Shown one piece after another: positions 1-57,867 of a stretch of DNA of 57,867 bases. How positions within the stretch are numbered: position 1 is the first letter of the stretch; every line of letters starts with the position of its first letter. The DNA is from Candidatus Parcubacteria bacterium (GTDB taxonomy: Bacteria; Patescibacteriota; Microgenomatia; Levybacterales; GWA1-39-11): the NCBI GenBank assembly GCA_003599595.1, contig QZIP01000038.1:1-57867 (forward strand), read 5' to 3'. The notes beneath the pieces were generated by a model that worked only from the letters and a program-made list of their open reading frames with translations, searched no databases and was not told where the DNA came from. Made by a program: the position numbers and the translations under genes.

Positions 1-1
1 C

Positions 2-173
2 GATTTTGGATATTAGTTCAGAATTTAACAAAGGACTGTCATTGCGAGCACGTCCGATTACACTCACAGTGCGAAGCAATCTCAAAATAGAGACCGCCAC
101 GTCGCTAAAGCTCCTCGCGATGACAGCAAAAAAGGTTTTTGGAAACTCCTGAACAGTTGAGATTTTGAATATT
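2..173. repeat. Nested-palindrome MITE/REP-like element upstream of lon
   Basis: Inverted termini CTGTCATTGCGAG (36-48) / CTCGCGATGACAG (114-126), 12 of 13 complementary. Outer GTTCAG (16-21) / CTGAAC (149-154). Flanking direct repeat GATTTTGGATATT (2-14) / GATTTTGAATATT (161-173). GCGAAGCAA core at 71-79. Confidence 0.55.
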
Positions 174-267
174 GATATAAGGTTAGAATTTAAATATACT
201 ATAAATCAGCCTTGATAAGCTTTAACAATTTATATAGATAGATATATTTAAAAAGACTTTGAGGCAA

Positions 268-296
268 TTGACAATTAGCAAATAATGTGCTAGACT
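268..296 (+). promoter_or_regulatory. Sigma70-type promoter of lon: TTGACA, 17-nt spacer, TGC-TAGACT
   Basis: TTGACA at 268-273, 17-nt spacer, TAGACT at 291-296 preceded by TG. The ATG at 305 is only 8 nt past the -10 box and there is no SD, implying a leaderless or near-leaderless mRNA. Confidence 0.5.
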
Positions 297-301
297 GCTA
301 A
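275..301 (+). promoter_or_regulatory. CIRCE-like dyad overlapping the lon promoter (candidate HrcA operator)
   Basis: TTAGCAAAT-N9-GACTGCTAA has the 9+9+9 geometry of CIRCE (TTAGCACTC-N9-GAGTGCTAA). The outer 6 bp of each arm match; the inner positions are poorly conserved. Confidence 0.3.
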
Positions 302-304
302 AGT

Positions 305-2707
305 ATGAATTCAGCTGTTGATAAGCCTCAAGATAAATTAATTCCTATAATTCCAATTAGAGACGGAATCGTCTTTCCTCATACGGAATCAATTCTAACA
401 TTTGGAAGGCCCAAAAGCCTTGCTGCACTTGAGTCTGCTTTTGCAGGAGAAAGAGTGGTATGTTTTGTACTTCAAAAAAACCCCAAGCAAAATGACCCGG
501 AATCCCAGGATCTATATGGAATGGGCACAGTTTCTCACATTGAGAGAATGATCAGAACTGACGGAGAAGTTAATGCTTTGGTTAAAGGTTTGGCTAGAGC
601 AAAAATCCTTGGATATGAAGAAAGAGATGGATATCTTATGGCACGGGTTGAAGAAATTGATGAAAATTTGGCAGGCAATCCTGACATAAAAGCTCTTTCA
701 AATCATTTAGTAGCAGAATTTAAAAAAGCACTTAGTCTTGGAAAACAGGCAGACTTTTTGGTTTATATGAATATATTGTCTGAAATAACCGCCGGAGAAC
801 TGGCAGATCAAATTGCCTCAACTCTTGATATCAAAGGTTCTGAGAGACAAGAAATTCTTGAAACAATAGACATAAGACAAAGGCTTGAGAAAGTTACTGA
901 ATTTTTGTCCCGTGAGGTTAAAGTTCTAGAATTAGAAAGAAAAATAGCAGCAAAAACTCAAGAACAATTTGAGAAAAGCGCAAAAGAAGCGATACTGCGC
1001 GAAAGACTAAAAACTATTGAAAAAGAGCTTGGGGAAAGTGATGAAGGCAGTGAGATAAAAGAATTGGCATTGAAAATCAAAAAGGCAGGAATGCCAAAAG
1101 ATGTTGAAGAAAAGGCACACAAGGAACTTAAAAAACTTCAGCAGATCACACCTTACAATCCAGAAGCTGGCTGGATTAGAAATTATCTTGACTGGTTAAT
1201 AGCTCTTCCATGGAGTAAGACAAGCAAAAATAATATTGACATAAAAGAAGCAGAAAAGATCTTAAATGAAGATCATTTTGGTCTTAATAAAGCCAAAGAA
1301 AGGATTATCGAATATTTGGCAGTTCATAAGCTTGCAGGCAAAATGAAAGGTCCTATTCTTTGTTTTGTAGGACCACCAGGGGTTGGTAAAACATCCATTG
1401 GTAAATCCATTGCAAGAGCATTGGGAAGAAAATTTGTTAAGGTTTCACTTGGTGGAATTAGAGATGAAGCAGAAGTAAGAGGTCACAGAAGAACTTATGT
1501 TGGTGCGCTTCCAGGAAGAATTATTCAGGGGATAAAAGACGCCGGAACAGTAAATCCTGTCTTTATGTTGGATGAAATAGATAAAGTTGGTGCTGACTTC
1601 AGAGGAGATCCATCATCTGCACTTCTTGAAGCACTAGATCCTGAACAGAACCACGCATTTTCAGATCATTATTTAGACGTTCCATTTGATCTTTCAGATG
1701 TGATGTTTATTACTACAGCGAATATGTTGGACACTATTCCTCCCGCTTTAAGAGATAGACTTGAGATCATTCATTTTGCAGGCTACACAGAAGATGAAAA
1801 ATTCCACATTATTAAAGATTTCTTAATAAAAAAACAATATAAAGCCCACGGATTAAAATATGAAGATGCTCAGATTTTAGATGAGGCTTTGCATTATGTT
1901 ATTCAAAGATACACAAAGGAGGCAGGAGTTAGAAATTTAGAAAGGGAACTTGCAACAGTTCTTAGGAAAATTGCCAAAACAAAAGCAGAAGGCAAAAATA
2001 AAAAGGTTATTGTTACGCCTAAAAATGTTTCAAAATTCCTTGGGGCAGAAAAGTTTAGTCAGTCCCTTGCGGAGAAAAAAGATGAGGCGGGTATGGCAAC
2101 AGGACTTGCCTGGACACAAGCAGGTGGGGAGATACTTTTTATAGAAGTTGCTCTTATGCCAGGCCGCGGCCGGCTAACCTTGACAGGTCAATTAGGAGAA
2201 GTAATGAAAGAAAGCTGCCAGGCGGCTCTATCATATATTAGGGCAAGAGCCAAAAAGTTTGGCGTAAAGGATAATTTTTATCAGAAAACTGATATTCATG
2301 TCCATGTTCCTGAAGGTGCGGTTCCAAAAGACGGTCCATCAGCAGGAACCGCAATAACAACAGCTCTTGTTTCTGCCTTGGCAAAAAATCCCGTTAATCA
2401 TCTAGTGGGTATGACAGGGGAAGTGACGCTTAGAGGTAGGGTGCTTGAGATAGGCGGAGTAAAAGAAAAAGTAATTGCCGCTCACCGTGCAGGACTTAAA
2501 ATTATTATTATGTCCAAAGAAAACAGAAAAGATTTAGAGGATATTCCCAAAGAAGTATTAAAAGATCTTAGATTTGTCTTTGTGTCTCATATGGATGAAA
2601 TTCTTAAAGTTGCGCTTACCAAGCCTCTACCAGGATTTAAAGAAATCAAAGGAGAAAAAGAAATAAGAGAAAATCTTATCTCTCTCCAGCCCACCCCTGC
2701 AGAATAA
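305..2707 (+). CDS. lon: ATP-dependent Lon protease (LonA type)
   Basis: 800 aa. N-terminal LON domain (IPIIPIRDGIVFP), Walker A GPPGVGKTS, Walker B FMLDEIDK, protease serine motif KDGPSAGTA. Confidence 0.97.
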   Translation: MNSAVDKPQDKLIPIIPIRDGIVFPHTESILTFGRPKSLAALESAFAGERVVCFVLQKNPKQNDPESQDLYGMGTVSHIERMIRTDGEVNALVKGLARAKILGYEERDGYLMARVEEIDENLAGNPDIKALSNHLVAEFKKALSLGKQADFLVYMNILSEITAGELADQIASTLDIKGSERQEILETIDIRQRLEKVTEFLSREVKVLELERKIAAKTQEQFEKSAKEAILRERLKTIEKELGESDEGSEIKELALKIKKAGMPKDVEEKAHKELKKLQQITPYNPEAGWIRNYLDWLIALPWSKTSKNNIDIKEAEKILNEDHFGLNKAKERIIEYLAVHKLAGKMKGPILCFVGPPGVGKTSIGKSIARALGRKFVKVSLGGIRDEAEVRGHRRTYVGALPGRIIQGIKDAGTVNPVFMLDEIDKVGADFRGDPSSALLEALDPEQNHAFSDHYLDVPFDLSDVMFITTANMLDTIPPALRDRLEIIHFAGYTEDEKFHIIKDFLIKKQYKAHGLKYEDAQILDEALHYVIQRYTKEAGVRNLERELATVLRKIAKTKAEGKNKKVIVTPKNVSKFLGAEKFSQSLAEKKDEAGMATGLAWTQAGGEILFIEVALMPGRGRLTLTGQLGEVMKESCQAALSYIRARAKKFGVKDNFYQKTDIHVHVPEGAVPKDGPSAGTAITTALVSALAKNPVNHLVGMTGEVTLRGRVLEIGGVKEKVIAAHRAGLKIIIMSKENRKDLEDIPKEVLKDLRFVFVSHMDEILKVALTKPLPGFKEIKGEKEIRENLISLQPTPAE

Positions 2708-2810
2708 CTCACATTAATTTTAAAATCAAGTTATTTTTTAGAATCATAATACAAATAGGGTAGTTTATTGGAATAAATAAGTCCTTAGGATCACAGAGGA
2801 AGCCAGTCTC

Positions 2811-2819
2811 TGCTATAAT
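2811..2819 (+). promoter_or_regulatory. Extended -10 box TGCTATAAT, 9 nt upstream of the dus ATG
   Basis: TGnTATAAT at 2811-2819, ATG at 2829, no SD in between. Confidence 0.4.
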
Positions 2820-2828
2820 AGCCTCAAT

Positions 2829-3791
2829 ATGAATAATTTTTGGATAAAGTTACCTATTCCTTTTACTGTTCTTGCTCCAATGGATGGAGTGACAGACATA
2901 GTTTTCCGTAGTGTTATAAAAAGTATTGCAAGACCAGACGTCTTTTTTACAGAATTCACAAGCTGTGACGGAATAATCTCTGCTGGGAAAAATATTTCAA
3001 TGCAAAAATTAAATTTTGATCCAAATGAAAAACCAATTGTGGCGCAAGTTTGGGGATCAAATCCTTCAAATTTTTATCAAACTGCAAAATATGTTAAAAA
3101 GTTTGGCTTTTCAGGTATTGACATAAATATAGGTTGCCCCGACAAAACAGTTGTAAAAAGTGGAGCAGGGGCAGCGTTAATTAATAATCCTTCTCTTACA
3201 AGAGAGATTATTAAAGCAGTAAAGGAGGGGGCAAATGGTCTCCCTGTTAGTGTGAAAACAAGAATAGGTTTTCAAAAAGAGCAAGTTGAGGAATGGATAG
3301 GGTTTTTATTGGAACAGGATCTAGAGGCAATAAGTATTCATTTGAGAACTGTAAAAGAACTTTCAAAAGTGCCTGCCCATTGGGAATTAATGCCAAAAAT
3401 CATTGATTTAAGAAATAAAATTAATCCAAAAACTTTAATTATTGGAAATGGTGATGTTAATTCTTTATCTGAAGTAGATGAAAAACATAAATTATATGGT
3501 TGTGAGGGTGTAATGATTGGAACAGGTGTCTTTTCAAACCCCTGGTTGTTTAATAAGACAATTAAAATGGAAGATATTTCAACTCTAGAGAGACTAGATT
3601 TATATTTGAAACACATAAGATTGTTTAATAAAATTTGGGGTGAAGAAAAAAAACCAGTAACCTTGAGAAAGTTCTGCAAAACATATGTAAATAATTTTTC
3701 CGGAGCAAGTGCTTTAAGGGAAAAAATGATGCAAACAGAAACAATAGAAGACTTGGTCAGCCTAATAAACAACTACAAACAAAACCTATAA
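2829..3791 (+). CDS. dus: tRNA-dihydrouridine synthase (Dus family)
   Basis: 320 aa. LAPMDGVTDIVFR N-terminus, IDINIGCP motif, TIM-barrel flavoenzyme pattern typical of Dus. Confidence 0.88.
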   Translation: MNNFWIKLPIPFTVLAPMDGVTDIVFRSVIKSIARPDVFFTEFTSCDGIISAGKNISMQKLNFDPNEKPIVAQVWGSNPSNFYQTAKYVKKFGFSGIDINIGCPDKTVVKSGAGAALINNPSLTREIIKAVKEGANGLPVSVKTRIGFQKEQVEEWIGFLLEQDLEAISIHLRTVKELSKVPAHWELMPKIIDLRNKINPKTLIIGNGDVNSLSEVDEKHKLYGCEGVMIGTGVFSNPWLFNKTIKMEDISTLERLDLYLKHIRLFNKIWGEEKKPVTLRKFCKTYVNNFSGASALREKMMQTETIEDLVSLINNYKQNL

Positions 3792-3834
3792 ATTATTTTC
3801 TTTATTAGAAACTAAAATAGCTTGTAAAATCTTA

Positions 3835-4356
3835 AGAAAAATATGGCGTCCTGATCCCAAAAATAAATCATTAATTCAGCTCCCAACCTGGCTTAATGGT
3901 TTTAAAAAACATAGGGAAAAGTTCCAGGGGTCTGGTCCATTTCCAGAAGCATTATTCTTAAGAACAGAAGATTTTTTCAAGGAGAATTATTTAAAACAAA
4001 CAAAAAGTCAGATGCTGCTTCACGGAGATTTTCATCACACTCATATCCTTTCCTCAAAAAGAGATGAATGGCTTGCAATTGATCCAAGGGGAATTACCGG
4101 TTGTCCTGTTTACGACGTTGCAACATTTCTAAATAATCCTAGACCAAGCTTATTAAAAAAACCAAATATAAAACAAATAATCAAAAAAAGAATCGAGATA
4201 TTCTCTAAAGAGTTTGATATGGATAAAAAAGAAATTATAGAGTGGGGAATTACTCAGTCAATGCTTTCTGCAATTTGGAGCCTGGAAGATCATGGAAGAG
4301 GTTGGGAATATGGAATAAATTTTGCAGAACTACTTTTTGAGATAGAGCTAGAATAA
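3835..4356 (+). pseudogene. 5'-truncated aminoglycoside 6-phosphotransferase (APH(6)/StrB-like) remnant
   Basis: The frame is open from 3835 but the first ATG is at 4012. LLHGDFHHTHIL...WLAIDPRG...YDVA parallels the LHGDLHHENI...LVIDPVG catalytic region of APH(6). About 100 N-terminal residues have no counterpart, and dus ends at 3791. Confidence 0.7.
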
Positions 4357-4365
4357 ATACCGACA

Positions 4366-4396
4366 AAGGTTACACCTTGACAAAAGGTGTAACCTT
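4366..4396. repeat. GGTTACACC-family perfect hairpin between convergent genes (possible bidirectional terminator)
   Basis: AAGGTTACACCTT (4366-4378), loop GACAA, AAGGTGTAACCTT (4384-4396). 13-bp perfect stem. Confidence 0.6.
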
Positions 4397-4455
4397 AATC
4401 CTTAAAACTGTTAAAGCTATTTCAGTCCCATGACTGTGTTCAGCAAAAATCAAGC

Positions 4456-5307
4456 TTAAACGTATCTTCTTGCTATTTCTCTGCAAAGGGTGTCAAGCTC
4501 TCTTCTTGATCTTAAGAATGCACTTGTTTTTCTAAAAGGAAAAACCTTGTCCCATAAACTTCTTTTAATTCCTGCCTTTTCATATTGACTAGTTTTAATA
4601 GTATGTGTCCCTCTTTTAGTATGAGGAATTGTTCCTTCTAACTCGCCATATATTCTTTTAAGCCGTTTTGGCACCCGTTGTCCCCTTGGATATTGATCTA
4701 ATTTTCTATTTGTGCCCTCATTGTATCTTTTAAGAGCAAGCGCTTTATAGTCATCCACTTCATATTCATCAACTCCTTTAAAATAATCATTCCAATACCA
4801 CACGGGAATCTTGGTATAGGCTATTTGCGTTTCTACTATTGCTTCAGGAAATGCCTCGGTGAATAAATCATTTGCCCGCTGGATGCTTTCTCCTTTATCT
4901 TTATAGTCATCAACTATTAGTATTCTTCCTTTTGTGTCAATACTCTTTCCATAAGTTTGTTCAACAATTAAAGGTGGTCCTTTAAAACTTCTTTCTAGGG
5001 ATGCATCAGAGAGTGGGCTGATATTTATAAATCTTATAGCAGGTAAAGTAGCGCCGGGAAAATAAACAGGAAATAGTTTTTTAAAGATATAAGCAAGAGG
5101 TCTAGCGCTTTTATCAAGAAAAAAAATACTATTAGGCATTTTTTGGTCCCTTACACGATCGGAGAAGCTGCACATAAATTTATGGGTTTCATCAATTAAT
5201 TCTGACAAGGAAAGCCTTTCTGGCATCTCTGATGTGTAAGCCTTCTCTGTTTGCTCGTATGTTGCTTCATACATTGGAAAAATTATGGAACATTCGCAAC
5301 TTCTCAT
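4456..5307 (-). CDS. Hypothetical protein with a phosphoribosyltransferase-like motif
   Basis: 283 aa. RILIVDDYKDKGESI resembles the PRPP-binding loop of type I PRTases. The start is ambiguous (alternative Met at MYEATYE). No SD. Confidence 0.45.
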   Translation of the reverse strand: MRSCECSIIFPMYEATYEQTEKAYTSEMPERLSLSELIDETHKFMCSFSDRVRDQKMPNSIFFLDKSARPLAYIFKKLFPVYFPGATLPAIRFINISPLSDASLERSFKGPPLIVEQTYGKSIDTKGRILIVDDYKDKGESIQRANDLFTEAFPEAIVETQIAYTKIPVWYWNDYFKGVDEYEVDDYKALALKRYNEGTNRKLDQYPRGQRVPKRLKRIYGELEGTIPHTKRGTHTIKTSQYEKAGIKRSLWDKVFPFRKTSAFLRSRRELDTLCREIARRYV

Positions 5308-5391
5308 AGATCAACTTATAGTAGAAAATTATAGCAGAAAAAGAAAGAAAATTAAATCTTATAAGATTGATTCACTTAAAAAGTGTTATTA

Positions 5392-6477
5392 GCTGAATTC
5401 GCAGTGGAAGTGCACCAGTTGTTAGGTGCGGGGATTCGCAAGTATTCTCTCAAGCATTTCATTTGGTGTCAAGTACCCCAGACATTTTCTCGGCGTGTTA
5501 TTCATGATATTCTCAATCCGGGTTAAATCTTTTTGGGTTAAATTGTCGACACTTTGTTTCTTGGGAACAAATTTTTTTAATCTACCAATGCCATTTTCAA
5601 TTGATCCTTTCTCCCAGGAGTGATATGAATTACAAGCATAGACTGGCATCATTGTTTGTTTGGTAAACTTCTCGTGTTGACTGTTCTCAGATCCTCGATC
5701 TATTGTCATGGTCTTTCGTAGTGTTTGATTCTCATGCTTCAATTGTATAACCAATGCTTTCCGTTTGGTTTGTGACTTTTGATCTTTGAGTTTTCTGATT
5801 CTCATTACCCGTGATTTTCTCTCAACTGTTGCTGATATTCCTGTTTTGTCTGTTGTAACAGTTCCCACATTATCTGTTTCCCAATGTCCTGCCTCACACC
5901 GTGTATTTGCCGCTTCTGGCCTCATTTCTATTGGTAAGGCTGTGGGTAACCTCACAGCCTTTACCTTTCTTCCATGCTTTTTCATCCGTCGTTTCCGGTG
6001 AAATGTTAAATGCTGCCACAGTTTCATTCCCCGTGTCTTTGACCGTTGTGAATAAATATACCGATAAATCGTTTCATCATTAAATGAATACTCAGGATAG
6101 TCAATTGAAAGTCTTGCTGCAATTTGTTCAGGACTCCAATAATATGGTTTTCTTAAATGCTTCCTTAGATACAAAAATACCAAAGGACATTTAAGTGGTG
6201 CTCTATATCGTTGTCTGTCTGCCCAAATCGTTGATCTTCTATCAGCAATGCACGGAAGATAGTTTTTTCCATATTTTGTATGTCGTTTGAGTTCACGAGA
6301 CAAACTTGAATGGGACCGTCCTAACCGGCGCGCTATTTCCCGTAATGATTCTCTTGACTCCTTCCGGGCAAACAGCTTTTCCCGTTCCTCAAGCGATAAA
6401 TGATGATATGTCCGCATTGATTTTACACCTCCTCCCGAATCCTATATTATACCTGAGTGGTGCACTTCGTTTGCGAA
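5392..6477 (-). mobile_element. IS30-family insertion sequence, apparently intact
   Basis: Imperfect terminal inverted repeats TTCGCAGTGGAAGTGCACCA (5398-5417) and TGGTGCACTTCGTTTGCGAA (6458-6477), 17 of 20 complementary. Single transposase ORF. About 1.08 kb. No clear target-site duplication. Confidence 0.8.
5422..6417 (-). CDS. IS30-family DDE transposase
   Basis: 331 aa. N-terminal HTH (SLREIARRLGRSHSSLSRELKR), HWETD, TIDRGSE and HSWEKGSIEN match the IS30 DDE pattern. Strong SD GGAGGAGGTG 8 nt upstream of the ATG. Confidence 0.9.
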   Translation of the reverse strand: MRTYHHLSLEEREKLFARKESRESLREIARRLGRSHSSLSRELKRHTKYGKNYLPCIADRRSTIWADRQRYRAPLKCPLVFLYLRKHLRKPYYWSPEQIAARLSIDYPEYSFNDETIYRYIYSQRSKTRGMKLWQHLTFHRKRRMKKHGRKVKAVRLPTALPIEMRPEAANTRCEAGHWETDNVGTVTTDKTGISATVERKSRVMRIRKLKDQKSQTKRKALVIQLKHENQTLRKTMTIDRGSENSQHEKFTKQTMMPVYACNSYHSWEKGSIENGIGRLKKFVPKKQSVDNLTQKDLTRIENIMNNTPRKCLGYLTPNEMLERILANPRT

Positions 6478-6537
6478 CCTAAAAACGTGCGGGTTTTTAT
6501 TTAAGCTTTGTATGTTGCAAATACCTTTCTAAACAGC

Positions 6538-6606
6538 AAAAACACCCTTGATCTTATTCAGAATCCCGACTTTGTCGGAATGATCCCTTTCGGGACCTCA
6601 AGGGTG
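6538..6606 (-). terminator. Complex stem-loop plus T5 run downstream of the 131-aa membrane-protein gene
   Basis: CACCCTTGA (6543-6551) pairs with TCAAGGGTG (6598-6606) around inner CCCGAC/GTCGG hairpins. It is followed on the minus strand by TTTTT (6538-6542). Confidence 0.5.
6563..6581. repeat. Degenerate CCCGAT-family palindrome copy
   Basis: ATCCCGACTTTGTCGGAAT. 7 of 9 arm positions pair. Confidence 0.4.
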
Positions 6607-6660
6607 CTCCTGCACTTTTATTCAGTTGTTGTGGAAAATGTTAGGTTACTGGCTCAAGAC

Positions 6661-7056
6661 CTACATGAACAGGTGGAAGATCCAGCCGATCACAAGTATT
6701 ACCATTGGGAAGAAGATCGCCTGGAGTGCGCTCTGTATGAAGTCCTTCTGTTTGCGCTCTATCACGGCCTTGATCGACCTGCCTGTTACAGGATCTGTGA
6801 GTGTCATCTCCTGGTTAGATCTCTCATTAGTACCGAAACCGGTCACGACCAATCTCCCAATAAGGAACAATCCCAAGGCTTGGGGGATGGTTAGACTAGG
6901 GAGGTCATTGAATGTGCTGACTGCGAACCACTGCCAGAAGATAGTGAGAACGTACCCTCCAAGAACGAGCGAGATCAGGAATAGAATTATGTTGCTGACG
7001 AATTTCGCTACACGGTTTTCCATGTTCTCGCTTACCTCAGATGTTTTGGTAGTCAT
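6661..7056 (-). CDS. Small integral membrane protein, unknown function (GC-richer block)
   Basis: 131 aa with hydrophobic helices. SD-like AAAGGA 7 nt upstream of the ATG. Terminator downstream. Overlapping plus-strand ORFs look like antisense shadows. Confidence 0.6.
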   Translation of the reverse strand: MTTKTSEVSENMENRVAKFVSNIILFLISLVLGGYVLTIFWQWFAVSTFNDLPSLTIPQALGLFLIGRLVVTGFGTNERSNQEMTLTDPVTGRSIKAVIERKQKDFIQSALQAIFFPMVILVIGWIFHLFM

Positions 7057-7175
7057 TAGATTGTCCTTTCTGTCCTTGCCAAGTTTGATTAGATGATATT
7101 AGCAAGAAGTAGGTGCGTGGTTAACACCGTCCCCACCAAAGGTGAGCTTGCCACCGCTTTTTTGAGATCGAGAAG

Positions 7176-7463
7176 TTAGTCCTTGATGACAAACCCGATG
7201 ACACAGATGATAAGTAGCGTAGCTGCCCAGATTGCACCCCATACTACATTCGCAGCAATGAGGCCGAAAAACGTTACACTAATTTCGACGATGAGTCTCG
7301 GCCACACCATGAGGGAGTTCATGTTGATAGATCCCCACTCATATTTGGGTATTCCGATGAATACTAGGGAAAGCAGTGCAACTATTGCTATCCACCACCC
7401 CCATGCCATTCCTATAGCAACCAGACACGCGATTCGGATACTAAGAAGGATTAGAAAACTCAT
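7176..7463 (-). CDS. Small integral membrane protein, unknown function (GC-richer block)
   Basis: Start chosen at the Met of MSFLILLSI because AAGGGAG lies 7 nt upstream. About 95 aa, three hydrophobic segments. Confidence 0.55.
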   Translation of the reverse strand: MSFLILLSIRIACLVAIGMAWGWWIAIVALLSLVFIGIPKYEWGSINMNSLMVWPRLIVEISVTFFGLIAANVVWGAIWAATLLIICVIGFVIKD

Positions 7464-7650
7464 GTCCAAGCTCCCTTCTGAACCAATACACATGTGAATT
7501 CCGCAACTCTCAATAGGCGGCACACCAGATACCTAATTTAATATTTCACCATAGGGATGACAGATATCCAGAGAACCACCTACTGAGTAGATTAGCTTTC
7601 CTCCAATCTTAGTTCGGTCTACCTAAGTCAAACACGATTTTTCACAACTA

Positions 7651-7669
7651 ATCCCGATTAAATCGGGAT
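7651..7669. repeat. CCCGAT-family 19-nt perfect palindrome
   Basis: ATCCCGATTAAATCGGGAT. Confidence 0.7.
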
Positions 7670-7866
7670 AATCTGTCAAAGTGCAAAAAATCCTTCTACG
7701 CATAAAGCTTTGAAGGACAAGAAATAAACAAAAGAAACAAAAAAACAGGCAGCAAAAAAATGCCTAGATTTATTTCTTTTGTGGAGTTGATTATATCTTA
7801 AAGAGGAAGAAAAGTCAATTACTATGAGATTTATCAGCAAAGCTAGGTTCCGCGTGGCACCTTAAT

Positions 7867-7901
7867 ATAAGATTACACCTTGTAACAAGGTGTAATCTTA
7901 T
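7867..7901. repeat. GATTACACC-family perfect hairpin downstream of the erm-like gene
   Basis: ATAAGATTACACCTT, loop GTAAC, AAGGTGTAATCTTAT. 15-bp stem. Confidence 0.6.
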
Positions 7902-7941
7902 ACACCATAATACTTATTATACTTTTACCTATAATGAAAGA

Positions 7942-8703
7942 CTAACATAACTCACTATAAAGCTTGATCCACTGACTCAAAGACAAATAACTTGGCTTTA
8001 TATCTTTTCTAATACCAATCTTATTAAAAGCACTAGATGTCTTTTTAAGGCCAAACTTATTTTTCAAATTTTTCATCAGTGGTAGTCCCTGGTTAAACCC
8101 AAGCCGGACAAGATCTTGATAATCTTTTCTTTCTTTCCGGGAAATCAAGGGATTATCCTGTTTTTTAAACCTTAGTATTACCACATCAACACTTGGCACT
8201 GGAACAAAATCAGTCCGTTCGAAATGATGGTAAATAGAAAAATCAAACCAGGGTTTATGCATGACTGAAAACATATTTTCCTTGTATGGAGCACAAAGAC
8301 GGTAAGCAAGCTCTTTCATCATCACCAAATAGCAATCTTCTGGCGGATTGTAAGACCCTATAAGTTTTCTAATGATTTTTCCTTCAATTGAAAAGGGAAT
8401 ATTTGCAAAAACCTTATAAGGTGAGGACGGAAGCTGAAAATCCAATATATCCGCCTTGTACAAGTTTATATTTTTAACATTAATAAACTTATTTTGTAAA
8501 TATTTATACCAATAGCCATCAATTTCAACAGCAATTACCTGCTTTGCTTGATTGATAAGTTTTTGGGTAATAATTCCTTTCCCGGGACCAATTTCTAAAA
8601 CAAGATCATTTTTACCAATAGAAGATTTTAGGACTAGCTTTTTAACAAGCTTCCTTTTATAAAGAAAGTTTTGTGAGAAGAGCTTCCGCCGTAAACTGTA
8701 CAT
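7942..8703 (-). CDS. erm: Erm-like 23S rRNA (adenine-N6)-methyltransferase (Erm/KsgA superfamily)
   Basis: 253 aa. FSQNFL, EIGPGKGIIT SAM motif, YKVFANIPFSI catalytic NIPY-like motif, C-terminal LSLSQWIKLYSEL. Length and C-terminal domain resemble ErmC/ErmB more than KsgA. Canonical SD AAGGAGG 7 nt upstream of the ATG. Confidence 0.65.
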   Translation of the reverse strand: MYSLRRKLFSQNFLYKRKLVKKLVLKSSIGKNDLVLEIGPGKGIITQKLINQAKQVIAVEIDGYWYKYLQNKFINVKNINLYKADILDFQLPSSPYKVFANIPFSIEGKIIRKLIGSYNPPEDCYLVMMKELAYRLCAPYKENMFSVMHKPWFDFSIYHHFERTDFVPVPSVDVVILRFKKQDNPLISRKERKDYQDLVRLGFNQGLPLMKNLKNKFGLKKTSSAFNKIGIRKDIKPSYLSLSQWIKLYSELC

Positions 8704-8849
8704 AGCGAAACCTCCTTATGAAAAACATCATAATATTAATATTCCTTAACTAACTTTTATATTATTGCTTATTGTATTATATCATTCTTAATTCAAAAAT
8801 AAAAAGCAACCCTAAATAATTTTGTTAAAAATTATTATTTTAGATAAAC

Positions 8850-10127
8850 TTAGTTTAATAACACTAAAATCTCATCTTTAATAGCCAGTTGAATATCACT
8901 TGGTAATAATTCACGCTCCTGAAGTTCAACCACTTTATCGCTATCTCTTCCTCCCAAAATGACAAAGCCAGATTCTGTTGCGACCTCTTTTAAAGTTTCT
9001 CTAATACCTTGTATAAATAATATAATTTCTGCTTTTTCTGTATTGCCCATATTTTCTGGAAATGGAATATGGTGGGTTTTGCTGGTTGTGTCTATGAAGA
9101 TTACACTTTGGCAAAACTGATAGAGACCCTCAACTTTTTGTAAATTTTTATGCAGAGGAAATCTTTCAGGAAAAGTATGGCTGGAAATGCCAATTTTTAT
9201 GCCTGCCCTATGAAGTTGTCTTGCAAGTGAAAGAACACAACCATACGCTTCAGCTGTACCAGAATCACCATGATAAAAATAGGACCTGATTTTTACTTCA
9301 TGTTCTGAAAAAGTTTCTCTGATTTGCCATTCTATTTTTTCATCACTTTCAAATGCTCCGTCTCTTAAAAACCCTCCAACATATGAACCTGTAGTTATCA
9401 TTTTTTTAACACCAATTATGCTTGCCAAATATTTAGAAAATGAAATTAAAGGTAACTGGGAGTATTCAATGGGGTCATCAAAAATTCCAGCAGGTCTTTT
9501 GTAATCAACTCCCTTTGTGGCTACGTGTTCAATTCCAGCTTCTCTGATAAAAGATTCAGGATTTTCAGCCATTTTAATATAGTCTTGAGTGGAAACAAGT
9601 GGGGCAGGGGAGTCCTGACGGGTAAAAACAACAAAAGCCGATTCTGGAGATAAGACAATATTATGTTTTTGCAACTCTTTTTTTAGTGCAATTTCTGCTT
9701 CGTAAATATTTTGTGGTTTTGTTAAAGAATAACCAGCAGGTTGAAAGAATATAATTGGGAGTCCCATTTCATTAGCTCTCTGAATGAGCTTGCATAGTTC
9801 CTGACTATAAATTTCAAATCTTCTTTGATAGGGCCAATCACTTACTGTCTCTGGGTAATCTTCATACATAAAAGGGTGAACTACTGCAAGACCAGCACCT
9901 TTTTCTTTAAAAGCAGCCTTTAATTTTTCTTCTTGATCTGCCGGGAGGCTAATTCCATCAAAATCCAAATGTTGTAAAAAAATATTTTTCGTTTCAGCTT
10001 CTGTAGGATGTAAGCACAAAACGTCAGAATTAGATTGATAAGGGCTTCCCTCTTTTAACATATTGTTTAAAATGTTGTTTAAGATATATGAGGAAAGAAT
10101 TATAACAAAGGAGTAGACCAAAAACAA
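8850..10127 (-). CDS. Hypothetical protein
   Basis: 425-aa ORF from a TTG start. The first ATG is at 10061 (MLKEGSPYQ). No motif recognised. Confidence 0.55.
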   Translation of the reverse strand: MFLVYSFVIILSSYILNNILNNMLKEGSPYQSNSDVLCLHPTEAETKNIFLQHLDFDGISLPADQEEKLKAAFKEKGAGLAVVHPFMYEDYPETVSDWPYQRRFEIYSQELCKLIQRANEMGLPIIFFQPAGYSLTKPQNIYEAEIALKKELQKHNIVLSPESAFVVFTRQDSPAPLVSTQDYIKMAENPESFIREAGIEHVATKGVDYKRPAGIFDDPIEYSQLPLISFSKYLASIIGVKKMITTGSYVGGFLRDGAFESDEKIEWQIRETFSEHEVKIRSYFYHGDSGTAEAYGCVLSLARQLHRAGIKIGISSHTFPERFPLHKNLQKVEGLYQFCQSVIFIDTTSKTHHIPFPENMGNTEKAEIILFIQGIRETLKEVATESGFVILGGRDSDKVVELQERELLPSDIQLAIKDEILVLLN

Positions 10128-10162
10128 GTTACTATAGGGTTATAAACAGATTTTGAGTAAGA

Positions 10163-10186
10163 ATGCTGAATTCGCAGTGGAAGTGC
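10163..10186. mobile_element. Solo IS30 terminus remnant
   Basis: GCTGAATTCGCAGTGGAAGTGCAC is identical over 24 nt, in the same orientation, to the left terminus of the intact IS (5392-5415). The IS interior is replaced by the dus-tail copy. Confidence 0.75.
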
Positions 10187-10236
10187 ACTTGGTCAGCCTA
10201 ATAAACAATTACAAACAAAGTCTCTAAATTGTTTCC
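10187..10236 (+). repeat. Imperfect duplicate of the dus 3' end (partner at 3751-3800)
   Basis: ACTTGGTCAGCCTAATAAACAATTACAAACAAAGTCTCTAAATTGTTTCC versus 3751-3800 ACTTGGTCAGCCTAATAAACAACTACAAACAAAACCTATAAATTATTTTC. A handful of mismatches over 50 nt. Confidence 0.75.
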
Positions 10237-10262
10237 TGAAGTGAGCCTATTATACTTTATAG

Positions 10263-10336
10263 TACCGCCAGCGGGAGTCGAACCCGCGATCTTCACGTTG
10301 AGAACGTGACGTCCTAGGCCACTAGACGATGGCGGC
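10263..10336 (-). tRNA. tRNA-Glu (anticodon CUC)
   Basis: The reverse complement GCCGCCATCGTCTAGTGGCCTAGGACGTCACGTTCTCAACGTGAAGATCGCGGGTTCGACTCCCGCTGGCGGTA folds as a cloverleaf. Anticodon stem TCACG/CGTGA, loop TTCTCAA, T-loop TTCGACT. No encoded CCA. Confidence 0.9.
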
Positions 10337-10397
10337 TCTATTTACTATTTTTTCAATTGCAACCTTACTTTTTAGTATATATGTCGTAAACATTTTA

Positions 10398-10471
10398 GTC
10401 CTGGGCCACTAGCCCCGATGATCGTTGTCATCGGGATCCCGATGGAATCTACCATCGGGAACGATGAGGCC
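10398..10471 (-). pseudogene. tRNA-Glu 5'-half-like fragment interrupted by two tandem CCCGATG hairpins
   Basis: On the minus strand, GGCCTCATCGT, then a 48-nt insert, then CTAGTGGCCCAGGAC matches the acceptor-5' plus D-arm of the adjacent tRNA (about 22 of 26). The insert (10413-10460) is CCCGATGA..TCATCGGG plus CCCGATGG..CCATCGGG. There is no anticodon or T arm. Confidence 0.4.
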
Positions 10472-10559
10472 AACTGCTTACACTATTTTACCTTATCCAG
10501 CCACAAAACTCAACAAAAAATTACAAAACATCCAATTTTCAAAAACAGCGGAAGTTGTG

Positions 10560-10565
10560 TATAAT
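10560..10565 (+). promoter_or_regulatory. -10 box TATAAT, 10 nt upstream of the GT2 start
   Basis: TATAAT at 10560-10565, ATG at 10576, no SD. Confidence 0.35.
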
Positions 10566-10575
10566 ATTTTATGAT

Positions 10576-11337
10576 ATGAATAAATTCTTGCTTTCAGTTG
10601 TTATCCCTTCCTACAATGAAATGGCAAATCTCAGAAAGGGAACACTGGAAAAACTAAAAAATTATCTAGACAAACAAAAAGATAAGTGTTCTTATGAGGT
10701 AATTATTGTAGACGATGGATCAAATGACGGTAGCAGGGAATTTGTTGAAAAATTTGTCAAAGAAAATAATGGTTTCAAACTTGTTAAAAACTCTCATACA
10801 GGTAAAGCGGGTGCTGTCACAGCCGGAGTTCTATCCTCAAAGGGAGATTATGTCCTTTTTACTGATATGGATCAGGCAACTCCAATTGAAGAACTTGATA
10901 AGTTCTTTCCGGCAATTGAAGAAGGGTATGATATTGTGATCGGCTCAAGAAGCAGCAGAAGAAAAGGCTCTCCACTAACCCGTATTATTATGTCAAAAGG
11001 AATAATAGTTTTAAGGACTATTCTGGTAGGTTTACCAAAGGTTAAAGATACGCAATGCGGTTTTAAAATGTTTAGTAAATCAGCGGCAAAAAAGATATTT
11101 AGCAAAGTTAAAGATATTCACCAAGGATATAGTCAGATCAAAGGCTCCTCAGTTACAGCAGGTTTTGATATAGAACTTCTTTATTTAGGAGAAAAGTTTG
11201 GGTACAAGACAAGGGAAATTCCTGTTGATTGGTTATATGTGGAAACCAGGCGTGTAAGTCCCATTAAAGACTCTATTGAAGGCGTGCTTGACTTAGTAAA
11301 AATAAAGTTAAATATTATTAATGGAACCTATAAATAA
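10576..11337 (+). CDS. GT2 polyprenyl-phosphate sugar synthase (DPM1/ALG5/ArnC/CsbB-like)
   Basis: LSVVIPSYNE, IIVDDGSNDGS, FTDMDQATP, DTQCGFKMF. The ORF track starts at a TTG at 10555; the ATG at 10576 is preferred. Confidence 0.8.
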   Translation: MNKFLLSVVIPSYNEMANLRKGTLEKLKNYLDKQKDKCSYEVIIVDDGSNDGSREFVEKFVKENNGFKLVKNSHTGKAGAVTAGVLSSKGDYVLFTDMDQATPIEELDKFFPAIEEGYDIVIGSRSSRRKGSPLTRIIMSKGIIVLRTILVGLPKVKDTQCGFKMFSKSAAKKIFSKVKDIHQGYSQIKGSSVTAGFDIELLYLGEKFGYKTREIPVDWLYVETRRVSPIKDSIEGVLDLVKIKLNIINGTYK

Positions 11338-11339
11338 AT

Positions 11340-11543
11340 AAAGCTAAAAAGTCAAATCTAAAATCTCAAATCTCAAATCTACATCTTAAATATTAAAACT
11401 TATAATCGATTAATGATTAAAGAATAAAGATTAATGAATAAATATATATAAAATATCATTAATCATAAATTCCGATTTAATCGGAATCAATCATTATTCA
11501 TTATTCAAGATATTATAGATTTTAGATTTGAGATTAATAAATT
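11340..11543. repeat. Large imperfect palindromic intergenic element built from heptamer arrays around a CCGAT palindrome
   Basis: Left arm is (CAAATCT/AAAATCT) heptamers at 11353-11394. Right arm AGATTTTAGATTTGAGATT (11518-11535) is complementary to it. Inner pairs are ATTAATGATT/AATCATTAAT and GATTAATGAATAA/TTATTCATTATTC. Central palindrome is ATTCCGATTTAATCGGAAT (11469-11487). Confidence 0.65.
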
Positions 11544-12749
11544 ATGTTTAAAAAATTACTATTTCCCGGCTGGATATTATCAGCCTTATCTCTTTTTCTC
11601 TATTCATTCACTCAGGTTGATCTCTCACTCACTCTTTCAAGGATTTCTATTTGGCAGACAATTCAAAAAGCCTTTCAGTATATTGGCTACTTTGATAGAC
11701 CTTTATCATTAAACTTGTTTCTTGCAATAATGCTGATCTTCATCTTCCTCTACCTTGTTACCTTATACCTTGCCAGCAAAAATAAAATCAAAAGAAAAAA
11801 TGCTTGGCAGATAATTTTTGTGGTAAGCGTAATACTTTTTTTCTCCTACAATGCTTTTTCCTATGATCTTTTTAATTATATGTTTGATGCGAAAATTGTC
11901 ACATATTACCAGCAAAATCCATATGAGCATAAAGCCCTTGATTATCCAGGTGATCCTTATCTTTCCTTCATGCACTGGACTCATAGAGTCTACCCTTACG
12001 GGCCTGTGTGGCTCGCCTTGACAGTTCCCTTGTCTTTTATTGGTTTTAATTTCTTCTTAATCACTTTGTATTTATTTAAATTTCTTGCTCTTTTATCTTT
12101 CTTGGGAACATCCTACTTTTTAGAAAAAATATTAACTAAGATTAATCCAAAAACATCACTCTTAGGCTTAGTTTTCTTTGCCTTTAACCCCTTGGTCTTA
12201 GTAGAATCATTGGTCTCAGCACATAACGACATTGTTATGATTTTCTTTGCTGTATCCGCTGTTTATCTATCACTCGGAAAAAAACTAATTCCTGCAGTTA
12301 TTTCTTTTATATTGTCAATTGGCGTAAAGTTTGTTTCCGTATTTCTAACCCCGTTAATTTTGGTGTTTCTTTTTATGTCTTATAAAAAGAGAATGAATAT
12401 TGAATCAGATTTGCTCAGATTTCAAATTCTTTCCTTGATTGCCTTAGTTCTAATGACCTTTGCTGTAGTTTTTGCTTCTTTTAGAACCAATTTTCAGCCT
12501 TGGTATCTTTTCTATCTTTTACCTATCGCAGCTATGCTCGTAAATAGATATTTTGTTTTAGTTCCAGCCATCATTGTATCGGTTTTCTCTCTATTTCAGT
12601 ATGCTCCTTATATATATCTTGGAAATTGGGACGATCCCGTACCGCAAATTCTATCATTGATAACTATCTCCTCGATTCTAGTCTCATCAGTATTGGTGGT
12701 CCTGGTATTTGTAAGAAGTAGGAAACGGATTTTTAATTTTAAATTTTAA
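11544..12749 (+). CDS. Polytopic membrane protein, putative GT-C (DUF2029/GT87-like)
   Basis: 401 aa, more than 10 hydrophobic segments. First-loop motif YDLFNYMFDAKIVTYYQQNPY, YPYGPVWL, SAHNDIVM. Confidence 0.5.
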   Translation: MFKKLLFPGWILSALSLFLYSFTQVDLSLTLSRISIWQTIQKAFQYIGYFDRPLSLNLFLAIMLIFIFLYLVTLYLASKNKIKRKNAWQIIFVVSVILFFSYNAFSYDLFNYMFDAKIVTYYQQNPYEHKALDYPGDPYLSFMHWTHRVYPYGPVWLALTVPLSFIGFNFFLITLYLFKFLALLSFLGTSYFLEKILTKINPKTSLLGLVFFAFNPLVLVESLVSAHNDIVMIFFAVSAVYLSLGKKLIPAVISFILSIGVKFVSVFLTPLILVFLFMSYKKRMNIESDLLRFQILSLIALVLMTFAVVFASFRTNFQPWYLFYLLPIAAMLVNRYFVLVPAIIVSVFSLFQYAPYIYLGNWDDPVPQILSLITISSILVSSVLVVLVFVRSRKRIFNFKF

Positions 12750-12781
12750 ATTTTATATTATTGTTTATAACACCAGTGTTT

Positions 12782-12790
12782 TAGTATAAT
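12782..12790 (+). promoter_or_regulatory. TAGTATAAT -10 box, 8 nt upstream of the ATG (leaderless-type)
   Basis: TAGTATAAT at 12782-12790, ATG at 12799, no SD. Confidence 0.45.
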
Positions 12791-12798
12791 CTTTTAAT

Positions 12799-14304
12799 AT
12801 GTCAATTTTGAAGAAAAACAAAAACTTACTTATTATTTTTGCCATTTTTACCGTCCTTTATTTCTTTACCCGCCTCTTCAATGTAATGGCTCTGCCAATT
12901 TTTACTGATGAAGCTATTTATACCCGTTGGAGTCAGATAGCAAGGTATGATGCCGCCTGGCGTTTTATCTCTCTAACAGATGGAAAACAACCTCTTTTTG
13001 TCTGGATAAATATGATTCTTATGCGTTTTATTTCAGATCCTCTGCTTGCTGGAAGATTAGTGTCTGTGGGTGCAGGCTTTTTTACTATGATTGGTATGTT
13101 TTTCCTTTCTTCAGAAATTTTTAAGAATAAAAAAATAGGAATTATTGGATCATTCTTGTATTTAGTTTTTCCCTTTTCTCTTGTTTATGATAGGATGGCG
13201 CTTTATGACTCTTTGGTTGCCTGCTTTGCTGTTTGGTCTCTTTATTTAGAAGTTTTGCTAATAAGACTTAAAAGACTTGATATTGCATTAATATTAGGAC
13301 TGATACTTGGTGGCGGCTTTCTAACTAAAAGTTCAGCTTTTTTCTTTGCATACCTTTTACCATTCTCACTTGTACTTTTTGATCTAGAAAAACCTAAGAG
13401 GGTAGAGAGATTATTAAAATGGGGCAGTCTTGCATTATTATCTGCATCACTTGGCTACTTTTACTATTCAGTTCTAAGACTCTCACCGTTAAGATATATG
13501 ATTAATGAAAAGAACTCAATTTTTATTTATCCTTTTTCAGAATGGATACAGCACCCTCTTAGATTCTTCCATGGAAATTTAGCTGGATTATATGATTGGC
13601 TAATTGCATATCTTGGTATCCCAATTGCATTACTTATAGTTTTTTCCTTGATAATTAGTAAGAAATTCTTTAGAGAAAAAATCCTTTTACTGCTTTGGTT
13701 TTCAATTCCTTTTGTTGCTCTTGCTCTTTTTGGAAAGACACTTTATCCGCGCTTTATTCTCTTTATGACAATGCCTCTTTTGGTACTTGCCGCCTACTCT
13801 CTTTTTGTACTTACTGAAAAATTTAAATCTAAAAAATTTAAAGCTTTGATTATAATTCTTTTTGTAGCACTAAGCCTGAGATCCGATTACTTCATAATTA
13901 CTGATATTGCCAGATCCCCAGTTCATAGGGCAGATTTAACGCAGTATGTTAACGGATGGCCGGCAGGAGGAGGAATGAAAGAAATAGTGGAGTATCTAGA
14001 TGAAAAATCAAAAAAAGGCAAGATATATGTTGCAAGTGAAGGCACATTTGGTAGTATTCCAACATATGTTATGGAGATTTACTTAGATGAGAATAAAAAT
14101 ATAGAAAAAAGAGGAATGTGGCCTCTGCCTCATGAGATACCTCAGGACCTGATAGAAAAAGCAAAGATTATGCCGGTATACTTTATATTTAATAACACTC
14201 AAGAGCCACCTGAAACAACTTGGCCAATAAAGTTAGTGGCAAAATATAATAAAGGGATTAGTAATTCTAGGATCAGCTTATATCAGGTTGTGCCAAATAA
14301 GTAA
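12799..14304 (+). CDS. GT-C family C (ArnT/PMT GT39/GT83-like) membrane glycosyltransferase, divergent member C0
   Basis: 501 aa. PIFTDEAIYTRW acidic first-loop motif, multiple TM segments, soluble C-terminal domain. Confidence 0.65.
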   Translation: MSILKKNKNLLIIFAIFTVLYFFTRLFNVMALPIFTDEAIYTRWSQIARYDAAWRFISLTDGKQPLFVWINMILMRFISDPLLAGRLVSVGAGFFTMIGMFFLSSEIFKNKKIGIIGSFLYLVFPFSLVYDRMALYDSLVACFAVWSLYLEVLLIRLKRLDIALILGLILGGGFLTKSSAFFFAYLLPFSLVLFDLEKPKRVERLLKWGSLALLSASLGYFYYSVLRLSPLRYMINEKNSIFIYPFSEWIQHPLRFFHGNLAGLYDWLIAYLGIPIALLIVFSLIISKKFFREKILLLLWFSIPFVALALFGKTLYPRFILFMTMPLLVLAAYSLFVLTEKFKSKKFKALIIILFVALSLRSDYFIITDIARSPVHRADLTQYVNGWPAGGGMKEIVEYLDEKSKKGKIYVASEGTFGSIPTYVMEIYLDENKNIEKRGMWPLPHEIPQDLIEKAKIMPVYFIFNNTQEPPETTWPIKLVAKYNKGISNSRISLYQVVPNK

Positions 14305-14327
14305 TCGCAATTCCTTTTAAACTCGCT

Positions 14328-15989
14328 ATGATCACCGATAATCTGCAGGATTTTATTCTTGACCATAAATATCTACTTCTAATAATACTGATTTCTTTTA
14401 TTCCTTTTATTGGTTTTCTGTTTAATCCTTTACTTTTTCATACCCACGATGGACTAGTTCATATTCCCAGAATCGCAGCCTATTTTAAAGCCTTAACAGA
14501 TGGACAATTTCCTGTGAGGTGGGCAAGCGGTCTTAATTATGGGTATGGAATGCCTTTATTTAACTTTATGTATGTGACTCCTTATTTTATTTCTTCAATG
14601 CTTGTTTTTATTGGCCTTGGTTTAGTTTCATCTTTCAAGATAACAATTTTTATAAGTTACCTTTTATCAGGCATATTTATGTTCAAATTCTCAAAAACCT
14701 TTTTTGAAGATGAGAAAAAAGCATTTCTTGTTGCAGTTTTTTATCAATTTTTCTCTTTTAGATTTGTTGATGCAATAACCCGTGCAAGCTTTGGAGAAGT
14801 ATATGCTTACACCTTTTTACCTCTTGTGCTTTATGGATTGACTCTGTTTTTTAAATCTGGCAGATATATTCACTTTCTTCTTGCATCGATTGCAACAGGC
14901 TTATTAATTATTTCCCATAATTCTATAAGTCTTGCATTCTTTGGAGTCTGTTTTTTGTTCGTTCTTTTCTTTGCCGGTAATAAAAAAAATATGGTTTTTG
15001 GTTTATCTGCTTTATTTACCGGTTTACTGCTTTCTTCATTTTATTGGGTCCCAGCAATATTAGAGCACAGATATACATATGGCGATCTATTTATGAAAGA
15101 CATATATTTATCCCATTTCCCACCTCTTCAAAATCTATTTATTCCTAACTTGTTTAATAATCAAATATTATATACAGAAGGAATTTCAGTTCAACTGGGA
15201 GTATTTCCTACAGCTGCAATTTTATTATCGGTCTTCTTGTTCTTTAGAAAAAAGAAAAAGCAATTAGGTTTTAATTCAAGACTATTTTTATTTTCTTTAA
15301 CCTTAATCATTATTAGTATCTTCTTTATGCAGCCTGTTTCAGGATTTTTTTGGCAAAATATCTCTCTTCTTAGGCAGTTTCAATTTCCCTGGAGACTTTT
15401 ATCTGTCTGTGGCTTTGCGGTATCTCTTCTTGCAGTAAATTTTTTGCTAATTCCCTTCTTTAAAAAGAAAAAAGTTTTTATTCTGCTTATTGTCTTGGTT
15501 GTTATTTCTAATTACTTTTATTGGCAGCCAAATCTTGGAGTGGATAAAATTGATGAAAAATATTACTGGAATTTTCCACTTAATACTACTTATTATGGAG
15601 AGACAGACATAATTTGGTCAGAGGGTCCTAAAAAATTATACCCAAAACAGAGAGTAGAGGTCATATCAGGTAAAGGAGAAGTGTTTGACTATGACCAGAA
15701 ATCAAATATAAAAAACTACAAAGTAGAGGCAGTCACAAATATAGTCCTGGTAGATCATACGCAATTTTTTCCCGGCTGGAAAGTTTATGTAGACAAAAAA
15801 GAAGTGCCAATCCAGTTCCAGGATCCAAATTGGAGAGGGGAAATAACCTTTTCAGTTCCCAGAGGGAATCACATTGTACAGGTAAAATTTCAAGAAACAA
15901 AAATGAGACTTATTTCAGATGGATTGAGTCTTGTCACGTTAATATTATTAATTGCCCTTTTTCCCACATTTAGAAAACATAGAATATGA
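14328..15989 (+). CDS. GT-C-like family A (PTPS-related-type membrane protein) A1
   Basis: 553 aa. THDGLVHIPRIAAYFKALTDGQFPVRW..GYGMPLFNF, IISHNSISL, FYWVPAILEHRYT, FQFPWRLLS. C-terminal FFPGWKVYVDKKEV..GNHIVQVKF plus a TM anchor. Confidence 0.6.
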   Translation: MITDNLQDFILDHKYLLLIILISFIPFIGFLFNPLLFHTHDGLVHIPRIAAYFKALTDGQFPVRWASGLNYGYGMPLFNFMYVTPYFISSMLVFIGLGLVSSFKITIFISYLLSGIFMFKFSKTFFEDEKKAFLVAVFYQFFSFRFVDAITRASFGEVYAYTFLPLVLYGLTLFFKSGRYIHFLLASIATGLLIISHNSISLAFFGVCFLFVLFFAGNKKNMVFGLSALFTGLLLSSFYWVPAILEHRYTYGDLFMKDIYLSHFPPLQNLFIPNLFNNQILYTEGISVQLGVFPTAAILLSVFLFFRKKKKQLGFNSRLFLFSLTLIIISIFFMQPVSGFFWQNISLLRQFQFPWRLLSVCGFAVSLLAVNFLLIPFFKKKKVFILLIVLVVISNYFYWQPNLGVDKIDEKYYWNFPLNTTYYGETDIIWSEGPKKLYPKQRVEVISGKGEVFDYDQKSNIKNYKVEAVTNIVLVDHTQFFPGWKVYVDKKEVPIQFQDPNWRGEITFSVPRGNHIVQVKFQETKMRLISDGLSLVTLILLIALFPTFRKHRI

Positions 15990-18364
15990 ATAATAAAATG
16001 ACAAAAAATATTTTACCTTTTTTTGTACTTTCTCTAATTTCGGTAGTTTTCTTCTATAAAATGTTTATATTTGGACAAATTCCATTTCCTGGAGATCTAT
16101 TGGTATCGGAATATTCTCCATGGAAGTTTGAATCATATCTTGGATATAACCCAGGTTCCTACCCAAGTAAAGTTCAATATTTTGATGTTTTAAGACAGAT
16201 TTATCCCTGGAAAACAATATCAATAGAAATTCTAAAAAACGGACAAATTCCCTTATGGAATCCATATAGTTTTGCAGGTGCGCCTCTTCTTGCAAATTTT
16301 CAATCAAGCGTTTTTTACCCCCTAAATATAGTATATTTTATACTTCCACAGATTTACGGTTGGAGTTTTCTTGTTTTTTTGCAGCCTTTTCTAGCAAGCA
16401 TATTTACTTATTTTTATTGCAGGAAAATTGGAATTGGAAAAACTGCCTCACTACTGTCTTCCATTGCTTTTTCTTATTCCCTTTTTACAACAGTTTTTCT
16501 TGAGTATAATATTATTATTCAAACTGTTCTTTGGCTTCCCTTGCTTCTTTATCTTATCGAAAGGTTGATAGAAAAACTTGAAATTAAAAACATTCTATTC
16601 TTTATTGCAGCCACTATGTTTTCTTTTCTTGCAGGCCACATTCAGATTTTTGGCTTCCTGGTAATATTTGTTTTTCTTTATGTTTTTTCTAGAATAGTTT
16701 GTTTCAATGCCGCAAGAAGATACAAGATCAAAACATTAAGTGTCATTTCTTTATCAATATTTTTTGCTCTTGGAATATCTTCTTTTCAGCTTCTGCCTAC
16801 TATTGAGCTGATCAATAATTCTGCAAGAGTATCTCAGTCTTACCAATTTTTAATAGAAAAACTACTTATACAGCCGGACCAGTTAATTCTCTTTTTATCT
16901 CCTGATTTTTTTGGAAACCCAGCTGCTATAAATTATTTATTATCTGATTCTTACCCGGGGAATGCCGTTTATATAGGGCTTATTCCAGTAATCTTTTCTT
17001 TCTTCTCAATGTTTTTGTTCAGGAAAAAATACTTAGTCAAATTTTTTATAACATCTACATTCATATTAGCCTTTTTTATTACAAGATCTCCTTTTACAGA
17101 ATTTTTCTATTCTTTTGAAATTCCACTATTTTCTACAGGGTCTCCTACAAATTCCATTTTTCTTCTTAGCTTTTGTTTGAGTATTCTTGCAGGTTTTGGG
17201 GTAGATCACTGGATTAGTAATAAGTCTAGAAAGCATCTTTTAATTCTTGCCGCCTTTCTTGTAATATTTATATTTGTTTGGCTGCTAAAATCTGCCTTAT
17301 ACTCTTCAGTCTCTACAAAAAACCTTCTTTATTCAAGTCTTTTGTTTTTTTCAATACTACCTCTTTTTATATTTGGTTCAAGATTCAACAAGAAAAAATT
17401 GACATCAATTTTGTTTATTGGAATTTTAATTATAGATCTATTTTATTTCTTTCAAAAATTTAATCCATTTGTTCCTAAGGATTTTGTTTTTCCTTCTCAA
17501 GAAGTTTTTGGATTTCTCAAAGACAAAGCAGAGACAAACCGTTTTTGGGCTTTTGGTCATACTGCAATACTTTCCAACACTACTGCTCAGTATTCCTTGT
17601 TCCATCCAGAAGGATACGATCCACTATATCCACGTGCCTATGGAGAATTTATCCAGAGTTCAAAAGACGGAAAAATAGTAACTAGCTTTGATAATTCAAG
17701 CCGCTCAGATGCTTTCCTTGCCCCAAGTTTTGGAGAGGAGGATTTCTCAAAAAACCAGAATAGGCTTAAGGTCTTAGATTTGTTAGCCGTTAAATATATT
17801 GTAGACAGAGCAGAAAATGGTAGCACGCAAAAAACATTTCCAGAGAATAGATTTAAAACAATTTATCAAAAAGACGGTTGGACAATACAGGAAAATCTAA
17901 AAGCGCTACCCCATATGTTTTTAGCAAATGATTATGTCATCTATAAAAACAATCAGGAATTTGAAAAAATATTTTTTTCTGAAGATTTTAACCCCCGGAA
18001 GACAGTATTGTTAAAAGAAAGTTTAATGAATTTTAATCTCACAAAAAATCAAGAAGCAAAGCTTGACCTGTTATCTTATACTCCCAACAAAATTACCTTA
18101 AATTCAGAAAGTAAAGAGAATAAAATATTGTTTGTTTCAGACACTTATTATCCGGGATGGAGGGCACTTATTGACAATGAAGAAGTAAAAATTTATAAAG
18201 CAAACCACGCTTTTAAAGCAGTAATAGTTCCTAAAGGAAAACATAGGGTTATACTTGAATACTGGCCTGGATCCTTTAATTTAGGTTATAAAATATCTAT
18301 AATAAGCTTATTGTTGCTTTTTGCACTCATTATGATTTCTAGAAAAAAGTTATATGCAAAATAA
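15986..18364 (+). CDS. GT-C family B (YfhO-like) membrane glycosyltransferase B1
   Basis: 792 aa. IYPWK..GQIPLWNPYSFAGAPLLANFQSSVFYPLN, PDFFGNP. C-terminal YYPGWRALIDNEEVKIYKAN..GKHRVILEY plus a TM anchor. ATGA overlap with A1. Confidence 0.7.
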   Translation: MNNKMTKNILPFFVLSLISVVFFYKMFIFGQIPFPGDLLVSEYSPWKFESYLGYNPGSYPSKVQYFDVLRQIYPWKTISIEILKNGQIPLWNPYSFAGAPLLANFQSSVFYPLNIVYFILPQIYGWSFLVFLQPFLASIFTYFYCRKIGIGKTASLLSSIAFSYSLFTTVFLEYNIIIQTVLWLPLLLYLIERLIEKLEIKNILFFIAATMFSFLAGHIQIFGFLVIFVFLYVFSRIVCFNAARRYKIKTLSVISLSIFFALGISSFQLLPTIELINNSARVSQSYQFLIEKLLIQPDQLILFLSPDFFGNPAAINYLLSDSYPGNAVYIGLIPVIFSFFSMFLFRKKYLVKFFITSTFILAFFITRSPFTEFFYSFEIPLFSTGSPTNSIFLLSFCLSILAGFGVDHWISNKSRKHLLILAAFLVIFIFVWLLKSALYSSVSTKNLLYSSLLFFSILPLFIFGSRFNKKKLTSILFIGILIIDLFYFFQKFNPFVPKDFVFPSQEVFGFLKDKAETNRFWAFGHTAILSNTTAQYSLFHPEGYDPLYPRAYGEFIQSSKDGKIVTSFDNSSRSDAFLAPSFGEEDFSKNQNRLKVLDLLAVKYIVDRAENGSTQKTFPENRFKTIYQKDGWTIQENLKALPHMFLANDYVIYKNNQEFEKIFFSEDFNPRKTVLLKESLMNFNLTKNQEAKLDLLSYTPNKITLNSESKENKILFVSDTYYPGWRALIDNEEVKIYKANHAFKAVIVPKGKHRVILEYWPGSFNLGYKISIISLLLLFALIMISRKKLYAK

Positions 18365-20042
18365 AGCTAGATTATTAATCTTAATTTTTATATTTTTAAT
18401 AGCCTTTATCTTGCGTTTTTACAAACTGGGTGAAGTTCCTTTTGGCTTCTATCAAGATGAATCAGCAATAGGCTACAACGCATACTCAATAATTGAAACA
18501 GGAAAAGATGAGTACGGGGAAAATTTACCCTTATACTTTAAGTCTTTTGGAGACTATAAACTTCCTGTTTATATTTACCTGGATACTATTCCAATAAAGC
18601 TTTTTGGTCTTAATGAATTTGCCGTCCGTTTTCCCTCTGCTTTTTTTGGATTCTTATCTGTTGTAGTTTTCTACTTTTTTGTTAAAGAATTCACAAGAGA
18701 TAAGAATCTTTCACTTGTTGCTGTTGGGTTATTTGCTTTAAATCCTTGGTCTTTGCACTATAATAGGGCAACGTTTGAGGTAAGTATTTCACTGTTTTTG
18801 TTTCTGCTGGGAGGGCTAATTCTTCAAAAAGCCTTCAATGGTGGATCAAAAGGAAAATTTGCATCAGGAACATTATTGTTTATAATCAGTCTTTATTCCT
18901 ATAATCTCACCAGGCTTTTATCTCCCGCTTTTTATCTCTTGCTCTTAATATTAAATATCAAAAAAATTAAAAACATCTCAAAAACTGAAATAATTATAAC
19001 ATCATTTATCTCAGTGGTAATGCTTGTTCCCTTTGTTAAGACGCTATTGGCAAGTGGAGGAATATCTTCTGCATCAGGAACATTAATTTTTTCAAGCGCT
19101 TCTGTTCTTGCCCCAATGATTGAACTTAGAAGTTATTTTGTAGATGTGCCGTTATCAAAATTTTTCTTTAATACTCCAGAGCTTATATTTATTAAATATC
19201 TGCAAAATATTATTTCCTATTTTTCTCCAGCATTTTTCTTTATATCGGGCTCATCGCACGGGAATCACGGAATCGGCAACATTGGACAGTTGTATTTGTT
19301 TGAGTTTCCTCTTGTGATTCTTGGATTAATTAAAATCGTAAAAGAAAAAAGCTCAAAATACAATTTATTCATATTTTGGGCTCTAATTGTTATTATGGCG
19401 GCAAGCTTAACCCGTGAAGCTCCACATGCAACTAGAAGCTTCTTTCTAATTTCTTCACTGGAAGTGTTTTCAGCACTAGGTGTGCTTATTTTAATAAATT
19501 GGGCTAAATCCATAAAACCATCTTTTCTAAAAATTGGGATATCCTTGATTTTTGTAGGTTTTCTTTTCTATAACTTAATATATTATTTCTATTCTTATTA
19601 TGTCCGTTTCCCAATTTATTACGCCAAAGCTTGGCGCCTGGCAGATAAAGAAGTATCTCTATACATAAAAGAAAATGAACATAAATATAGTAAAATAATT
19701 TTTGATAGCAAAGCAGGCTTTATGTATTCTTCTCTTCTTTTTTATTCCAGGTTTAATCCATCTGAGTTTCAAGGAACCGTCCAAAGGCTTCCCGATGACT
19801 CCGAAGGTTTTAGTAAGGTGCAGTCTTTTGGGAAATATGAATTTAAAGATATTGACTGGTCAAGTTATGACAAGCCTGGAGAGAAGGTACTGTATGTCAC
19901 CACGACAGAAGGAAAGCCGCTTGAAGTTCCACCTTTAAAGGCTGTTTATTATCCAAAAAAACCGGTTGTATTTTCCCTGGGACAGGAGATTATCCAGTTC
20001 CCAATAGAGGAAATTGCCTATGTACTTGTTGAAAAAAAATAA
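18354..20042 (+). CDS. GT-C family C (ArnT/PMT GT39-like) C1
   Basis: 562 aa. LRFYKLGEVPFGFYQDESAIGYNAYSI, NPWSLHYNRATFE, REAPHATRSFF. 11-nt overlap with B1. Confidence 0.75.
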   Translation: MQNKARLLILIFIFLIAFILRFYKLGEVPFGFYQDESAIGYNAYSIIETGKDEYGENLPLYFKSFGDYKLPVYIYLDTIPIKLFGLNEFAVRFPSAFFGFLSVVVFYFFVKEFTRDKNLSLVAVGLFALNPWSLHYNRATFEVSISLFLFLLGGLILQKAFNGGSKGKFASGTLLFIISLYSYNLTRLLSPAFYLLLLILNIKKIKNISKTEIIITSFISVVMLVPFVKTLLASGGISSASGTLIFSSASVLAPMIELRSYFVDVPLSKFFFNTPELIFIKYLQNIISYFSPAFFFISGSSHGNHGIGNIGQLYLFEFPLVILGLIKIVKEKSSKYNLFIFWALIVIMAASLTREAPHATRSFFLISSLEVFSALGVLILINWAKSIKPSFLKIGISLIFVGFLFYNLIYYFYSYYVRFPIYYAKAWRLADKEVSLYIKENEHKYSKIIFDSKAGFMYSSLLFYSRFNPSEFQGTVQRLPDDSEGFSKVQSFGKYEFKDIDWSSYDKPGEKVLYVTTTEGKPLEVPPLKAVYYPKKPVVFSLGQEIIQFPIEEIAYVLVEKK

Positions 20043-21594
20043 TAAATTACTGCTCAGTCTAATTCTTCTTATTTGTCTATCAATCCCAGCAATTGTCTGG
20101 CTCTTTTATCCTGGTTTTTTTCAGACTGATGATGGTGAATGGATGATTATTAGGTTCTCAGCCTTTTACGAAGCGCTTAAAGATGGTCAGTTTCCTATAA
20201 GATTTCTTGGAAGGCTAAACCATGGATATGGTTACCCTGTAGCAAACTTCCTTTATCCAGGATTTATGTATTTGGCTTCCCCAATTCATCTTATCGGAAT
20301 AAATTTTATTGACACAATCAAAATTTTATTTGCAATGTTTATGTTAAGCTCTTCAATATTTTCTTTCCTCTGGCTTAGAAAAATTTTTAACAACTTGCCT
20401 GCCTTTATCGGAGCCCTATTTTATCTTTATGCACCTTACCACTTGTTTGATCTGTATAGCCGTGGTTCGATAGGAGAAGTTATGGCTCTTGCTGTTGTCC
20501 CTTTCATTTTATGGATGATAGAAAGAAAAAATATTTTATTTTTAACTCTTGGAGTATCACTTCTTATTATTTCTCATAACACGCTTGCAATGCTGTTTTT
20601 GCCAATTATCGTGCTCTATATAATCTTTTTTCATATGAAATCATTAAAGTTTAATAGTTCACTAATATACCAATATGCTAGTATATTGGTATTGGCTTTA
20701 GGTTTGTCCGCCTTTTATTGGATTCCTGCAGTTATAGAGCTTTCCTATACAAACTTTTCAAACACACAAGTATCAAGTGTTAAAGAATACTTTGTTAACT
20801 TTAATTTAGTAAGTTATTCCAGTGTGGCTGTTTTATTGATGTCATCAATAATCTTATTGAAGGATTGGGATAAGGTTTCAAAAAGAAGCGTCCGTTGGAT
20901 TACTCTCTTTTTTATTATTATTTCATCATTGTCAATAATTTTAAGTTTGGAAATTAGTCTTCCGGTGTGGAATATTATCCCATCCTCTTTTATTCAGTTT
21001 CCATTTAGGTTACTGTCTTATCTAATTCTAGGAATAAGTTTTTTAGCTGCATACGTGGTCTCATCACTCAGGGGGAGATATAGATATTTAGCTGTTATTC
21101 TTTTGTTGGTTTTATTATCATTATCTTCATATAAATATATTAAGCCTTCTAATTTTTTAAGCAATATTGATAGTTTTTATTCAACAAACGAAGCAACAAC
21201 AACAGTAAAAGATGAATATATGCCAGTTTGGGTGAAAACAAAACCGATTGAGCGGTATAAAAACAAAGTGGAAATAATTCAGGGAAGAGGTGAAATAAAT
21301 AATCTTTACTATAACAACTCCAAAAAAGTTATATTTGATTACAGCTCGGACACAGATTCCAAGGTAAGAATTAACACAATTTATTATCCAGGCTGGAAAA
21401 TATATGTGGATGGTGTAGAGGGTAGCATAGATTATTCAAATGAAAAAGGGTTAATTGAAACAAATGTAGGAAAAGGTAATCACAAAATCGAATTAATTTT
21501 CTCAGAAACCCCAATAAGAATTTTTGCAGATCTACTGTCTATAATCTCTGTCTTCGCAATTCTGATATTCGCTAAGTACTCAAAAAACAATTGA
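20020..21594 (+). CDS. GT-C-like family A, A2
   Basis: FFQTDDGEWMIIRFSAFYEALKDGQFPIRF..GYGYPVANF, IISHNTLAM, FYWIPAVIELSYT, IQFPFRLLS, YYPGWKIYVDGVEG..GNHKIELIF. ATG at 20020 preferred over the TTG at 20014. Overlaps the C1 end. Confidence 0.6.
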   Translation: MYLLKKNNKLLLSLILLICLSIPAIVWLFYPGFFQTDDGEWMIIRFSAFYEALKDGQFPIRFLGRLNHGYGYPVANFLYPGFMYLASPIHLIGINFIDTIKILFAMFMLSSSIFSFLWLRKIFNNLPAFIGALFYLYAPYHLFDLYSRGSIGEVMALAVVPFILWMIERKNILFLTLGVSLLIISHNTLAMLFLPIIVLYIIFFHMKSLKFNSSLIYQYASILVLALGLSAFYWIPAVIELSYTNFSNTQVSSVKEYFVNFNLVSYSSVAVLLMSSIILLKDWDKVSKRSVRWITLFFIIISSLSIILSLEISLPVWNIIPSSFIQFPFRLLSYLILGISFLAAYVVSSLRGRYRYLAVILLLVLLSLSSYKYIKPSNFLSNIDSFYSTNEATTTVKDEYMPVWVKTKPIERYKNKVEIIQGRGEINNLYYNNSKKVIFDYSSDTDSKVRINTIYYPGWKIYVDGVEGSIDYSNEKGLIETNVGKGNHKIELIFSETPIRIFADLLSIISVFAILIFAKYSKNN

Positions 21595-21646
21595 TTCCCC
21601 CCTTCTCAATCCCGGATGTGTCCATCTATTCCAAACTTCTTGTGTA

Positions 21647-22945
21647 TTAAACCGCGTAGGATTTAAGCATAGCTGTGTGTCCTGTAGCAAAATTATCTAC
21701 TTTTTTCCGAATCCAATCCCATTGTGGATTTATTTTTCTAATGAGACGGACTGATTCTAAAGGATAAACTTGAACATTGTCTATATTTAATTTTTGCAGC
21801 CAGGACCTTATAAAAGGTACTTGTTCAATAGTAGCGTAAGCTGCACCTAATTGAGAGTGTAAATCAATCTCATGACCAACTCTCCGTGATGCATGAAAGT
21901 CCTCTGCTCTAATAGTGGGTAAATCCTTAAGCCCAAAAACAATTGGAAAAGGTGGGTCATCTGTTTCGGGAGGATGAACTTCTAACTCTGCTAACTCTTC
22001 TTCTAAGAATGCTATCTTGGCAAGCGTTAAATCTAAACCAATTTTTATATCGTCATAATGGTCTTCATAAATTTCAGCTTTATTTAATTTTTCTCGTAAA
22101 TAGTTTGCGCTTGTTTTTAATCTCTCAATCTCAATTCTTTCTTTTGCTGGGTCTCGATGGTAAGCATCACAACATAAGGAAGAATACGCATCTCCCATTT
22201 CAAACCATCTTGAAACAGAAATCCCGTCTTTGGAGGATTCCAAGTTTGCACCACCCTTAAATCCCTCCCCAGTTCTTCTAACAATTCCTAACTCTTTTAA
22301 TTTTACTAATGAGCATATTTTCCCTCTAGCTTGCCCAATTCCAGGAAGAGCAGCAGATGAAGTTCCTTGATAATCTTCTGATAAAAAATCATAGCTAGGT
22401 AAGCGAAGCAATTCACGGGCATGTCTAACAATATTTAAATCCTTGCTATTTCCAGCTTGATGTGTATCTTTTTCTGCCCTTTGTAGTATTACATCGCAGA
22501 CAACTTTCTGTAGATCAATATTTTCCTCCCAAGCTCTTTCCCAAAGAGGTATCGATCTCCAACTTTTAGGCATTGGAAAGTTTTCAAATCCAGGAGAGGG
22601 TTTATCCCATTCAGGAGGATTAGGAACAACTTTATCCATAAACCTCCGAGTAATAACTGATAGGTCATCTCTACTTATATCAACATTATCAAGGAATATT
22701 TCTGATAGCATTTTTAATGCATGCACAGTCTCGATACCCCTGAAATCATCTATATCAACTTTTGTTGCCTCATTACTAGAGGCAGTCAAGAAGAGACTAT
22801 TTAATAAGTCAATTTGATAATAGTTTGGATCTTCTCCAAGTTTAAAATCCAAAGGAGGTAAATTTTCTTCGCTTTCAGCTTGTTTATGACACTCATTTTG
22901 AATTACAGGTCTCTGTTTCCTCTGATCATCAACATGCTCTTCCAT
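21647..22945 (-). CDS. Hypothetical soluble acidic protein, the only non-membrane, non-GT gene in this stretch of the array
   Basis: 432 aa, no TM segments, no recognised motif. Preceded on its own strand by TGATATAGT 6 nt upstream of the ATG. Confidence 0.6.
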   Translation of the reverse strand: MEEHVDDQRKQRPVIQNECHKQAESEENLPPLDFKLGEDPNYYQIDLLNSLFLTASSNEATKVDIDDFRGIETVHALKMLSEIFLDNVDISRDDLSVITRRFMDKVVPNPPEWDKPSPGFENFPMPKSWRSIPLWERAWEENIDLQKVVCDVILQRAEKDTHQAGNSKDLNIVRHARELLRLPSYDFLSEDYQGTSSAALPGIGQARGKICSLVKLKELGIVRRTGEGFKGGANLESSKDGISVSRWFEMGDAYSSLCCDAYHRDPAKERIEIERLKTSANYLREKLNKAEIYEDHYDDIKIGLDLTLAKIAFLEEELAELEVHPPETDDPPFPIVFGLKDLPTIRAEDFHASRRVGHEIDLHSQLGAAYATIEQVPFIRSWLQKLNIDNVQVYPLESVRLIRKINPQWDWIRKKVDNFATGHTAMLKSYAV

Positions 22946-22951
22946 ATACTT

Positions 22952-22960
22952 ACTATATCA
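22952..22960 (-). promoter_or_regulatory. Extended -10 box TGATATAGT, 6 nt upstream of the ATG at 22945
   Basis: Plus-strand ACTATATCA at 22952-22960. No SD. Confidence 0.4.
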
Positions 22961-23020
22961 TAACTGCTAGAAGGTTGTTAAATCTGCCTCGAAAATCAAA
23001 AGAATTAAACTTCTTTTACA

Positions 23021-23051
23021 AAGGTTACATCTTAAGAGAAGGTGTAGCCTT
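23021..23051. repeat. GGTTACACC-family hairpin, degenerate copy
   Basis: AAGGTTACATCTT, loop AAGAG, AAGGTGTAGCCTT. The two mismatches would be G-U pairs in RNA. Confidence 0.5.
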
Positions 23052-23074
23052 AACTGGAGAACTACATCGAGCAC

Positions 23075-23120
23075 ATCGAGGTCTCACCTCTATTTGTGCC
23101 TATCGAGGTGAGACCTCGAT
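23075..23120. promoter_or_regulatory. Perfect 16-bp inverted repeat in a divergent intergenic region (operator or REP candidate)
   Basis: ATCGAGGTCTCACCTC (23075-23090), 14-nt spacer, GAGGTGAGACCTCGAT (23105-23120). Confidence 0.5.
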
Positions 23121-23170
23121 ATCTACTCTCGATATCTATCCATGAGGTTATTTTGTTATTAGCTTTTAAT

Positions 23171-23179
23171 TAGTATAAT
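23171..23179 (+). promoter_or_regulatory. TAGTATAAT -10 box, 10 nt upstream of the ATG at 23190
   Basis: The nonamer is identical to the one at 12782-12790. No SD. Confidence 0.45.
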
Positions 23180-23189
23180 ATGAGTCAGT

Positions 23190-24905
23190 ATGGCTTTTGT
23201 GAAATCATATTGGTCTTTAATTTTAGTACTCATTTTGTCACTTGGTACTATTCTCCCTCTTTTTCACCCTGGATTTTTTCCTATTCATGACAATACTCAG
23301 ATAGAGAGAGTATATGAAATGAACAAAAGTCTTTCAGATGGATTTTTTCCGGTTAGATGGGTAGAAGATCTGGGATATGGGTATGGTTATCCAATTTTTA
23401 ATTTTTATTCTCCTCTTCCTTATTATCTTGGCTCTATGTTTATCTTTTTAGGATTAAACGCCTTAGTTGCCACAAAAGCTATATTTGCATTAGGAATAAT
23501 CTTGTCAGGAGTGTTTATGTACATATTTATTAAGCAAATATTTGGAGAATTACCAGGTTTGATATCCGCAATTATTTATCTATATTTCCCCTACCATGCA
23601 ATAAATATCTATGTAAGAGGAGATTTAGATGAGATTTTTGCTTATGCATTTTTACCATTAGTATTTCTTGGAATCTTTAAAACATTTTTAATTTTCAAAG
23701 AAAAACCCCAGACAAACAGTGGCTTAAAATGGTTGATTATTCTTGCAGTTTCCGTGGCATTGGTAATTATATCCCACAATCTAACCTCATTTATGCTTTT
23801 AATAATACTTATGCCTTTGGTTCTAGTATTGTTCGGAGTATCCAATTTTAATTTAAAGCTCATTTCATATTATTTTATAGCTCTGTTTGTAGGTTTTCTA
23901 TTATCTTCATTTTACTCAATTCCGGCTCTTCTTGAAATGAATTACACTAATGTTACTTCCCAGATTGGTGGAGGAGCAAGTTTCTCTGACCACTTTGTTT
24001 GTCTAGATCAATTTTGGAATAGTGCCTGGGGGTATGGTGGATCTACAAAAAGTTGTCTGGATGGCATGAGTTTTAAGATTGGAAAATTAAATATAGCCAT
24101 TGCATTTTTGTCACTATTAATACTGTTTACCATCAGGCTGAAAAACAAAATGAAACTTGAAAAGAAAGATTATATTTATTTATTGTCTATCGTCTTTTTT
24201 TTCATCTCCCTGATTATGTCTACATCCTACTCATCATTTGTATGGAATCTCGTTCCAAATATGTCCTTTATACAATACCCTTGGAGATTTTTAAACTTTG
24301 CAGGTCTTTTTATTTCCATAGCCGCAGGGTTTATGGTTTTAAAAACTGAGACATTAATAGGTAAAAAAATACATCTTTTAATAGTATCTTTAATAGTCAT
24401 TTTAACAATTGGCTATAATCTTAAACTCTTTAATCCCCAATCTTATTATTTAAGTCCATCAGATTATTATACCAATCAAAATCATATAAAATGGGAAACT
24501 TCAAAAATATCAGATGAATATATGCCAAGAGACTTCTTTAAACCAAAAAATCAAACAGAAATTGTCCAAAAAAGATTTGAGTTTGATCAAGAAGTGAAGA
24601 TAAATAGCATACTTGATAATACGCAAAATATTGCACTTGATTTTGAAGCCCTGAAACCAACAAGGTTATATATAAATATTGCTCATTTCCCTGGATGGAA
24701 AATTACTTCTGATGAAAAAGAAGAAGCTATGATAACAAATAAAGGATATATCCTTAATGTTTCACCGGGACATAGGCTTGTAAATATTAGATTTGAGGGT
24801 ACAAAGGTACAAAAAACAGCAAATATGCTAACAATTATTGGAATTTTGATTGTTGTTATTGGTATAATAAATATCAGGCAGAAACGGATTTCTAGGGGGT
24901 CGTGA
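23190..24905 (+). CDS. GT-C-like family A, A3
   Basis: 571 aa. FFPIHDNTQIERVYEM..DGFFPVRW..GYGYPIFNF, IISHNLTSF, FYSIPALLEMNYT, IQYPWRFLN, HFPGWKITSDEKEE..PGHRLVNIRF plus a TM anchor. Confidence 0.6.
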   Translation: MAFVKSYWSLILVLILSLGTILPLFHPGFFPIHDNTQIERVYEMNKSLSDGFFPVRWVEDLGYGYGYPIFNFYSPLPYYLGSMFIFLGLNALVATKAIFALGIILSGVFMYIFIKQIFGELPGLISAIIYLYFPYHAINIYVRGDLDEIFAYAFLPLVFLGIFKTFLIFKEKPQTNSGLKWLIILAVSVALVIISHNLTSFMLLIILMPLVLVLFGVSNFNLKLISYYFIALFVGFLLSSFYSIPALLEMNYTNVTSQIGGGASFSDHFVCLDQFWNSAWGYGGSTKSCLDGMSFKIGKLNIAIAFLSLLILFTIRLKNKMKLEKKDYIYLLSIVFFFISLIMSTSYSSFVWNLVPNMSFIQYPWRFLNFAGLFISIAAGFMVLKTETLIGKKIHLLIVSLIVILTIGYNLKLFNPQSYYLSPSDYYTNQNHIKWETSKISDEYMPRDFFKPKNQTEIVQKRFEFDQEVKINSILDNTQNIALDFEALKPTRLYINIAHFPGWKITSDEKEEAMITNKGYILNVSPGHRLVNIRFEGTKVQKTANMLTIIGILIVVIGIINIRQKRISRGS

Positions 24906-25038
24906 TTACACAGGCACAAATGTCTGTAAAAATCCAAACGTTAGTCTTTAAGTCTGCCTATCGGTAGACAGGGATTTGTGCGGATTAAAAATCTGTGAAA
25001 CCAAAAAATCACGGTAACATATCTGTCAAAAAGTATTT
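24906..25038. repeat. Nested-palindrome intergenic spacer carrying GATTACAC and GGTTTCACRGATTTTTAATCCGC modules
   Basis: GCACAAAT / ATTTGTGC arms around hairpin GTCTGCC-TATC-GGTAGAC. 24972-25004 is the reverse complement of 34479-34510 at about 90% identity. Confidence 0.5.
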
Positions 25039-25752
25039 ATGGTAAAAAAGCTTCCTGAACTTTCAATTTTTTTTCCTTTCTGGAATGAGGGTAAAAACAT
25101 AGAAAATGTAGTCACAAGCGCTGTCGCAGTTGCTGAAAAAGTGGCAGATCAGTGGGAAATTGTTATGGTTGATGATGGATCATCAGATGATACCCTTGAA
25201 AAGGCCCAAAAACTTGCGCAAAAGAACAAGAATTTAAAAGTTGTAAGTCATTCTCCCAATAGGGGATATGGAGCAGCATTAAAAGAAGGTTTTTTAAACT
25301 CAAAATATAGATATATTGTATTTACAGACGGTGATAGGCAATTTGATTTTCAGGAGGTTACAAAATTCATTGAAAAAATTGATAATGCTGATATTGTCAT
25401 AGGATACAGAAGGGAAAGAAAAGATCATCCTGTCAGGCACCTTTTAATGAATTTGTTGAAGATATGGGACTATATCTTCTTTAGATTTTATTTTAAAGAC
25501 ATAGATTGTGCTTTTAAAATGTTTAAGAAAGAAGCAGTTGAAAGAATTATGCCTTTAAGATCGGAAGGGGCAATGATAACTACAGAAATACTTGCAAAAG
25601 CCAAAAACAAAAATCTAAAAATAGAACAGGTTGAGGTAAGTCATTATCCAAGAAAATACGGTGATCAAAGTGGAGCAAATATTTTTGTTATAGTCAGGGC
25701 TATCCTTGAAAGTTTAACCTTATGGCTAGATATAAAAAATGCAAGAATCTAA
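25039..25752 (+). CDS. GT2 polyprenyl-phosphate sugar synthase (DPM1/ArnC/GtrB-like)
   Basis: 237 aa. LSIFFPFWNE, MVDDGSSDDT, FTDGDRQFD, DIDCAFKMF. Confidence 0.8.
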   Translation: MVKKLPELSIFFPFWNEGKNIENVVTSAVAVAEKVADQWEIVMVDDGSSDDTLEKAQKLAQKNKNLKVVSHSPNRGYGAALKEGFLNSKYRYIVFTDGDRQFDFQEVTKFIEKIDNADIVIGYRRERKDHPVRHLLMNLLKIWDYIFFRFYFKDIDCAFKMFKKEAVERIMPLRSEGAMITTEILAKAKNKNLKIEQVEVSHYPRKYGDQSGANIFVIVRAILESLTLWLDIKNARI

Positions 25753-27190
25753 CTTTGAAACAATTGGCAAAAGATCTGCCCGGGGAATAGCTGCCTTAAT
25801 TTCCCGCTCTTTTTTTCTCAACATTATTTCCTACGCTACTTCTTTGGTGATATTTACCTACTTAACGCCAAAAGAGTTCGGAATTTATGCCGTGGTAATT
25901 GCAATGCAGCGTGTGGTAAGTTTTGTCACAGATTTTGGTTTGGGAGCAGCTCTTGTGCAGAAAAAAAATGAATTAAAGAAAGAAGATACAACAACATTTT
26001 TTACAATTCAGGTAGTTATTACACTTCTTGCTTTAATAATTCTCTTTTTTGCAAGAGACCTTATATCTTCATACTTCAAACTAAGCGAGACCTCCATATG
26101 GCTTTTGTTAGTATTGGTATTCACTGTTTTTCTTTCTTCATTCAAAGTTATTCCATCAGTTCAGCTTGAAAGAAAAATTAGGTTTGACAAACTTATTATC
26201 CCTCAAATAATAGAATCTTTTGTTTTTAATATGTTGCTTATTGTTTTGTTGGTAGCAAACCAAGGATTAAAAAGCTATATATGGGGATTTCTTGTCTCAA
26301 GTCTAGTAAGCATTCCTGCCTATTATTATATTTCTCCCTGGAAAATACGTATTGGAATATATAGAGAATCTTTAAAGCACTTAAAATACGGAATCCAGTT
26401 TCAGGGTAAAAACATTTTAGCTACCATAAAAGATGATTTTCTCACAATATTTCTTGCAAAAATACTTACATTCCAGGAAATTGGCTACATAGGATTTGGG
26501 CAAAGAAACGCTTTTTTTGCATACCGTTCAGTGGTTGATAATGTCACAAAGGTAACTTTTTCAACTTATTCAAGGATACAAGATAATTTAGAAGCATTAA
26601 GAGTAGCAATAAATAAATCGTTTTTTTATGTAAGTCTTTTAATGTTTCCAATTCTATCTGGAGTGATAATATTTGCTCCTTATCTAGTTGAGTATTTTCC
26701 CAGATGGCAGGGTAAATGGGAACTAGGATTGGTAAGCCTAACTTTTTTTAGTCTTAACGCGCTTATTTCTTCAATCTCCGGGATCTTAATTACCTTGTTA
26801 GATTCTTCAGGAAAAGTGAAAACAACCTTAAAGCTTATGACTTTATGGACAATACTCACATGGACTCTAACGCCCTTGTTTATTTATATTTTTGGTTTTA
26901 ATGGAGTTGCGATTGCATCATTTTTAATCACCTTCACTATCGTTATCACTATCCGCCTGGCTAAGAAAGTTGTTGAGTTTGATTTGTTGCAAAATATCTA
27001 CAAACCATTAATATCAACTGTGGTAATGAGCGTATTTGCTTATTGGTGTGCGCAGCTGCTAGTTTCAAACATGATAAGTCTAATAGTGGTTGTTTTCATT
27101 TCAGGATTGATATATGTTATAAACATATATCTTTTAGCCAAAGAAGAATTATTTCAAGGGGTTAAGTTAATTTTTATAAAAAGCACATGA
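25739..27190 (+). CDS. Wzx-like oligosaccharide flippase (MOP superfamily / polysaccharide biosynthesis protein)
   Basis: 483 aa, about 12-14 TM segments. N-terminal RSARGIAALISRSFFLNIISY..FGIYAVV..GLGAALVQ pattern. 14-nt overlap with the upstream GT2. Confidence 0.7.
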   Translation: MQESNFETIGKRSARGIAALISRSFFLNIISYATSLVIFTYLTPKEFGIYAVVIAMQRVVSFVTDFGLGAALVQKKNELKKEDTTTFFTIQVVITLLALIILFFARDLISSYFKLSETSIWLLLVLVFTVFLSSFKVIPSVQLERKIRFDKLIIPQIIESFVFNMLLIVLLVANQGLKSYIWGFLVSSLVSIPAYYYISPWKIRIGIYRESLKHLKYGIQFQGKNILATIKDDFLTIFLAKILTFQEIGYIGFGQRNAFFAYRSVVDNVTKVTFSTYSRIQDNLEALRVAINKSFFYVSLLMFPILSGVIIFAPYLVEYFPRWQGKWELGLVSLTFFSLNALISSISGILITLLDSSGKVKTTLKLMTLWTILTWTLTPLFIYIFGFNGVAIASFLITFTIVITIRLAKKVVEFDLLQNIYKPLISTVVMSVFAYWCAQLLVSNMISLIVVVFISGLIYVINIYLLAKEELFQGVKLIFIKST

Positions 27191-28134
27191 GTAATAAAAA
27201 TAATCTTTCTGTTGTCATATCTGCATATAATGAGCAAAAACATATCAAAGACTGTCTAGAGTCAGTTAGGGATCTTGCGGATGAAATAATTTTTATAGAC
27301 AACACGTCAGAGGATGACACATTAAAAATCGCAAAAAAATACACGGATAAAGTTTTTACCCATCCCAATAATCCAATGCTTAATATCAACAAAAATTATG
27401 GTTTCACAAAAGCAAGTTGTGATTGGATCTTAAACCTCGACGCAGACGAAAGAGTCACTTCAGAACTTGCAAACGAGATTAGGGAAGTAATCGGCTGCAA
27501 GTCACAAGTCACAAGCCACAAGCCAATTCAGGGTTACTGGATTCCAAGAAAAAATATGATCTTTGGAAAATGGATTCAAAATGATATGTGGTGGCCGGAT
27601 TACCAGTTAAGATTGTTTAAAAAAGGAAAGGGAAGCTTCCCAGAACAACACGTCCACGAATATCTCACGGTTCAAGGAGAAACTGAAAAACTCAGAGAGT
27701 CAATATTGCACATTAATTATTCATCCATTGATCAGTTTATCAATAAAATAGGTCTTTACACAGATAATGAAACAGAACAGGTACTGTCCTCAGGCAGAAA
27801 AATTATTTGGTTAGATGCCATAAGATTTCCTGCAAAGGATTTTATAAAGACCTTTTTTGCTCAAAAAGGGTATAGGGATGGTTTACATGGACTAGTATTG
27901 AGTATTCTTCAGGCATTTTATGCAGAGATTGTATTTGTAAAAATTTGGGAAAAACAAGGATTCACAGAGGAAAATAATAAAACCTTTTTAAAAGAGGTAT
28001 ATAAAGAATTTATAAAGATTGCTCTAGAAATAAGATATTGGTTTCTTTCCATTTTGATAGAGCAAGCCAGTAATCCCTTTAAAAAGATATTTTACCGCCT
28101 TCAAAGAAAAAACATAACCAGAAAACTTAAATAA
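27187..28134 (+). CDS. GT2 glycosyltransferase (WaaE/KdtX-like subgroup)
   Basis: 315 aa. LSVVISAYNEQKHIKDCLESVRDLADEIIFIDNTSEDDT, LDADE. ATGA overlap with the flippase gene. Confidence 0.75.
   Translation: MSNKNNLSVVISAYNEQKHIKDCLESVRDLADEIIFIDNTSEDDTLKIAKKYTDKVFTHPNNPMLNINKNYGFTKASCDWILNLDADERVTSELANEIREVIGCKSQVTSHKPIQGYWIPRKNMIFGKWIQNDMWWPDYQLRLFKKGKGSFPEQHVHEYLTVQGETEKLRESILHINYSSIDQFINKIGLYTDNETEQVLSSGRKIIWLDAIRFPAKDFIKTFFAQKGYRDGLHGLVLSILQAFYAEIVFVKIWEKQGFTEENNKTFLKEVYKEFIKIALEIRYWFLSILIEQASNPFKKIFYRLQRKNITRKLK
27498..27525 (+). repeat. Heptanucleotide array (CAAGTCA)2(CAAGCCA)2 inside the GT2 CDS
   Basis: Four tandem 7-mers encoding KSQVTSHKP in a region with no counterpart in paralog 33363-34112. 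Confidence 0.7.
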
Positions 28135-28145
28135 ATTCTTTATTA

Positions 28146-29093
28146 ATGGATATGAAAAAAGTAGCAATAGTAACATTAAGTTACAACAATGAAAAAGATA
28201 CAGCTGAATGTATAGAGTCAATAAATAACTTAAATACATCTACCTTTGACTTATCGGTTATAGTAGTAGATAACGGTTCAAATTCAAAATTCAACCCTTC
28301 GGCAAAGATCAGAGCAAGAATTCAAAATTCAAAATTAAATAAAGGACAATTGAACATAATAAGAAGTGAAGAAAATTTAGGGTTTGCAGAAGGGAACAAT
28401 ATCGGAATAAGGTATTCACTTGAAGAGGGTGCAGAATATATTTTATTGCTTAATAATGATACTTTAATAGACAAGAATTTAATTGTTGAATTGATAAAAA
28501 CAATTGAATCAAGTGACAAAATAGGTATAGTAGTTCCCAAGATATATTTTGCTCCCGGATACGAATTTCACAAAGACAGGTATGAAGAAAAAGAAAAAGG
28601 AAAAGTTATTTGGTATGCGGGGGGAGAAATAGATTGGAAAAATGTCATTGGTCATCATAGAGGTGTGGATGAAGTTGATCATAATCAGTTTGATAAAACA
28701 GAAGAAACTGAATTTGCAACCGGCTGCTGTATGTTGATTAAAAAAGAAGTGTTTGAAAAAATTGGAGCTTTTGACAAAAATTATTACCTTTATTATGAGG
28801 ATAGTGACTTCAGTGAAAGAACAAAAAAAGCAGGTTACAAAATCTTATTTAATCCAAAGGCTATAGTCTGGCACAAAAACGCAGGTTCAGCTGGAGGATC
28901 AGGTTCAAAACTTCAAGATTATTATATTACTCGCAATAGAATTTTATTTTCAATAAAATACGCTCCATTAAGATCAAAACTCGCCGTCTTAAAAGAAAGT
29001 GTAAAGATATTATTAAAAGGTAGAGATTGGCAAAGACGTGCAGTTGCCGACTTTTACTTTGGTAAGCTTGGTAAAGGAAGCTATGAAGAATAA
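28146..29093 (+). CDS. GT2 glycosyltransferase (WbbL/rhamnosyltransferase-like subgroup)
   Basis: 315 aa. VAIVTLSYNN, VVDNGSN, GFAEGNNIG, LLNNDT, GCCMLIKKEVFEKIGAFD, YYEDSDF. Confidence 0.75.
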   Translation: MDMKKVAIVTLSYNNEKDTAECIESINNLNTSTFDLSVIVVDNGSNSKFNPSAKIRARIQNSKLNKGQLNIIRSEENLGFAEGNNIGIRYSLEEGAEYILLLNNDTLIDKNLIVELIKTIESSDKIGIVVPKIYFAPGYEFHKDRYEEKEKGKVIWYAGGEIDWKNVIGHHRGVDEVDHNQFDKTEETEFATGCCMLIKKEVFEKIGAFDKNYYLYYEDSDFSERTKKAGYKILFNPKAIVWHKNAGSAGGSGSKLQDYYITRNRILFSIKYAPLRSKLAVLKESVKILLKGRDWQRRAVADFYFGKLGKGSYEE

Positions 29094-30843
29094 TTTCAGC
29101 TCCGATTTAACCAGATTCAAATTTCAAAAAAAGATCGGCGCATATACTGGTTTAATCTTAATCCTATTGTTCTCCCTTATTCCTCTCACTGATCTTTTTC
29201 ATCCGGGTCTACCCTTAACCCATGATGGTCAAGATCACGTGGCCCGGATTGCTAACTTTTATCAATCTTTTTCAGAAGGGAACTTTATTCCCAGATGGGC
29301 GGCTAATCTCAACTGGGGTTATGGACATCCAATACTTATGTTTCTTTATCCCTTGCCCTCTTATGCAAGTTCTCTGTTTCACTTTATAGGTTTTTCTTTG
29401 ACAGATTCCCTAAAAATTGTATTTGGCTTAAGCTTCATTTTGAGCGGGCTTGCAATGTATCTTTGGGTTAGAAATTTTCTTGGAGAGGCATCAGCACTTA
29501 TTGCGGGAGTATTCTATATTTTTGCTCCTTATAGATTTGTAGACCTTTATGTTAGGGGAGCAATTGGGGAACATACTGCTTTCATTTTTCCTCCACTACT
29601 ATTATATTTCTTGCTTAAGCTTTTCAAGGTTAAGTCATCAAATAGCCATGAACAATATTTTTACTCTATCGGTATTGCTTTTTCGCTTGCAGGCTTTATT
29701 CTTTCTCATAATGCAATCAGCCTTATGTTTCTTCCCTTTATATTCTTTTACGTTCTATACTTATCTCTTGATAAGAAGATAAAGACTAATAGTTCCTTGA
29801 TTAAATCACAACTATCAAGATTAGATGTGAATTATTTGATAAAAAGCTTATCATTTCTTGCTTTTGGATTTCTTATATCATCCTATTTTTGGGTTCCCGC
29901 TTTTTTTGAAGGGAAATATACTCTGAGAGACATAGTGACAAAAGGTGAGTATGCAAATCATTTTGTTAATGCTCCACGGTTGTTTAGTTCTGTTTGGAGT
30001 TACGGCGGGAGTCAAGATCTAAGTGTTCAAATAGGAATAATTCATTTAATAGGTACTGTCCTTTCAGTATTTCTTGCTATTAAATTATTCCATAAAAGCA
30101 AAAAAATATTTATGTTATACATTTTGTCTCTTATGTATTTATTAATATCATTAGTTCTCATGTTGGATCAATCTATTATAATTTGGCAAAAAGTTACTAT
30201 TTTACAAAAATTTCAATTTCCCTGGAGACTTTTATCTGTTGTTGTTTTTATGTCCTCATTTTTAGCAGCAATTGCTTTTTACGTTATTGAAAATAAAAAA
30301 ATGAAAAAGATTATTTTAATCATTTTTTTGGCATCCGTAATTATATTTAACAAAGACTATTGGCGGGCAAATGATTATCTTTACTTATCAGACAGCTTTT
30401 TTAAATCCATTTACAATGGCACGACAGATACAGGAGAAAGTGGACCTAAATGGTCTGTAAGATTTATGGAAAAAAGACCTAATAGTAGAATTGAAATTAT
30501 AGAAGGTAGCGGCAACATAAAAGAAATCTTTAGAGGTTCGACAGACCATAGATATATTATAGAATCCCCAGTAGATAGTGCCAGAGTTAGGGAAAATACT
30601 TTATATTTTCCCGGATGGGCAGTTTTTGTTGATGGAAAACCTGTTAACGTTGAATTCCAAGACCCAAGACATAGAGGTCTTATAACTTTTTATGTTGATA
30701 AGGGAAAACATTTAGTAGAAATTATTTTTGCCGAAACAAAACTCAGGCAAGCATCAAATATCTTATCTTTAATTTCGTTTATTACCATTTTGGTTTATGG
30801 CGCCCACGTATTTTCGTTAAAAAGACAAAAAAAAACTAAATAA
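29083..30843 (+). CDS. GT-C-like family A, A4
   Basis: LTHDGQDHVARIANFYQSFSEGNFIPRW..GYGHPILMF, ILSHNAISL, YFWVPAFFEGKYT, FQFPWRLLS, YFPGWAVFVDGKPV..GKHLVEIIF plus a TM anchor. ATG at 29083 preferred over the GTG at 29038. Confidence 0.6.
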   Translation: MKNNFSSDLTRFKFQKKIGAYTGLILILLFSLIPLTDLFHPGLPLTHDGQDHVARIANFYQSFSEGNFIPRWAANLNWGYGHPILMFLYPLPSYASSLFHFIGFSLTDSLKIVFGLSFILSGLAMYLWVRNFLGEASALIAGVFYIFAPYRFVDLYVRGAIGEHTAFIFPPLLLYFLLKLFKVKSSNSHEQYFYSIGIAFSLAGFILSHNAISLMFLPFIFFYVLYLSLDKKIKTNSSLIKSQLSRLDVNYLIKSLSFLAFGFLISSYFWVPAFFEGKYTLRDIVTKGEYANHFVNAPRLFSSVWSYGGSQDLSVQIGIIHLIGTVLSVFLAIKLFHKSKKIFMLYILSLMYLLISLVLMLDQSIIIWQKVTILQKFQFPWRLLSVVVFMSSFLAAIAFYVIENKKMKKIILIIFLASVIIFNKDYWRANDYLYLSDSFFKSIYNGTTDTGESGPKWSVRFMEKRPNSRIEIIEGSGNIKEIFRGSTDHRYIIESPVDSARVRENTLYFPGWAVFVDGKPVNVEFQDPRHRGLITFYVDKGKHLVEIIFAETKLRQASNILSLISFITILVYGAHVFSLKRQKKTK

Positions 30844-33251
30844 TGAAAAAAAAGATTATCTCTCTTCTACCAATATTTTTTATTTTTATTTTATGGATTA
30901 TTTTTTCTTATCCCTACTTTTTCAATAACAAAATTCCATACCCTTCTGATTATCAGGTAAATTTTTTCCCTCCCTGGAGCTCATATGAAGAATTTTGGGG
31001 GCCAATTAAAAATAATGCAATGCCAGACGTTGTCACTCAAATATATCCGTGGAAGCATTTTACAATAGAAACCTGGAAAATGGGCCAAATACCTCTATGG
31101 AATCCGAATAGTTTTGTAGGAAATGTTCATTTAGCAAACTACCAATCTGCTGTTCTCTCACCCTTCAACTTATTATTTTTTTTACTTCCCTTTGTTGATG
31201 CCTGGAGCTTGCTCGTTTTATTACAGCCATTGCTTGCCGGAATATTTACCTACGTATTTGTCAGAAGCTTAAAAGTAAGTAAAATTGGAAGCCTTATTTC
31301 TTCTATTTCTTTCATGTTTTGCGGTTTTATAACCGTCTGGATGGCTTATGGAACACTTGGATATGCTCTTCTTTTTTTGCCGCTTGCGCTTTTAGGTATA
31401 GAAAAATTTCACCAGACTCAACAAACAAAGTATCTAGTTCTCTTATCTTTAACTATTCCCTTATCCTTCTTTAGTGGACACTTTCAAATCAGTTTATACT
31501 TCTTTGCTACAGTTTTAGCCTACATCATTTATAAATTTGCTGTTACAAAAAAAGTACCTAATACTTTATACCTAATACTTTATGCCTTCTTCGGTCTTTT
31601 GCTATCTCTTCCTCAAATACTTCCTTCAATAGAATCATACTCGCAAACTTTTAGAAGTCTGCTTTATCAAAAACATGAAGCAATACCCCTAAATTATATT
31701 TTGACCTTTTTCCCCCCAGACTTTTACGGTAATCCTGTCACACGCAACGACTGGTTTGGTCATTACGCAGAATGGAATGCTTACTCAGGTGTAATTCCCC
31801 TACTTTTAGCAATTCTTGCTGCTTTTAGTAGAAAGTTTTATAGCACCGGATTCTTTGTCATTATTTGTTTAGGCACATTTTTTCTTGCTGTTGATACTGT
31901 GATTGTTAATATTGTAGTTAATATGCATATTCCTGTTATCTCCACCAGCTCTTTAAGTAGGATTGTTGGAGTTTTCAGTTTTTCAGTTGCAGTTTTGGCA
32001 GGATTTGGATTTGATGAAGTTATTAAAAAAACTTATAGTCAGAAGAAATATATTTACTGGATAATCAGTTCTCTTGTTATTTTTGCAATTCTTTGGATTG
32101 TTGTATTTTTGAAACTAATTCCTGACCCCTCAAAAATACATATTGCAAAAAGCAACCTTATATTTCCTACAATAATATTTACTTTAGGGTTCTTTGTAAT
32201 AATTTCTCATCTTTTAATTAACAAAATTATCAAGTTTCTTTCCTTGCCCTATTTCAATTCATTGCCTAACATAATTAAACAAAAGAAAAATATAACAGCT
32301 CTTTTATCTATCACAATTTTACTGATAATATCGTTTGACTTGGTTAGATTCTCAAGTAAATGGATGCCATTTGATCCAAGGGACCGTGTTTTCCCAAGCC
32401 TCGCTATCACAAAATTTCTTCCCCAAATATCATCAGCAGACCGTGCTCTTGGCAATTATGGTGCTGAGTTATCAGCTTACTACAACATTCCTTCTTTGGA
32501 AGGCTATGACCCAATCTATCTTAAGAGATATGGGGAATTTGCCGCCTACATAGAAAGAGGTGAGTTTGGTGAGTCGGGACGCTCTGTTGTAAATTTTCCA
32601 AGGAGCGGAGTTTATACAGATAAAGCAATTGATTTATTGGGGGTAAGATATATATTGCATAAGACATCAGATAATGGAGTAGGGTGGACATTTCCTTACT
32701 GGAATTACCCAAACAAGTTCAAGCTTATTTTTGAAGATGGAAAATATCAGGTTTATGAGAATAAAGAATCTTTCCCAAGAGCTTTTCTAGTAAATAATTA
32801 CAAGGTGATTAAACAAGAAGAAGAGATTTTAAAAACTCTATTTAATAACAGCTTTGATTTAAGCAAAGAAGTTATTCTTGAAGAAGAGCCAAATATTGAA
32901 TCAAGTAAAAAAATTCCAGCAGGTGAGGCAAAAATCATAAGATACATGCCCAACTCTATAGATGTGACAGTCAATGCAGTCTCCAGTTCAATCCTTCTCC
33001 TGACTGATAATTATTACCCTGGATGGGAAGCTTATATAGATGGGAATAAAACAAAAATATACCGCGGAAATTACACTTTCCGCGCTGTCATTGTTCCAAA
33101 AGGACAACACAATGTTAAATTTGTATATAATCCTCTAAGTTTTAGGATTGGAGTGTTTTTAGCAATCCTTGGCTTACTTGGAATTGTTGGATTTACTGTT
33201 ATAATAAAAAAGCGAAAAATGCAAAACTCAAAAGTCAAAACCAAAGTTTAA
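30843..33251 (+). CDS. GT-C family B (YfhO-like) B2
   Basis: 802 aa. IYPWK..GQIPLWNPNSFVGNVHLANYQSAVLSPFN, PDFYGNP, YYPGWEAYIDGNKTKIYRGN..GQHNVKFVY plus a TM anchor. TAATG overlap with A4. The C-terminal tail is encoded by heptamer repeats. Confidence 0.7.
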   Translation: MKKKIISLLPIFFIFILWIIFSYPYFFNNKIPYPSDYQVNFFPPWSSYEEFWGPIKNNAMPDVVTQIYPWKHFTIETWKMGQIPLWNPNSFVGNVHLANYQSAVLSPFNLLFFLLPFVDAWSLLVLLQPLLAGIFTYVFVRSLKVSKIGSLISSISFMFCGFITVWMAYGTLGYALLFLPLALLGIEKFHQTQQTKYLVLLSLTIPLSFFSGHFQISLYFFATVLAYIIYKFAVTKKVPNTLYLILYAFFGLLLSLPQILPSIESYSQTFRSLLYQKHEAIPLNYILTFFPPDFYGNPVTRNDWFGHYAEWNAYSGVIPLLLAILAAFSRKFYSTGFFVIICLGTFFLAVDTVIVNIVVNMHIPVISTSSLSRIVGVFSFSVAVLAGFGFDEVIKKTYSQKKYIYWIISSLVIFAILWIVVFLKLIPDPSKIHIAKSNLIFPTIIFTLGFFVIISHLLINKIIKFLSLPYFNSLPNIIKQKKNITALLSITILLIISFDLVRFSSKWMPFDPRDRVFPSLAITKFLPQISSADRALGNYGAELSAYYNIPSLEGYDPIYLKRYGEFAAYIERGEFGESGRSVVNFPRSGVYTDKAIDLLGVRYILHKTSDNGVGWTFPYWNYPNKFKLIFEDGKYQVYENKESFPRAFLVNNYKVIKQEEEILKTLFNNSFDLSKEVILEEEPNIESSKKIPAGEAKIIRYMPNSIDVTVNAVSSSILLLTDNYYPGWEAYIDGNKTKIYRGNYTFRAVIVPKGQHNVKFVYNPLSFRIGVFLAILGLLGIVGFTVIIKKRKMQNSKVKTKV

Positions 33252-33362
33252 AAATCAAAACTTATTATACTATTATTGCAAAGTTTTTAGCTTTAAGTTT
33301 TAGTTTTGAGCTTTGACCCCGATTTAATCGGGGTTGAGATTTAAGTTTTGAGATTGTTTATT
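33220..33362. repeat. Palindromic element built from heptamer arrays around a CCCCGAT palindrome
   Basis: AAACTCA/AAAGTCA/AAACCAA heptamers (from 33224), complementary AAGTTTTAGTTTTGAGCTTTGAC, palindrome ACCCCGATTTAATCGGGGT (33316-33334), then TTGAGATTTAAGTTTTGAGATT. Confidence 0.6.
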
Positions 33363-34112
33363 ATGCTCTCAATACTAATCATTACAAAAAATGAAGAAAA
33401 CTCAATTGGCGACTGCTTAAAAAGCATCAAAGATTTAGCAGATGAGATAATAGTCATAGACTCATATTCTTCTGATAAAACTGTTGAAACCGCAAAAGAA
33501 TATGGTGTAAGTATACTCTTGAATAGGTTTGAAGACTTTTCAAAACAAAGAAATGTTGGTTTTGACAGCTCAAAAGGAGACTGGATTTTATATCTTGATG
33601 CAGACGAAGAAGCAACAGAAGAATTCAATAAAGAAATAAAAAAAACCATTAAAGATTTTGATCCAACTTGTAGATATGGCGGATATTATGTGAGAAGAAA
33701 GACTTATTTTTTAAATAAAGATTGGGATTACTCAGACAAGGTGCAAAGACTTTTCTATAGAAAATCGTTTAGAGGATGGAGCGGAATGTTACATGAAACA
33801 CCTCGGGTACAGGGAGAGTTTGGAGAAATTTCTTCTCCGATTTTACACTTTACTCATAAAAATTTAAGTCAAATGCTTGAAAAAACAAATGAATGGTCAG
33901 ATTATGAGGCGGATCTTAGAATAAAAGCAAAACACCCTAAAATGAATATTTTAAGATTTATAAGAGTGATTGGTACCGGCTTTCTAGATTCATATGTAAA
34001 ACAAAATGGTTACAAAAATGGTACAAAAGGTTTTATTGAATCAATGTATCAAGCCTTTTCTCTTTTTATAACCTATGCAAAGCTATGGGAAAAACAGGAA
34101 ATGAAGAAATAA
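33363..34112 (+). CDS. GT2 glycosyltransferase (WaaE/KdtX-like subgroup), paralog of 27187-28134
   Basis: LSILIITKNEENSIGDCLKSIKDLADEIIVIDSYSSDKT, LDADE. ATG at 33363 preferred. Confidence 0.75.
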   Translation: MLSILIITKNEENSIGDCLKSIKDLADEIIVIDSYSSDKTVETAKEYGVSILLNRFEDFSKQRNVGFDSSKGDWILYLDADEEATEEFNKEIKKTIKDFDPTCRYGGYYVRRKTYFLNKDWDYSDKVQRLFYRKSFRGWSGMLHETPRVQGEFGEISSPILHFTHKNLSQMLEKTNEWSDYEADLRIKAKHPKMNILRFIRVIGTGFLDSYVKQNGYKNGTKGFIESMYQAFSLFITYAKLWEKQEMKK

Positions 34113-34355
34113 TTATGATTGGGGTTTTGAAAACCAGCTTTTTATTTGTTCAAGAGTTAATCTTTTTTTGGCAAACCTAAATAGGTATATAAGCTCAAGA
34201 ATTCCCATTGTGTTGATGGGTAAAATAAATATTATAAACCAATATTTCTGTTCATTCTTTGCCGCTCTCCAAAGAGCAACAGCTTTCCAGAATATTGTCC
34301 AAATGTAAATTATGAAAAATAAGAAAGTAAACCCGTTTGGTTGGAAATCAAACAT
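34113..34355 (-). CDS. Small two-TM membrane protein (DUF5652-like by recollection)
   Basis: 80 aa. WKAVALWRAAKNEQKYWF..NTMGILELIYLF. Its stop codon directly abuts the stop of the convergent GT2. Confidence 0.5.
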   Translation of the reverse strand: MFDFQPNGFTFLFFIIYIWTIFWKAVALWRAAKNEQKYWFIIFILPINTMGILELIYLFRFAKKRLTLEQIKSWFSKPQS

Positions 34356-34439
34356 AAATTCTTCTCCTGTCCTGTAATCACTATATCAGAACTTTTAATG
34401 ACAATCAATACTTGATAAAATAGATATATATATATAGCT

Positions 34440-34620
34440 TTAACAATACTATAGTCTTTGGATTACACCAAGCTCAGCTTGGTTTCACGGATTTTTATCC
34501 GCTAAAATCCTTAATGGCTTATGTATTTTGATTTGCACAGATAAGTAATAAATCTGCGCAGTCCGTAGCGCGTCAGAATAAGTTTAGTGAGGTAAGCTGC
34601 GGATAGCGCTAAAATCAGTG
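34440..34620. repeat. Intergenic spacer with GATTACAC, GGTTTCACGGATTTTTATCCGC and GC-richer palindromes
   Basis: GGATTACACC at 34460. 34479-34510 is shared with 24972-25004 in inverted orientation. TGCACAGAT-N9-ATCTGCGCA hairpin near 34535-34561. Confidence 0.5.
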
Positions 34621-34658
34621 TGAATCCAAACCTAGAAGGTTATATAGCTATAAACGAT

Positions 34659-35723
34659 ATGAGAATTGGAATTTATGATCCCTACCTTGATGATTTAGGG
34701 GGTGGAGAAAAATACATGATGAGTATTGCCTCCTGCCTTTCTGAAAAACACAAGGTCACAGTCTTTTGGGACAAAAAAGAAGACTTTGATAAAATCTTTG
34801 AAAGATTTGCAATAGATCTTTCTAAAGTTAATTTGTCTGAGAATATTTTTTCTCCAAAATATCCTTTCTTAAAGAGAGCTTTAAAAACAAGAGAATTTGA
34901 TGTAATTATTGCTCTAAGTGATGGAAGTATTCCTTTGGTTTTTTCAAGAAGAACCCTTATACATTTTCAATCTCCAATTCCAAAGATTAAAATTGATCTT
35001 AAAACAAGACTTAAGTTCCTTAAAGTAAGTAAAATATTTTGTAATTCTTATTATACAAAGTCATATATAGATAAAGATTTTAAAATAAAGACTATGGTTT
35101 TGTATCCACCAATAGATATTAATGCAAAAGATATAAAAAAAGAAAATACTATTTTACACGTTGGTAGATTTAGAGCAAGAAATGTAGGAAATGATGATTA
35201 CAAGAAGCAGAATGTAATGATTGATGTGTTTAAGGATATGATTGATAAAGGGCTGAAAGGATGGAGCTTTATTCTTGCAGTTGGGCTTCAGGAAGAGGAT
35301 AAAAATAGCTTTGAGAAGATGCAGGCAAAAACAAAAGGTTATCCAATAAAATTTATGATTAATAAAGCTAATAAAGAGCTTTGGGAACTGTATTCCATAT
35401 CAAAAATTTATTGGCACGCTAGTGGTTTTGGTGAAGATCTTGAAAATCATCCAGAATATGCGGAACATTTTGGTATTTCAACAGTGGAGGCAATGAGTGC
35501 AGGGTGTGTGCCGGTTGTAATCAATGCAGGAGGTCAGAAGGAAATTGTTGAAGACGGAATAAATGGCTTTGTCTGGAATACGCTTGATGAACTTAGGATC
35601 CAGACAATGGAGCTCATAAACAGCAGTACGCTGTTAGAAAAAATGTCAAAAAAAGCAAAAATTAGATCTTTAGATTTTGCCGGCGGAAGATTTTCACAAG
35701 AAGTTTTCAGTTTACTTAAGTAA
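34659..35723 (+). CDS. GT4 glycosyltransferase (GT-B fold)
   Basis: MRIGIYDPYLDDLGGGEKY N-terminus, EHFGISTVEAMSAGCVPVV (E-x7-E region). ATG at 34659 preferred over the GTG at 34620. Confidence 0.75.
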   Translation: MRIGIYDPYLDDLGGGEKYMMSIASCLSEKHKVTVFWDKKEDFDKIFERFAIDLSKVNLSENIFSPKYPFLKRALKTREFDVIIALSDGSIPLVFSRRTLIHFQSPIPKIKIDLKTRLKFLKVSKIFCNSYYTKSYIDKDFKIKTMVLYPPIDINAKDIKKENTILHVGRFRARNVGNDDYKKQNVMIDVFKDMIDKGLKGWSFILAVGLQEEDKNSFEKMQAKTKGYPIKFMINKANKELWELYSISKIYWHASGFGEDLENHPEYAEHFGISTVEAMSAGCVPVVINAGGQKEIVEDGINGFVWNTLDELRIQTMELINSSTLLEKMSKKAKIRSLDFAGGRFSQEVFSLLK

Positions 35724-35762
35724 AACGGTGTACTTAGGCTGTAAGCTTTCATTTCAAGCTCA

Positions 35763-38114
35763 ATGAAAAAGATAATAAAAAAAAACATATATTATTTCTT
35801 ATTGGTAGTAGTTGTCTTTATTTTTTTTTATCAGTTCTTTTTGAAAGGTTTTTTGCCTATCCCTTCAGACACAATCATCGGCCTTTATCACCCTTTCAGG
35901 GATTATTATTCAAAAGATTATCCAAATGGTATTCCATTCAAAAATTTTTTAGTTACAGATCCAGTACGCCAAACTTTTCCCTGGAAAAAACTTGCCCTGG
36001 ACACATCTCCAGGTTCAACTCTTCCAATCTGGAATCCTTATGAGATGGCAGGAAAGCCTTTAATTGGCAATTTTCAAACAGGTTTTTTCTATCCATTTAA
36101 TCTGATTTTTTTCCTCAAGCCCTTTTATTTATCCTGGTCAATCTTTATTTTTTTGCAATCACTTTTTGCCGCCACATTTATGTATTTATATTTAAAAAAT
36201 TTAAATTTGGATAATAGAGCTGTTTATTTAGGTACAGTCTCTTTTTGTTTTTCAAGTTTTTTTATCTCCTGGCTTGAATGGGGAAACGTAATACATACGG
36301 CATTGTGGCTACCTCTCATCTTGTTAGCCATCGACAAAATCTTTATTTATCAAAAGCAAATAAACTCAAATCTCAAAGCTCAAAATTCAAAGCCACAACT
36401 CAAAACTCAAAACTTATTTGTTTGGTCAATGATATTCCTTTTTTCACTTACATCCTCATTTTTTGCAGGACACCTACAAATATTTTTTTATCTTTTTATT
36501 TTTTCCTCGATTTATTTTTTTGCTAAATGGTATAAAGAAGGAAAAAAGACAAAATTGTTTATATCATACTTAATACTTAATACATTCTTCTTAATACTTA
36601 CTTCAGTTCAATGGGTTCCAACTCTACAGTTTATTCTCTTATCCGCAAGAGGCGTTGACCAAGTCTATTATCAAGCTGAAGGATGGTTTATTCCCTGGCA
36701 GCATCTTGTTCAGTTCCTTGTTCCAGATTTCTTTGGAAATCCTACCACCTTAAATTATTGGGGGACGTGGAATTATGCAGAGTTAAGCGGATATGTAGGG
36801 GCTGTTCCATTAATATTCGCTTTAATAGCAATATTTTTTAGATTTGATAAAAAAACTCTTTTTTTTGGGACAGCATTACTAATATCTTTATTATTTTCTC
36901 TACCTACCTTTTTCGCCGGGCTTCCTTATGTTTTAAATATTCCATTTATTTCTTCTTCTCAGCCCACAAGGCTACTTTTTATAACCTCTTTTTGCTTGGC
37001 TGTCTTGTCTTCTTTGGGGTTTAATCTGATGATAAAAAATCCTAGACTAATTAATAAGGCAATAATAACAAGTATTGTAGTAGGCTTGTCTTACGCCGCT
37101 TTATGGATTTTTGTTCTGACAGGTTCGTTAAGCATGTTTAATATTTCACCTGAAAATATTGCTACAGCAAAAAGAAACTTAATTTTTCCATCTAGTATTT
37201 TTCTTGCAGTTTTCTTTTTAATTATAGTTGTAAAATATTTTAAAAATCATCTTTTCCAAACAATAATATTTATCGCCATTTTAATTCTTGCATCATTTGA
37301 GCTTTTAAGATTTTCATTTAAGTTTGAGCCTTTTACAGACAAGGCATATCTTTTTCCTGAAACAAAAGTTATAGAATTTCTTAATAGTCAAAAAAAACCT
37401 TTTAGAATTGCATCTTTAGATTCAAGAATTTTTCCACCTAATTTTTCAACTTATTACAAGCTGGAATCAATAGAAGGGTACGACCCTCTCTATTTATCGT
37501 CTTACGCTGAATTTATAGCCGCCTCAGAAAGAAACAGGGCAAATGTTGATCCTCCTTTTGGTTTTAATAGAATCATCACTCCACGAAATCTAGATTCAAA
37601 ATTAATAGACCTTTTAAATGTTAAATACACTCTTTCATTATCAGAAATTAACTCGGGTAAGTTTAACAAAGTCTTCCAAGAAGGACAAACCCGGATTTAC
37701 GAGAATAAAGATGTTTTACCCCGGATATTTTTTACTGAAAACATAAAACTCGTGAATAACAAAAAAGACGCGTTAAATATTATGTTTGAAAAAGACTTTG
37801 ACCCTCTTAAATTAGCGGTTATAGAATTTCACACTTCAGATCTTGCCTTGTACCCCCGGAGCGCAAAGCAGAATGCATCCCAGGGGTGCCTAAGGTGTAG
37901 CGTTGAAATATTAGATTACAGAGAGAATGAAATAAAAATTAAAACAAAAAATGAAGTTAGTGGATTTTTAGTAATTACTGACACGTACTATCCAACCTGG
38001 AAAGTATTAATTGATGGAAAAAAAGATAAAATTTATAAAACTAACTATACTTTCAGAGGTTTGTTTATTCCGGAGGGAGAACATATAATAACAATGTACA
38101 CAACGCTATTCTAA
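35763..38114 (+). CDS. GT-C family B (YfhO-like) B3, lacking the terminal TM anchor
   Basis: 783 aa. TFPWK..LPIWNPYEMAGKPLIGNFQTGFFYPFN, PDFFGNP, YYPTWKVLIDGKKDKIYKTN..GEHIITMY. It then stops, whereas B1, B2 and B4 continue about 30 aa into a TM helix. Confidence 0.7.
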   Translation: MKKIIKKNIYYFLLVVVVFIFFYQFFLKGFLPIPSDTIIGLYHPFRDYYSKDYPNGIPFKNFLVTDPVRQTFPWKKLALDTSPGSTLPIWNPYEMAGKPLIGNFQTGFFYPFNLIFFLKPFYLSWSIFIFLQSLFAATFMYLYLKNLNLDNRAVYLGTVSFCFSSFFISWLEWGNVIHTALWLPLILLAIDKIFIYQKQINSNLKAQNSKPQLKTQNLFVWSMIFLFSLTSSFFAGHLQIFFYLFIFSSIYFFAKWYKEGKKTKLFISYLILNTFFLILTSVQWVPTLQFILLSARGVDQVYYQAEGWFIPWQHLVQFLVPDFFGNPTTLNYWGTWNYAELSGYVGAVPLIFALIAIFFRFDKKTLFFGTALLISLLFSLPTFFAGLPYVLNIPFISSSQPTRLLFITSFCLAVLSSLGFNLMIKNPRLINKAIITSIVVGLSYAALWIFVLTGSLSMFNISPENIATAKRNLIFPSSIFLAVFFLIIVVKYFKNHLFQTIIFIAILILASFELLRFSFKFEPFTDKAYLFPETKVIEFLNSQKKPFRIASLDSRIFPPNFSTYYKLESIEGYDPLYLSSYAEFIAASERNRANVDPPFGFNRIITPRNLDSKLIDLLNVKYTLSLSEINSGKFNKVFQEGQTRIYENKDVLPRIFFTENIKLVNNKKDALNIMFEKDFDPLKLAVIEFHTSDLALYPRSAKQNASQGCLRCSVEILDYRENEIKIKTKNEVSGFLVITDTYYPTWKVLIDGKKDKIYKTNYTFRGLFIPEGEHIITMYTTLF
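36362..36415 (+). repeat. Degenerate heptamer array (AANCTCA-like, about 8 units) inside the B3 CDS
   Basis: AAACTCA AATCTCA AAGCTCA AAATTCA AAGCCAC AACTCAA AACTCAA, encoding NSNLKAQNSKPQLKTQN. This segment is absent from B1, B2 and B4. Confidence 0.65.
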
Positions 38115-38252
38115 TCCTTGAAATGCCCGAAATAAAATGTATGAATTAAAATAGATGATCCGTGTAATCCTAAAATCTAACCCAGAAGGATATCTCGGAT
38201 AATAAAATCCGTGTAATCTAAAGATTATAATAACATTTTAGATGAAAATTGT

Positions 38253-39197
38253 ATGAAGATAGATATTATTATTCCAAATTACAACGGTTTACGTTTGGTA
38301 GAAAAGAATCTTCCGCTCGTTATTGACAGAGTTAAAGATTTTAATGGTGTTTCGATAGTTATCGTAGATGACTGTTCAAGCCGCGATGAGTTTGAAAAAA
38401 TCAAAGAATTAATCACTTCATTGTCAGACATTGATCCCAAAACTAAAATAGAACTTATTAGAAATGAGAAAAATCTAGGATTTTCATCCTCAATTAATAA
38501 AGCCGCCTTAAAATCAAATGCCGATTACCTAGTATTTTTGAATACGGATGTTATTCCGGAAAAAGACTTTTTAAAAGCGGCAATAGAGGACATGATGGAA
38601 GACAACAATCTTTTTGGCATAGGTTTTTTAGATAAAAGTATTGAAGGGGAAAAAACAATACTTAGAGGTAGAGGGGTTGGAGCATGGAAAAGAGGATTTT
38701 TGATTCACAAGCGTGGAGAAGTGGATAGAGACAATACTCTTTGGATCTCAGGTGGCAGTTGTTTGGTTAATGCTAAAGTCTTTAAAAAACTGGGAGGCTT
38801 CGACAATATATACAATCCATTTTACTGGGAAGATATTGATTTATCTTACAGAGCTCAAAAAGCAGGATTTAACATATTATTTGAAAAAAGAAGTGAGGTT
38901 GTGCATAAGCACTTTGAGGGAGCAATAAAAAAATATTACAGCGGTTTTCAAATAAAGACCTACGCTTACAGAAATCAATTTATATTTATTTGGAAAAATA
39001 TTACTGATTTGAGTTTGGTTCTTTCACATATTTTATGGCTGCCTTATCATTTGCTTCGTGCTTTAATAAGGCTAGACACTCCCTTTTTTCTTGGATTTGT
39101 TCTTGCACTAGTCAAGATTCCTGTTATAATTTTTAAAAGGATAAGAGAGGCAAAAAACACTAAAACAGACAAGCAAGTCCTGCAAAAATTTAAATGA
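38253..39197 (+). CDS. GT2 glycosyltransferase (WbbL-like subgroup), paralog of 28146-29093
   Basis: 314 aa. IDIIIPNYNG, IVDDCSS, GFSSSINK, FLNTDV, GGSCLVNAKVFKKLGGFD, YWEDIDL. Confidence 0.75.
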   Translation: MKIDIIIPNYNGLRLVEKNLPLVIDRVKDFNGVSIVIVDDCSSRDEFEKIKELITSLSDIDPKTKIELIRNEKNLGFSSSINKAALKSNADYLVFLNTDVIPEKDFLKAAIEDMMEDNNLFGIGFLDKSIEGEKTILRGRGVGAWKRGFLIHKRGEVDRDNTLWISGGSCLVNAKVFKKLGGFDNIYNPFYWEDIDLSYRAQKAGFNILFEKRSEVVHKHFEGAIKKYYSGFQIKTYAYRNQFIFIWKNITDLSLVLSHILWLPYHLLRALIRLDTPFFLGFVLALVKIPVIIFKRIREAKNTKTDKQVLQKFK

Positions 39198-39907
39198 AAC
39201 TATCAATAATAATTCCCGCTTACAATGAAGGAAAAACAATTGGTGAAATACTGAAAAAAGTAGAAAAAGTTCAATTGAATGGCGTTGGGAAAGAAATTAT
39301 TGTAGTTGACGATGGATCAATCGATGCCACAGCATCGGTAATTTCCAATTTCCAATTTCCAATTTCCAATTTTAAAATTATAAGGCACAAAAGAAACCTT
39401 GGAAAGGGGGCGGCAGTGCAAACGGGCATTGAAAACGCAACAGGTGATATGATATTGATTCAGGATGCAGATTTAGAATATGACCCCAAAGATATACCCA
39501 GACTTATAGAGCCAATAATTAAGAATAAATCCAAAGTTGTTTATGGCACAAGACTTAGGACCAAGCCCGTACTGTTTGGAAACAAAAGAACGCCATTATT
39601 AGCTCATTTTTTTGGAAATAAGTTTCTAAGCTTAGCAACAACAATATTATATGGTAAAAAAATAACAGATATGGAAACGGGATATAAAGTGTTTCACAAA
39701 TCCGCTCTTGCAGGCATTAAATTAAAAGCAAAATCTTTTGATTTTGAGCCAGAAATAACCGCAAAAATTTTAAGAAAAGGTATTGAAATTCACGAAATAG
39801 ATATAAAAACAAATCCAAGAGGATATGGGGAAGGAAAAAAATTAGTCGCTCTAAAAGATGGCCCTCTTGCCATGTGGACACTAATAAAATACAGATTTAT
39901 TAATTAG
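39194..39907 (+). CDS. GT2 polyprenyl-phosphate sugar synthase (DPM1/ArnC-like)
   Basis: 237 aa. LSIIIPAYNE, VVDDGSIDAT, IQDADLEYDP, ETGYKVF. ATGA overlap with the upstream GT2. Confidence 0.8.
   Translation: MKLSIIIPAYNEGKTIGEILKKVEKVQLNGVGKEIIVVDDGSIDATASVISNFQFPISNFKIIRHKRNLGKGAAVQTGIENATGDMILIQDADLEYDPKDIPRLIEPIIKNKSKVVYGTRLRTKPVLFGNKRTPLLAHFFGNKFLSLATTILYGKKITDMETGYKVFHKSALAGIKLKAKSFDFEPEITAKILRKGIEIHEIDIKTNPRGYGEGKKLVALKDGPLAMWTLIKYRFIN
39342..39369 (+). repeat. Perfect heptanucleotide array (TTTCCAA)x4 inside the GT2 CDS
   Basis: Four exact tandem 7-mers encoding ISNFQFPISNF. Confidence 0.85.
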
Positions 39908-39908
39908 A

Positions 39909-41042
39909 TCACAAGGTCTTAGCCAATATTTTATTGTAGACATTTTCGTAATTTTCAACCATTTTTTCAACTGTAAAATTATCTTCTACGTGTTTTCTGC
40001 AGTTAAGCCTCATTTGTTCATATTCTTTCTTATTCATTGAATAAACTTTTTCTACAGCTTCCAATAATCCCTCCATTCCTGTTTTTTTAATGATCCAGTC
40101 TCCTCTTATATCCTCTGGTGAAGAATTTACAATAAAACCTGTTTCTCCATCTTTAATTATTTCAGGAACAGATCCTCGGGCAAAGGCCACAACAGGAGTT
40201 CCAGTTGACATAGCTTCTGTGAAAATCAATCCAAAAGGCTCTTCCCATTTTATCGGCGAAATTAAACATCTTGCGTTTCCTAGAAAACTTATCCTTTCTT
40301 GAGATTTTATTTCTCCTTTGAAAATACAAAACTGATTATCAAAATATTTTTTAACTTGATCATAGTAATCAATATCAGTTATTGGATCTACTTTTGCTGC
40401 AATCAATAACTTTTTTTTGAGCTTGTGCGCTATTTGTGCGGCCTCTAACACTCCCTTTTCTGGAACCATGCGCGCTAAAAAGGCCATATAATCATTATTG
40501 TTTTCAGTCTCATGTTCATTGAAGTGAAACTGGTCTATATCTATTCCATGATATATATTTGCAACAAAATTTAGATCTGGACAGTCTCTTCTTTGATTAT
40601 AGGAAATAGAAACATATGGATAGTCTTTGTGATCTAGATATGCAATTCTTCTGTAGTCAGGAGATAATGCACTGTGGCACGTTGTAACTATCTTTTGATT
40701 TATAAAATTTGCAAAATACATTAAAACTCTATCCACATGATTATGTACAATGTCATAATTTCTTTGATTTATTTGACTAGCAACCTTAGACATTGTCATC
40801 ATAATTTCCACCTCTCTTTGTTTATAATCTTTTTCAAACCATGACTGTCCTCTTATGTGTGTTTTGGTGATAGGTATTAGATTATAGCTATCTTCTTTAC
40901 GTGAGTTTCCTGAAGCATACAGATCAACTTGATGTCCTTTTTTACCCAATCCAGAAGCTAAGAAATAAACAATCCATTCTATTCCGCTATAGCCAAGAGG
41001 AGGGACACTCTCAACACAGTTGGCAACCAAGGCTATCTTCAT
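39909..41042 (-). CDS. GT4 glycosyltransferase (GT-B fold)
   Basis: 377 aa. MKIALVANCVESVPPLGYSGIEW, EPFGLIFTEAMSTGTPVV. Convergent with 39194-39907 with 1 bp between the stops. Confidence 0.75.
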   Translation of the reverse strand: MKIALVANCVESVPPLGYSGIEWIVYFLASGLGKKGHQVDLYASGNSRKEDSYNLIPITKTHIRGQSWFEKDYKQREVEIMMTMSKVASQINQRNYDIVHNHVDRVLMYFANFINQKIVTTCHSALSPDYRRIAYLDHKDYPYVSISYNQRRDCPDLNFVANIYHGIDIDQFHFNEHETENNNDYMAFLARMVPEKGVLEAAQIAHKLKKKLLIAAKVDPITDIDYYDQVKKYFDNQFCIFKGEIKSQERISFLGNARCLISPIKWEEPFGLIFTEAMSTGTPVVAFARGSVPEIIKDGETGFIVNSSPEDIRGDWIIKKTGMEGLLEAVEKVYSMNKKEYEQMRLNCRKHVEDNFTVEKMVENYENVYNKILAKTL

Positions 41043-41070
41043 TTAAACATCTTAACATATATGATATTCT

Positions 41071-41109
41071 TTGAAAATAGCTTAGATATTTCAATCTAGT
41101 TGAAAATAG
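41071..41109. promoter_or_regulatory. Direct repeat TTGAAAATAG x2 in the divergent GT4/otsA control region
   Basis: Identical 10-mers at 41071-41080 and 41100-41109, 29 bp start to start. Confidence 0.3.
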
Positions 41110-41181
41110 AACGTTACTGTGAAATAATCTAGGGGTAGATAAAGAAAATAGCCGTGCAAGCTTATTTGTTCTTAGTAGTAT

Positions 41182-42711
41182 ATGACAAATTTTCAAGACT
41201 TAAAAGACATCTTTTTAAAACAAAACACAAACTTGATATTGGTCGCAGATGCAGAAACCAGATCACATTTTAAAAAGAATTCTCAATGTGTTTCCAGGAC
41301 TTCTGCTGGCGGAGTTTCTGTAGCACTTGAGCCTGTTGTAAAAGCCTCAGGTGGAATTTATATTGGGAGAAGTAAGACAGATGAATGTAGGGAAATTCTT
41401 GACAAAAATAATAAAATTAAAATAAATGATGCTCAAGGAGATTACACCCTACGCAAAATATTTTTGTCGGAAAAAGAAGTAGAAGAATATTATTATGGTT
41501 TTTCCAATCAGACTCTTTGGCCGCTTTGTCATGTTACTTTTGAAAAACCTGAATTTAGACAAGATTGGTTTGAGGGTTACAAAAGAGTAAATCAAAAATT
41601 CGCCGAAGCGGTAAAGCAAGAGATAAAGAGTAATAGTCTTATTTGGCTGAATGATTACCAGTTGTCTCTTGTCCCAAAGCTCTTAAACAAACCCAAAAAT
41701 TCTGTAGTTGCTTTTTTCTGGCACATTCCATGGCCTACCTGGGAAGTGTTTAGAATACTTCCCTTTAAAAGGGAAATATTGGAGAGTCTTTTGTCTTGTG
41801 ATTTTCTGGCTTTCCACAGAGGTTATCATGTAAGAAATTTTCTTGAGACAGTAGAAAGAGAATTTGAAGTAAGGATAGATGAGGAAACAAATAGGATTTA
41901 TTACAACAATAACATAACAACTGTAAAAAGTTTGCCTATGGGAATTGATACAGATGTTATTAGTTCTCTTGCATTTGATGGGTCAAACAATGAAACATCT
42001 TTAATTAAAGTAGTTAAAACAATATTTCATTTAGAAAAAAAAGTAGAAATTTCAGAAGAAAATGAAATTGATGAACTCTTTAAGCATAATAAAATCATAC
42101 TAGGAGTTGATAGGCTGGATTATACAAAGGGATTATTTCTAAGACTTCAGGCCATTGACAGGTTCTTTGAGAAAAATCCTAAATATATAGGAAACGTTTC
42201 TTATCTGGGTATTCTTGCTCCATCAAGAGAAGTAATTCCAAGTTATAAAAAATTAAAAAAAGAAGTCTATGATTTGTCAATTGAAATCAATAAAAAGTAT
42301 TACAAGTCTCAAAGAAATTGGATGCCCATTCATTTAGTTAGCAGAGTATTTGAAAGAAAAGATATAATTGAATATTATAAAAAAGCATCCTTGTGTTTAA
42401 TTACTCCAAGAGATGATGGAATGAATTTAGTTTCAAAAGAATTTGTTATATCTACCTCTTTTTCTAAAACTCCCGGGATGATAATTTTATCTCAATTTGC
42501 AGGGTCTGCAATAGATTTAACAAGAGCCTTAATAATAAACCCATATGATATAGATGAAGTTGCAGGAGCTATTAAAAAGGGATTGGAAATGAGCGATAAA
42601 GAAAAAAAGGAAAGAATAGGATATATGGTTGATATTTTAGAAGAGAAAAATATTTACACGTGGGCAACAGAGTTTATACGTTCCGCACGGATATCGGTTA
42701 AAGAAAAGTAG
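41182..42711 (+). CDS. otsA: Alpha,alpha-trehalose-phosphate synthase (GT20)
   Basis: 509 aa. YYYGFSNQTLWPLCH, LNDYQLSLVP, GVDRLDYTKG, PRDDGMNLVSKEF. These are all hallmark OtsA/TPS motifs. Confidence 0.85.
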   Translation: MTNFQDLKDIFLKQNTNLILVADAETRSHFKKNSQCVSRTSAGGVSVALEPVVKASGGIYIGRSKTDECREILDKNNKIKINDAQGDYTLRKIFLSEKEVEEYYYGFSNQTLWPLCHVTFEKPEFRQDWFEGYKRVNQKFAEAVKQEIKSNSLIWLNDYQLSLVPKLLNKPKNSVVAFFWHIPWPTWEVFRILPFKREILESLLSCDFLAFHRGYHVRNFLETVEREFEVRIDEETNRIYYNNNITTVKSLPMGIDTDVISSLAFDGSNNETSLIKVVKTIFHLEKKVEISEENEIDELFKHNKIILGVDRLDYTKGLFLRLQAIDRFFEKNPKYIGNVSYLGILAPSREVIPSYKKLKKEVYDLSIEINKKYYKSQRNWMPIHLVSRVFERKDIIEYYKKASLCLITPRDDGMNLVSKEFVISTSFSKTPGMIILSQFAGSAIDLTRALIINPYDIDEVAGAIKKGLEMSDKEKKERIGYMVDILEEKNIYTWATEFIRSARISVKEK

Positions 42712-42975
42712 TATTATCTTATTTACATAAAACAAATTCAAGAAAATCATTATTAATCTTTGTTCCTCAAGTCTGCTCAATTATTCTGTTGACTACTATT
42801 ATGAATATCATAAAAACAACTTCAATAAAATAATATATATTACTAATATATCTTTGTTATTGAGAGTATTATGAAGCAGTAAAGGGATCGCTGTGGTTAC
42901 ATATTGGTCCCACGATGACAATTTTATGTTAGGATTATTATAATTTAATAATTTCTATATTGAAGTAGTGAAAAA

Positions 42976-45471
42976 ATGAGAAAAACCGCAGAAAAATATT
43001 TAATATTAGTATTTACACTATTAACAATTATTGTTTTTAGGGAGTATTTTTTTGAAAATAAAGTTCCTTTTCCTTCCAATTTACTTGTTTCATTCTATGA
43101 ACCCTGGGTTTCTTATGAATGGGAAGGTTATCCAAATGGCCCACCTAATAAGCCAGCAGGGTTTGATAATCTAAGAATCTTTTATCCTTTAAAAAAAATT
43201 ACCATTGACCAGCTGAAAAATTTCGATGTGCCACTGTGGAATCCTTATAGTTTTTCCGGGAATACCCATTTGGCAACTTATCAATCTGCAGTTTTTCATC
43301 CACTCGGTTTTTTATTTTTAGTTCTTCCTCAGATAGATGCTTGGTCAATCATCATTATCCTTCAGCCCTTTCTTTGTCTGATTTTCACCTACTTATACCT
43401 TAGAGAAATAGGATGTAAAAAGAATACAAGTTTCTTTGGCGCAGTAGTATTTGCCTTTTCAAGCTACATGATCGTCTGGTGGGAAGAGTCTTATATGTCA
43501 GTATATTCAACGTTATTTTTACCACTTATTTTATTTTCCTTAGAAAAACTAATAAAAAGAATAAATTCATTGGCTTTTACGCTGCTTGTTATAGGTCTAA
43601 CTTTTTCTCTTTTATCAGGTTGGTTTCAGAGCACCCTTTATGTTTGGTCATTCTCATTCATATATGCACTTTTTCATTTTATAAGTCCAAAACAAAAAAT
43701 GGCAAGGTTTATTTTTTTTGTAATTAGTGCATACATAGTTTCTCTTCTTTTAAGCTCTATACATCTCATCCCAAGCCTAGAAGCATATTTTTATTCTGCT
43801 AGAGGCAGTACTGACGCAAAATTTATTTTTGACTCATATTTTTTAACCATGCCAGATCTTGTCAAATTTATTGCACCTGATTTCTGGGGTAATCCAGGTG
43901 CATATAATTATATGGGACAAGGTTTTTACTATGAAAAATCATTTTATTTTGGCATATCAGCATTAATATTTGTCCTATATGAACTTTTTTCATTTAAAAA
44001 TATTAAAAAGAAAGAAAATTTTTTCAAGCTTTCTTTTATTGTTACCTTTTCCTTAGCCTTTTCTTTGCCTACAAGTTGGTTATTATTATATCATTTAAAA
44101 CTTCCTTTAATATCTACGGTTTTACCCTCTAGGATCCTTCTTCTTTCTGTGTTTTGTGCTTCGGTTCTTTCTGTTTATGGTTTGGAAAAATTTTTGTTGG
44201 AGACAAATAGAAAGAAAATGATTTTGATTCTGTCATTTATTGCGGCAGTCTTTACCATCCTTGGTATATTATCTTTCTATTATAAAGCCATTAGTTATCC
44301 TACTCCTTATTATTCTTCCGTCCCAATGAGAAATCTTATTCTACCTTTAATTATATTTTTTACAAATGTCTCACTTATTATATTTTTTTTAAAATTCAAA
44401 GAAATCAATCTTGCCCGTTACTTTTCTACTATATATTTTTTGAAGATAATTTATAGGTCTTTTTATTCACCTTTTAAGTTTAAGGATAGATTATTTCATA
44501 TTCAAATAAAAACACTTTTTGTAATAAGTGTTATCCTAATATCTCTATTTAATTCTTTTTATCAATCAAATAAGTATCTTTATTTCTCAGATAGAAAATT
44601 AATTTATCCTGAAGTTTCTGTGTTGTTAACTCTTTCAAAAAATTCTGGAATTAACCGTTTCTGGAGCTTGGGTAAGGGGTATGTTGACCGTAACCTTGCC
44701 GCCTACTATAATCTATTTTCTCCTGAAGGGTATGACTCAATATATATAAAACGTTACGGAGAGTTGATGTATGCCGCACAAAATAAAGGCAGGTATTATA
44801 ATCAAATTCCAAGAACTGACGCAGCATTTTCAAATTTTAACAGTCTTGATGAGTTTATTGTTGATCCTTATAGAGAAAAATTATTTTCTCTTTTAAGTGT
44901 TAAGTATATTATTGTCAAAAATGACCAGAAAGGAAAAACTATAGACGGCCGTTTCCAGGAGGTTTGGAATGACAATAGTTTTACAATTTTTCATTACAAA
45001 AACGCACTTCCCCGGATGTTTTTAGTAGATAATTATGTCATTTCCAAACAGCCATCAGAAATACTTGCAAATCTATTTAATAATAATTTAGATTTATCAA
45101 AAACATTGATTCTGGAAGAAGAACCATCAATGTTATTAAGGGAAAATTTACCATTAAAAGGAATAATTAATTTAGAATATTATAAAGCCAATGAGATTTT
45201 GTTTAAAACAAATTCAAACAAAGACTCTCTTTTATTTCTATCAGATAATTATTTTCCAGGATGGAAAGCATACATTGATGGTAAAGAAACAAAGTTGTAC
45301 AGAGCTAACTATTCATTCCGTTCAGTAGTTTTGCCAAAGGGAAAGCATTCGGTGATTTTTAAATATGAACCAAAAACATTCTTTATAGGAGCAGGAGTCA
45401 CAGTTTTTGGAATTGTGATATTTGCTATAATAATTATTTATATAAGGAGAAAAAAATATGGAAAGAATTAA
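42976..45471 (+). CDS. GT-C family B (YfhO-like) B4
   Basis: 831 aa. FYPLK..DVPLWNPYSFSGNTHLATYQSAVFHPLG, PDFWGNP, YFPGWKAYIDGKETKLYRAN..GKHSVIFKY plus a TM anchor. Confidence 0.7.
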   Translation: MRKTAEKYLILVFTLLTIIVFREYFFENKVPFPSNLLVSFYEPWVSYEWEGYPNGPPNKPAGFDNLRIFYPLKKITIDQLKNFDVPLWNPYSFSGNTHLATYQSAVFHPLGFLFLVLPQIDAWSIIIILQPFLCLIFTYLYLREIGCKKNTSFFGAVVFAFSSYMIVWWEESYMSVYSTLFLPLILFSLEKLIKRINSLAFTLLVIGLTFSLLSGWFQSTLYVWSFSFIYALFHFISPKQKMARFIFFVISAYIVSLLLSSIHLIPSLEAYFYSARGSTDAKFIFDSYFLTMPDLVKFIAPDFWGNPGAYNYMGQGFYYEKSFYFGISALIFVLYELFSFKNIKKKENFFKLSFIVTFSLAFSLPTSWLLLYHLKLPLISTVLPSRILLLSVFCASVLSVYGLEKFLLETNRKKMILILSFIAAVFTILGILSFYYKAISYPTPYYSSVPMRNLILPLIIFFTNVSLIIFFLKFKEINLARYFSTIYFLKIIYRSFYSPFKFKDRLFHIQIKTLFVISVILISLFNSFYQSNKYLYFSDRKLIYPEVSVLLTLSKNSGINRFWSLGKGYVDRNLAAYYNLFSPEGYDSIYIKRYGELMYAAQNKGRYYNQIPRTDAAFSNFNSLDEFIVDPYREKLFSLLSVKYIIVKNDQKGKTIDGRFQEVWNDNSFTIFHYKNALPRMFLVDNYVISKQPSEILANLFNNNLDLSKTLILEEEPSMLLRENLPLKGIINLEYYKANEILFKTNSNKDSLLFLSDNYFPGWKAYIDGKETKLYRANYSFRSVVLPKGKHSVIFKYEPKTFFIGAGVTVFGIVIFAIIIIYIRRKKYGKN

Positions 45472-46678
45472 ATTAAGTTCTATACTGCTTTTTATTCTTG
45501 CTGTCACTTTTATTATGCAGGTAAGAATAAGTCCCAGCACTACCCCCTATTGGTTATTTGGCTTAATATTTCTTGCCTTACTGCTTTTTCTTTCTATAGA
45601 TATTATTAAGATTAAAGAGAATATTTATTTTAAACTCAAAGAAGCATTACTATGGATAATAGTAGTTACCATTATCGGAAGTGCTTTTGGGTCTTCAATT
45701 ATTGTCAGGCATCAGACCGCTCCTGTCTATCAGGTGCACGACATTATTCTTCAGCAAGAATCTGCAATTAGATTTCTTCTCGATGGTAAAAATCCATATT
45801 CAGCAACCTATTTTAATACTCCACTAGAGGAATGGCATTACTCAGATACGGAGATAAATCCTGCTCTTTATCACTTTGTTATGGAGCCATTCTATCTAAT
45901 ATTTTCACTGCCTTTTTACTTTGTGAGCAACCATACAATTGGATATTTTGATGGAAGAATTCCTCTGCTGTTTCTATTTTTATCTACTTTATTGCTAACT
46001 TTATTTTTGATTAAAGATCAAGAAAAAAGGCACCTTTTTATAGCTCTTTTTACATTTAATCCCGCAACTGTCTACTATACTCTTGAAGGCCGGTCAGACA
46101 TATTTATGTTTGCCTTTTTATTTGCAGGCCTATTCCTGCTCTGCAAGCAAAAATATTCCCTTTCAGGTATACCAATCGCTCTTGCTTTTGCTGTCAAACA
46201 GTCTGCTTGGCCTCTCTTCCCTTTTTACATAGCCTTTCTTTATTTTAGAACAAAGAGTTGGATGAAAACTGCTCAAGCAATAATCCCCTTTGTTTTAGTT
46301 TTTGCAATAATAGTTGCACCTTTTCTTTTGTGGAATTCAAAGGCCTTTATTGATAGTACTATTAATTATTTATCTGGAAGCACACAACATAGTTATCCAA
46401 TTGCAGGATATGGATTTGGGAAGCTATTGAACGAATTTGGTTTCATCAAGGATGTAAATGCATATTATCCATTTCAAATATGGCAAGCAATAATAGGTGT
46501 TCCTCTTTTTACAGCGTTAGTAATGTACCTTAAGAAATCCCCCCAGGTTTCCCGCTTAATACTTGTTTACGGAATATTTTTATTTGTTTACTGGTACTTT
46601 TCAAGATATTTTCACAATAGCCACCTTGGGTATTTGTCTATGCTTTTTCTTACTGCCTATTTCTGGCCAAAGGAATAA
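45458..46678 (+). CDS. Polytopic membrane protein, putative GT-C (DUF2029/GT87-like)
   Basis: 406 aa. VHDIILQQESAIRFLLDGKNPY first-loop motif, many TM segments. 14-nt overlap with B4. Confidence 0.5.
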   Translation: MERIKLSSILLFILAVTFIMQVRISPSTTPYWLFGLIFLALLLFLSIDIIKIKENIYFKLKEALLWIIVVTIIGSAFGSSIIVRHQTAPVYQVHDIILQQESAIRFLLDGKNPYSATYFNTPLEEWHYSDTEINPALYHFVMEPFYLIFSLPFYFVSNHTIGYFDGRIPLLFLFLSTLLLTLFLIKDQEKRHLFIALFTFNPATVYYTLEGRSDIFMFAFLFAGLFLLCKQKYSLSGIPIALAFAVKQSAWPLFPFYIAFLYFRTKSWMKTAQAIIPFVLVFAIIVAPFLLWNSKAFIDSTINYLSGSTQHSYPIAGYGFGKLLNEFGFIKDVNAYYPFQIWQAIIGVPLFTALVMYLKKSPQVSRLILVYGIFLFVYWYFSRYFHNSHLGYLSMLFLTAYFWPKE

Positions 46679-46714
46679 CCTTATATTTTTTTATTCCTTT
46701 TAATCAAGAATTTA

Positions 46715-47335
46715 TTGCTAAAGAACTTAATGAAGAAGAGTAATATCAATAACTTTACAAGAGGAACAGGAGTTCTTGAAAATCTTTTGTCAAATCTAAG
46801 GGCACAAAAAGCAAATAGTTTAATAGATAATAATTTAAGAGCCGGTAAGGTGCTGGACATCGGCTGTGGTCTTTTTCCGTATTTTCTTTCATCAACAGAA
46901 TTTAAAGAAAAATATGGAATAGATAAGTATATTTACCAAAAAGGATTCAACGATAAAGAGGTTCATTTAAAGCAAATTGACGTTGAAAATGAAAAAATCC
47001 CATTCCCAGAAGAACACTTTGATGTAGTAGTGATGCTTGCGGTATTTGAACATATTAAACCTGAAAACCTTGAATTTGTTATAGGAGAAATTTTTCGGGT
47101 TCTTAAAAAGAATGGACAACTCATTGTTACTACCCCTTCACAGTGGTCAGTTCCAGTACTTCATATACTTTCAAGAATTAATATTATTAGCAAGGTAGAA
47201 ATAGATGACCACAAAAATTCCTTTAGCGCCTTGAGTATCGCAGATCAGATTAGAAAATCAGGGTTTAATAAAGAAAAAATAAAAAAAGGATATTTTGAAT
47301 TATTTTTAAATATGTGGTTTATGGCAAGAAAATGA
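46715..47335 (+). CDS. Class I SAM-dependent methyltransferase
   Basis: VLDIGCGLFPY (motif I), DVVVMLAVFEH, LKKNGQLIVTTP. The start may be the ATG at 46730. Confidence 0.75.
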   Translation: MLKNLMKKSNINNFTRGTGVLENLLSNLRAQKANSLIDNNLRAGKVLDIGCGLFPYFLSSTEFKEKYGIDKYIYQKGFNDKEVHLKQIDVENEKIPFPEEHFDVVVMLAVFEHIKPENLEFVIGEIFRVLKKNGQLIVTTPSQWSVPVLHILSRINIISKVEIDDHKNSFSALSIADQIRKSGFNKEKIKKGYFELFLNMWFMARK

Positions 47336-49002
47336 AAAAAATCAACTTTTTGATTAAGAAAAATAATATTAAGACATTGTTAGTTATAGGTGCGGTCATT
47401 ATTTTTATTGTGTACTTTCTTCATCCTTTATTAAGAGAAGAAATGTATGTAAGCCATGATAGTGAGCCTCAAATTGTTAGAATAGGAGCGTTTTACAAGG
47501 CAATAACAAGCGGGCAGATTCCTCCGCGCTGGGCATCAGACCTTAACTATAGATATGGTTCCCCCACTCTTAACTTCTTTTTTCCACTGGAAGGTTATCT
47601 GGGAACAATAATTCATCTTATCGGTTTTAATCTACAGAACACATTTAAAATCTTAATGGGCGCAAGTTTTATCTTCTCTATAGTCTTTTTCTTTTACTGG
47701 CTTAGGGAGATTTTTGATAAAAATACTGCTTTCTTTGGAGCAGTACTCTATGGTATTGTTCCATACAAATTTTTAGACATGTACGTTAGAGGTCAATTGG
47801 GGGAAATGTTAGCCTTTGTTTTTGTACCGCTTGTTCTACTGTTTATAGAAAAAAACAAGAAAAATTCAAGAATTGAAAATGTAATTATAGGAGGAATTTC
47901 TTATGCTCTTCTGATATTGTCTCATAATATTTTAGCTCTTATATTTTCAGTCGTTTTTGCTGGATACTTACTTACAAATAATTGGTTTAACAAAGATGCA
48001 ATTCTTAAAAATGGATTAATGTTGGTAACTGGTTTATTCCTTGCAGCATTCTTTTGGCTTCCAGCCCTTTATGAGTCAAAATATGTAAATAGTAAAATTT
48101 TTGTGGGAGATATGTTTAAAAACCACTTTATAGAGCCTCAAAATCTTATTTATTCAGCCTGGGGATATGGTAGTAATATTAATGAGGCGGGGGGATTATC
48201 TCCATATCTTGGCCCAATGCATTTTCTTTTTGCTTTATTAAGTCTTGTTTTTATAGTTATTTCTAGAAATAAAGTTAGGAATAAAAGAATATTTTACTAC
48301 TGGTTGGTTATCCTTGTCTTTTCGTTATTTATGTCTACCAAGCTTTCCAGTATATTTTGGCAGGAATTTCATATCATTCAACAATTTCAATTTCCATGGA
48401 GATTTATGGCTCTTTCTAGTTTTGCAATTTCCGTGATTGGAGCTTTTTCATTTTCAGTCATAAAAGATAAATCCATTATAGTTATTGGGATAATAATCTT
48501 GATACTAATTAGTGGCTCAATTATAAAAGTTTCAGATTATACAAACAAGGAAGACTCATATTATCTTGATTATCCTGGAACCGCAGCCTACCATGGTGAA
48601 GCGACCACAATTTGGACGGCAGGAGATGCGGATAAATTTGCAAAATCACAAATAGAAGTTATTGAGGGGCAATTAATAATAAAAGAATATATTAAAAAGC
48701 CAAACATTCATACCTTGTTTGTGGATTCAAAAACAGAAGCGCGGATAGTAGATAACACTGTGTATTTTCCCGGGTGGAAAGCTTATGTAGACAACAAAAA
48801 AACATCAATCGAATTTCAGGATATAAATCATAGAGGGCTTATAACGTTTAAAGTTCCTGAGGGGGTACATAAGGTAGAAATAAAATTTGAAGAATCTCCT
48901 ATTAGAATATCGGCGAATTTTATATCTTTCTTTACATTAATAATTGTAATATTGTTTTTGCTTAAGAGAAAGTATATAAACAATGCTATTATAAAATTAT
49001 GA
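47332..49002 (+). CDS. GT-C-like family A, A5
   Basis: YVSHDSEPQIVRIGAFYKAITSGQIPPRW..RYGSPTLNF, ILSHNILAL, FFWLPALYESKYV, FQFPWRFMA, YFPGWKAYVDNKKT..GVHKVEIKF plus a TM anchor. ATGA overlap with the methyltransferase gene. Confidence 0.6.
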   Translation: MKKINFLIKKNNIKTLLVIGAVIIFIVYFLHPLLREEMYVSHDSEPQIVRIGAFYKAITSGQIPPRWASDLNYRYGSPTLNFFFPLEGYLGTIIHLIGFNLQNTFKILMGASFIFSIVFFFYWLREIFDKNTAFFGAVLYGIVPYKFLDMYVRGQLGEMLAFVFVPLVLLFIEKNKKNSRIENVIIGGISYALLILSHNILALIFSVVFAGYLLTNNWFNKDAILKNGLMLVTGLFLAAFFWLPALYESKYVNSKIFVGDMFKNHFIEPQNLIYSAWGYGSNINEAGGLSPYLGPMHFLFALLSLVFIVISRNKVRNKRIFYYWLVILVFSLFMSTKLSSIFWQEFHIIQQFQFPWRFMALSSFAISVIGAFSFSVIKDKSIIVIGIIILILISGSIIKVSDYTNKEDSYYLDYPGTAAYHGEATTIWTAGDADKFAKSQIEVIEGQLIIKEYIKKPNIHTLFVDSKTEARIVDNTVYFPGWKAYVDNKKTSIEFQDINHRGLITFKVPEGVHKVEIKFEESPIRISANFISFFTLIIVILFLLKRKYINNAIIKL

Positions 49003-50690
49003 AAAAAAAGTATATATTATTATCTCTGATATTTGCATTGGCATTGGTTTTGCGTTTTTATAGACTTGGAGAAGCCCCCATTAGCTTGCATAGAGATGAG
49101 GCTTTTCTTGGGTATAATGCATATTCAATACTGAAAACAGGAAAAGATATCAGCGGTAATTTTTTACCGCTTCACTTGCAGTCCTTTCTTTATAGTCCTG
49201 CAGGATATTCATACTTTTCAATTCCATTTATATATCTTTTTGATCTAAGCTCTTTTTCTGTTAGATTTGCATCCGCATTCTTTGGTAGTTTAACAATATT
49301 ATTAACTTACTTTCTAACAAAAGAAATATTCTTTCAGAATAGATTATCACAGATTAAAAAACATATTAACACAGATAGACTTGCGCTTCTTGCTTCCTTG
49401 CTTCTGGCTATTAGCCCTTGGCATATTAATCTTTCAAGAACTGCAACAGAAAACACTATTGTTGTCTTTTTTATTGCTTTGGGAATCTTACTGTTTTTAT
49501 ATTGGATAAAAAATAATAAATTAATATTGTTAATTTCATCTTTTGTATTTTTCGGCTCTACATTTCTAATTTATCAGGCTCCACGTGCATTTTTACCATT
49601 ATTGTTACCTCTCTTAATCTTGATATTTATCAAACCATCTTGGAACAAAAAATTTATTATGCTCCTCTCATTGTTTATTTTTACTATAATTATTCCATTG
49701 TTTTTGGTCTTGAACTCAGAAAATCTTTCTCTTAGATTAAAATCTGTAAGTTTTTTTTCTAGTTTAGAAAAAAAAGAAGTTATTTATGAATACGCAGCAA
49801 GGGATAATCTAGAACAAGTTCCAATCTTAATTACAAGAAGTATCCATAACAAGCCAACAGAATATTCAAGCCAATTTCTCCGCAATTATTTTAATCACTT
49901 TTCATATGAATTCCTCTTTACTGACTCTGGATTTCCGGGTAGATATAGGATTCCAAGCGCTGGTTTAGTTTACCTTATGGAACTGCCTTTTCTAATATTG
50001 GGCATCTGGTATTTAATGAATTACAAAAAGAAAGAAGGGCTTCTTCTATTGGGCTGGATAGCTCTTGTCCCAATTGGAAGCTCTTTGACATTTGATGACA
50101 TCCCAAATTTACAAAGAACCTTAATTGTCTTCCCCGCTTTTTCAATAGTCGGCGCATGCGGCATCTTATATTTATTTAATATTTTCCCCAAAAAAAAACC
50201 TTTGTATATACTGACAATCACATTTATTCTGACTTTTATTGGCTATGGCTTCCTATCCTATCTTCACCAATACTACGTTCATGCACCTGCATATAGGCCT
50301 TGGTTTAGGCAGGATGGATATGAGGAGCTTGTAACAAGAGTAAATAAATATTTGCCAAATTATGAAAAGGCTATTGTTACTAATAGAGAATCTGCTCCAA
50401 CGATCTTTTTTCTATTTTTTAGTAAGTATGATCCTTCTTCGTTTCAAGAAGAAACTAAAAACACTAATATGAAAGATTTTGACAGAATAGGATTTGGGAA
50501 ATACATTTTTTCACAGGAAGAATGTCCATTAAAAGAGGCAGGTTCCGATACTAAAAAATTAATAAATGCAGATAAAAATACCTTGTACGTGAATAGCTCG
50601 CTGTGTCCCCCTCTCTCTACGGGAATAACTGATATAATTAAGAGATCGGATGATTCGAAAGTTTTTCAAATTCTCTCTTTAAGAGAATAG
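48999..50690 (+). CDS. GT-C family C (GT39-like) C2
   Basis: 563 aa. LRFYRLGEAPISLHRDEAFLGYNAYSI, SPWHINLSRTATE. ATGA overlap with A5. Confidence 0.75.
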   Translation: MKKKYILLSLIFALALVLRFYRLGEAPISLHRDEAFLGYNAYSILKTGKDISGNFLPLHLQSFLYSPAGYSYFSIPFIYLFDLSSFSVRFASAFFGSLTILLTYFLTKEIFFQNRLSQIKKHINTDRLALLASLLLAISPWHINLSRTATENTIVVFFIALGILLFLYWIKNNKLILLISSFVFFGSTFLIYQAPRAFLPLLLPLLILIFIKPSWNKKFIMLLSLFIFTIIIPLFLVLNSENLSLRLKSVSFFSSLEKKEVIYEYAARDNLEQVPILITRSIHNKPTEYSSQFLRNYFNHFSYEFLFTDSGFPGRYRIPSAGLVYLMELPFLILGIWYLMNYKKKEGLLLLGWIALVPIGSSLTFDDIPNLQRTLIVFPAFSIVGACGILYLFNIFPKKKPLYILTITFILTFIGYGFLSYLHQYYVHAPAYRPWFRQDGYEELVTRVNKYLPNYEKAIVTNRESAPTIFFLFFSKYDPSSFQEETKNTNMKDFDRIGFGKYIFSQEECPLKEAGSDTKKLINADKNTLYVNSSLCPPLSTGITDIIKRSDDSKVFQILSLRE

Positions 50691-50694
50691 TATT

Positions 50695-52194
50695 ATGAAT
50701 AGAGTATTAAAGATCCTATTTTTCATTATTATTGCCTTCAATATTTTCTTTGCCTCGTGGTATGTTTTGCATAACGATATTGAATTCACATCAGAAGTAG
50801 CCCGTGATTTGTTCCTTTTGGATGAAATTTCAAAAAAGAAAATTGTCCTTATTGGGCCCAGTTCAACAACAGGGCTTTTTCATGGACCATTATGGACTTA
50901 TATTAATTATCCCGCTTATGCCATAGGCCAAGGAGATCCTGTTGTTGTAGGCTGGGGGTGGATATCATTTATTATTCTTTTTCTTATTTCTAGCTATTAT
51001 ATTGGCAAGAATCTCTTTGATTCAAGAACTGGCTATTTATTTACTCTTATGCTTTCAATTTACTCTGTCTATATTGCAAAAAATCTTTATAATCCTCATG
51101 GCGCTTTTTTTCTCGTCCCAGCTTTTTTCTTCTTTTTTATCCGCTATATAGAGACTCTAAAAGTTAAATATTTAATTATTCACGTTTTACTTACAGGTAT
51201 GATTATTCAGTTTCAGATGGCAATTGGTATTCCATTTTTAATCTTGTCATTTTTATATATTGCCTTATTAACAATAAAATCTCAAAAATACCTACATCTA
51301 CTATCTTTTTCATTAATACTTTTGACACTCAGTAATTTTTTAATTTTTAATCTTAGACATGAATCTCTTTTATCACAACAGGTAATGAAATTTATAACAT
51401 CTGGAAGTAGTGGTTATCATCATATTCTTCAAATGCTAGAACAAAGATTTAGATTTATGGTTGGTGGAGCAGAAATTTTAAGAGTAGATCCAGGCAACAT
51501 TAATTACATATTGTTCTTAATTCTTATTGTTTTTCTCGTGTTCCAGATTGTCCAAAATAAAAATAAAAAAATATATTTTAGTTTCCTATATTTCTATTTT
51601 GGATACTTAATTATTAGCAATTTAAATGGAGGTGGTCTTTTATATTTTTATCTTTTTCCACTATTTCCTTTGGTTTTTCTTATCTTCTCATCTTTTTCAA
51701 ATTCAAAATATCCAAAAGTGTTTATGGGTATATTTTTTGTAATTTTTCTTCTTAATACATTCAATGCTTTAGATTTTGATATTAAATCCTCTTATCACTC
51801 AATGGGTAAAAGTGAATGGTCATGGATGTTCTATAAAAAACTTGCTCTTGAAGTTTTTACAGGGAAAGAAGAATTTGGATATTTTGTTTATTCCCCTGAC
51901 GTTGTTGGGTATAGACCTAAGTACGCCCTTTTTTATACAGAGAAATTATATCCTCACAAAGCCATTTACTTTCAAAAAAAACCCGTCACTTATCTTATTA
52001 TCGCTCCTCCACCATCCAACAATCCTTATATGAAAGATGAGTGGTGGAGAATTAATCTTTTACACATAAATAAAAAGCCGGAATCAGTAATTAATTTTGA
52101 CAATGGGTACAAAATAGAAAAATACTTTCTATCAGAAAAAGAAATCCTTGTTCCTGTTGAGCAAGGGATTGATCCTGGCATTCATTTTAGGTAA
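50695..52194 (+). CDS. Polytopic membrane protein, possible GT-C of another family
   Basis: 499 aa, more than 10 hydrophobic segments. Acidic first loop EVARDLFLLDE and GLFHGPLWTY. No firm family call. Confidence 0.4.
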   Translation: MNRVLKILFFIIIAFNIFFASWYVLHNDIEFTSEVARDLFLLDEISKKKIVLIGPSSTTGLFHGPLWTYINYPAYAIGQGDPVVVGWGWISFIILFLISSYYIGKNLFDSRTGYLFTLMLSIYSVYIAKNLYNPHGAFFLVPAFFFFFIRYIETLKVKYLIIHVLLTGMIIQFQMAIGIPFLILSFLYIALLTIKSQKYLHLLSFSLILLTLSNFLIFNLRHESLLSQQVMKFITSGSSGYHHILQMLEQRFRFMVGGAEILRVDPGNINYILFLILIVFLVFQIVQNKNKKIYFSFLYFYFGYLIISNLNGGGLLYFYLFPLFPLVFLIFSSFSNSKYPKVFMGIFFVIFLLNTFNALDFDIKSSYHSMGKSEWSWMFYKKLALEVFTGKEEFGYFVYSPDVVGYRPKYALFYTEKLYPHKAIYFQKKPVTYLIIAPPPSNNPYMKDEWWRINLLHINKKPESVINFDNGYKIEKYFLSEKEILVPVEQGIDPGIHFR

Positions 52195-52308
52195 TATTAA
52201 TCATTGGAAATATCTTTCAATAGGCAAACTAAAAAATATTCAAATGATATAGTAATCAATAATGTATAGGTTTCTGACTCATTGCCAATGCATTTACAAT
52301 CTTTATTA

Positions 52309-53940
52309 ATGAATAAAAATAATCTTATATTTGGATTAATTATTCTCATTGCGTTTTTTTTACGTTTTTGGCAGCTTGATCAAGTTCCGTCAGGAGCTCA
52401 TGCAGATGAGGCAGACACAGCTTACTCTGCTTATAGTATTTTAAAAACAGGATTAACTCAGTACGGTACCTTTAATCCTTTAGCTTTTACAGAATTTAAT
52501 GGAGGGACCCACCCACCCTTGTATACATATTTTTTAATTCCATTTGTTAAATTTTTTGGGTTAAATATCTTTGTAGAAAGAATGCCTTCTGCAGTATTTG
52601 GAACATTGACGATTCCCATTTTTTACTTTTTATTAAAGAAAATATTGCAGTCGTCAGCTGCTGCTCTTGTTGGATCTTTCTTTCTTACAGTAAATCCGTG
52701 GTTTTTGCATATGTCTAGACAAGGACTTCTGGAATCAATAGCCGTTTTTTTCGTAGTACTAGGCATAACTCTTTTTGTATATGCAAAAGAAAAGAAATAT
52801 TTATACATATTGTCCTTTATTGCCTTTGGATTATCACTTCATGCTTATGACGCTCCTAAAATATTTGTCCCCTTGTTTTTAATTGCTCTTATTATTTATC
52901 AATATAAATCAATCATAAGAATTAAGAAATATTTTATTGCCACTTTTGTTGTTTTTGTTATCTTTTATTTACTTATGTTAAAAACTATTTTTTTGGATGG
53001 ACAAATAAATGATTATAATAAAGTAAGTCTTTTTAACACATTGTCATTAGAAAATGCAGTAAATTATGAGAGACAATATACTAGGGCTCCTCTATGGTTA
53101 AGTGGAATATTCCACAATAAAGCTACTGTTTTACTCAAACAATTAGAAACAAGTTATTTTAATATTTTTTCAATAAATTGGTTATTTATTAATGGTGAAG
53201 GAAACCTTCAGCAAGCAGTTGTAAGACACGGTCAATTCCACTTATTTGAACTCCCGCTATTTTTTGTAGGTGCTTATGCTCTGTTTAGAAAAAGGAGAAA
53301 TACTGGTCTCCTGCTCATGATTTGGTTATTATTAGCACCAATTCCAGGAGCTTTAACACAGGGAAATTATCCTTACAGGTCTGTTTTATTATTGCCGGCA
53401 CCAATTATCTTTTCATCTTATGGACTAGTGTGGTTATGGAGCTATTTAGAAAAGTTAAAACAAAAGATAATCAAAAGATTAATCCGCATTTTTATTATTT
53501 TATTAATCATAGGGTACACGTCAAGCTTTATCTTTACATACTTTTTTGATTATCCTGTTTATGCTTCTAAATGGTGGTTCAAAGAAAGAAACGAAGCATT
53601 AAATTACGCTATTTCTCTTCAAGATAAATATGACCGCATTTTTATTGATGGAGATATTGAATGGGCAGTAATGTACGCTTTCAACGGTAAGGTTTCTCCC
53701 CATATTTTTCAAAATTCATACAAAAATAAAAGCAAGTATAAAAATGAAGATGTAATCAGTATTGGTAAGTTTACCTTTGGAAGTTTTAAATCAAGGCAGA
53801 TATCTAGTCCTTCTGCATATTTCCCCAAAAACTCAATTGTATTAACTGATGAGTCTAATTTTTCTGAAGAAAAAGGAATGAAGATCTTTACAGCAGCAGA
53901 TCCTTTAGACAGAGTATATAAAATATTTGAAATAAAATAA
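52309..53940 (+). CDS. GT-C family C (GT39-like) C3
   Basis: LRFWQLDQVPSGAHADEADTAYSAYSI, NPWFLHMSRQGLE. ATG at 52309 chosen by alignment with paralog N-termini; the ORF is open from 52282. Confidence 0.7.
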   Translation: MNKNNLIFGLIILIAFFLRFWQLDQVPSGAHADEADTAYSAYSILKTGLTQYGTFNPLAFTEFNGGTHPPLYTYFLIPFVKFFGLNIFVERMPSAVFGTLTIPIFYFLLKKILQSSAAALVGSFFLTVNPWFLHMSRQGLLESIAVFFVVLGITLFVYAKEKKYLYILSFIAFGLSLHAYDAPKIFVPLFLIALIIYQYKSIIRIKKYFIATFVVFVIFYLLMLKTIFLDGQINDYNKVSLFNTLSLENAVNYERQYTRAPLWLSGIFHNKATVLLKQLETSYFNIFSINWLFINGEGNLQQAVVRHGQFHLFELPLFFVGAYALFRKRRNTGLLLMIWLLLAPIPGALTQGNYPYRSVLLLPAPIIFSSYGLVWLWSYLEKLKQKIIKRLIRIFIILLIIGYTSSFIFTYFFDYPVYASKWWFKERNEALNYAISLQDKYDRIFIDGDIEWAVMYAFNGKVSPHIFQNSYKNKSKYKNEDVISIGKFTFGSFKSRQISSPSAYFPKNSIVLTDESNFSEEKGMKIFTAADPLDRVYKIFEIK

Positions 53941-53942
53941 TC

Positions 53943-55677
53943 CTAGTTAAAACTTGTGATAAATTTTTCACAAAACAATTTTTCTGACAATCTTTCAACC
54001 TCTAAGTCGTTCAGCCCAATGCCTATAGGGTATCTATTTAGCATGTATTTATTACAAACTTTGTCATTAAATATTTTATAGATCTCTCCTCCATCTGATA
54101 ATTGACTAATGCTTAAATTCTTTGAAAGAGAACTTGTAGACTTGCACTTGTTGTCAGGAAGAGTGATGATTGTATAATTCAAGGGCAAAGATTCTTTAGG
54201 GCAAAGAGAAACCTTAAAATTTTTATAATCATAATTACTCCTTTTTACTACAGAAGAGATTTCACTTACTGTTTTCCTACTAAGCATATTGTTATAGAAT
54301 AAATACTGCTTAAATAATGGTGGAATTGAACTTTCTAAACTATGATCAATTAGAACAACGTTTTGATTATTATCCGATGCAAGACTGATGTATTTAGAAA
54401 GTATTCTTCCGCTAAATCCAAAACCTTCAGAGTTGTATAGGGGATTTTGAAGCAAATATATATGTAGGAAATTAGAAAGAGAAATAGCGTAAAGAAAAAT
54501 AACACCAAAAACAATAATGGATTTTAAATATCCCTTGAATAAGTTTATAGAAAAATAAATTCCATACCCCGTTATTAATAATAGGGTTGGGAATAGAAGA
54601 AAAGAGCGTGTGGCATAGCTCACCCCCACAGTGCTTAATACTGTAGGTAGGGGGGGAAATCAAGACAATAGCAAATAGTAAGAGACTTGCTTTACGGTGG
54701 TACTTAAAAAGCGAATATGCACCAATAATTAGAAATATTACATCTATATAAAAGAATAGACCATGATTCCACACGGAAAATGTAGATCTTCCATCTCCAT
54801 ATAGAAATAGTAATTGAGGTGAAAAAGCTCCATAGTATTTTTCCAAAGAGTATTTTAGGTAAGTAGAAATCTTATTTTCCAATAAATTATTTATGGGAGA
54901 TTCAATCGATAGCTTCCGCTCTTTATTAACTCTTTGTTCAATTGAATAGTGAAAAGGTGTTGATATTTCTGCTGTTCTTGATGATCCTGGCTGAAAAACC
55001 GAGAAGAATAAATAGTGAGCCATAATGCCTAAAGACATAAGAAGAATAAAAATATATACCTTTGTATACCTCTTCTTATTTATATATTTCCATGAAAAGA
55101 GGATAATTATAATTGAGAATGGAAGAAAGACTATTTTAGAACCAATATAAGAAAAGAATGCTAAAAACAGTAGCGGAATAGCAAGTAGAAGCATATGTCT
55201 TTTTGCATAAAGCAATACAAGAAGGGAAGAAAAATAAAAGAAGGAAGAGATAGGAGAATCAAAAGCCGTACGGCCGAAATATATCATCCAGGGATTAATT
55301 GCTGCAAGTAGTCCTATTGCTATAGCTTGTGGCTTTCCAAAGAGCTTTTTTGCAATAAAATACAAGACAAGTACAAGCATCGTATTAATAAAAACATATG
55401 GAAGTCTTGCATAGAAGAGAGAAAAAGGAAAAATACCAATAATTGGGGCAATAAAAACATATGGAAGCTCGGCTTTGGGATATTCCAAAGGAGGCGGCTT
55501 AAGACTAAGGGGGTTCCATGTTCCACTTATATCACTTCCACTCAGAAAGAGTGCCTTAGCATTGAAGACATAATCAAGTTCATCATCGCTTATGCCTGTT
55601 GGAATCTTGTCTAGCCACAATAATCTTAAAGACAATGATAAGATTAGTATTATGATTATAGGTAGATATCTTGTCAC
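53943..55677 (-). pseudogene. GT-C family C (GT39-like) C4, split by a frameshift at a C7 homopolymer
   Basis: The N-terminal ORF 54472-55677 (LRLLWLDKIPTGISDDELDY) loses paralog similarity after ..AIVLISPP. ORF 53943-54629 resumes with VGVSYATRSFLLFPTLLLITGYG. Removing one C from C7 (plus-strand G7 at 54650-54656) gives LISPLPTVLSTVGVSYATRSF, colinear with the paralogs. Confidence 0.8.
54650..54656 (-). repeat. C7 (plus-strand G7) homopolymer at the frameshift point
   Basis: TAGGGGGGGAAAT on the plus strand. G/C runs are rare in this AT-rich window: the only others I noted are two C6 runs (near 21600 and 31712). Confidence 0.9.
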
Positions 55678-55731
55678 AATTAAACTTTATGTGTATTATA
55701 ATATACTTAATATAGTTTAGCATATTGATGT

Positions 55732-57435
55732 ATGAGTAGAAAATATATTCTAATATTAATTATCCTTCTTGCATTTATATTACGTTTTTATCAAATATCA
55801 AACATTCCCCCTTCTCTTACTTGGGATGAAGCGGCGTGGGGCTATAATGCATATTCATTAGGAATTAATGGAAGAGATGAGTTCGGAAAATTTCTACCCA
55901 TAACTTACATTGAGTCTTTTGGCGACTTTAAGCCCCCTCTATATGCTTATTTGTCAATTTTACCAATAAAATTGTTTGGCCTTAATGAATTTTCTGTAAG
56001 ATTTGCATCTGCCTTTTTAGGAACATTAACGGTTTTATTGACATATTTTCTAACAAAACAAATATTTTCGCAAAAATCACAGTTACTTGATATTTGGCAT
56101 TTGAAATTTGGAATTCCAGAAGTAGCATCACTACTTCTGGCTATCTCTCCTTGGCATATTCTTCTATCCCGTGCTGCTTTTGAAGCTAACGTTGCCACTT
56201 TTTTTATAGTCCTTGGAGTATTGTTGTTTTTTATCTCTACTCAAAACACCAAGGGCGCATCTTCAATCTCATTAATTCCACTTTGGATATGGAGACGTAT
56301 TAACACATCGGGAGGCTTGTTCTTGCTTTCAGTGCTATCATTTACCGCATCTATGTATACTTTTAATACTGCACGTGTTGTTGTTCCACTTTTGGTTTTT
56401 GGTCTTATTACCGGAAAAAGAAAAGCACTCCTAAATATAAAGAAACAAGTATTCATAGCCGCAGTAATCGGATTTATTATCTTTCTTCCTTTAGGACTAT
56501 TTCTTAAAACACCTCAGGCTCAGCTAAGATTCCAAGAGGTCAATATTTTTTCTGATCCTTCTGTTATTGAAAGATCCAATCAGCAGATAAAAAATGACAA
56601 TAATGCTTTTTGGTCAAAAATAATTCACAATAGAAGGCTGGCTTATTCTGTAGAATTTCTAAGGCATTACTTTGACAACCTTAACCCCTCATTCCTCTTC
56701 TTTAAAGGTGATGGTAACCCAAAATTTTCTACACAAGACATAGGTCAAATGTATGTTTGGGAACTCCCATTCTTTATATTCGGTTTTCTTTATCTGTTTA
56801 GAAATAGGCAAGGAAATTGGTGGATTGTTCCTTACTGGTTATTGATTGCAATCTTGCCTGCTGCAACAGCCAGGGAAACACCTCATGCTCTTAGAATAGA
56901 AGCTGCTTTGCCAACATTTCAAATAATAACTGCTTATGGATTATTCCAAATAATTTCAAATTTCAAATTTCAAATTTCAAATTTCAAATTAAATTATCTA
57001 TTGCCAAGTATTGTTTTTGTATTAGCATTATTTAATTTGGCATATTTCATGCATAATTATTTTGTTCATTACCCGCGGGAATTCTCAGGAGAGTGGCAAT
57101 ATGGTTATAGGGAAGCAATAAATTATGCAAAGAGTGTTGAAGATCAGTATAGCAATATTTATTTAACAGACAGTCTTGGCAGACCATATATATACACTCT
57201 TTTCTATACTCAGTACGATCCTAATAAATTCTTACAGGAAGCAAAAATAGAGAGAGAAGTTTTTGGTTTTGTAAAAGTTAAAAATTTTGGAAAATACACT
57301 TTTGAGAAAACACAAGAACCCTCTGTAAATACATTATTTATTGATAGACCAGGCAATGTTCCTGGAGGAGCAAATATATTAAAAGAATTTTATCTATTAA
57401 ATGGTGAAAAAATATTAACAGCCTACACAATATAA
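55732..57435 (+). CDS. GT-C family C (GT39-like) C5
   Basis: 567 aa. LRFYQISNIPPSLTWDEAAWGYNAYSL, SPWHILLSRAAFE, RETPHALRIEAALP. Contains an in-frame heptamer array. Confidence 0.75.
   Translation: MSRKYILILIILLAFILRFYQISNIPPSLTWDEAAWGYNAYSLGINGRDEFGKFLPITYIESFGDFKPPLYAYLSILPIKLFGLNEFSVRFASAFLGTLTVLLTYFLTKQIFSQKSQLLDIWHLKFGIPEVASLLLAISPWHILLSRAAFEANVATFFIVLGVLLFFISTQNTKGASSISLIPLWIWRRINTSGGLFLLSVLSFTASMYTFNTARVVVPLLVFGLITGKRKALLNIKKQVFIAAVIGFIIFLPLGLFLKTPQAQLRFQEVNIFSDPSVIERSNQQIKNDNNAFWSKIIHNRRLAYSVEFLRHYFDNLNPSFLFFKGDGNPKFSTQDIGQMYVWELPFFIFGFLYLFRNRQGNWWIVPYWLLIAILPAATARETPHALRIEAALPTFQIITAYGLFQIISNFKFQISNFKLNYLLPSIVFVLALFNLAYFMHNYFVHYPREFSGEWQYGYREAINYAKSVEDQYSNIYLTDSLGRPYIYTLFYTQYDPNKFLQEAKIEREVFGFVKVKNFGKYTFEKTQEPSVNTLFIDRPGNVPGGANILKEFYLLNGEKILTAYTI
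56954..56988 (+). repeat. Perfect heptanucleotide array (TTTCAAA)x5 inside the GT39 CDS
   Basis: Five exact tandem 7-mers encoding ISNFKFQISNFK. Confidence 0.9.
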
Positions 57436-57438
57436 AAT

Positions 57439-57867
57439 ATGTCAAAAAAAATTGAAATAATAACATTTGTCATAATTGTCGCCATTGCCGCATTGTTAAG
57501 GCTTTATCAGATTGGAAATGTTCCTCCATCTCCTGACTGGGATGAAGTATCATTAGGTTACAATGCCTACTCAATAATGCTTACGGGAAGAGATGAATAT
57601 GGAGAACTGCTTCCTGTTATAATGCGCTCTTTTGATGATTACAAACCCGCTCTTTATTCGTATTTTATTATTCCCTTTATTAAGATTTTCGGACTCAATA
57701 CAATATCTGTCCGCTTGCCATCGGTTGTGTTTGGAATAATTGCGGTTATAGCAACTTACTTCTTAACAAAAGAACTATTTAAAAATTCGAATATTAAATT
57801 TGAAATTTGCCTGCCCCGTTTATTTGCGAAGCAAATTTTTCGGGGGAATTTGAAATTAGAAATTCCA
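57439..57867 (+). CDS. GT-C family C (GT39-like) C6, 3'-partial (runs off the window)
   Basis: LRLYQIGNVPPSPDWDEVSLGYNAYSI..SVRLPSVVFGIIAVIATYFLTKELF. Open to the end of the window. Not in the ORF track because it has no stop. Confidence 0.75.
   Translation, partial: MSKKIEIITFVIIVAIAALLRLYQIGNVPPSPDWDEVSLGYNAYSIMLTGRDEYGELLPVIMRSFDDYKPALYSYFIIPFIKIFGLNTISVRLPSVVFGIIAVIATYFLTKELFKNSNIKFEICLPRLFAKQIFRGNLKLEIP
57814..57845 (+). repeat. GC-rich nested hairpin with a GCGAAGCAA core inside the C6 CDS
   Basis: CCCCG-TTT-ATTTGC-GAA-GCAAAT-TTTT-CGGGG, flanked by AATTTGAAATT repeats and translated as ..CLPRLFAKQIFRG.. Confidence 0.65.

Follow-up and report, generated by a model that had tools for sequence, protein, structure and literature searches.

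The window analysed here, a contig of 57,867 nucleotides, comes from a member of the Levybacteria within the CPR, whose members have GT-C paralogues in very large numbers; about 20 lie in the window alone. One of them, C5, contains five exact copies of the heptamer TTTCAAA at 56954..56988. A preliminary description had placed this array in frame inside a GT39 gene, and its position and frame hold: the sequence check returned exactly these positions. The product of C5 matches the Pfam families PMT (E 7.6e-9; 35.9 bits, cut-off 22.7) and PMT_2 (26.1 bits, exactly equal to the cut-off of 26.1). Full perfect periodicity, as delimited by TRF, runs from 56952 to 56990, giving (AATTTCA)x5.6 over 39 nt with 100% matches. 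The array is in frame with the ORF 55732..57435 (+), is translated as I-SNFKFQISNFK-L (amino acids 408–420), and sits 72% into the gene, away from its 5′ end. Markov-1 simulations of the window produced no period-7 array of at least three copies, with a longest run of 18 nt, against three such arrays observed.

C5 is predicted to encode a lipid-carrier-dependent GT-C glycosyltransferase. Its AlphaFold2 model (pLDDT 88.4, pTM 0.90) matches GT-C folds of the PDB at probability 1.0, the best being ArnT (5ezm, GT83; TM 0.52, E 3e-8), followed by AglB/PglB and Pmt4; a sequence search of the PDB with C5 gave no match. As the closest solved fold is that of ArnT, not of a PMT, ‘ArnT/PMT-like GT-C’ is the safe label. 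The first extracytoplasmic loop carries an acidic motif, D32 and E33, invariant among 120 homologues. In the model, the array codes for the loop between TM helix 390–410 and the last TM helix (420–450), after which comes the C-terminal soluble domain. This inter-helix loop has lowered pLDDT, the lowest confidence in the model, and is probably cytoplasmic.

The C5 array is one of many in the window, not an isolated case: TRF and our own scan located period-7 arrays in at least eight genes and two intergenic regions. The features are as follows.

55732..57435, + strand: host gene C5, predicted ArnT/PMT-like GT-C glycosyltransferase, 567 amino acids (Pfam, AlphaFold2, fold search)
56952..56990, + strand: perfect heptanucleotide array (AATTTCA)x5.6 in C5, encoding ISNFKFQISNFKL (TRF, own scan)
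56087..56115, + strand: degenerate array of the reverse-complement unit (TTGAAAT), ‘site A’ of C5, translation LLDIWHLKFGIPE (TRF)
57790..57867, + strand: site A of the next GT-C gene (start 57439), TTGAAAT repeats around a GC-rich nested hairpin
39340..39372, + strand: perfect array (AATTTCC)x4.7, the second of the class, read in frame within the GT2 gene 39194..39907, encoding ISNFQFPISNF
36362..36414, + strand: degenerate (AAACTCA)x7.7 in the YfhO-type GT-C gene 35763..38114 (TRF, own scan)
36566..36600: further degenerate array in the same YfhO-type gene
33222..33262, + strand: degenerate (CAAAACT)x6 over the C-terminal tail and stop codon of the YfhO gene 30843..33251 (TRF)
28280..28336, + strand: two short perfect arrays, AAATTCA x2.1 and AATTCAA x2.6, in the GT2 gene 28146..29093 (TRF)
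27498..27525, + strand: (CAAGTCA/CAAGCCA)x4 in the GT2 gene 27187..28134 (TRF)
12729..12759, + strand: (ATTTTAA)x4.4 over the last codons and stop codon of the ORF 11544..12749 (TRF)
11340..11535, no strand assigned: four adjacent intergenic arrays, with units AAATCTA, TAATGAT, TCATTAT and ATTTTAG (TRF)

Site A of C5 falls in an inter-helix hairpin loop of the model (about amino acids 113–127, pLDDT about 69), and is a recurrent array position among GT39 paralogues, at relative position 0.21–0.27. In the next GT-C gene, a nested hairpin, CCCCG..TTTGCgaaGCAAA..CGGGG, is enclosed by TTGAAAT repeats, and the contig ends there. A GT2 orthologue in another locus (L009) carries the (AATTTCC) array identically at the same site. 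A neighbouring paralogue in the window is broken at a G7 homopolymer tract (54650..54656).

As single-stranded DNA, the C5 array would form a mismatched hairpin (z −3.1 and −4.7 for the two strands). Hairpin formation as a general cause of the arrays was rejected, because the AATTTCC array does not fold; hairpin potential is unit-specific.

Period-7 arrays in Levybacteria and beyond

Across 88 Levybacteria loci (1.52 Mb, about 480 GT-C genes), a census returned 62 perfect arrays of at least three copies at period 7, and none at period 6 or at periods 8–15, with none expected. Heptamer arrays are over-represented, in the census as in the window, relative both to other periods and to chance. Most of the perfect arrays (54 of 62, 87%) lie within long ORFs on the sense strand, and 102 of 105 arrays of at least 18 nt were assigned to ORFs. 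Relative to other genes, GT-C and GT2 genes hold arrays at about 3-fold the density. Their placement is regular: GT39 arrays cluster at relative positions 0.01, 0.21–0.27 and 0.70–0.76, with 29 at the C5 site, and PTPS_related arrays at 0.37–0.47; in two loci (L035 and L085) arrays stand immediately 3′ of start codons. Units are diverse, without a single consensus, and arrays of different units are found side by side. Among unselected arrays, 47 of 152 coding arrays fall in a second length mode of 29–35 nt, which is missing from non-coding ones (9 of 77; P=0.001), and the longest arrays are non-coding. Contig ends carry arrays more often than expected (4 of 69, against 0.44). GC-rich mini-inserts nested in arrays were seen as individual cases only, a GC-island scan being too unspecific to count them.

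The same arrays are found far from glycosylation genes. Identical (AATTTCA)~4.6 arrays lie in frame in leuS, ligA, uvrD, recJ and nuoN of other bacteria, and in the gene for the CCA-adding enzyme; LeuRS, LigA, UvrD, RecJ, the CCA-adding enzyme and NuoN are all essential, single-copy hosts. The identical block was located on at least 120 contigs of 28–66% GC, and the class extends to GC-rich Verrucomicrobia. Lengths peak at 31–34 nt, and boundaries are non-random, with 115 of 122 arrays starting in three adjacent phases, part of which may come from the fixed-phase search pattern. In GC-rich genes the AT-rich arrays begin and end abruptly, with no seed visible in the flanks. NuoN orthologues that are 80–93% identical keep the length of the loop constant while its unit sequence switches (EISNFKFQISN, EISNLKSQISN, NLQSSISNLQS, QLSTLNPQLST). 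A discrete 32-nt insertion lengthening proteins was rejected for NuoN, where orthologues with and without the array all have 489 amino acids. Our literature search returned nothing on heptanucleotide repeats in CPR, Patescibacteria or Verrucomicrobia, and a class of ~32-nt arrays at conserved sites, with unit turnover in place, appears to be undescribed in the literature searched.

Copy number and codons at the C5 site

Orthologues of C5 come from Candidatus Levybacteria, at 63% identity or less. Most have only a short KKYKK-type loop at the array site, so that the C5 array represents an expansion relative to them; other clades have different 7- or 14-nt units there. Unit number varies among close relatives. 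Between L088 and L089, which are ~92% identical, there is one indel inside the array, of exactly 21 nt (three units); L003 has 2.3 units, three fewer than the 5.6 of the window; and P0113 and P0167 differ by 7 amino acids. Only 3-unit differences were found among the relatives compared, none of which in the collections belongs to the window organism’s own species: an exact-flank pattern with a variable gap gave no matches among metagenome contigs, and the C5 protein cluster is a singleton. A further kind of change is seen between L090 and L091, where recombination between tandem paralogues has produced chimeric enzymes with array regions as the junctions. Slippage at the array, which the preliminary description had proposed from the perfection of the repeat, is thus borne out by the 21-nt indel and by the three fewer units of L003.

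Alongside this variation there is conservation at the level of DNA. In five species, whose proteins are 59–65% identical to C5, the AATTTCA unit, the frame and the copy number are all kept. At positions where species share the amino acid, they also share the codon in 79% of cases within the array, compared with 45% in the rest of the gene, and the array codons are conserved far beyond the needs of the peptide. Together with the variation in unit number, this supports the view that the C5 array is unstable at the level of DNA and differs from ordinary coding sequence. It also runs counter to the outcome, an invariant unit number and a conserved peptide with synonymous variation, that would have overturned the preliminary description.

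Proposed slippage under a frame filter and its alternatives

By textbook expectation, coding DNA is purged of SSRs whose unit length is not divisible by three. Perfect 7-nt arrays here persist in frame, with quantised lengths and concerted turnover of their units, and do so also in essential genes of unrelated phyla. We lean, with some reserve, towards reading the C5 array as a heptanucleotide microsatellite slipping under a frame filter, with no dedicated ON/OFF device in C5. It would belong to an abundant class, spread over the lineage, of short sense-strand arrays that lie in frame where structurally permissive loops are encoded. The 7-nt units misalign and change in number, as between L088 and L089; as a 7-nt step shifts the frame, coding DNA retains changes by three units (21 nt, 7 amino acids) and no others. 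This quantises lengths, mostly at ~11+21 = 32 nt, and at 18+21 = 39 nt for C5, and the coding-specific mode of 29–35 nt is what frame filtering predicts. Repeated out-of-register pairing and slippage may homogenise the units, a form of concerted evolution consistent with the pattern observed; this would keep the array perfect and its codons constant across species, and allow one unit to be swapped for another in place at constant length. Persistence is confined to units free of stop codons in every cyclic frame, and to the sense strand, the antisense unit TGAAATT presenting TGA in every frame. The K/N/Q/S/I/F peptides of A-rich units may be tolerated in short loops, as the model and the positive-inside rule suggest.

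Slippage of this kind would make the arrays hotspots at conserved loops, yielding loop-length variants such as those described above, chimeric enzymes through array regions acting as junctions between tandem paralogues and, probably, a standing supply of frameshift mutants, kept by selection to a low background. From these three effects glycan diversity could plausibly arise with no classical switch involved. The arrays also offer a natural system in which to measure slippage, homogenisation and selection for frame. On the practical side, they break assemblies, and can lead annotators to call phase variation wrongly from sequence alone. Two observations are not easily explained by passive slippage: the abrupt AT-rich arrays in GC-rich genes, and the non-random boundaries. 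Moreover, for arrays to stay perfect in lineages sharing only ~60% identity, either homogenisation must be very frequent or the DNA or RNA sequence must itself be under selection, and homogenisation at such a frequency would entail frequent frameshift mutants, and with them a behaviour resembling phase variation.

That C5 is a true contingency locus, turned OFF and ON at high frequency as one or two units are added or dropped and thereby diversifying surface glycans, for instance against phages or hosts, with the array-bearing GT-C paralogues forming a combinatorial ‘phasome’, we consider unlikely, for all that can be said for it. C5 is a glycosylation gene, and its ORF holds a perfect tract whose unit length is not divisible by three; arrays are denser in GT-C and GT2 genes, and in L035 and L085 they follow the start codon directly; unit number does change, and homogenisation implies frequent slippage; arrays are enriched at contig ends, the neighbouring paralogue is broken at its G7 tract, and pglE provides a precedent (PMC7157529). 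The contig-end enrichment, however, fits assembly ambiguity among paralogues equally well (PMC4679880 notes likewise). A blastx frameshift census of the 1.5 Mb, with its about 480 GT-C genes, found no array-associated frameshift, the breaks returned being the G7 tract of the window, an array-less case at site A (L007) and a dubious one (L010). Among more than 150 coding arrays, metagenome matches included, none coincided with a frameshift, and hence no OFF allele was seen. Four candidates for OFF alleles were rejected: L019 and L069 are gene-junction arrays over a GalE-like C-terminal tail and the ATG of the next gene, and L146 and L172, short-span metagenome matches, are intergenic or junction arrays. 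Steps other than 3n, with OFF alleles, were likewise not found among relatives of C5; differences are of three units only, and copy number is equal in five species. The tract has 5.6 units; validated heptanucleotide tracts of H. influenzae range from a few units up to 38, with switches reaching 13–38 and truncated alleles among strains (PMC2651432). It also lies at 72% of the gene, and identical arrays occupy essential genes. Of the earlier reading of the array as an unstable tract in a glycosylation gene, the instability is supported; the further step to a phase-variation switch is not, given the lack of OFF alleles and the arrays in essential genes.

A different view takes the ~32-nt arrays as maintained or written modules, either under selection at the DNA or RNA level or made by a dedicated templated mechanism; they might serve as a platform on which proteins bind, one to each heptamer, or as a pausing or structural signal, their coding capacity being incidental. 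Several observations speak for it: an identical block on at least 120 contigs across 28–66% GC, with non-random boundaries and a 31–34 nt peak; abrupt AT-rich blocks in GC-rich genes, in flanks without a seed; perfection retained across ~60%-identical orthologues; replacement of the NuoN unit at constant length; adjacent arrays of different units; and the nested GC-rich mini-inserts. According to PMC4679880, CspB binds heptamer repeats with one protein per unit. On the other side, the ~32-nt mode is coding-specific among arrays not chosen by search pattern, the many units share no single consensus, the boundary bias may stem partly from the fixed-phase search, and the window holds no candidate enzyme or binding protein that we could find. 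Maintenance or writing of this kind seems to us quite improbable, and the broader proposition, that ~32-nt (4.6-unit) arrays form a distinct genomic module ranging from CPR to GC-rich Verrucomicrobia, at fixed loops and including essential genes, perfect across deep divergence and with units replaced in place at constant length, is unlikely. If it held, some mechanism dedicated to writing or homogenising the arrays would be implied, or else a function of 7-nt periodicity in DNA or RNA, and redundant glycosylation paralogues such as C5 could, through the same instability, also be switched at low frequency.

The reading as an ordinary coding segment, in which the ISNFKFQISNFK peptide is kept for protein function and periodicity follows from AT-biased codon usage, is already disfavoured and very improbable: the peptide is identical in several orthologues and the genome has 33% GC, but synonymous identity is far higher in the array than in the remainder of the gene, the majority of orthologues either have no such segment or show unrelated periodic peptides, the loop is the least confident part of the model, and the DNA block recurs in unrelated proteins. 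An assembly or sequencing artefact is scarcely credible, for although this is a singleton contig and arrays tend to be where contigs break, a 39-nt array is shorter than a read and in frame, and orthologous arrays are present in independent assemblies from NCBI, ENA, JGI and Logan.

Comparison with known heptanucleotide systems

Phase-variable heptanucleotide tracts are known in the coding region of Neisseria pglE, which encodes a protein-glycosylation glycosyltransferase (PMC7157529), and in the hmw1A and hmw2A promoters of H. influenzae (PMC7157529, PMC2651432); H. influenzae also has (AACAACC)n in the ORF of a TonB-dependent receptor, and (AATTTTG)14 inside hmw1A (PMC2651432). The C5 array resembles those tracts in being a perfect 7-nt repeat at a surface or glycosylation gene, within it or beside it, where one unit more or less shifts the frame. 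Those tracts reach 13–38 units, vary by single units from strain to strain, and among isolates present every phasotype as well as alleles that are OFF or truncated (PMC7157529, PMC2651432), whereas C5 has 5.6 units, constant in five species, with 3-unit differences and no OFF allele, and its class also sits in essential genes.

A closer parallel in abundance is offered by the long SSRs of bacteria. Heptanucleotides are the most abundant class of 5–11 nt SSRs in many bacterial genomes, an excess for which polymerase-footprint slippage has been proposed (Mrazek 2007, as summarised in PMC4679880 and PMC4692102). The Xanthomonas (GGGAATC)n and Nostoc GGGGA(C/T)T repeats share with the present arrays a genome-wide excess of period 7, a usual size of about four units, and length and sequence that vary between relatives (PMC4679880, PMC4692102). 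Published long SSRs are described as lying chiefly between genes and as depleted on the coding strand, with units in multiples of three said to dominate coding DNA (PMC4679880, PMC4692102). In contrast to the Xanthomonas, Nostoc and Beggiatoa sets, 87% of the arrays here are in ORFs, on the sense strand and at conserved loops, and their hosts, CPR bacteria and Verrucomicrobia, differ from those of the published sets.

The cyanobacterial STRR, and the TAACTGA repeats of Beggiatoaceae, Cyanobacteria and Bacteroidetes, are likewise dispersed, with 2–6 heptamer copies, mixed adjacent arrays, contig breaks in repeats and a patchy phylogenetic spread (PMC4679880). They are mostly intergenic, often upstream of genes, with translational regulation suggested, whereas the arrays here are translated as loops. 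Elhai et al. 2008 reportedly described very small dispersed repeats nested within heptamer arrays; the GC-rich inserts seen here are reminiscent of them.

The arrays also resemble the coding micro- and minisatellites of surface proteins, in which slippage alters the number of peptide units while leaving the protein intact, and recombination between paralogues is promoted. Units there are normally divisible by three; here the 7-nt unit imposes a quantum of 21 nt, and single steps shift the frame.

The array in C5 and its surroundings

The preliminary description placed five TTTCAAA units at 56954..56988, in the GT39 gene C5, and these were confirmed letter for letter; perfect periodicity extends to 56952..56990 as (AATTTCA)x5.6, the same repeat in another phase (39 nt, 100% matches by TRF). 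The array lies in frame within the 567-aa ORF 55732..57435 (+), translates to I-SNFKFQISNFK-L (aa 408-420), and is beyond chance: 100 simulated first-order Markov windows contained zero period-7 arrays reaching three copies, with a longest run of 18 nt. As single-stranded DNA this quasi-palindromic array folds (z -3.1 and -4.7); an AATTTCC array in the window does not fold, on which ground hairpins were rejected as a general cause of the arrays.

C5 matches the Pfam family PMT (E 7.6e-9), and PMT_2 at its cut-off, forms a singleton protein cluster, and has its closest homologues, at up to 63% identity, in Candidatus Levybacteria (Microgenomates, CPR). An AlphaFold2 model built from 120 homologues is confident (pLDDT 88.4, pTM 0.90) and, as its nearest solved fold is ArnT (GT83), ahead of AglB/PglB and Pmt4, 'ArnT/PMT-like GT-C' would be a safer name than 'GT39'. 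In this model the array peptide runs from the end of TM helix 390-410, through a short low-confidence hairpin turn, into the start of TM helix 420-450, the last in C5, after which comes a C-terminal soluble domain; a frameshift at the array would be predicted to cost both that helix and the domain. The loop is probably cytoplasmic, because array-less orthologues have KKYKK-type loops there.

The window (33% GC), which is a complete contig, holds a glycosylation island of ~45 kb, running from ~10.5 kb onward, with ~20 GT-C genes (PMT/PMT_2, YfhO, PTPS_related), several GT2 and GT4 genes, one GT20, one flippase and one methyltransferase. Upstream of the island, an HTH_38/HTH_23 ORF with a transposase-like N-terminus (5422..6417, -) adjoins a local GC rise at 6001..8000 (0.415 vs ~0.33). 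Period-7 arrays are numerous in the window (TRF), and period 7 is alone among periods 5-12 in forming perfect arrays of at least three copies.

Further heptamer arrays in the window
39340..39372, (AATTTCC)x4.7 array in a GT2 gene, translating to ISNFQFPISNF
11340..11535, four adjoining arrays, intergenic
56087..56115, degenerate reverse-complement copy of the AATTTCA unit inside C5
Two YfhO genes and two GT2 genes, degenerate arrays
Two gene ends, arrays

An identical (AATTTCC) array occupies the same site as the GT2 array in the related locus L009. At site A, one of the recurrent array positions in GT39 paralogues (C5 carries its perfect array at another, site B), the next GT-C gene (start 57439) has TTGAAAT repeats around a GC-rich nested hairpin (57790..57867; CCTGCCCCG..TTTGCgaaGCAAA..CGGGGG; in-frame translation ...NIKFEICLPRLFAKQIFRGNLKLEIP), within which the contig terminates.

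DNA-level conservation and extent of the period-7 class

Alignment of the 120 homologues demonstrated that length is hypervariable between the invariant G403 and N435, with a short basic loop in most species and array-derived peptides in a subset. Unit number among orthologues proved partly variable: four loci at 59-65% identity to C5 (L082, L081, L083, L087) carry the AATTTCA unit at the C5 site and match C5 in frame and total length, with 0-3 substitutions, whereas L003 has only 2.3 units, three below the 5.6 of C5. L085 has a variant unit of 14 nt, other clades have arrays of ATATCAA-, AGTATCGAGTATTC-, GTATCAAGTATTAA- or AAACTTA-type at this site, and in L084 and L008 a GC-rich insert of ~24 nt lies mid-array. 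At positions of identical amino acid, codons are identical in 79% of cases in the array vs 45% in the rest of the gene (pooled P ~3e-13, from non-independent sequence pairs); at the DNA level, therefore, the C5 array is either conserved or homogenised, and an ordinary coding segment is ruled out. The GT2 array, shared with L009, shows the same behaviour.

GC-rich in-frame mini-inserts of ~24-40 nt, nested within AT-rich heptamer arrays, were seen at L084 3088-3240, L008 5006-5160, L035 11120-11270 and L030 1-60; one, TCCTTCGACAATGCTCAGGACAGG, translates to SFDNAQDR and a further one to PFDFAQGR. P0083 and P0173, proteins of at least 90% identity, are polymorphic for a comparable 8-aa insert (ALSAGSGQ). 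These inserts recall the 'small dispersed repeats' of cyanobacteria.

Across 80 orthologous loci from species-representative genomes and 11 from metagenome contigs (1.52 Mb), 62 perfect period-7 arrays of at least three copies were found, 38 of them with at least four, where none is expected; periods 6 and 8-15 gave none. Long ORFs contain 54 of the 62, with a maximum of 5.6 copies in coding arrays, and the sole longer array (8.9 copies) is intergenic. Density is ~10 per 100 kb in GT-C and GT2 genes vs ~3 elsewhere (~3-fold), the latter still far over chance, and the arrays recur at fixed relative gene positions, family by family.

Relative positions of heptamer arrays
GT39 paralogues: 0.01; 0.21-0.27 (site A); 0.70-0.76 (site B, the C5 site, 29 arrays)
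PTPS_related: 0.37-0.47 (9/9 arrays)
GT2: 0.16-0.23 and 0.34-0.45
YfhO: 0.24-0.28 and 0.35

T-rich arrays (TTTGCTA, TTTGTTA, GTTTATT; L087 2766-2794, L011 11242-11273, L024 4975-4996, L004 ~4440) translate to hydrophobic stretches (LFAICYLLFAI) within the TM helix after site B, and array composition thus follows the local protein environment. Abutting intergenic arrays of different heptamer units, ~4-5 units each, were seen in L146 (~2280-2353, minus strand), the window (11340..11535), L122 and L113, including examples from GC-rich genomes.

The class extends far outside Levybacteria and is not confined to dispensable genes. Four exact AATTTCA units matched at least 120 metagenome contigs with GC from 0.28 to 0.66; among the matches listed, lengths form a sharp peak at 31-34 nt and 115/122 arrays start in three adjacent phases. 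An identical (AATTTCA)~4.6 block, usually read as 'ISNFKFQISN', occurs in frame on unrelated contigs (L092, L163, L116, L120, L131, L135, L149, L185, L126, L101), and in GC-rich contigs this AT-rich block is set abruptly into its surroundings, the flanks holding no seed.

Genes carrying the (AATTTCA)~4.6 block
LeuRS, two contigs
NAD-dependent DNA ligase (LigA), two contigs, same site
UvrD
CCA-adding enzyme
CobQ
RecJ
Class-3 FBPase
NRPS-type adenylation enzyme

An array is also found in NuoN of a Verrucomicrobiaceae genome of 61% GC (L143 / P0177, 489 aa). Almost every one of its orthologues (P0178-P0295, 80-93% identity) has 489-490 aa, and the loop they share is therefore of constant length; it is occupied by EISNFKFQISN, EISNLKSQISN, NLQSSISNLQS or QLSTLNPQLST, all 7-aa-periodic, by EISDFKFEISN, or in a few cases by the non-periodic EIPERLTHVTN. 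Constant length with differing periodic peptides indicates in-place unit turnover in an essential gene. As arrays occur in essential single-copy genes, membership of the class does not by itself make an array a phase-variation device.

Unit-number change and the question of ON/OFF switching

The frame-preserving three-unit step that the preliminary description foresaw is seen in one pair of genes. Among proteins clustered at 90%, P0113 has 542 aa and P0167 549 aa, and the difference of exactly 7 aa lies at site B. The corresponding genes, L088 and L089 (~92% identical), are told apart in length by one indel only, which falls within the array and measures 21 nt, equal to three heptamer units. 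In a second pair, contigs L090 and L091 from sister samples, the sequences agree at 99.9% as far as the site-B array; past it (~7250-7297) L090 runs into the C-terminal part of the following tandem paralogue, and a chimeric GT-C results. The array region is there the junction either of a ~1.6-kb deletion between tandem paralogues or of an assembly collapse.

No OFF allele was found at heptamer arrays, either in a blastx split-gene census of all loci or in the metagenome matches. Arrays touching ORF boundaries either straddle gene junctions or are N-terminal and share the frame of the start codon, and short-span metagenome cases are intergenic or junction arrays. The census gave three split-gene candidates (a window gene, L007 and the dubious L010), 0/3 at a heptamer array. 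In the window case, a GT-C (PMT_2) paralogue (53943..55677, -) consists of two overlapping ORFs, the frame shifting by +1 at a C7 homopolymer (G7 on the + strand, 54650..54656), where six bases would restore the frame, reading ...ISPLPTVLSTVGVSYATRSF...; this could be an error of sequencing, a pseudogene or true phase variation at the homopolymer. In L007 (~8497-8614) the frameshift of a GT39 paralogue falls exactly on site A, the usual array place, with no array left, and may represent out-of-frame loss of an array.

Contig ends fall within arrays in 4/69 cases vs 0.44 expected at >=16 nt (P ~0.001), most at GT39 site A; the ends listed are L084 right, L030 both, L037 right and window right. 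This enrichment may reflect population heterogeneity or, equally, paralogues that assembly could not tell apart, an ambiguity on record for other heptamer repeats (PMC4679880). The proposal of an unstable phase-variation array is partly supported: the instability stands, and ON/OFF switching of C5 by its array is unproven and on balance unlikely. The phase-variation claim is weakened, yet the array class is more unusual than had been recognised.

Mechanism and comparison with known repeats

We lean modestly towards the C5 array being a heptanucleotide microsatellite, tolerated in a loop, that evolves through slippage together with out-of-register homogenisation, subject to a reading-frame filter. 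Among arrays outside search-pattern selection, the lengths of coding arrays peak a second time at 29-35 nt (47/152), a mode absent from non-coding arrays (9/77, P=0.001), which have a long tail instead; a mode confined to coding arrays is the prediction of slippage filtered by reading frame. A proto-repeat of ~11 nt gaining three units would reach ~32 nt, and 18 nt plus 21 nt would give 39 nt, the relation of L003 to C5. Persistence is limited to units without a stop codon in any cyclic frame, on the sense strand only; the antisense unit, TGAAATT, has TGA in every frame. Homogenisation would presumably maintain the arrays against a background of purged frameshift mutants. Slippage leaves unexplained the perfection of the arrays over such divergence, the persistence of AT-rich arrays in GC-rich genes, and their phased boundaries.

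As regards known systems, the C5 array fails the key contingency-locus membership tests among those testable, and shares its raw material with the known heptanucleotide switches. At the pglE switch every phasotype is present among isolates (PMC7157529), and H. influenzae tracts reach 13-38 units with single-unit strain differences, truncated ORFs included (PMC2651432), whereas C5-type coding arrays have up to 5.6 copies and no OFF allele was found. Searches of the literature for a connection between heptanucleotide or heptameric repeats and CPR, Patescibacteria or Verrucomicrobia brought up no paper. Heptanucleotide repeats are, in the account of Mrazek (2007) relayed in PMC4679880 and PMC4692102, the most abundant class of 5-11 nt SSRs in many genomes, 7 nt being proposed to equal the polymerase footprint. 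The C5 array works like a coding microsatellite, and fits this known heptamer long-SSR class, set apart by an overwhelmingly intragenic location where the published sets, by the same account, are mainly intergenic.
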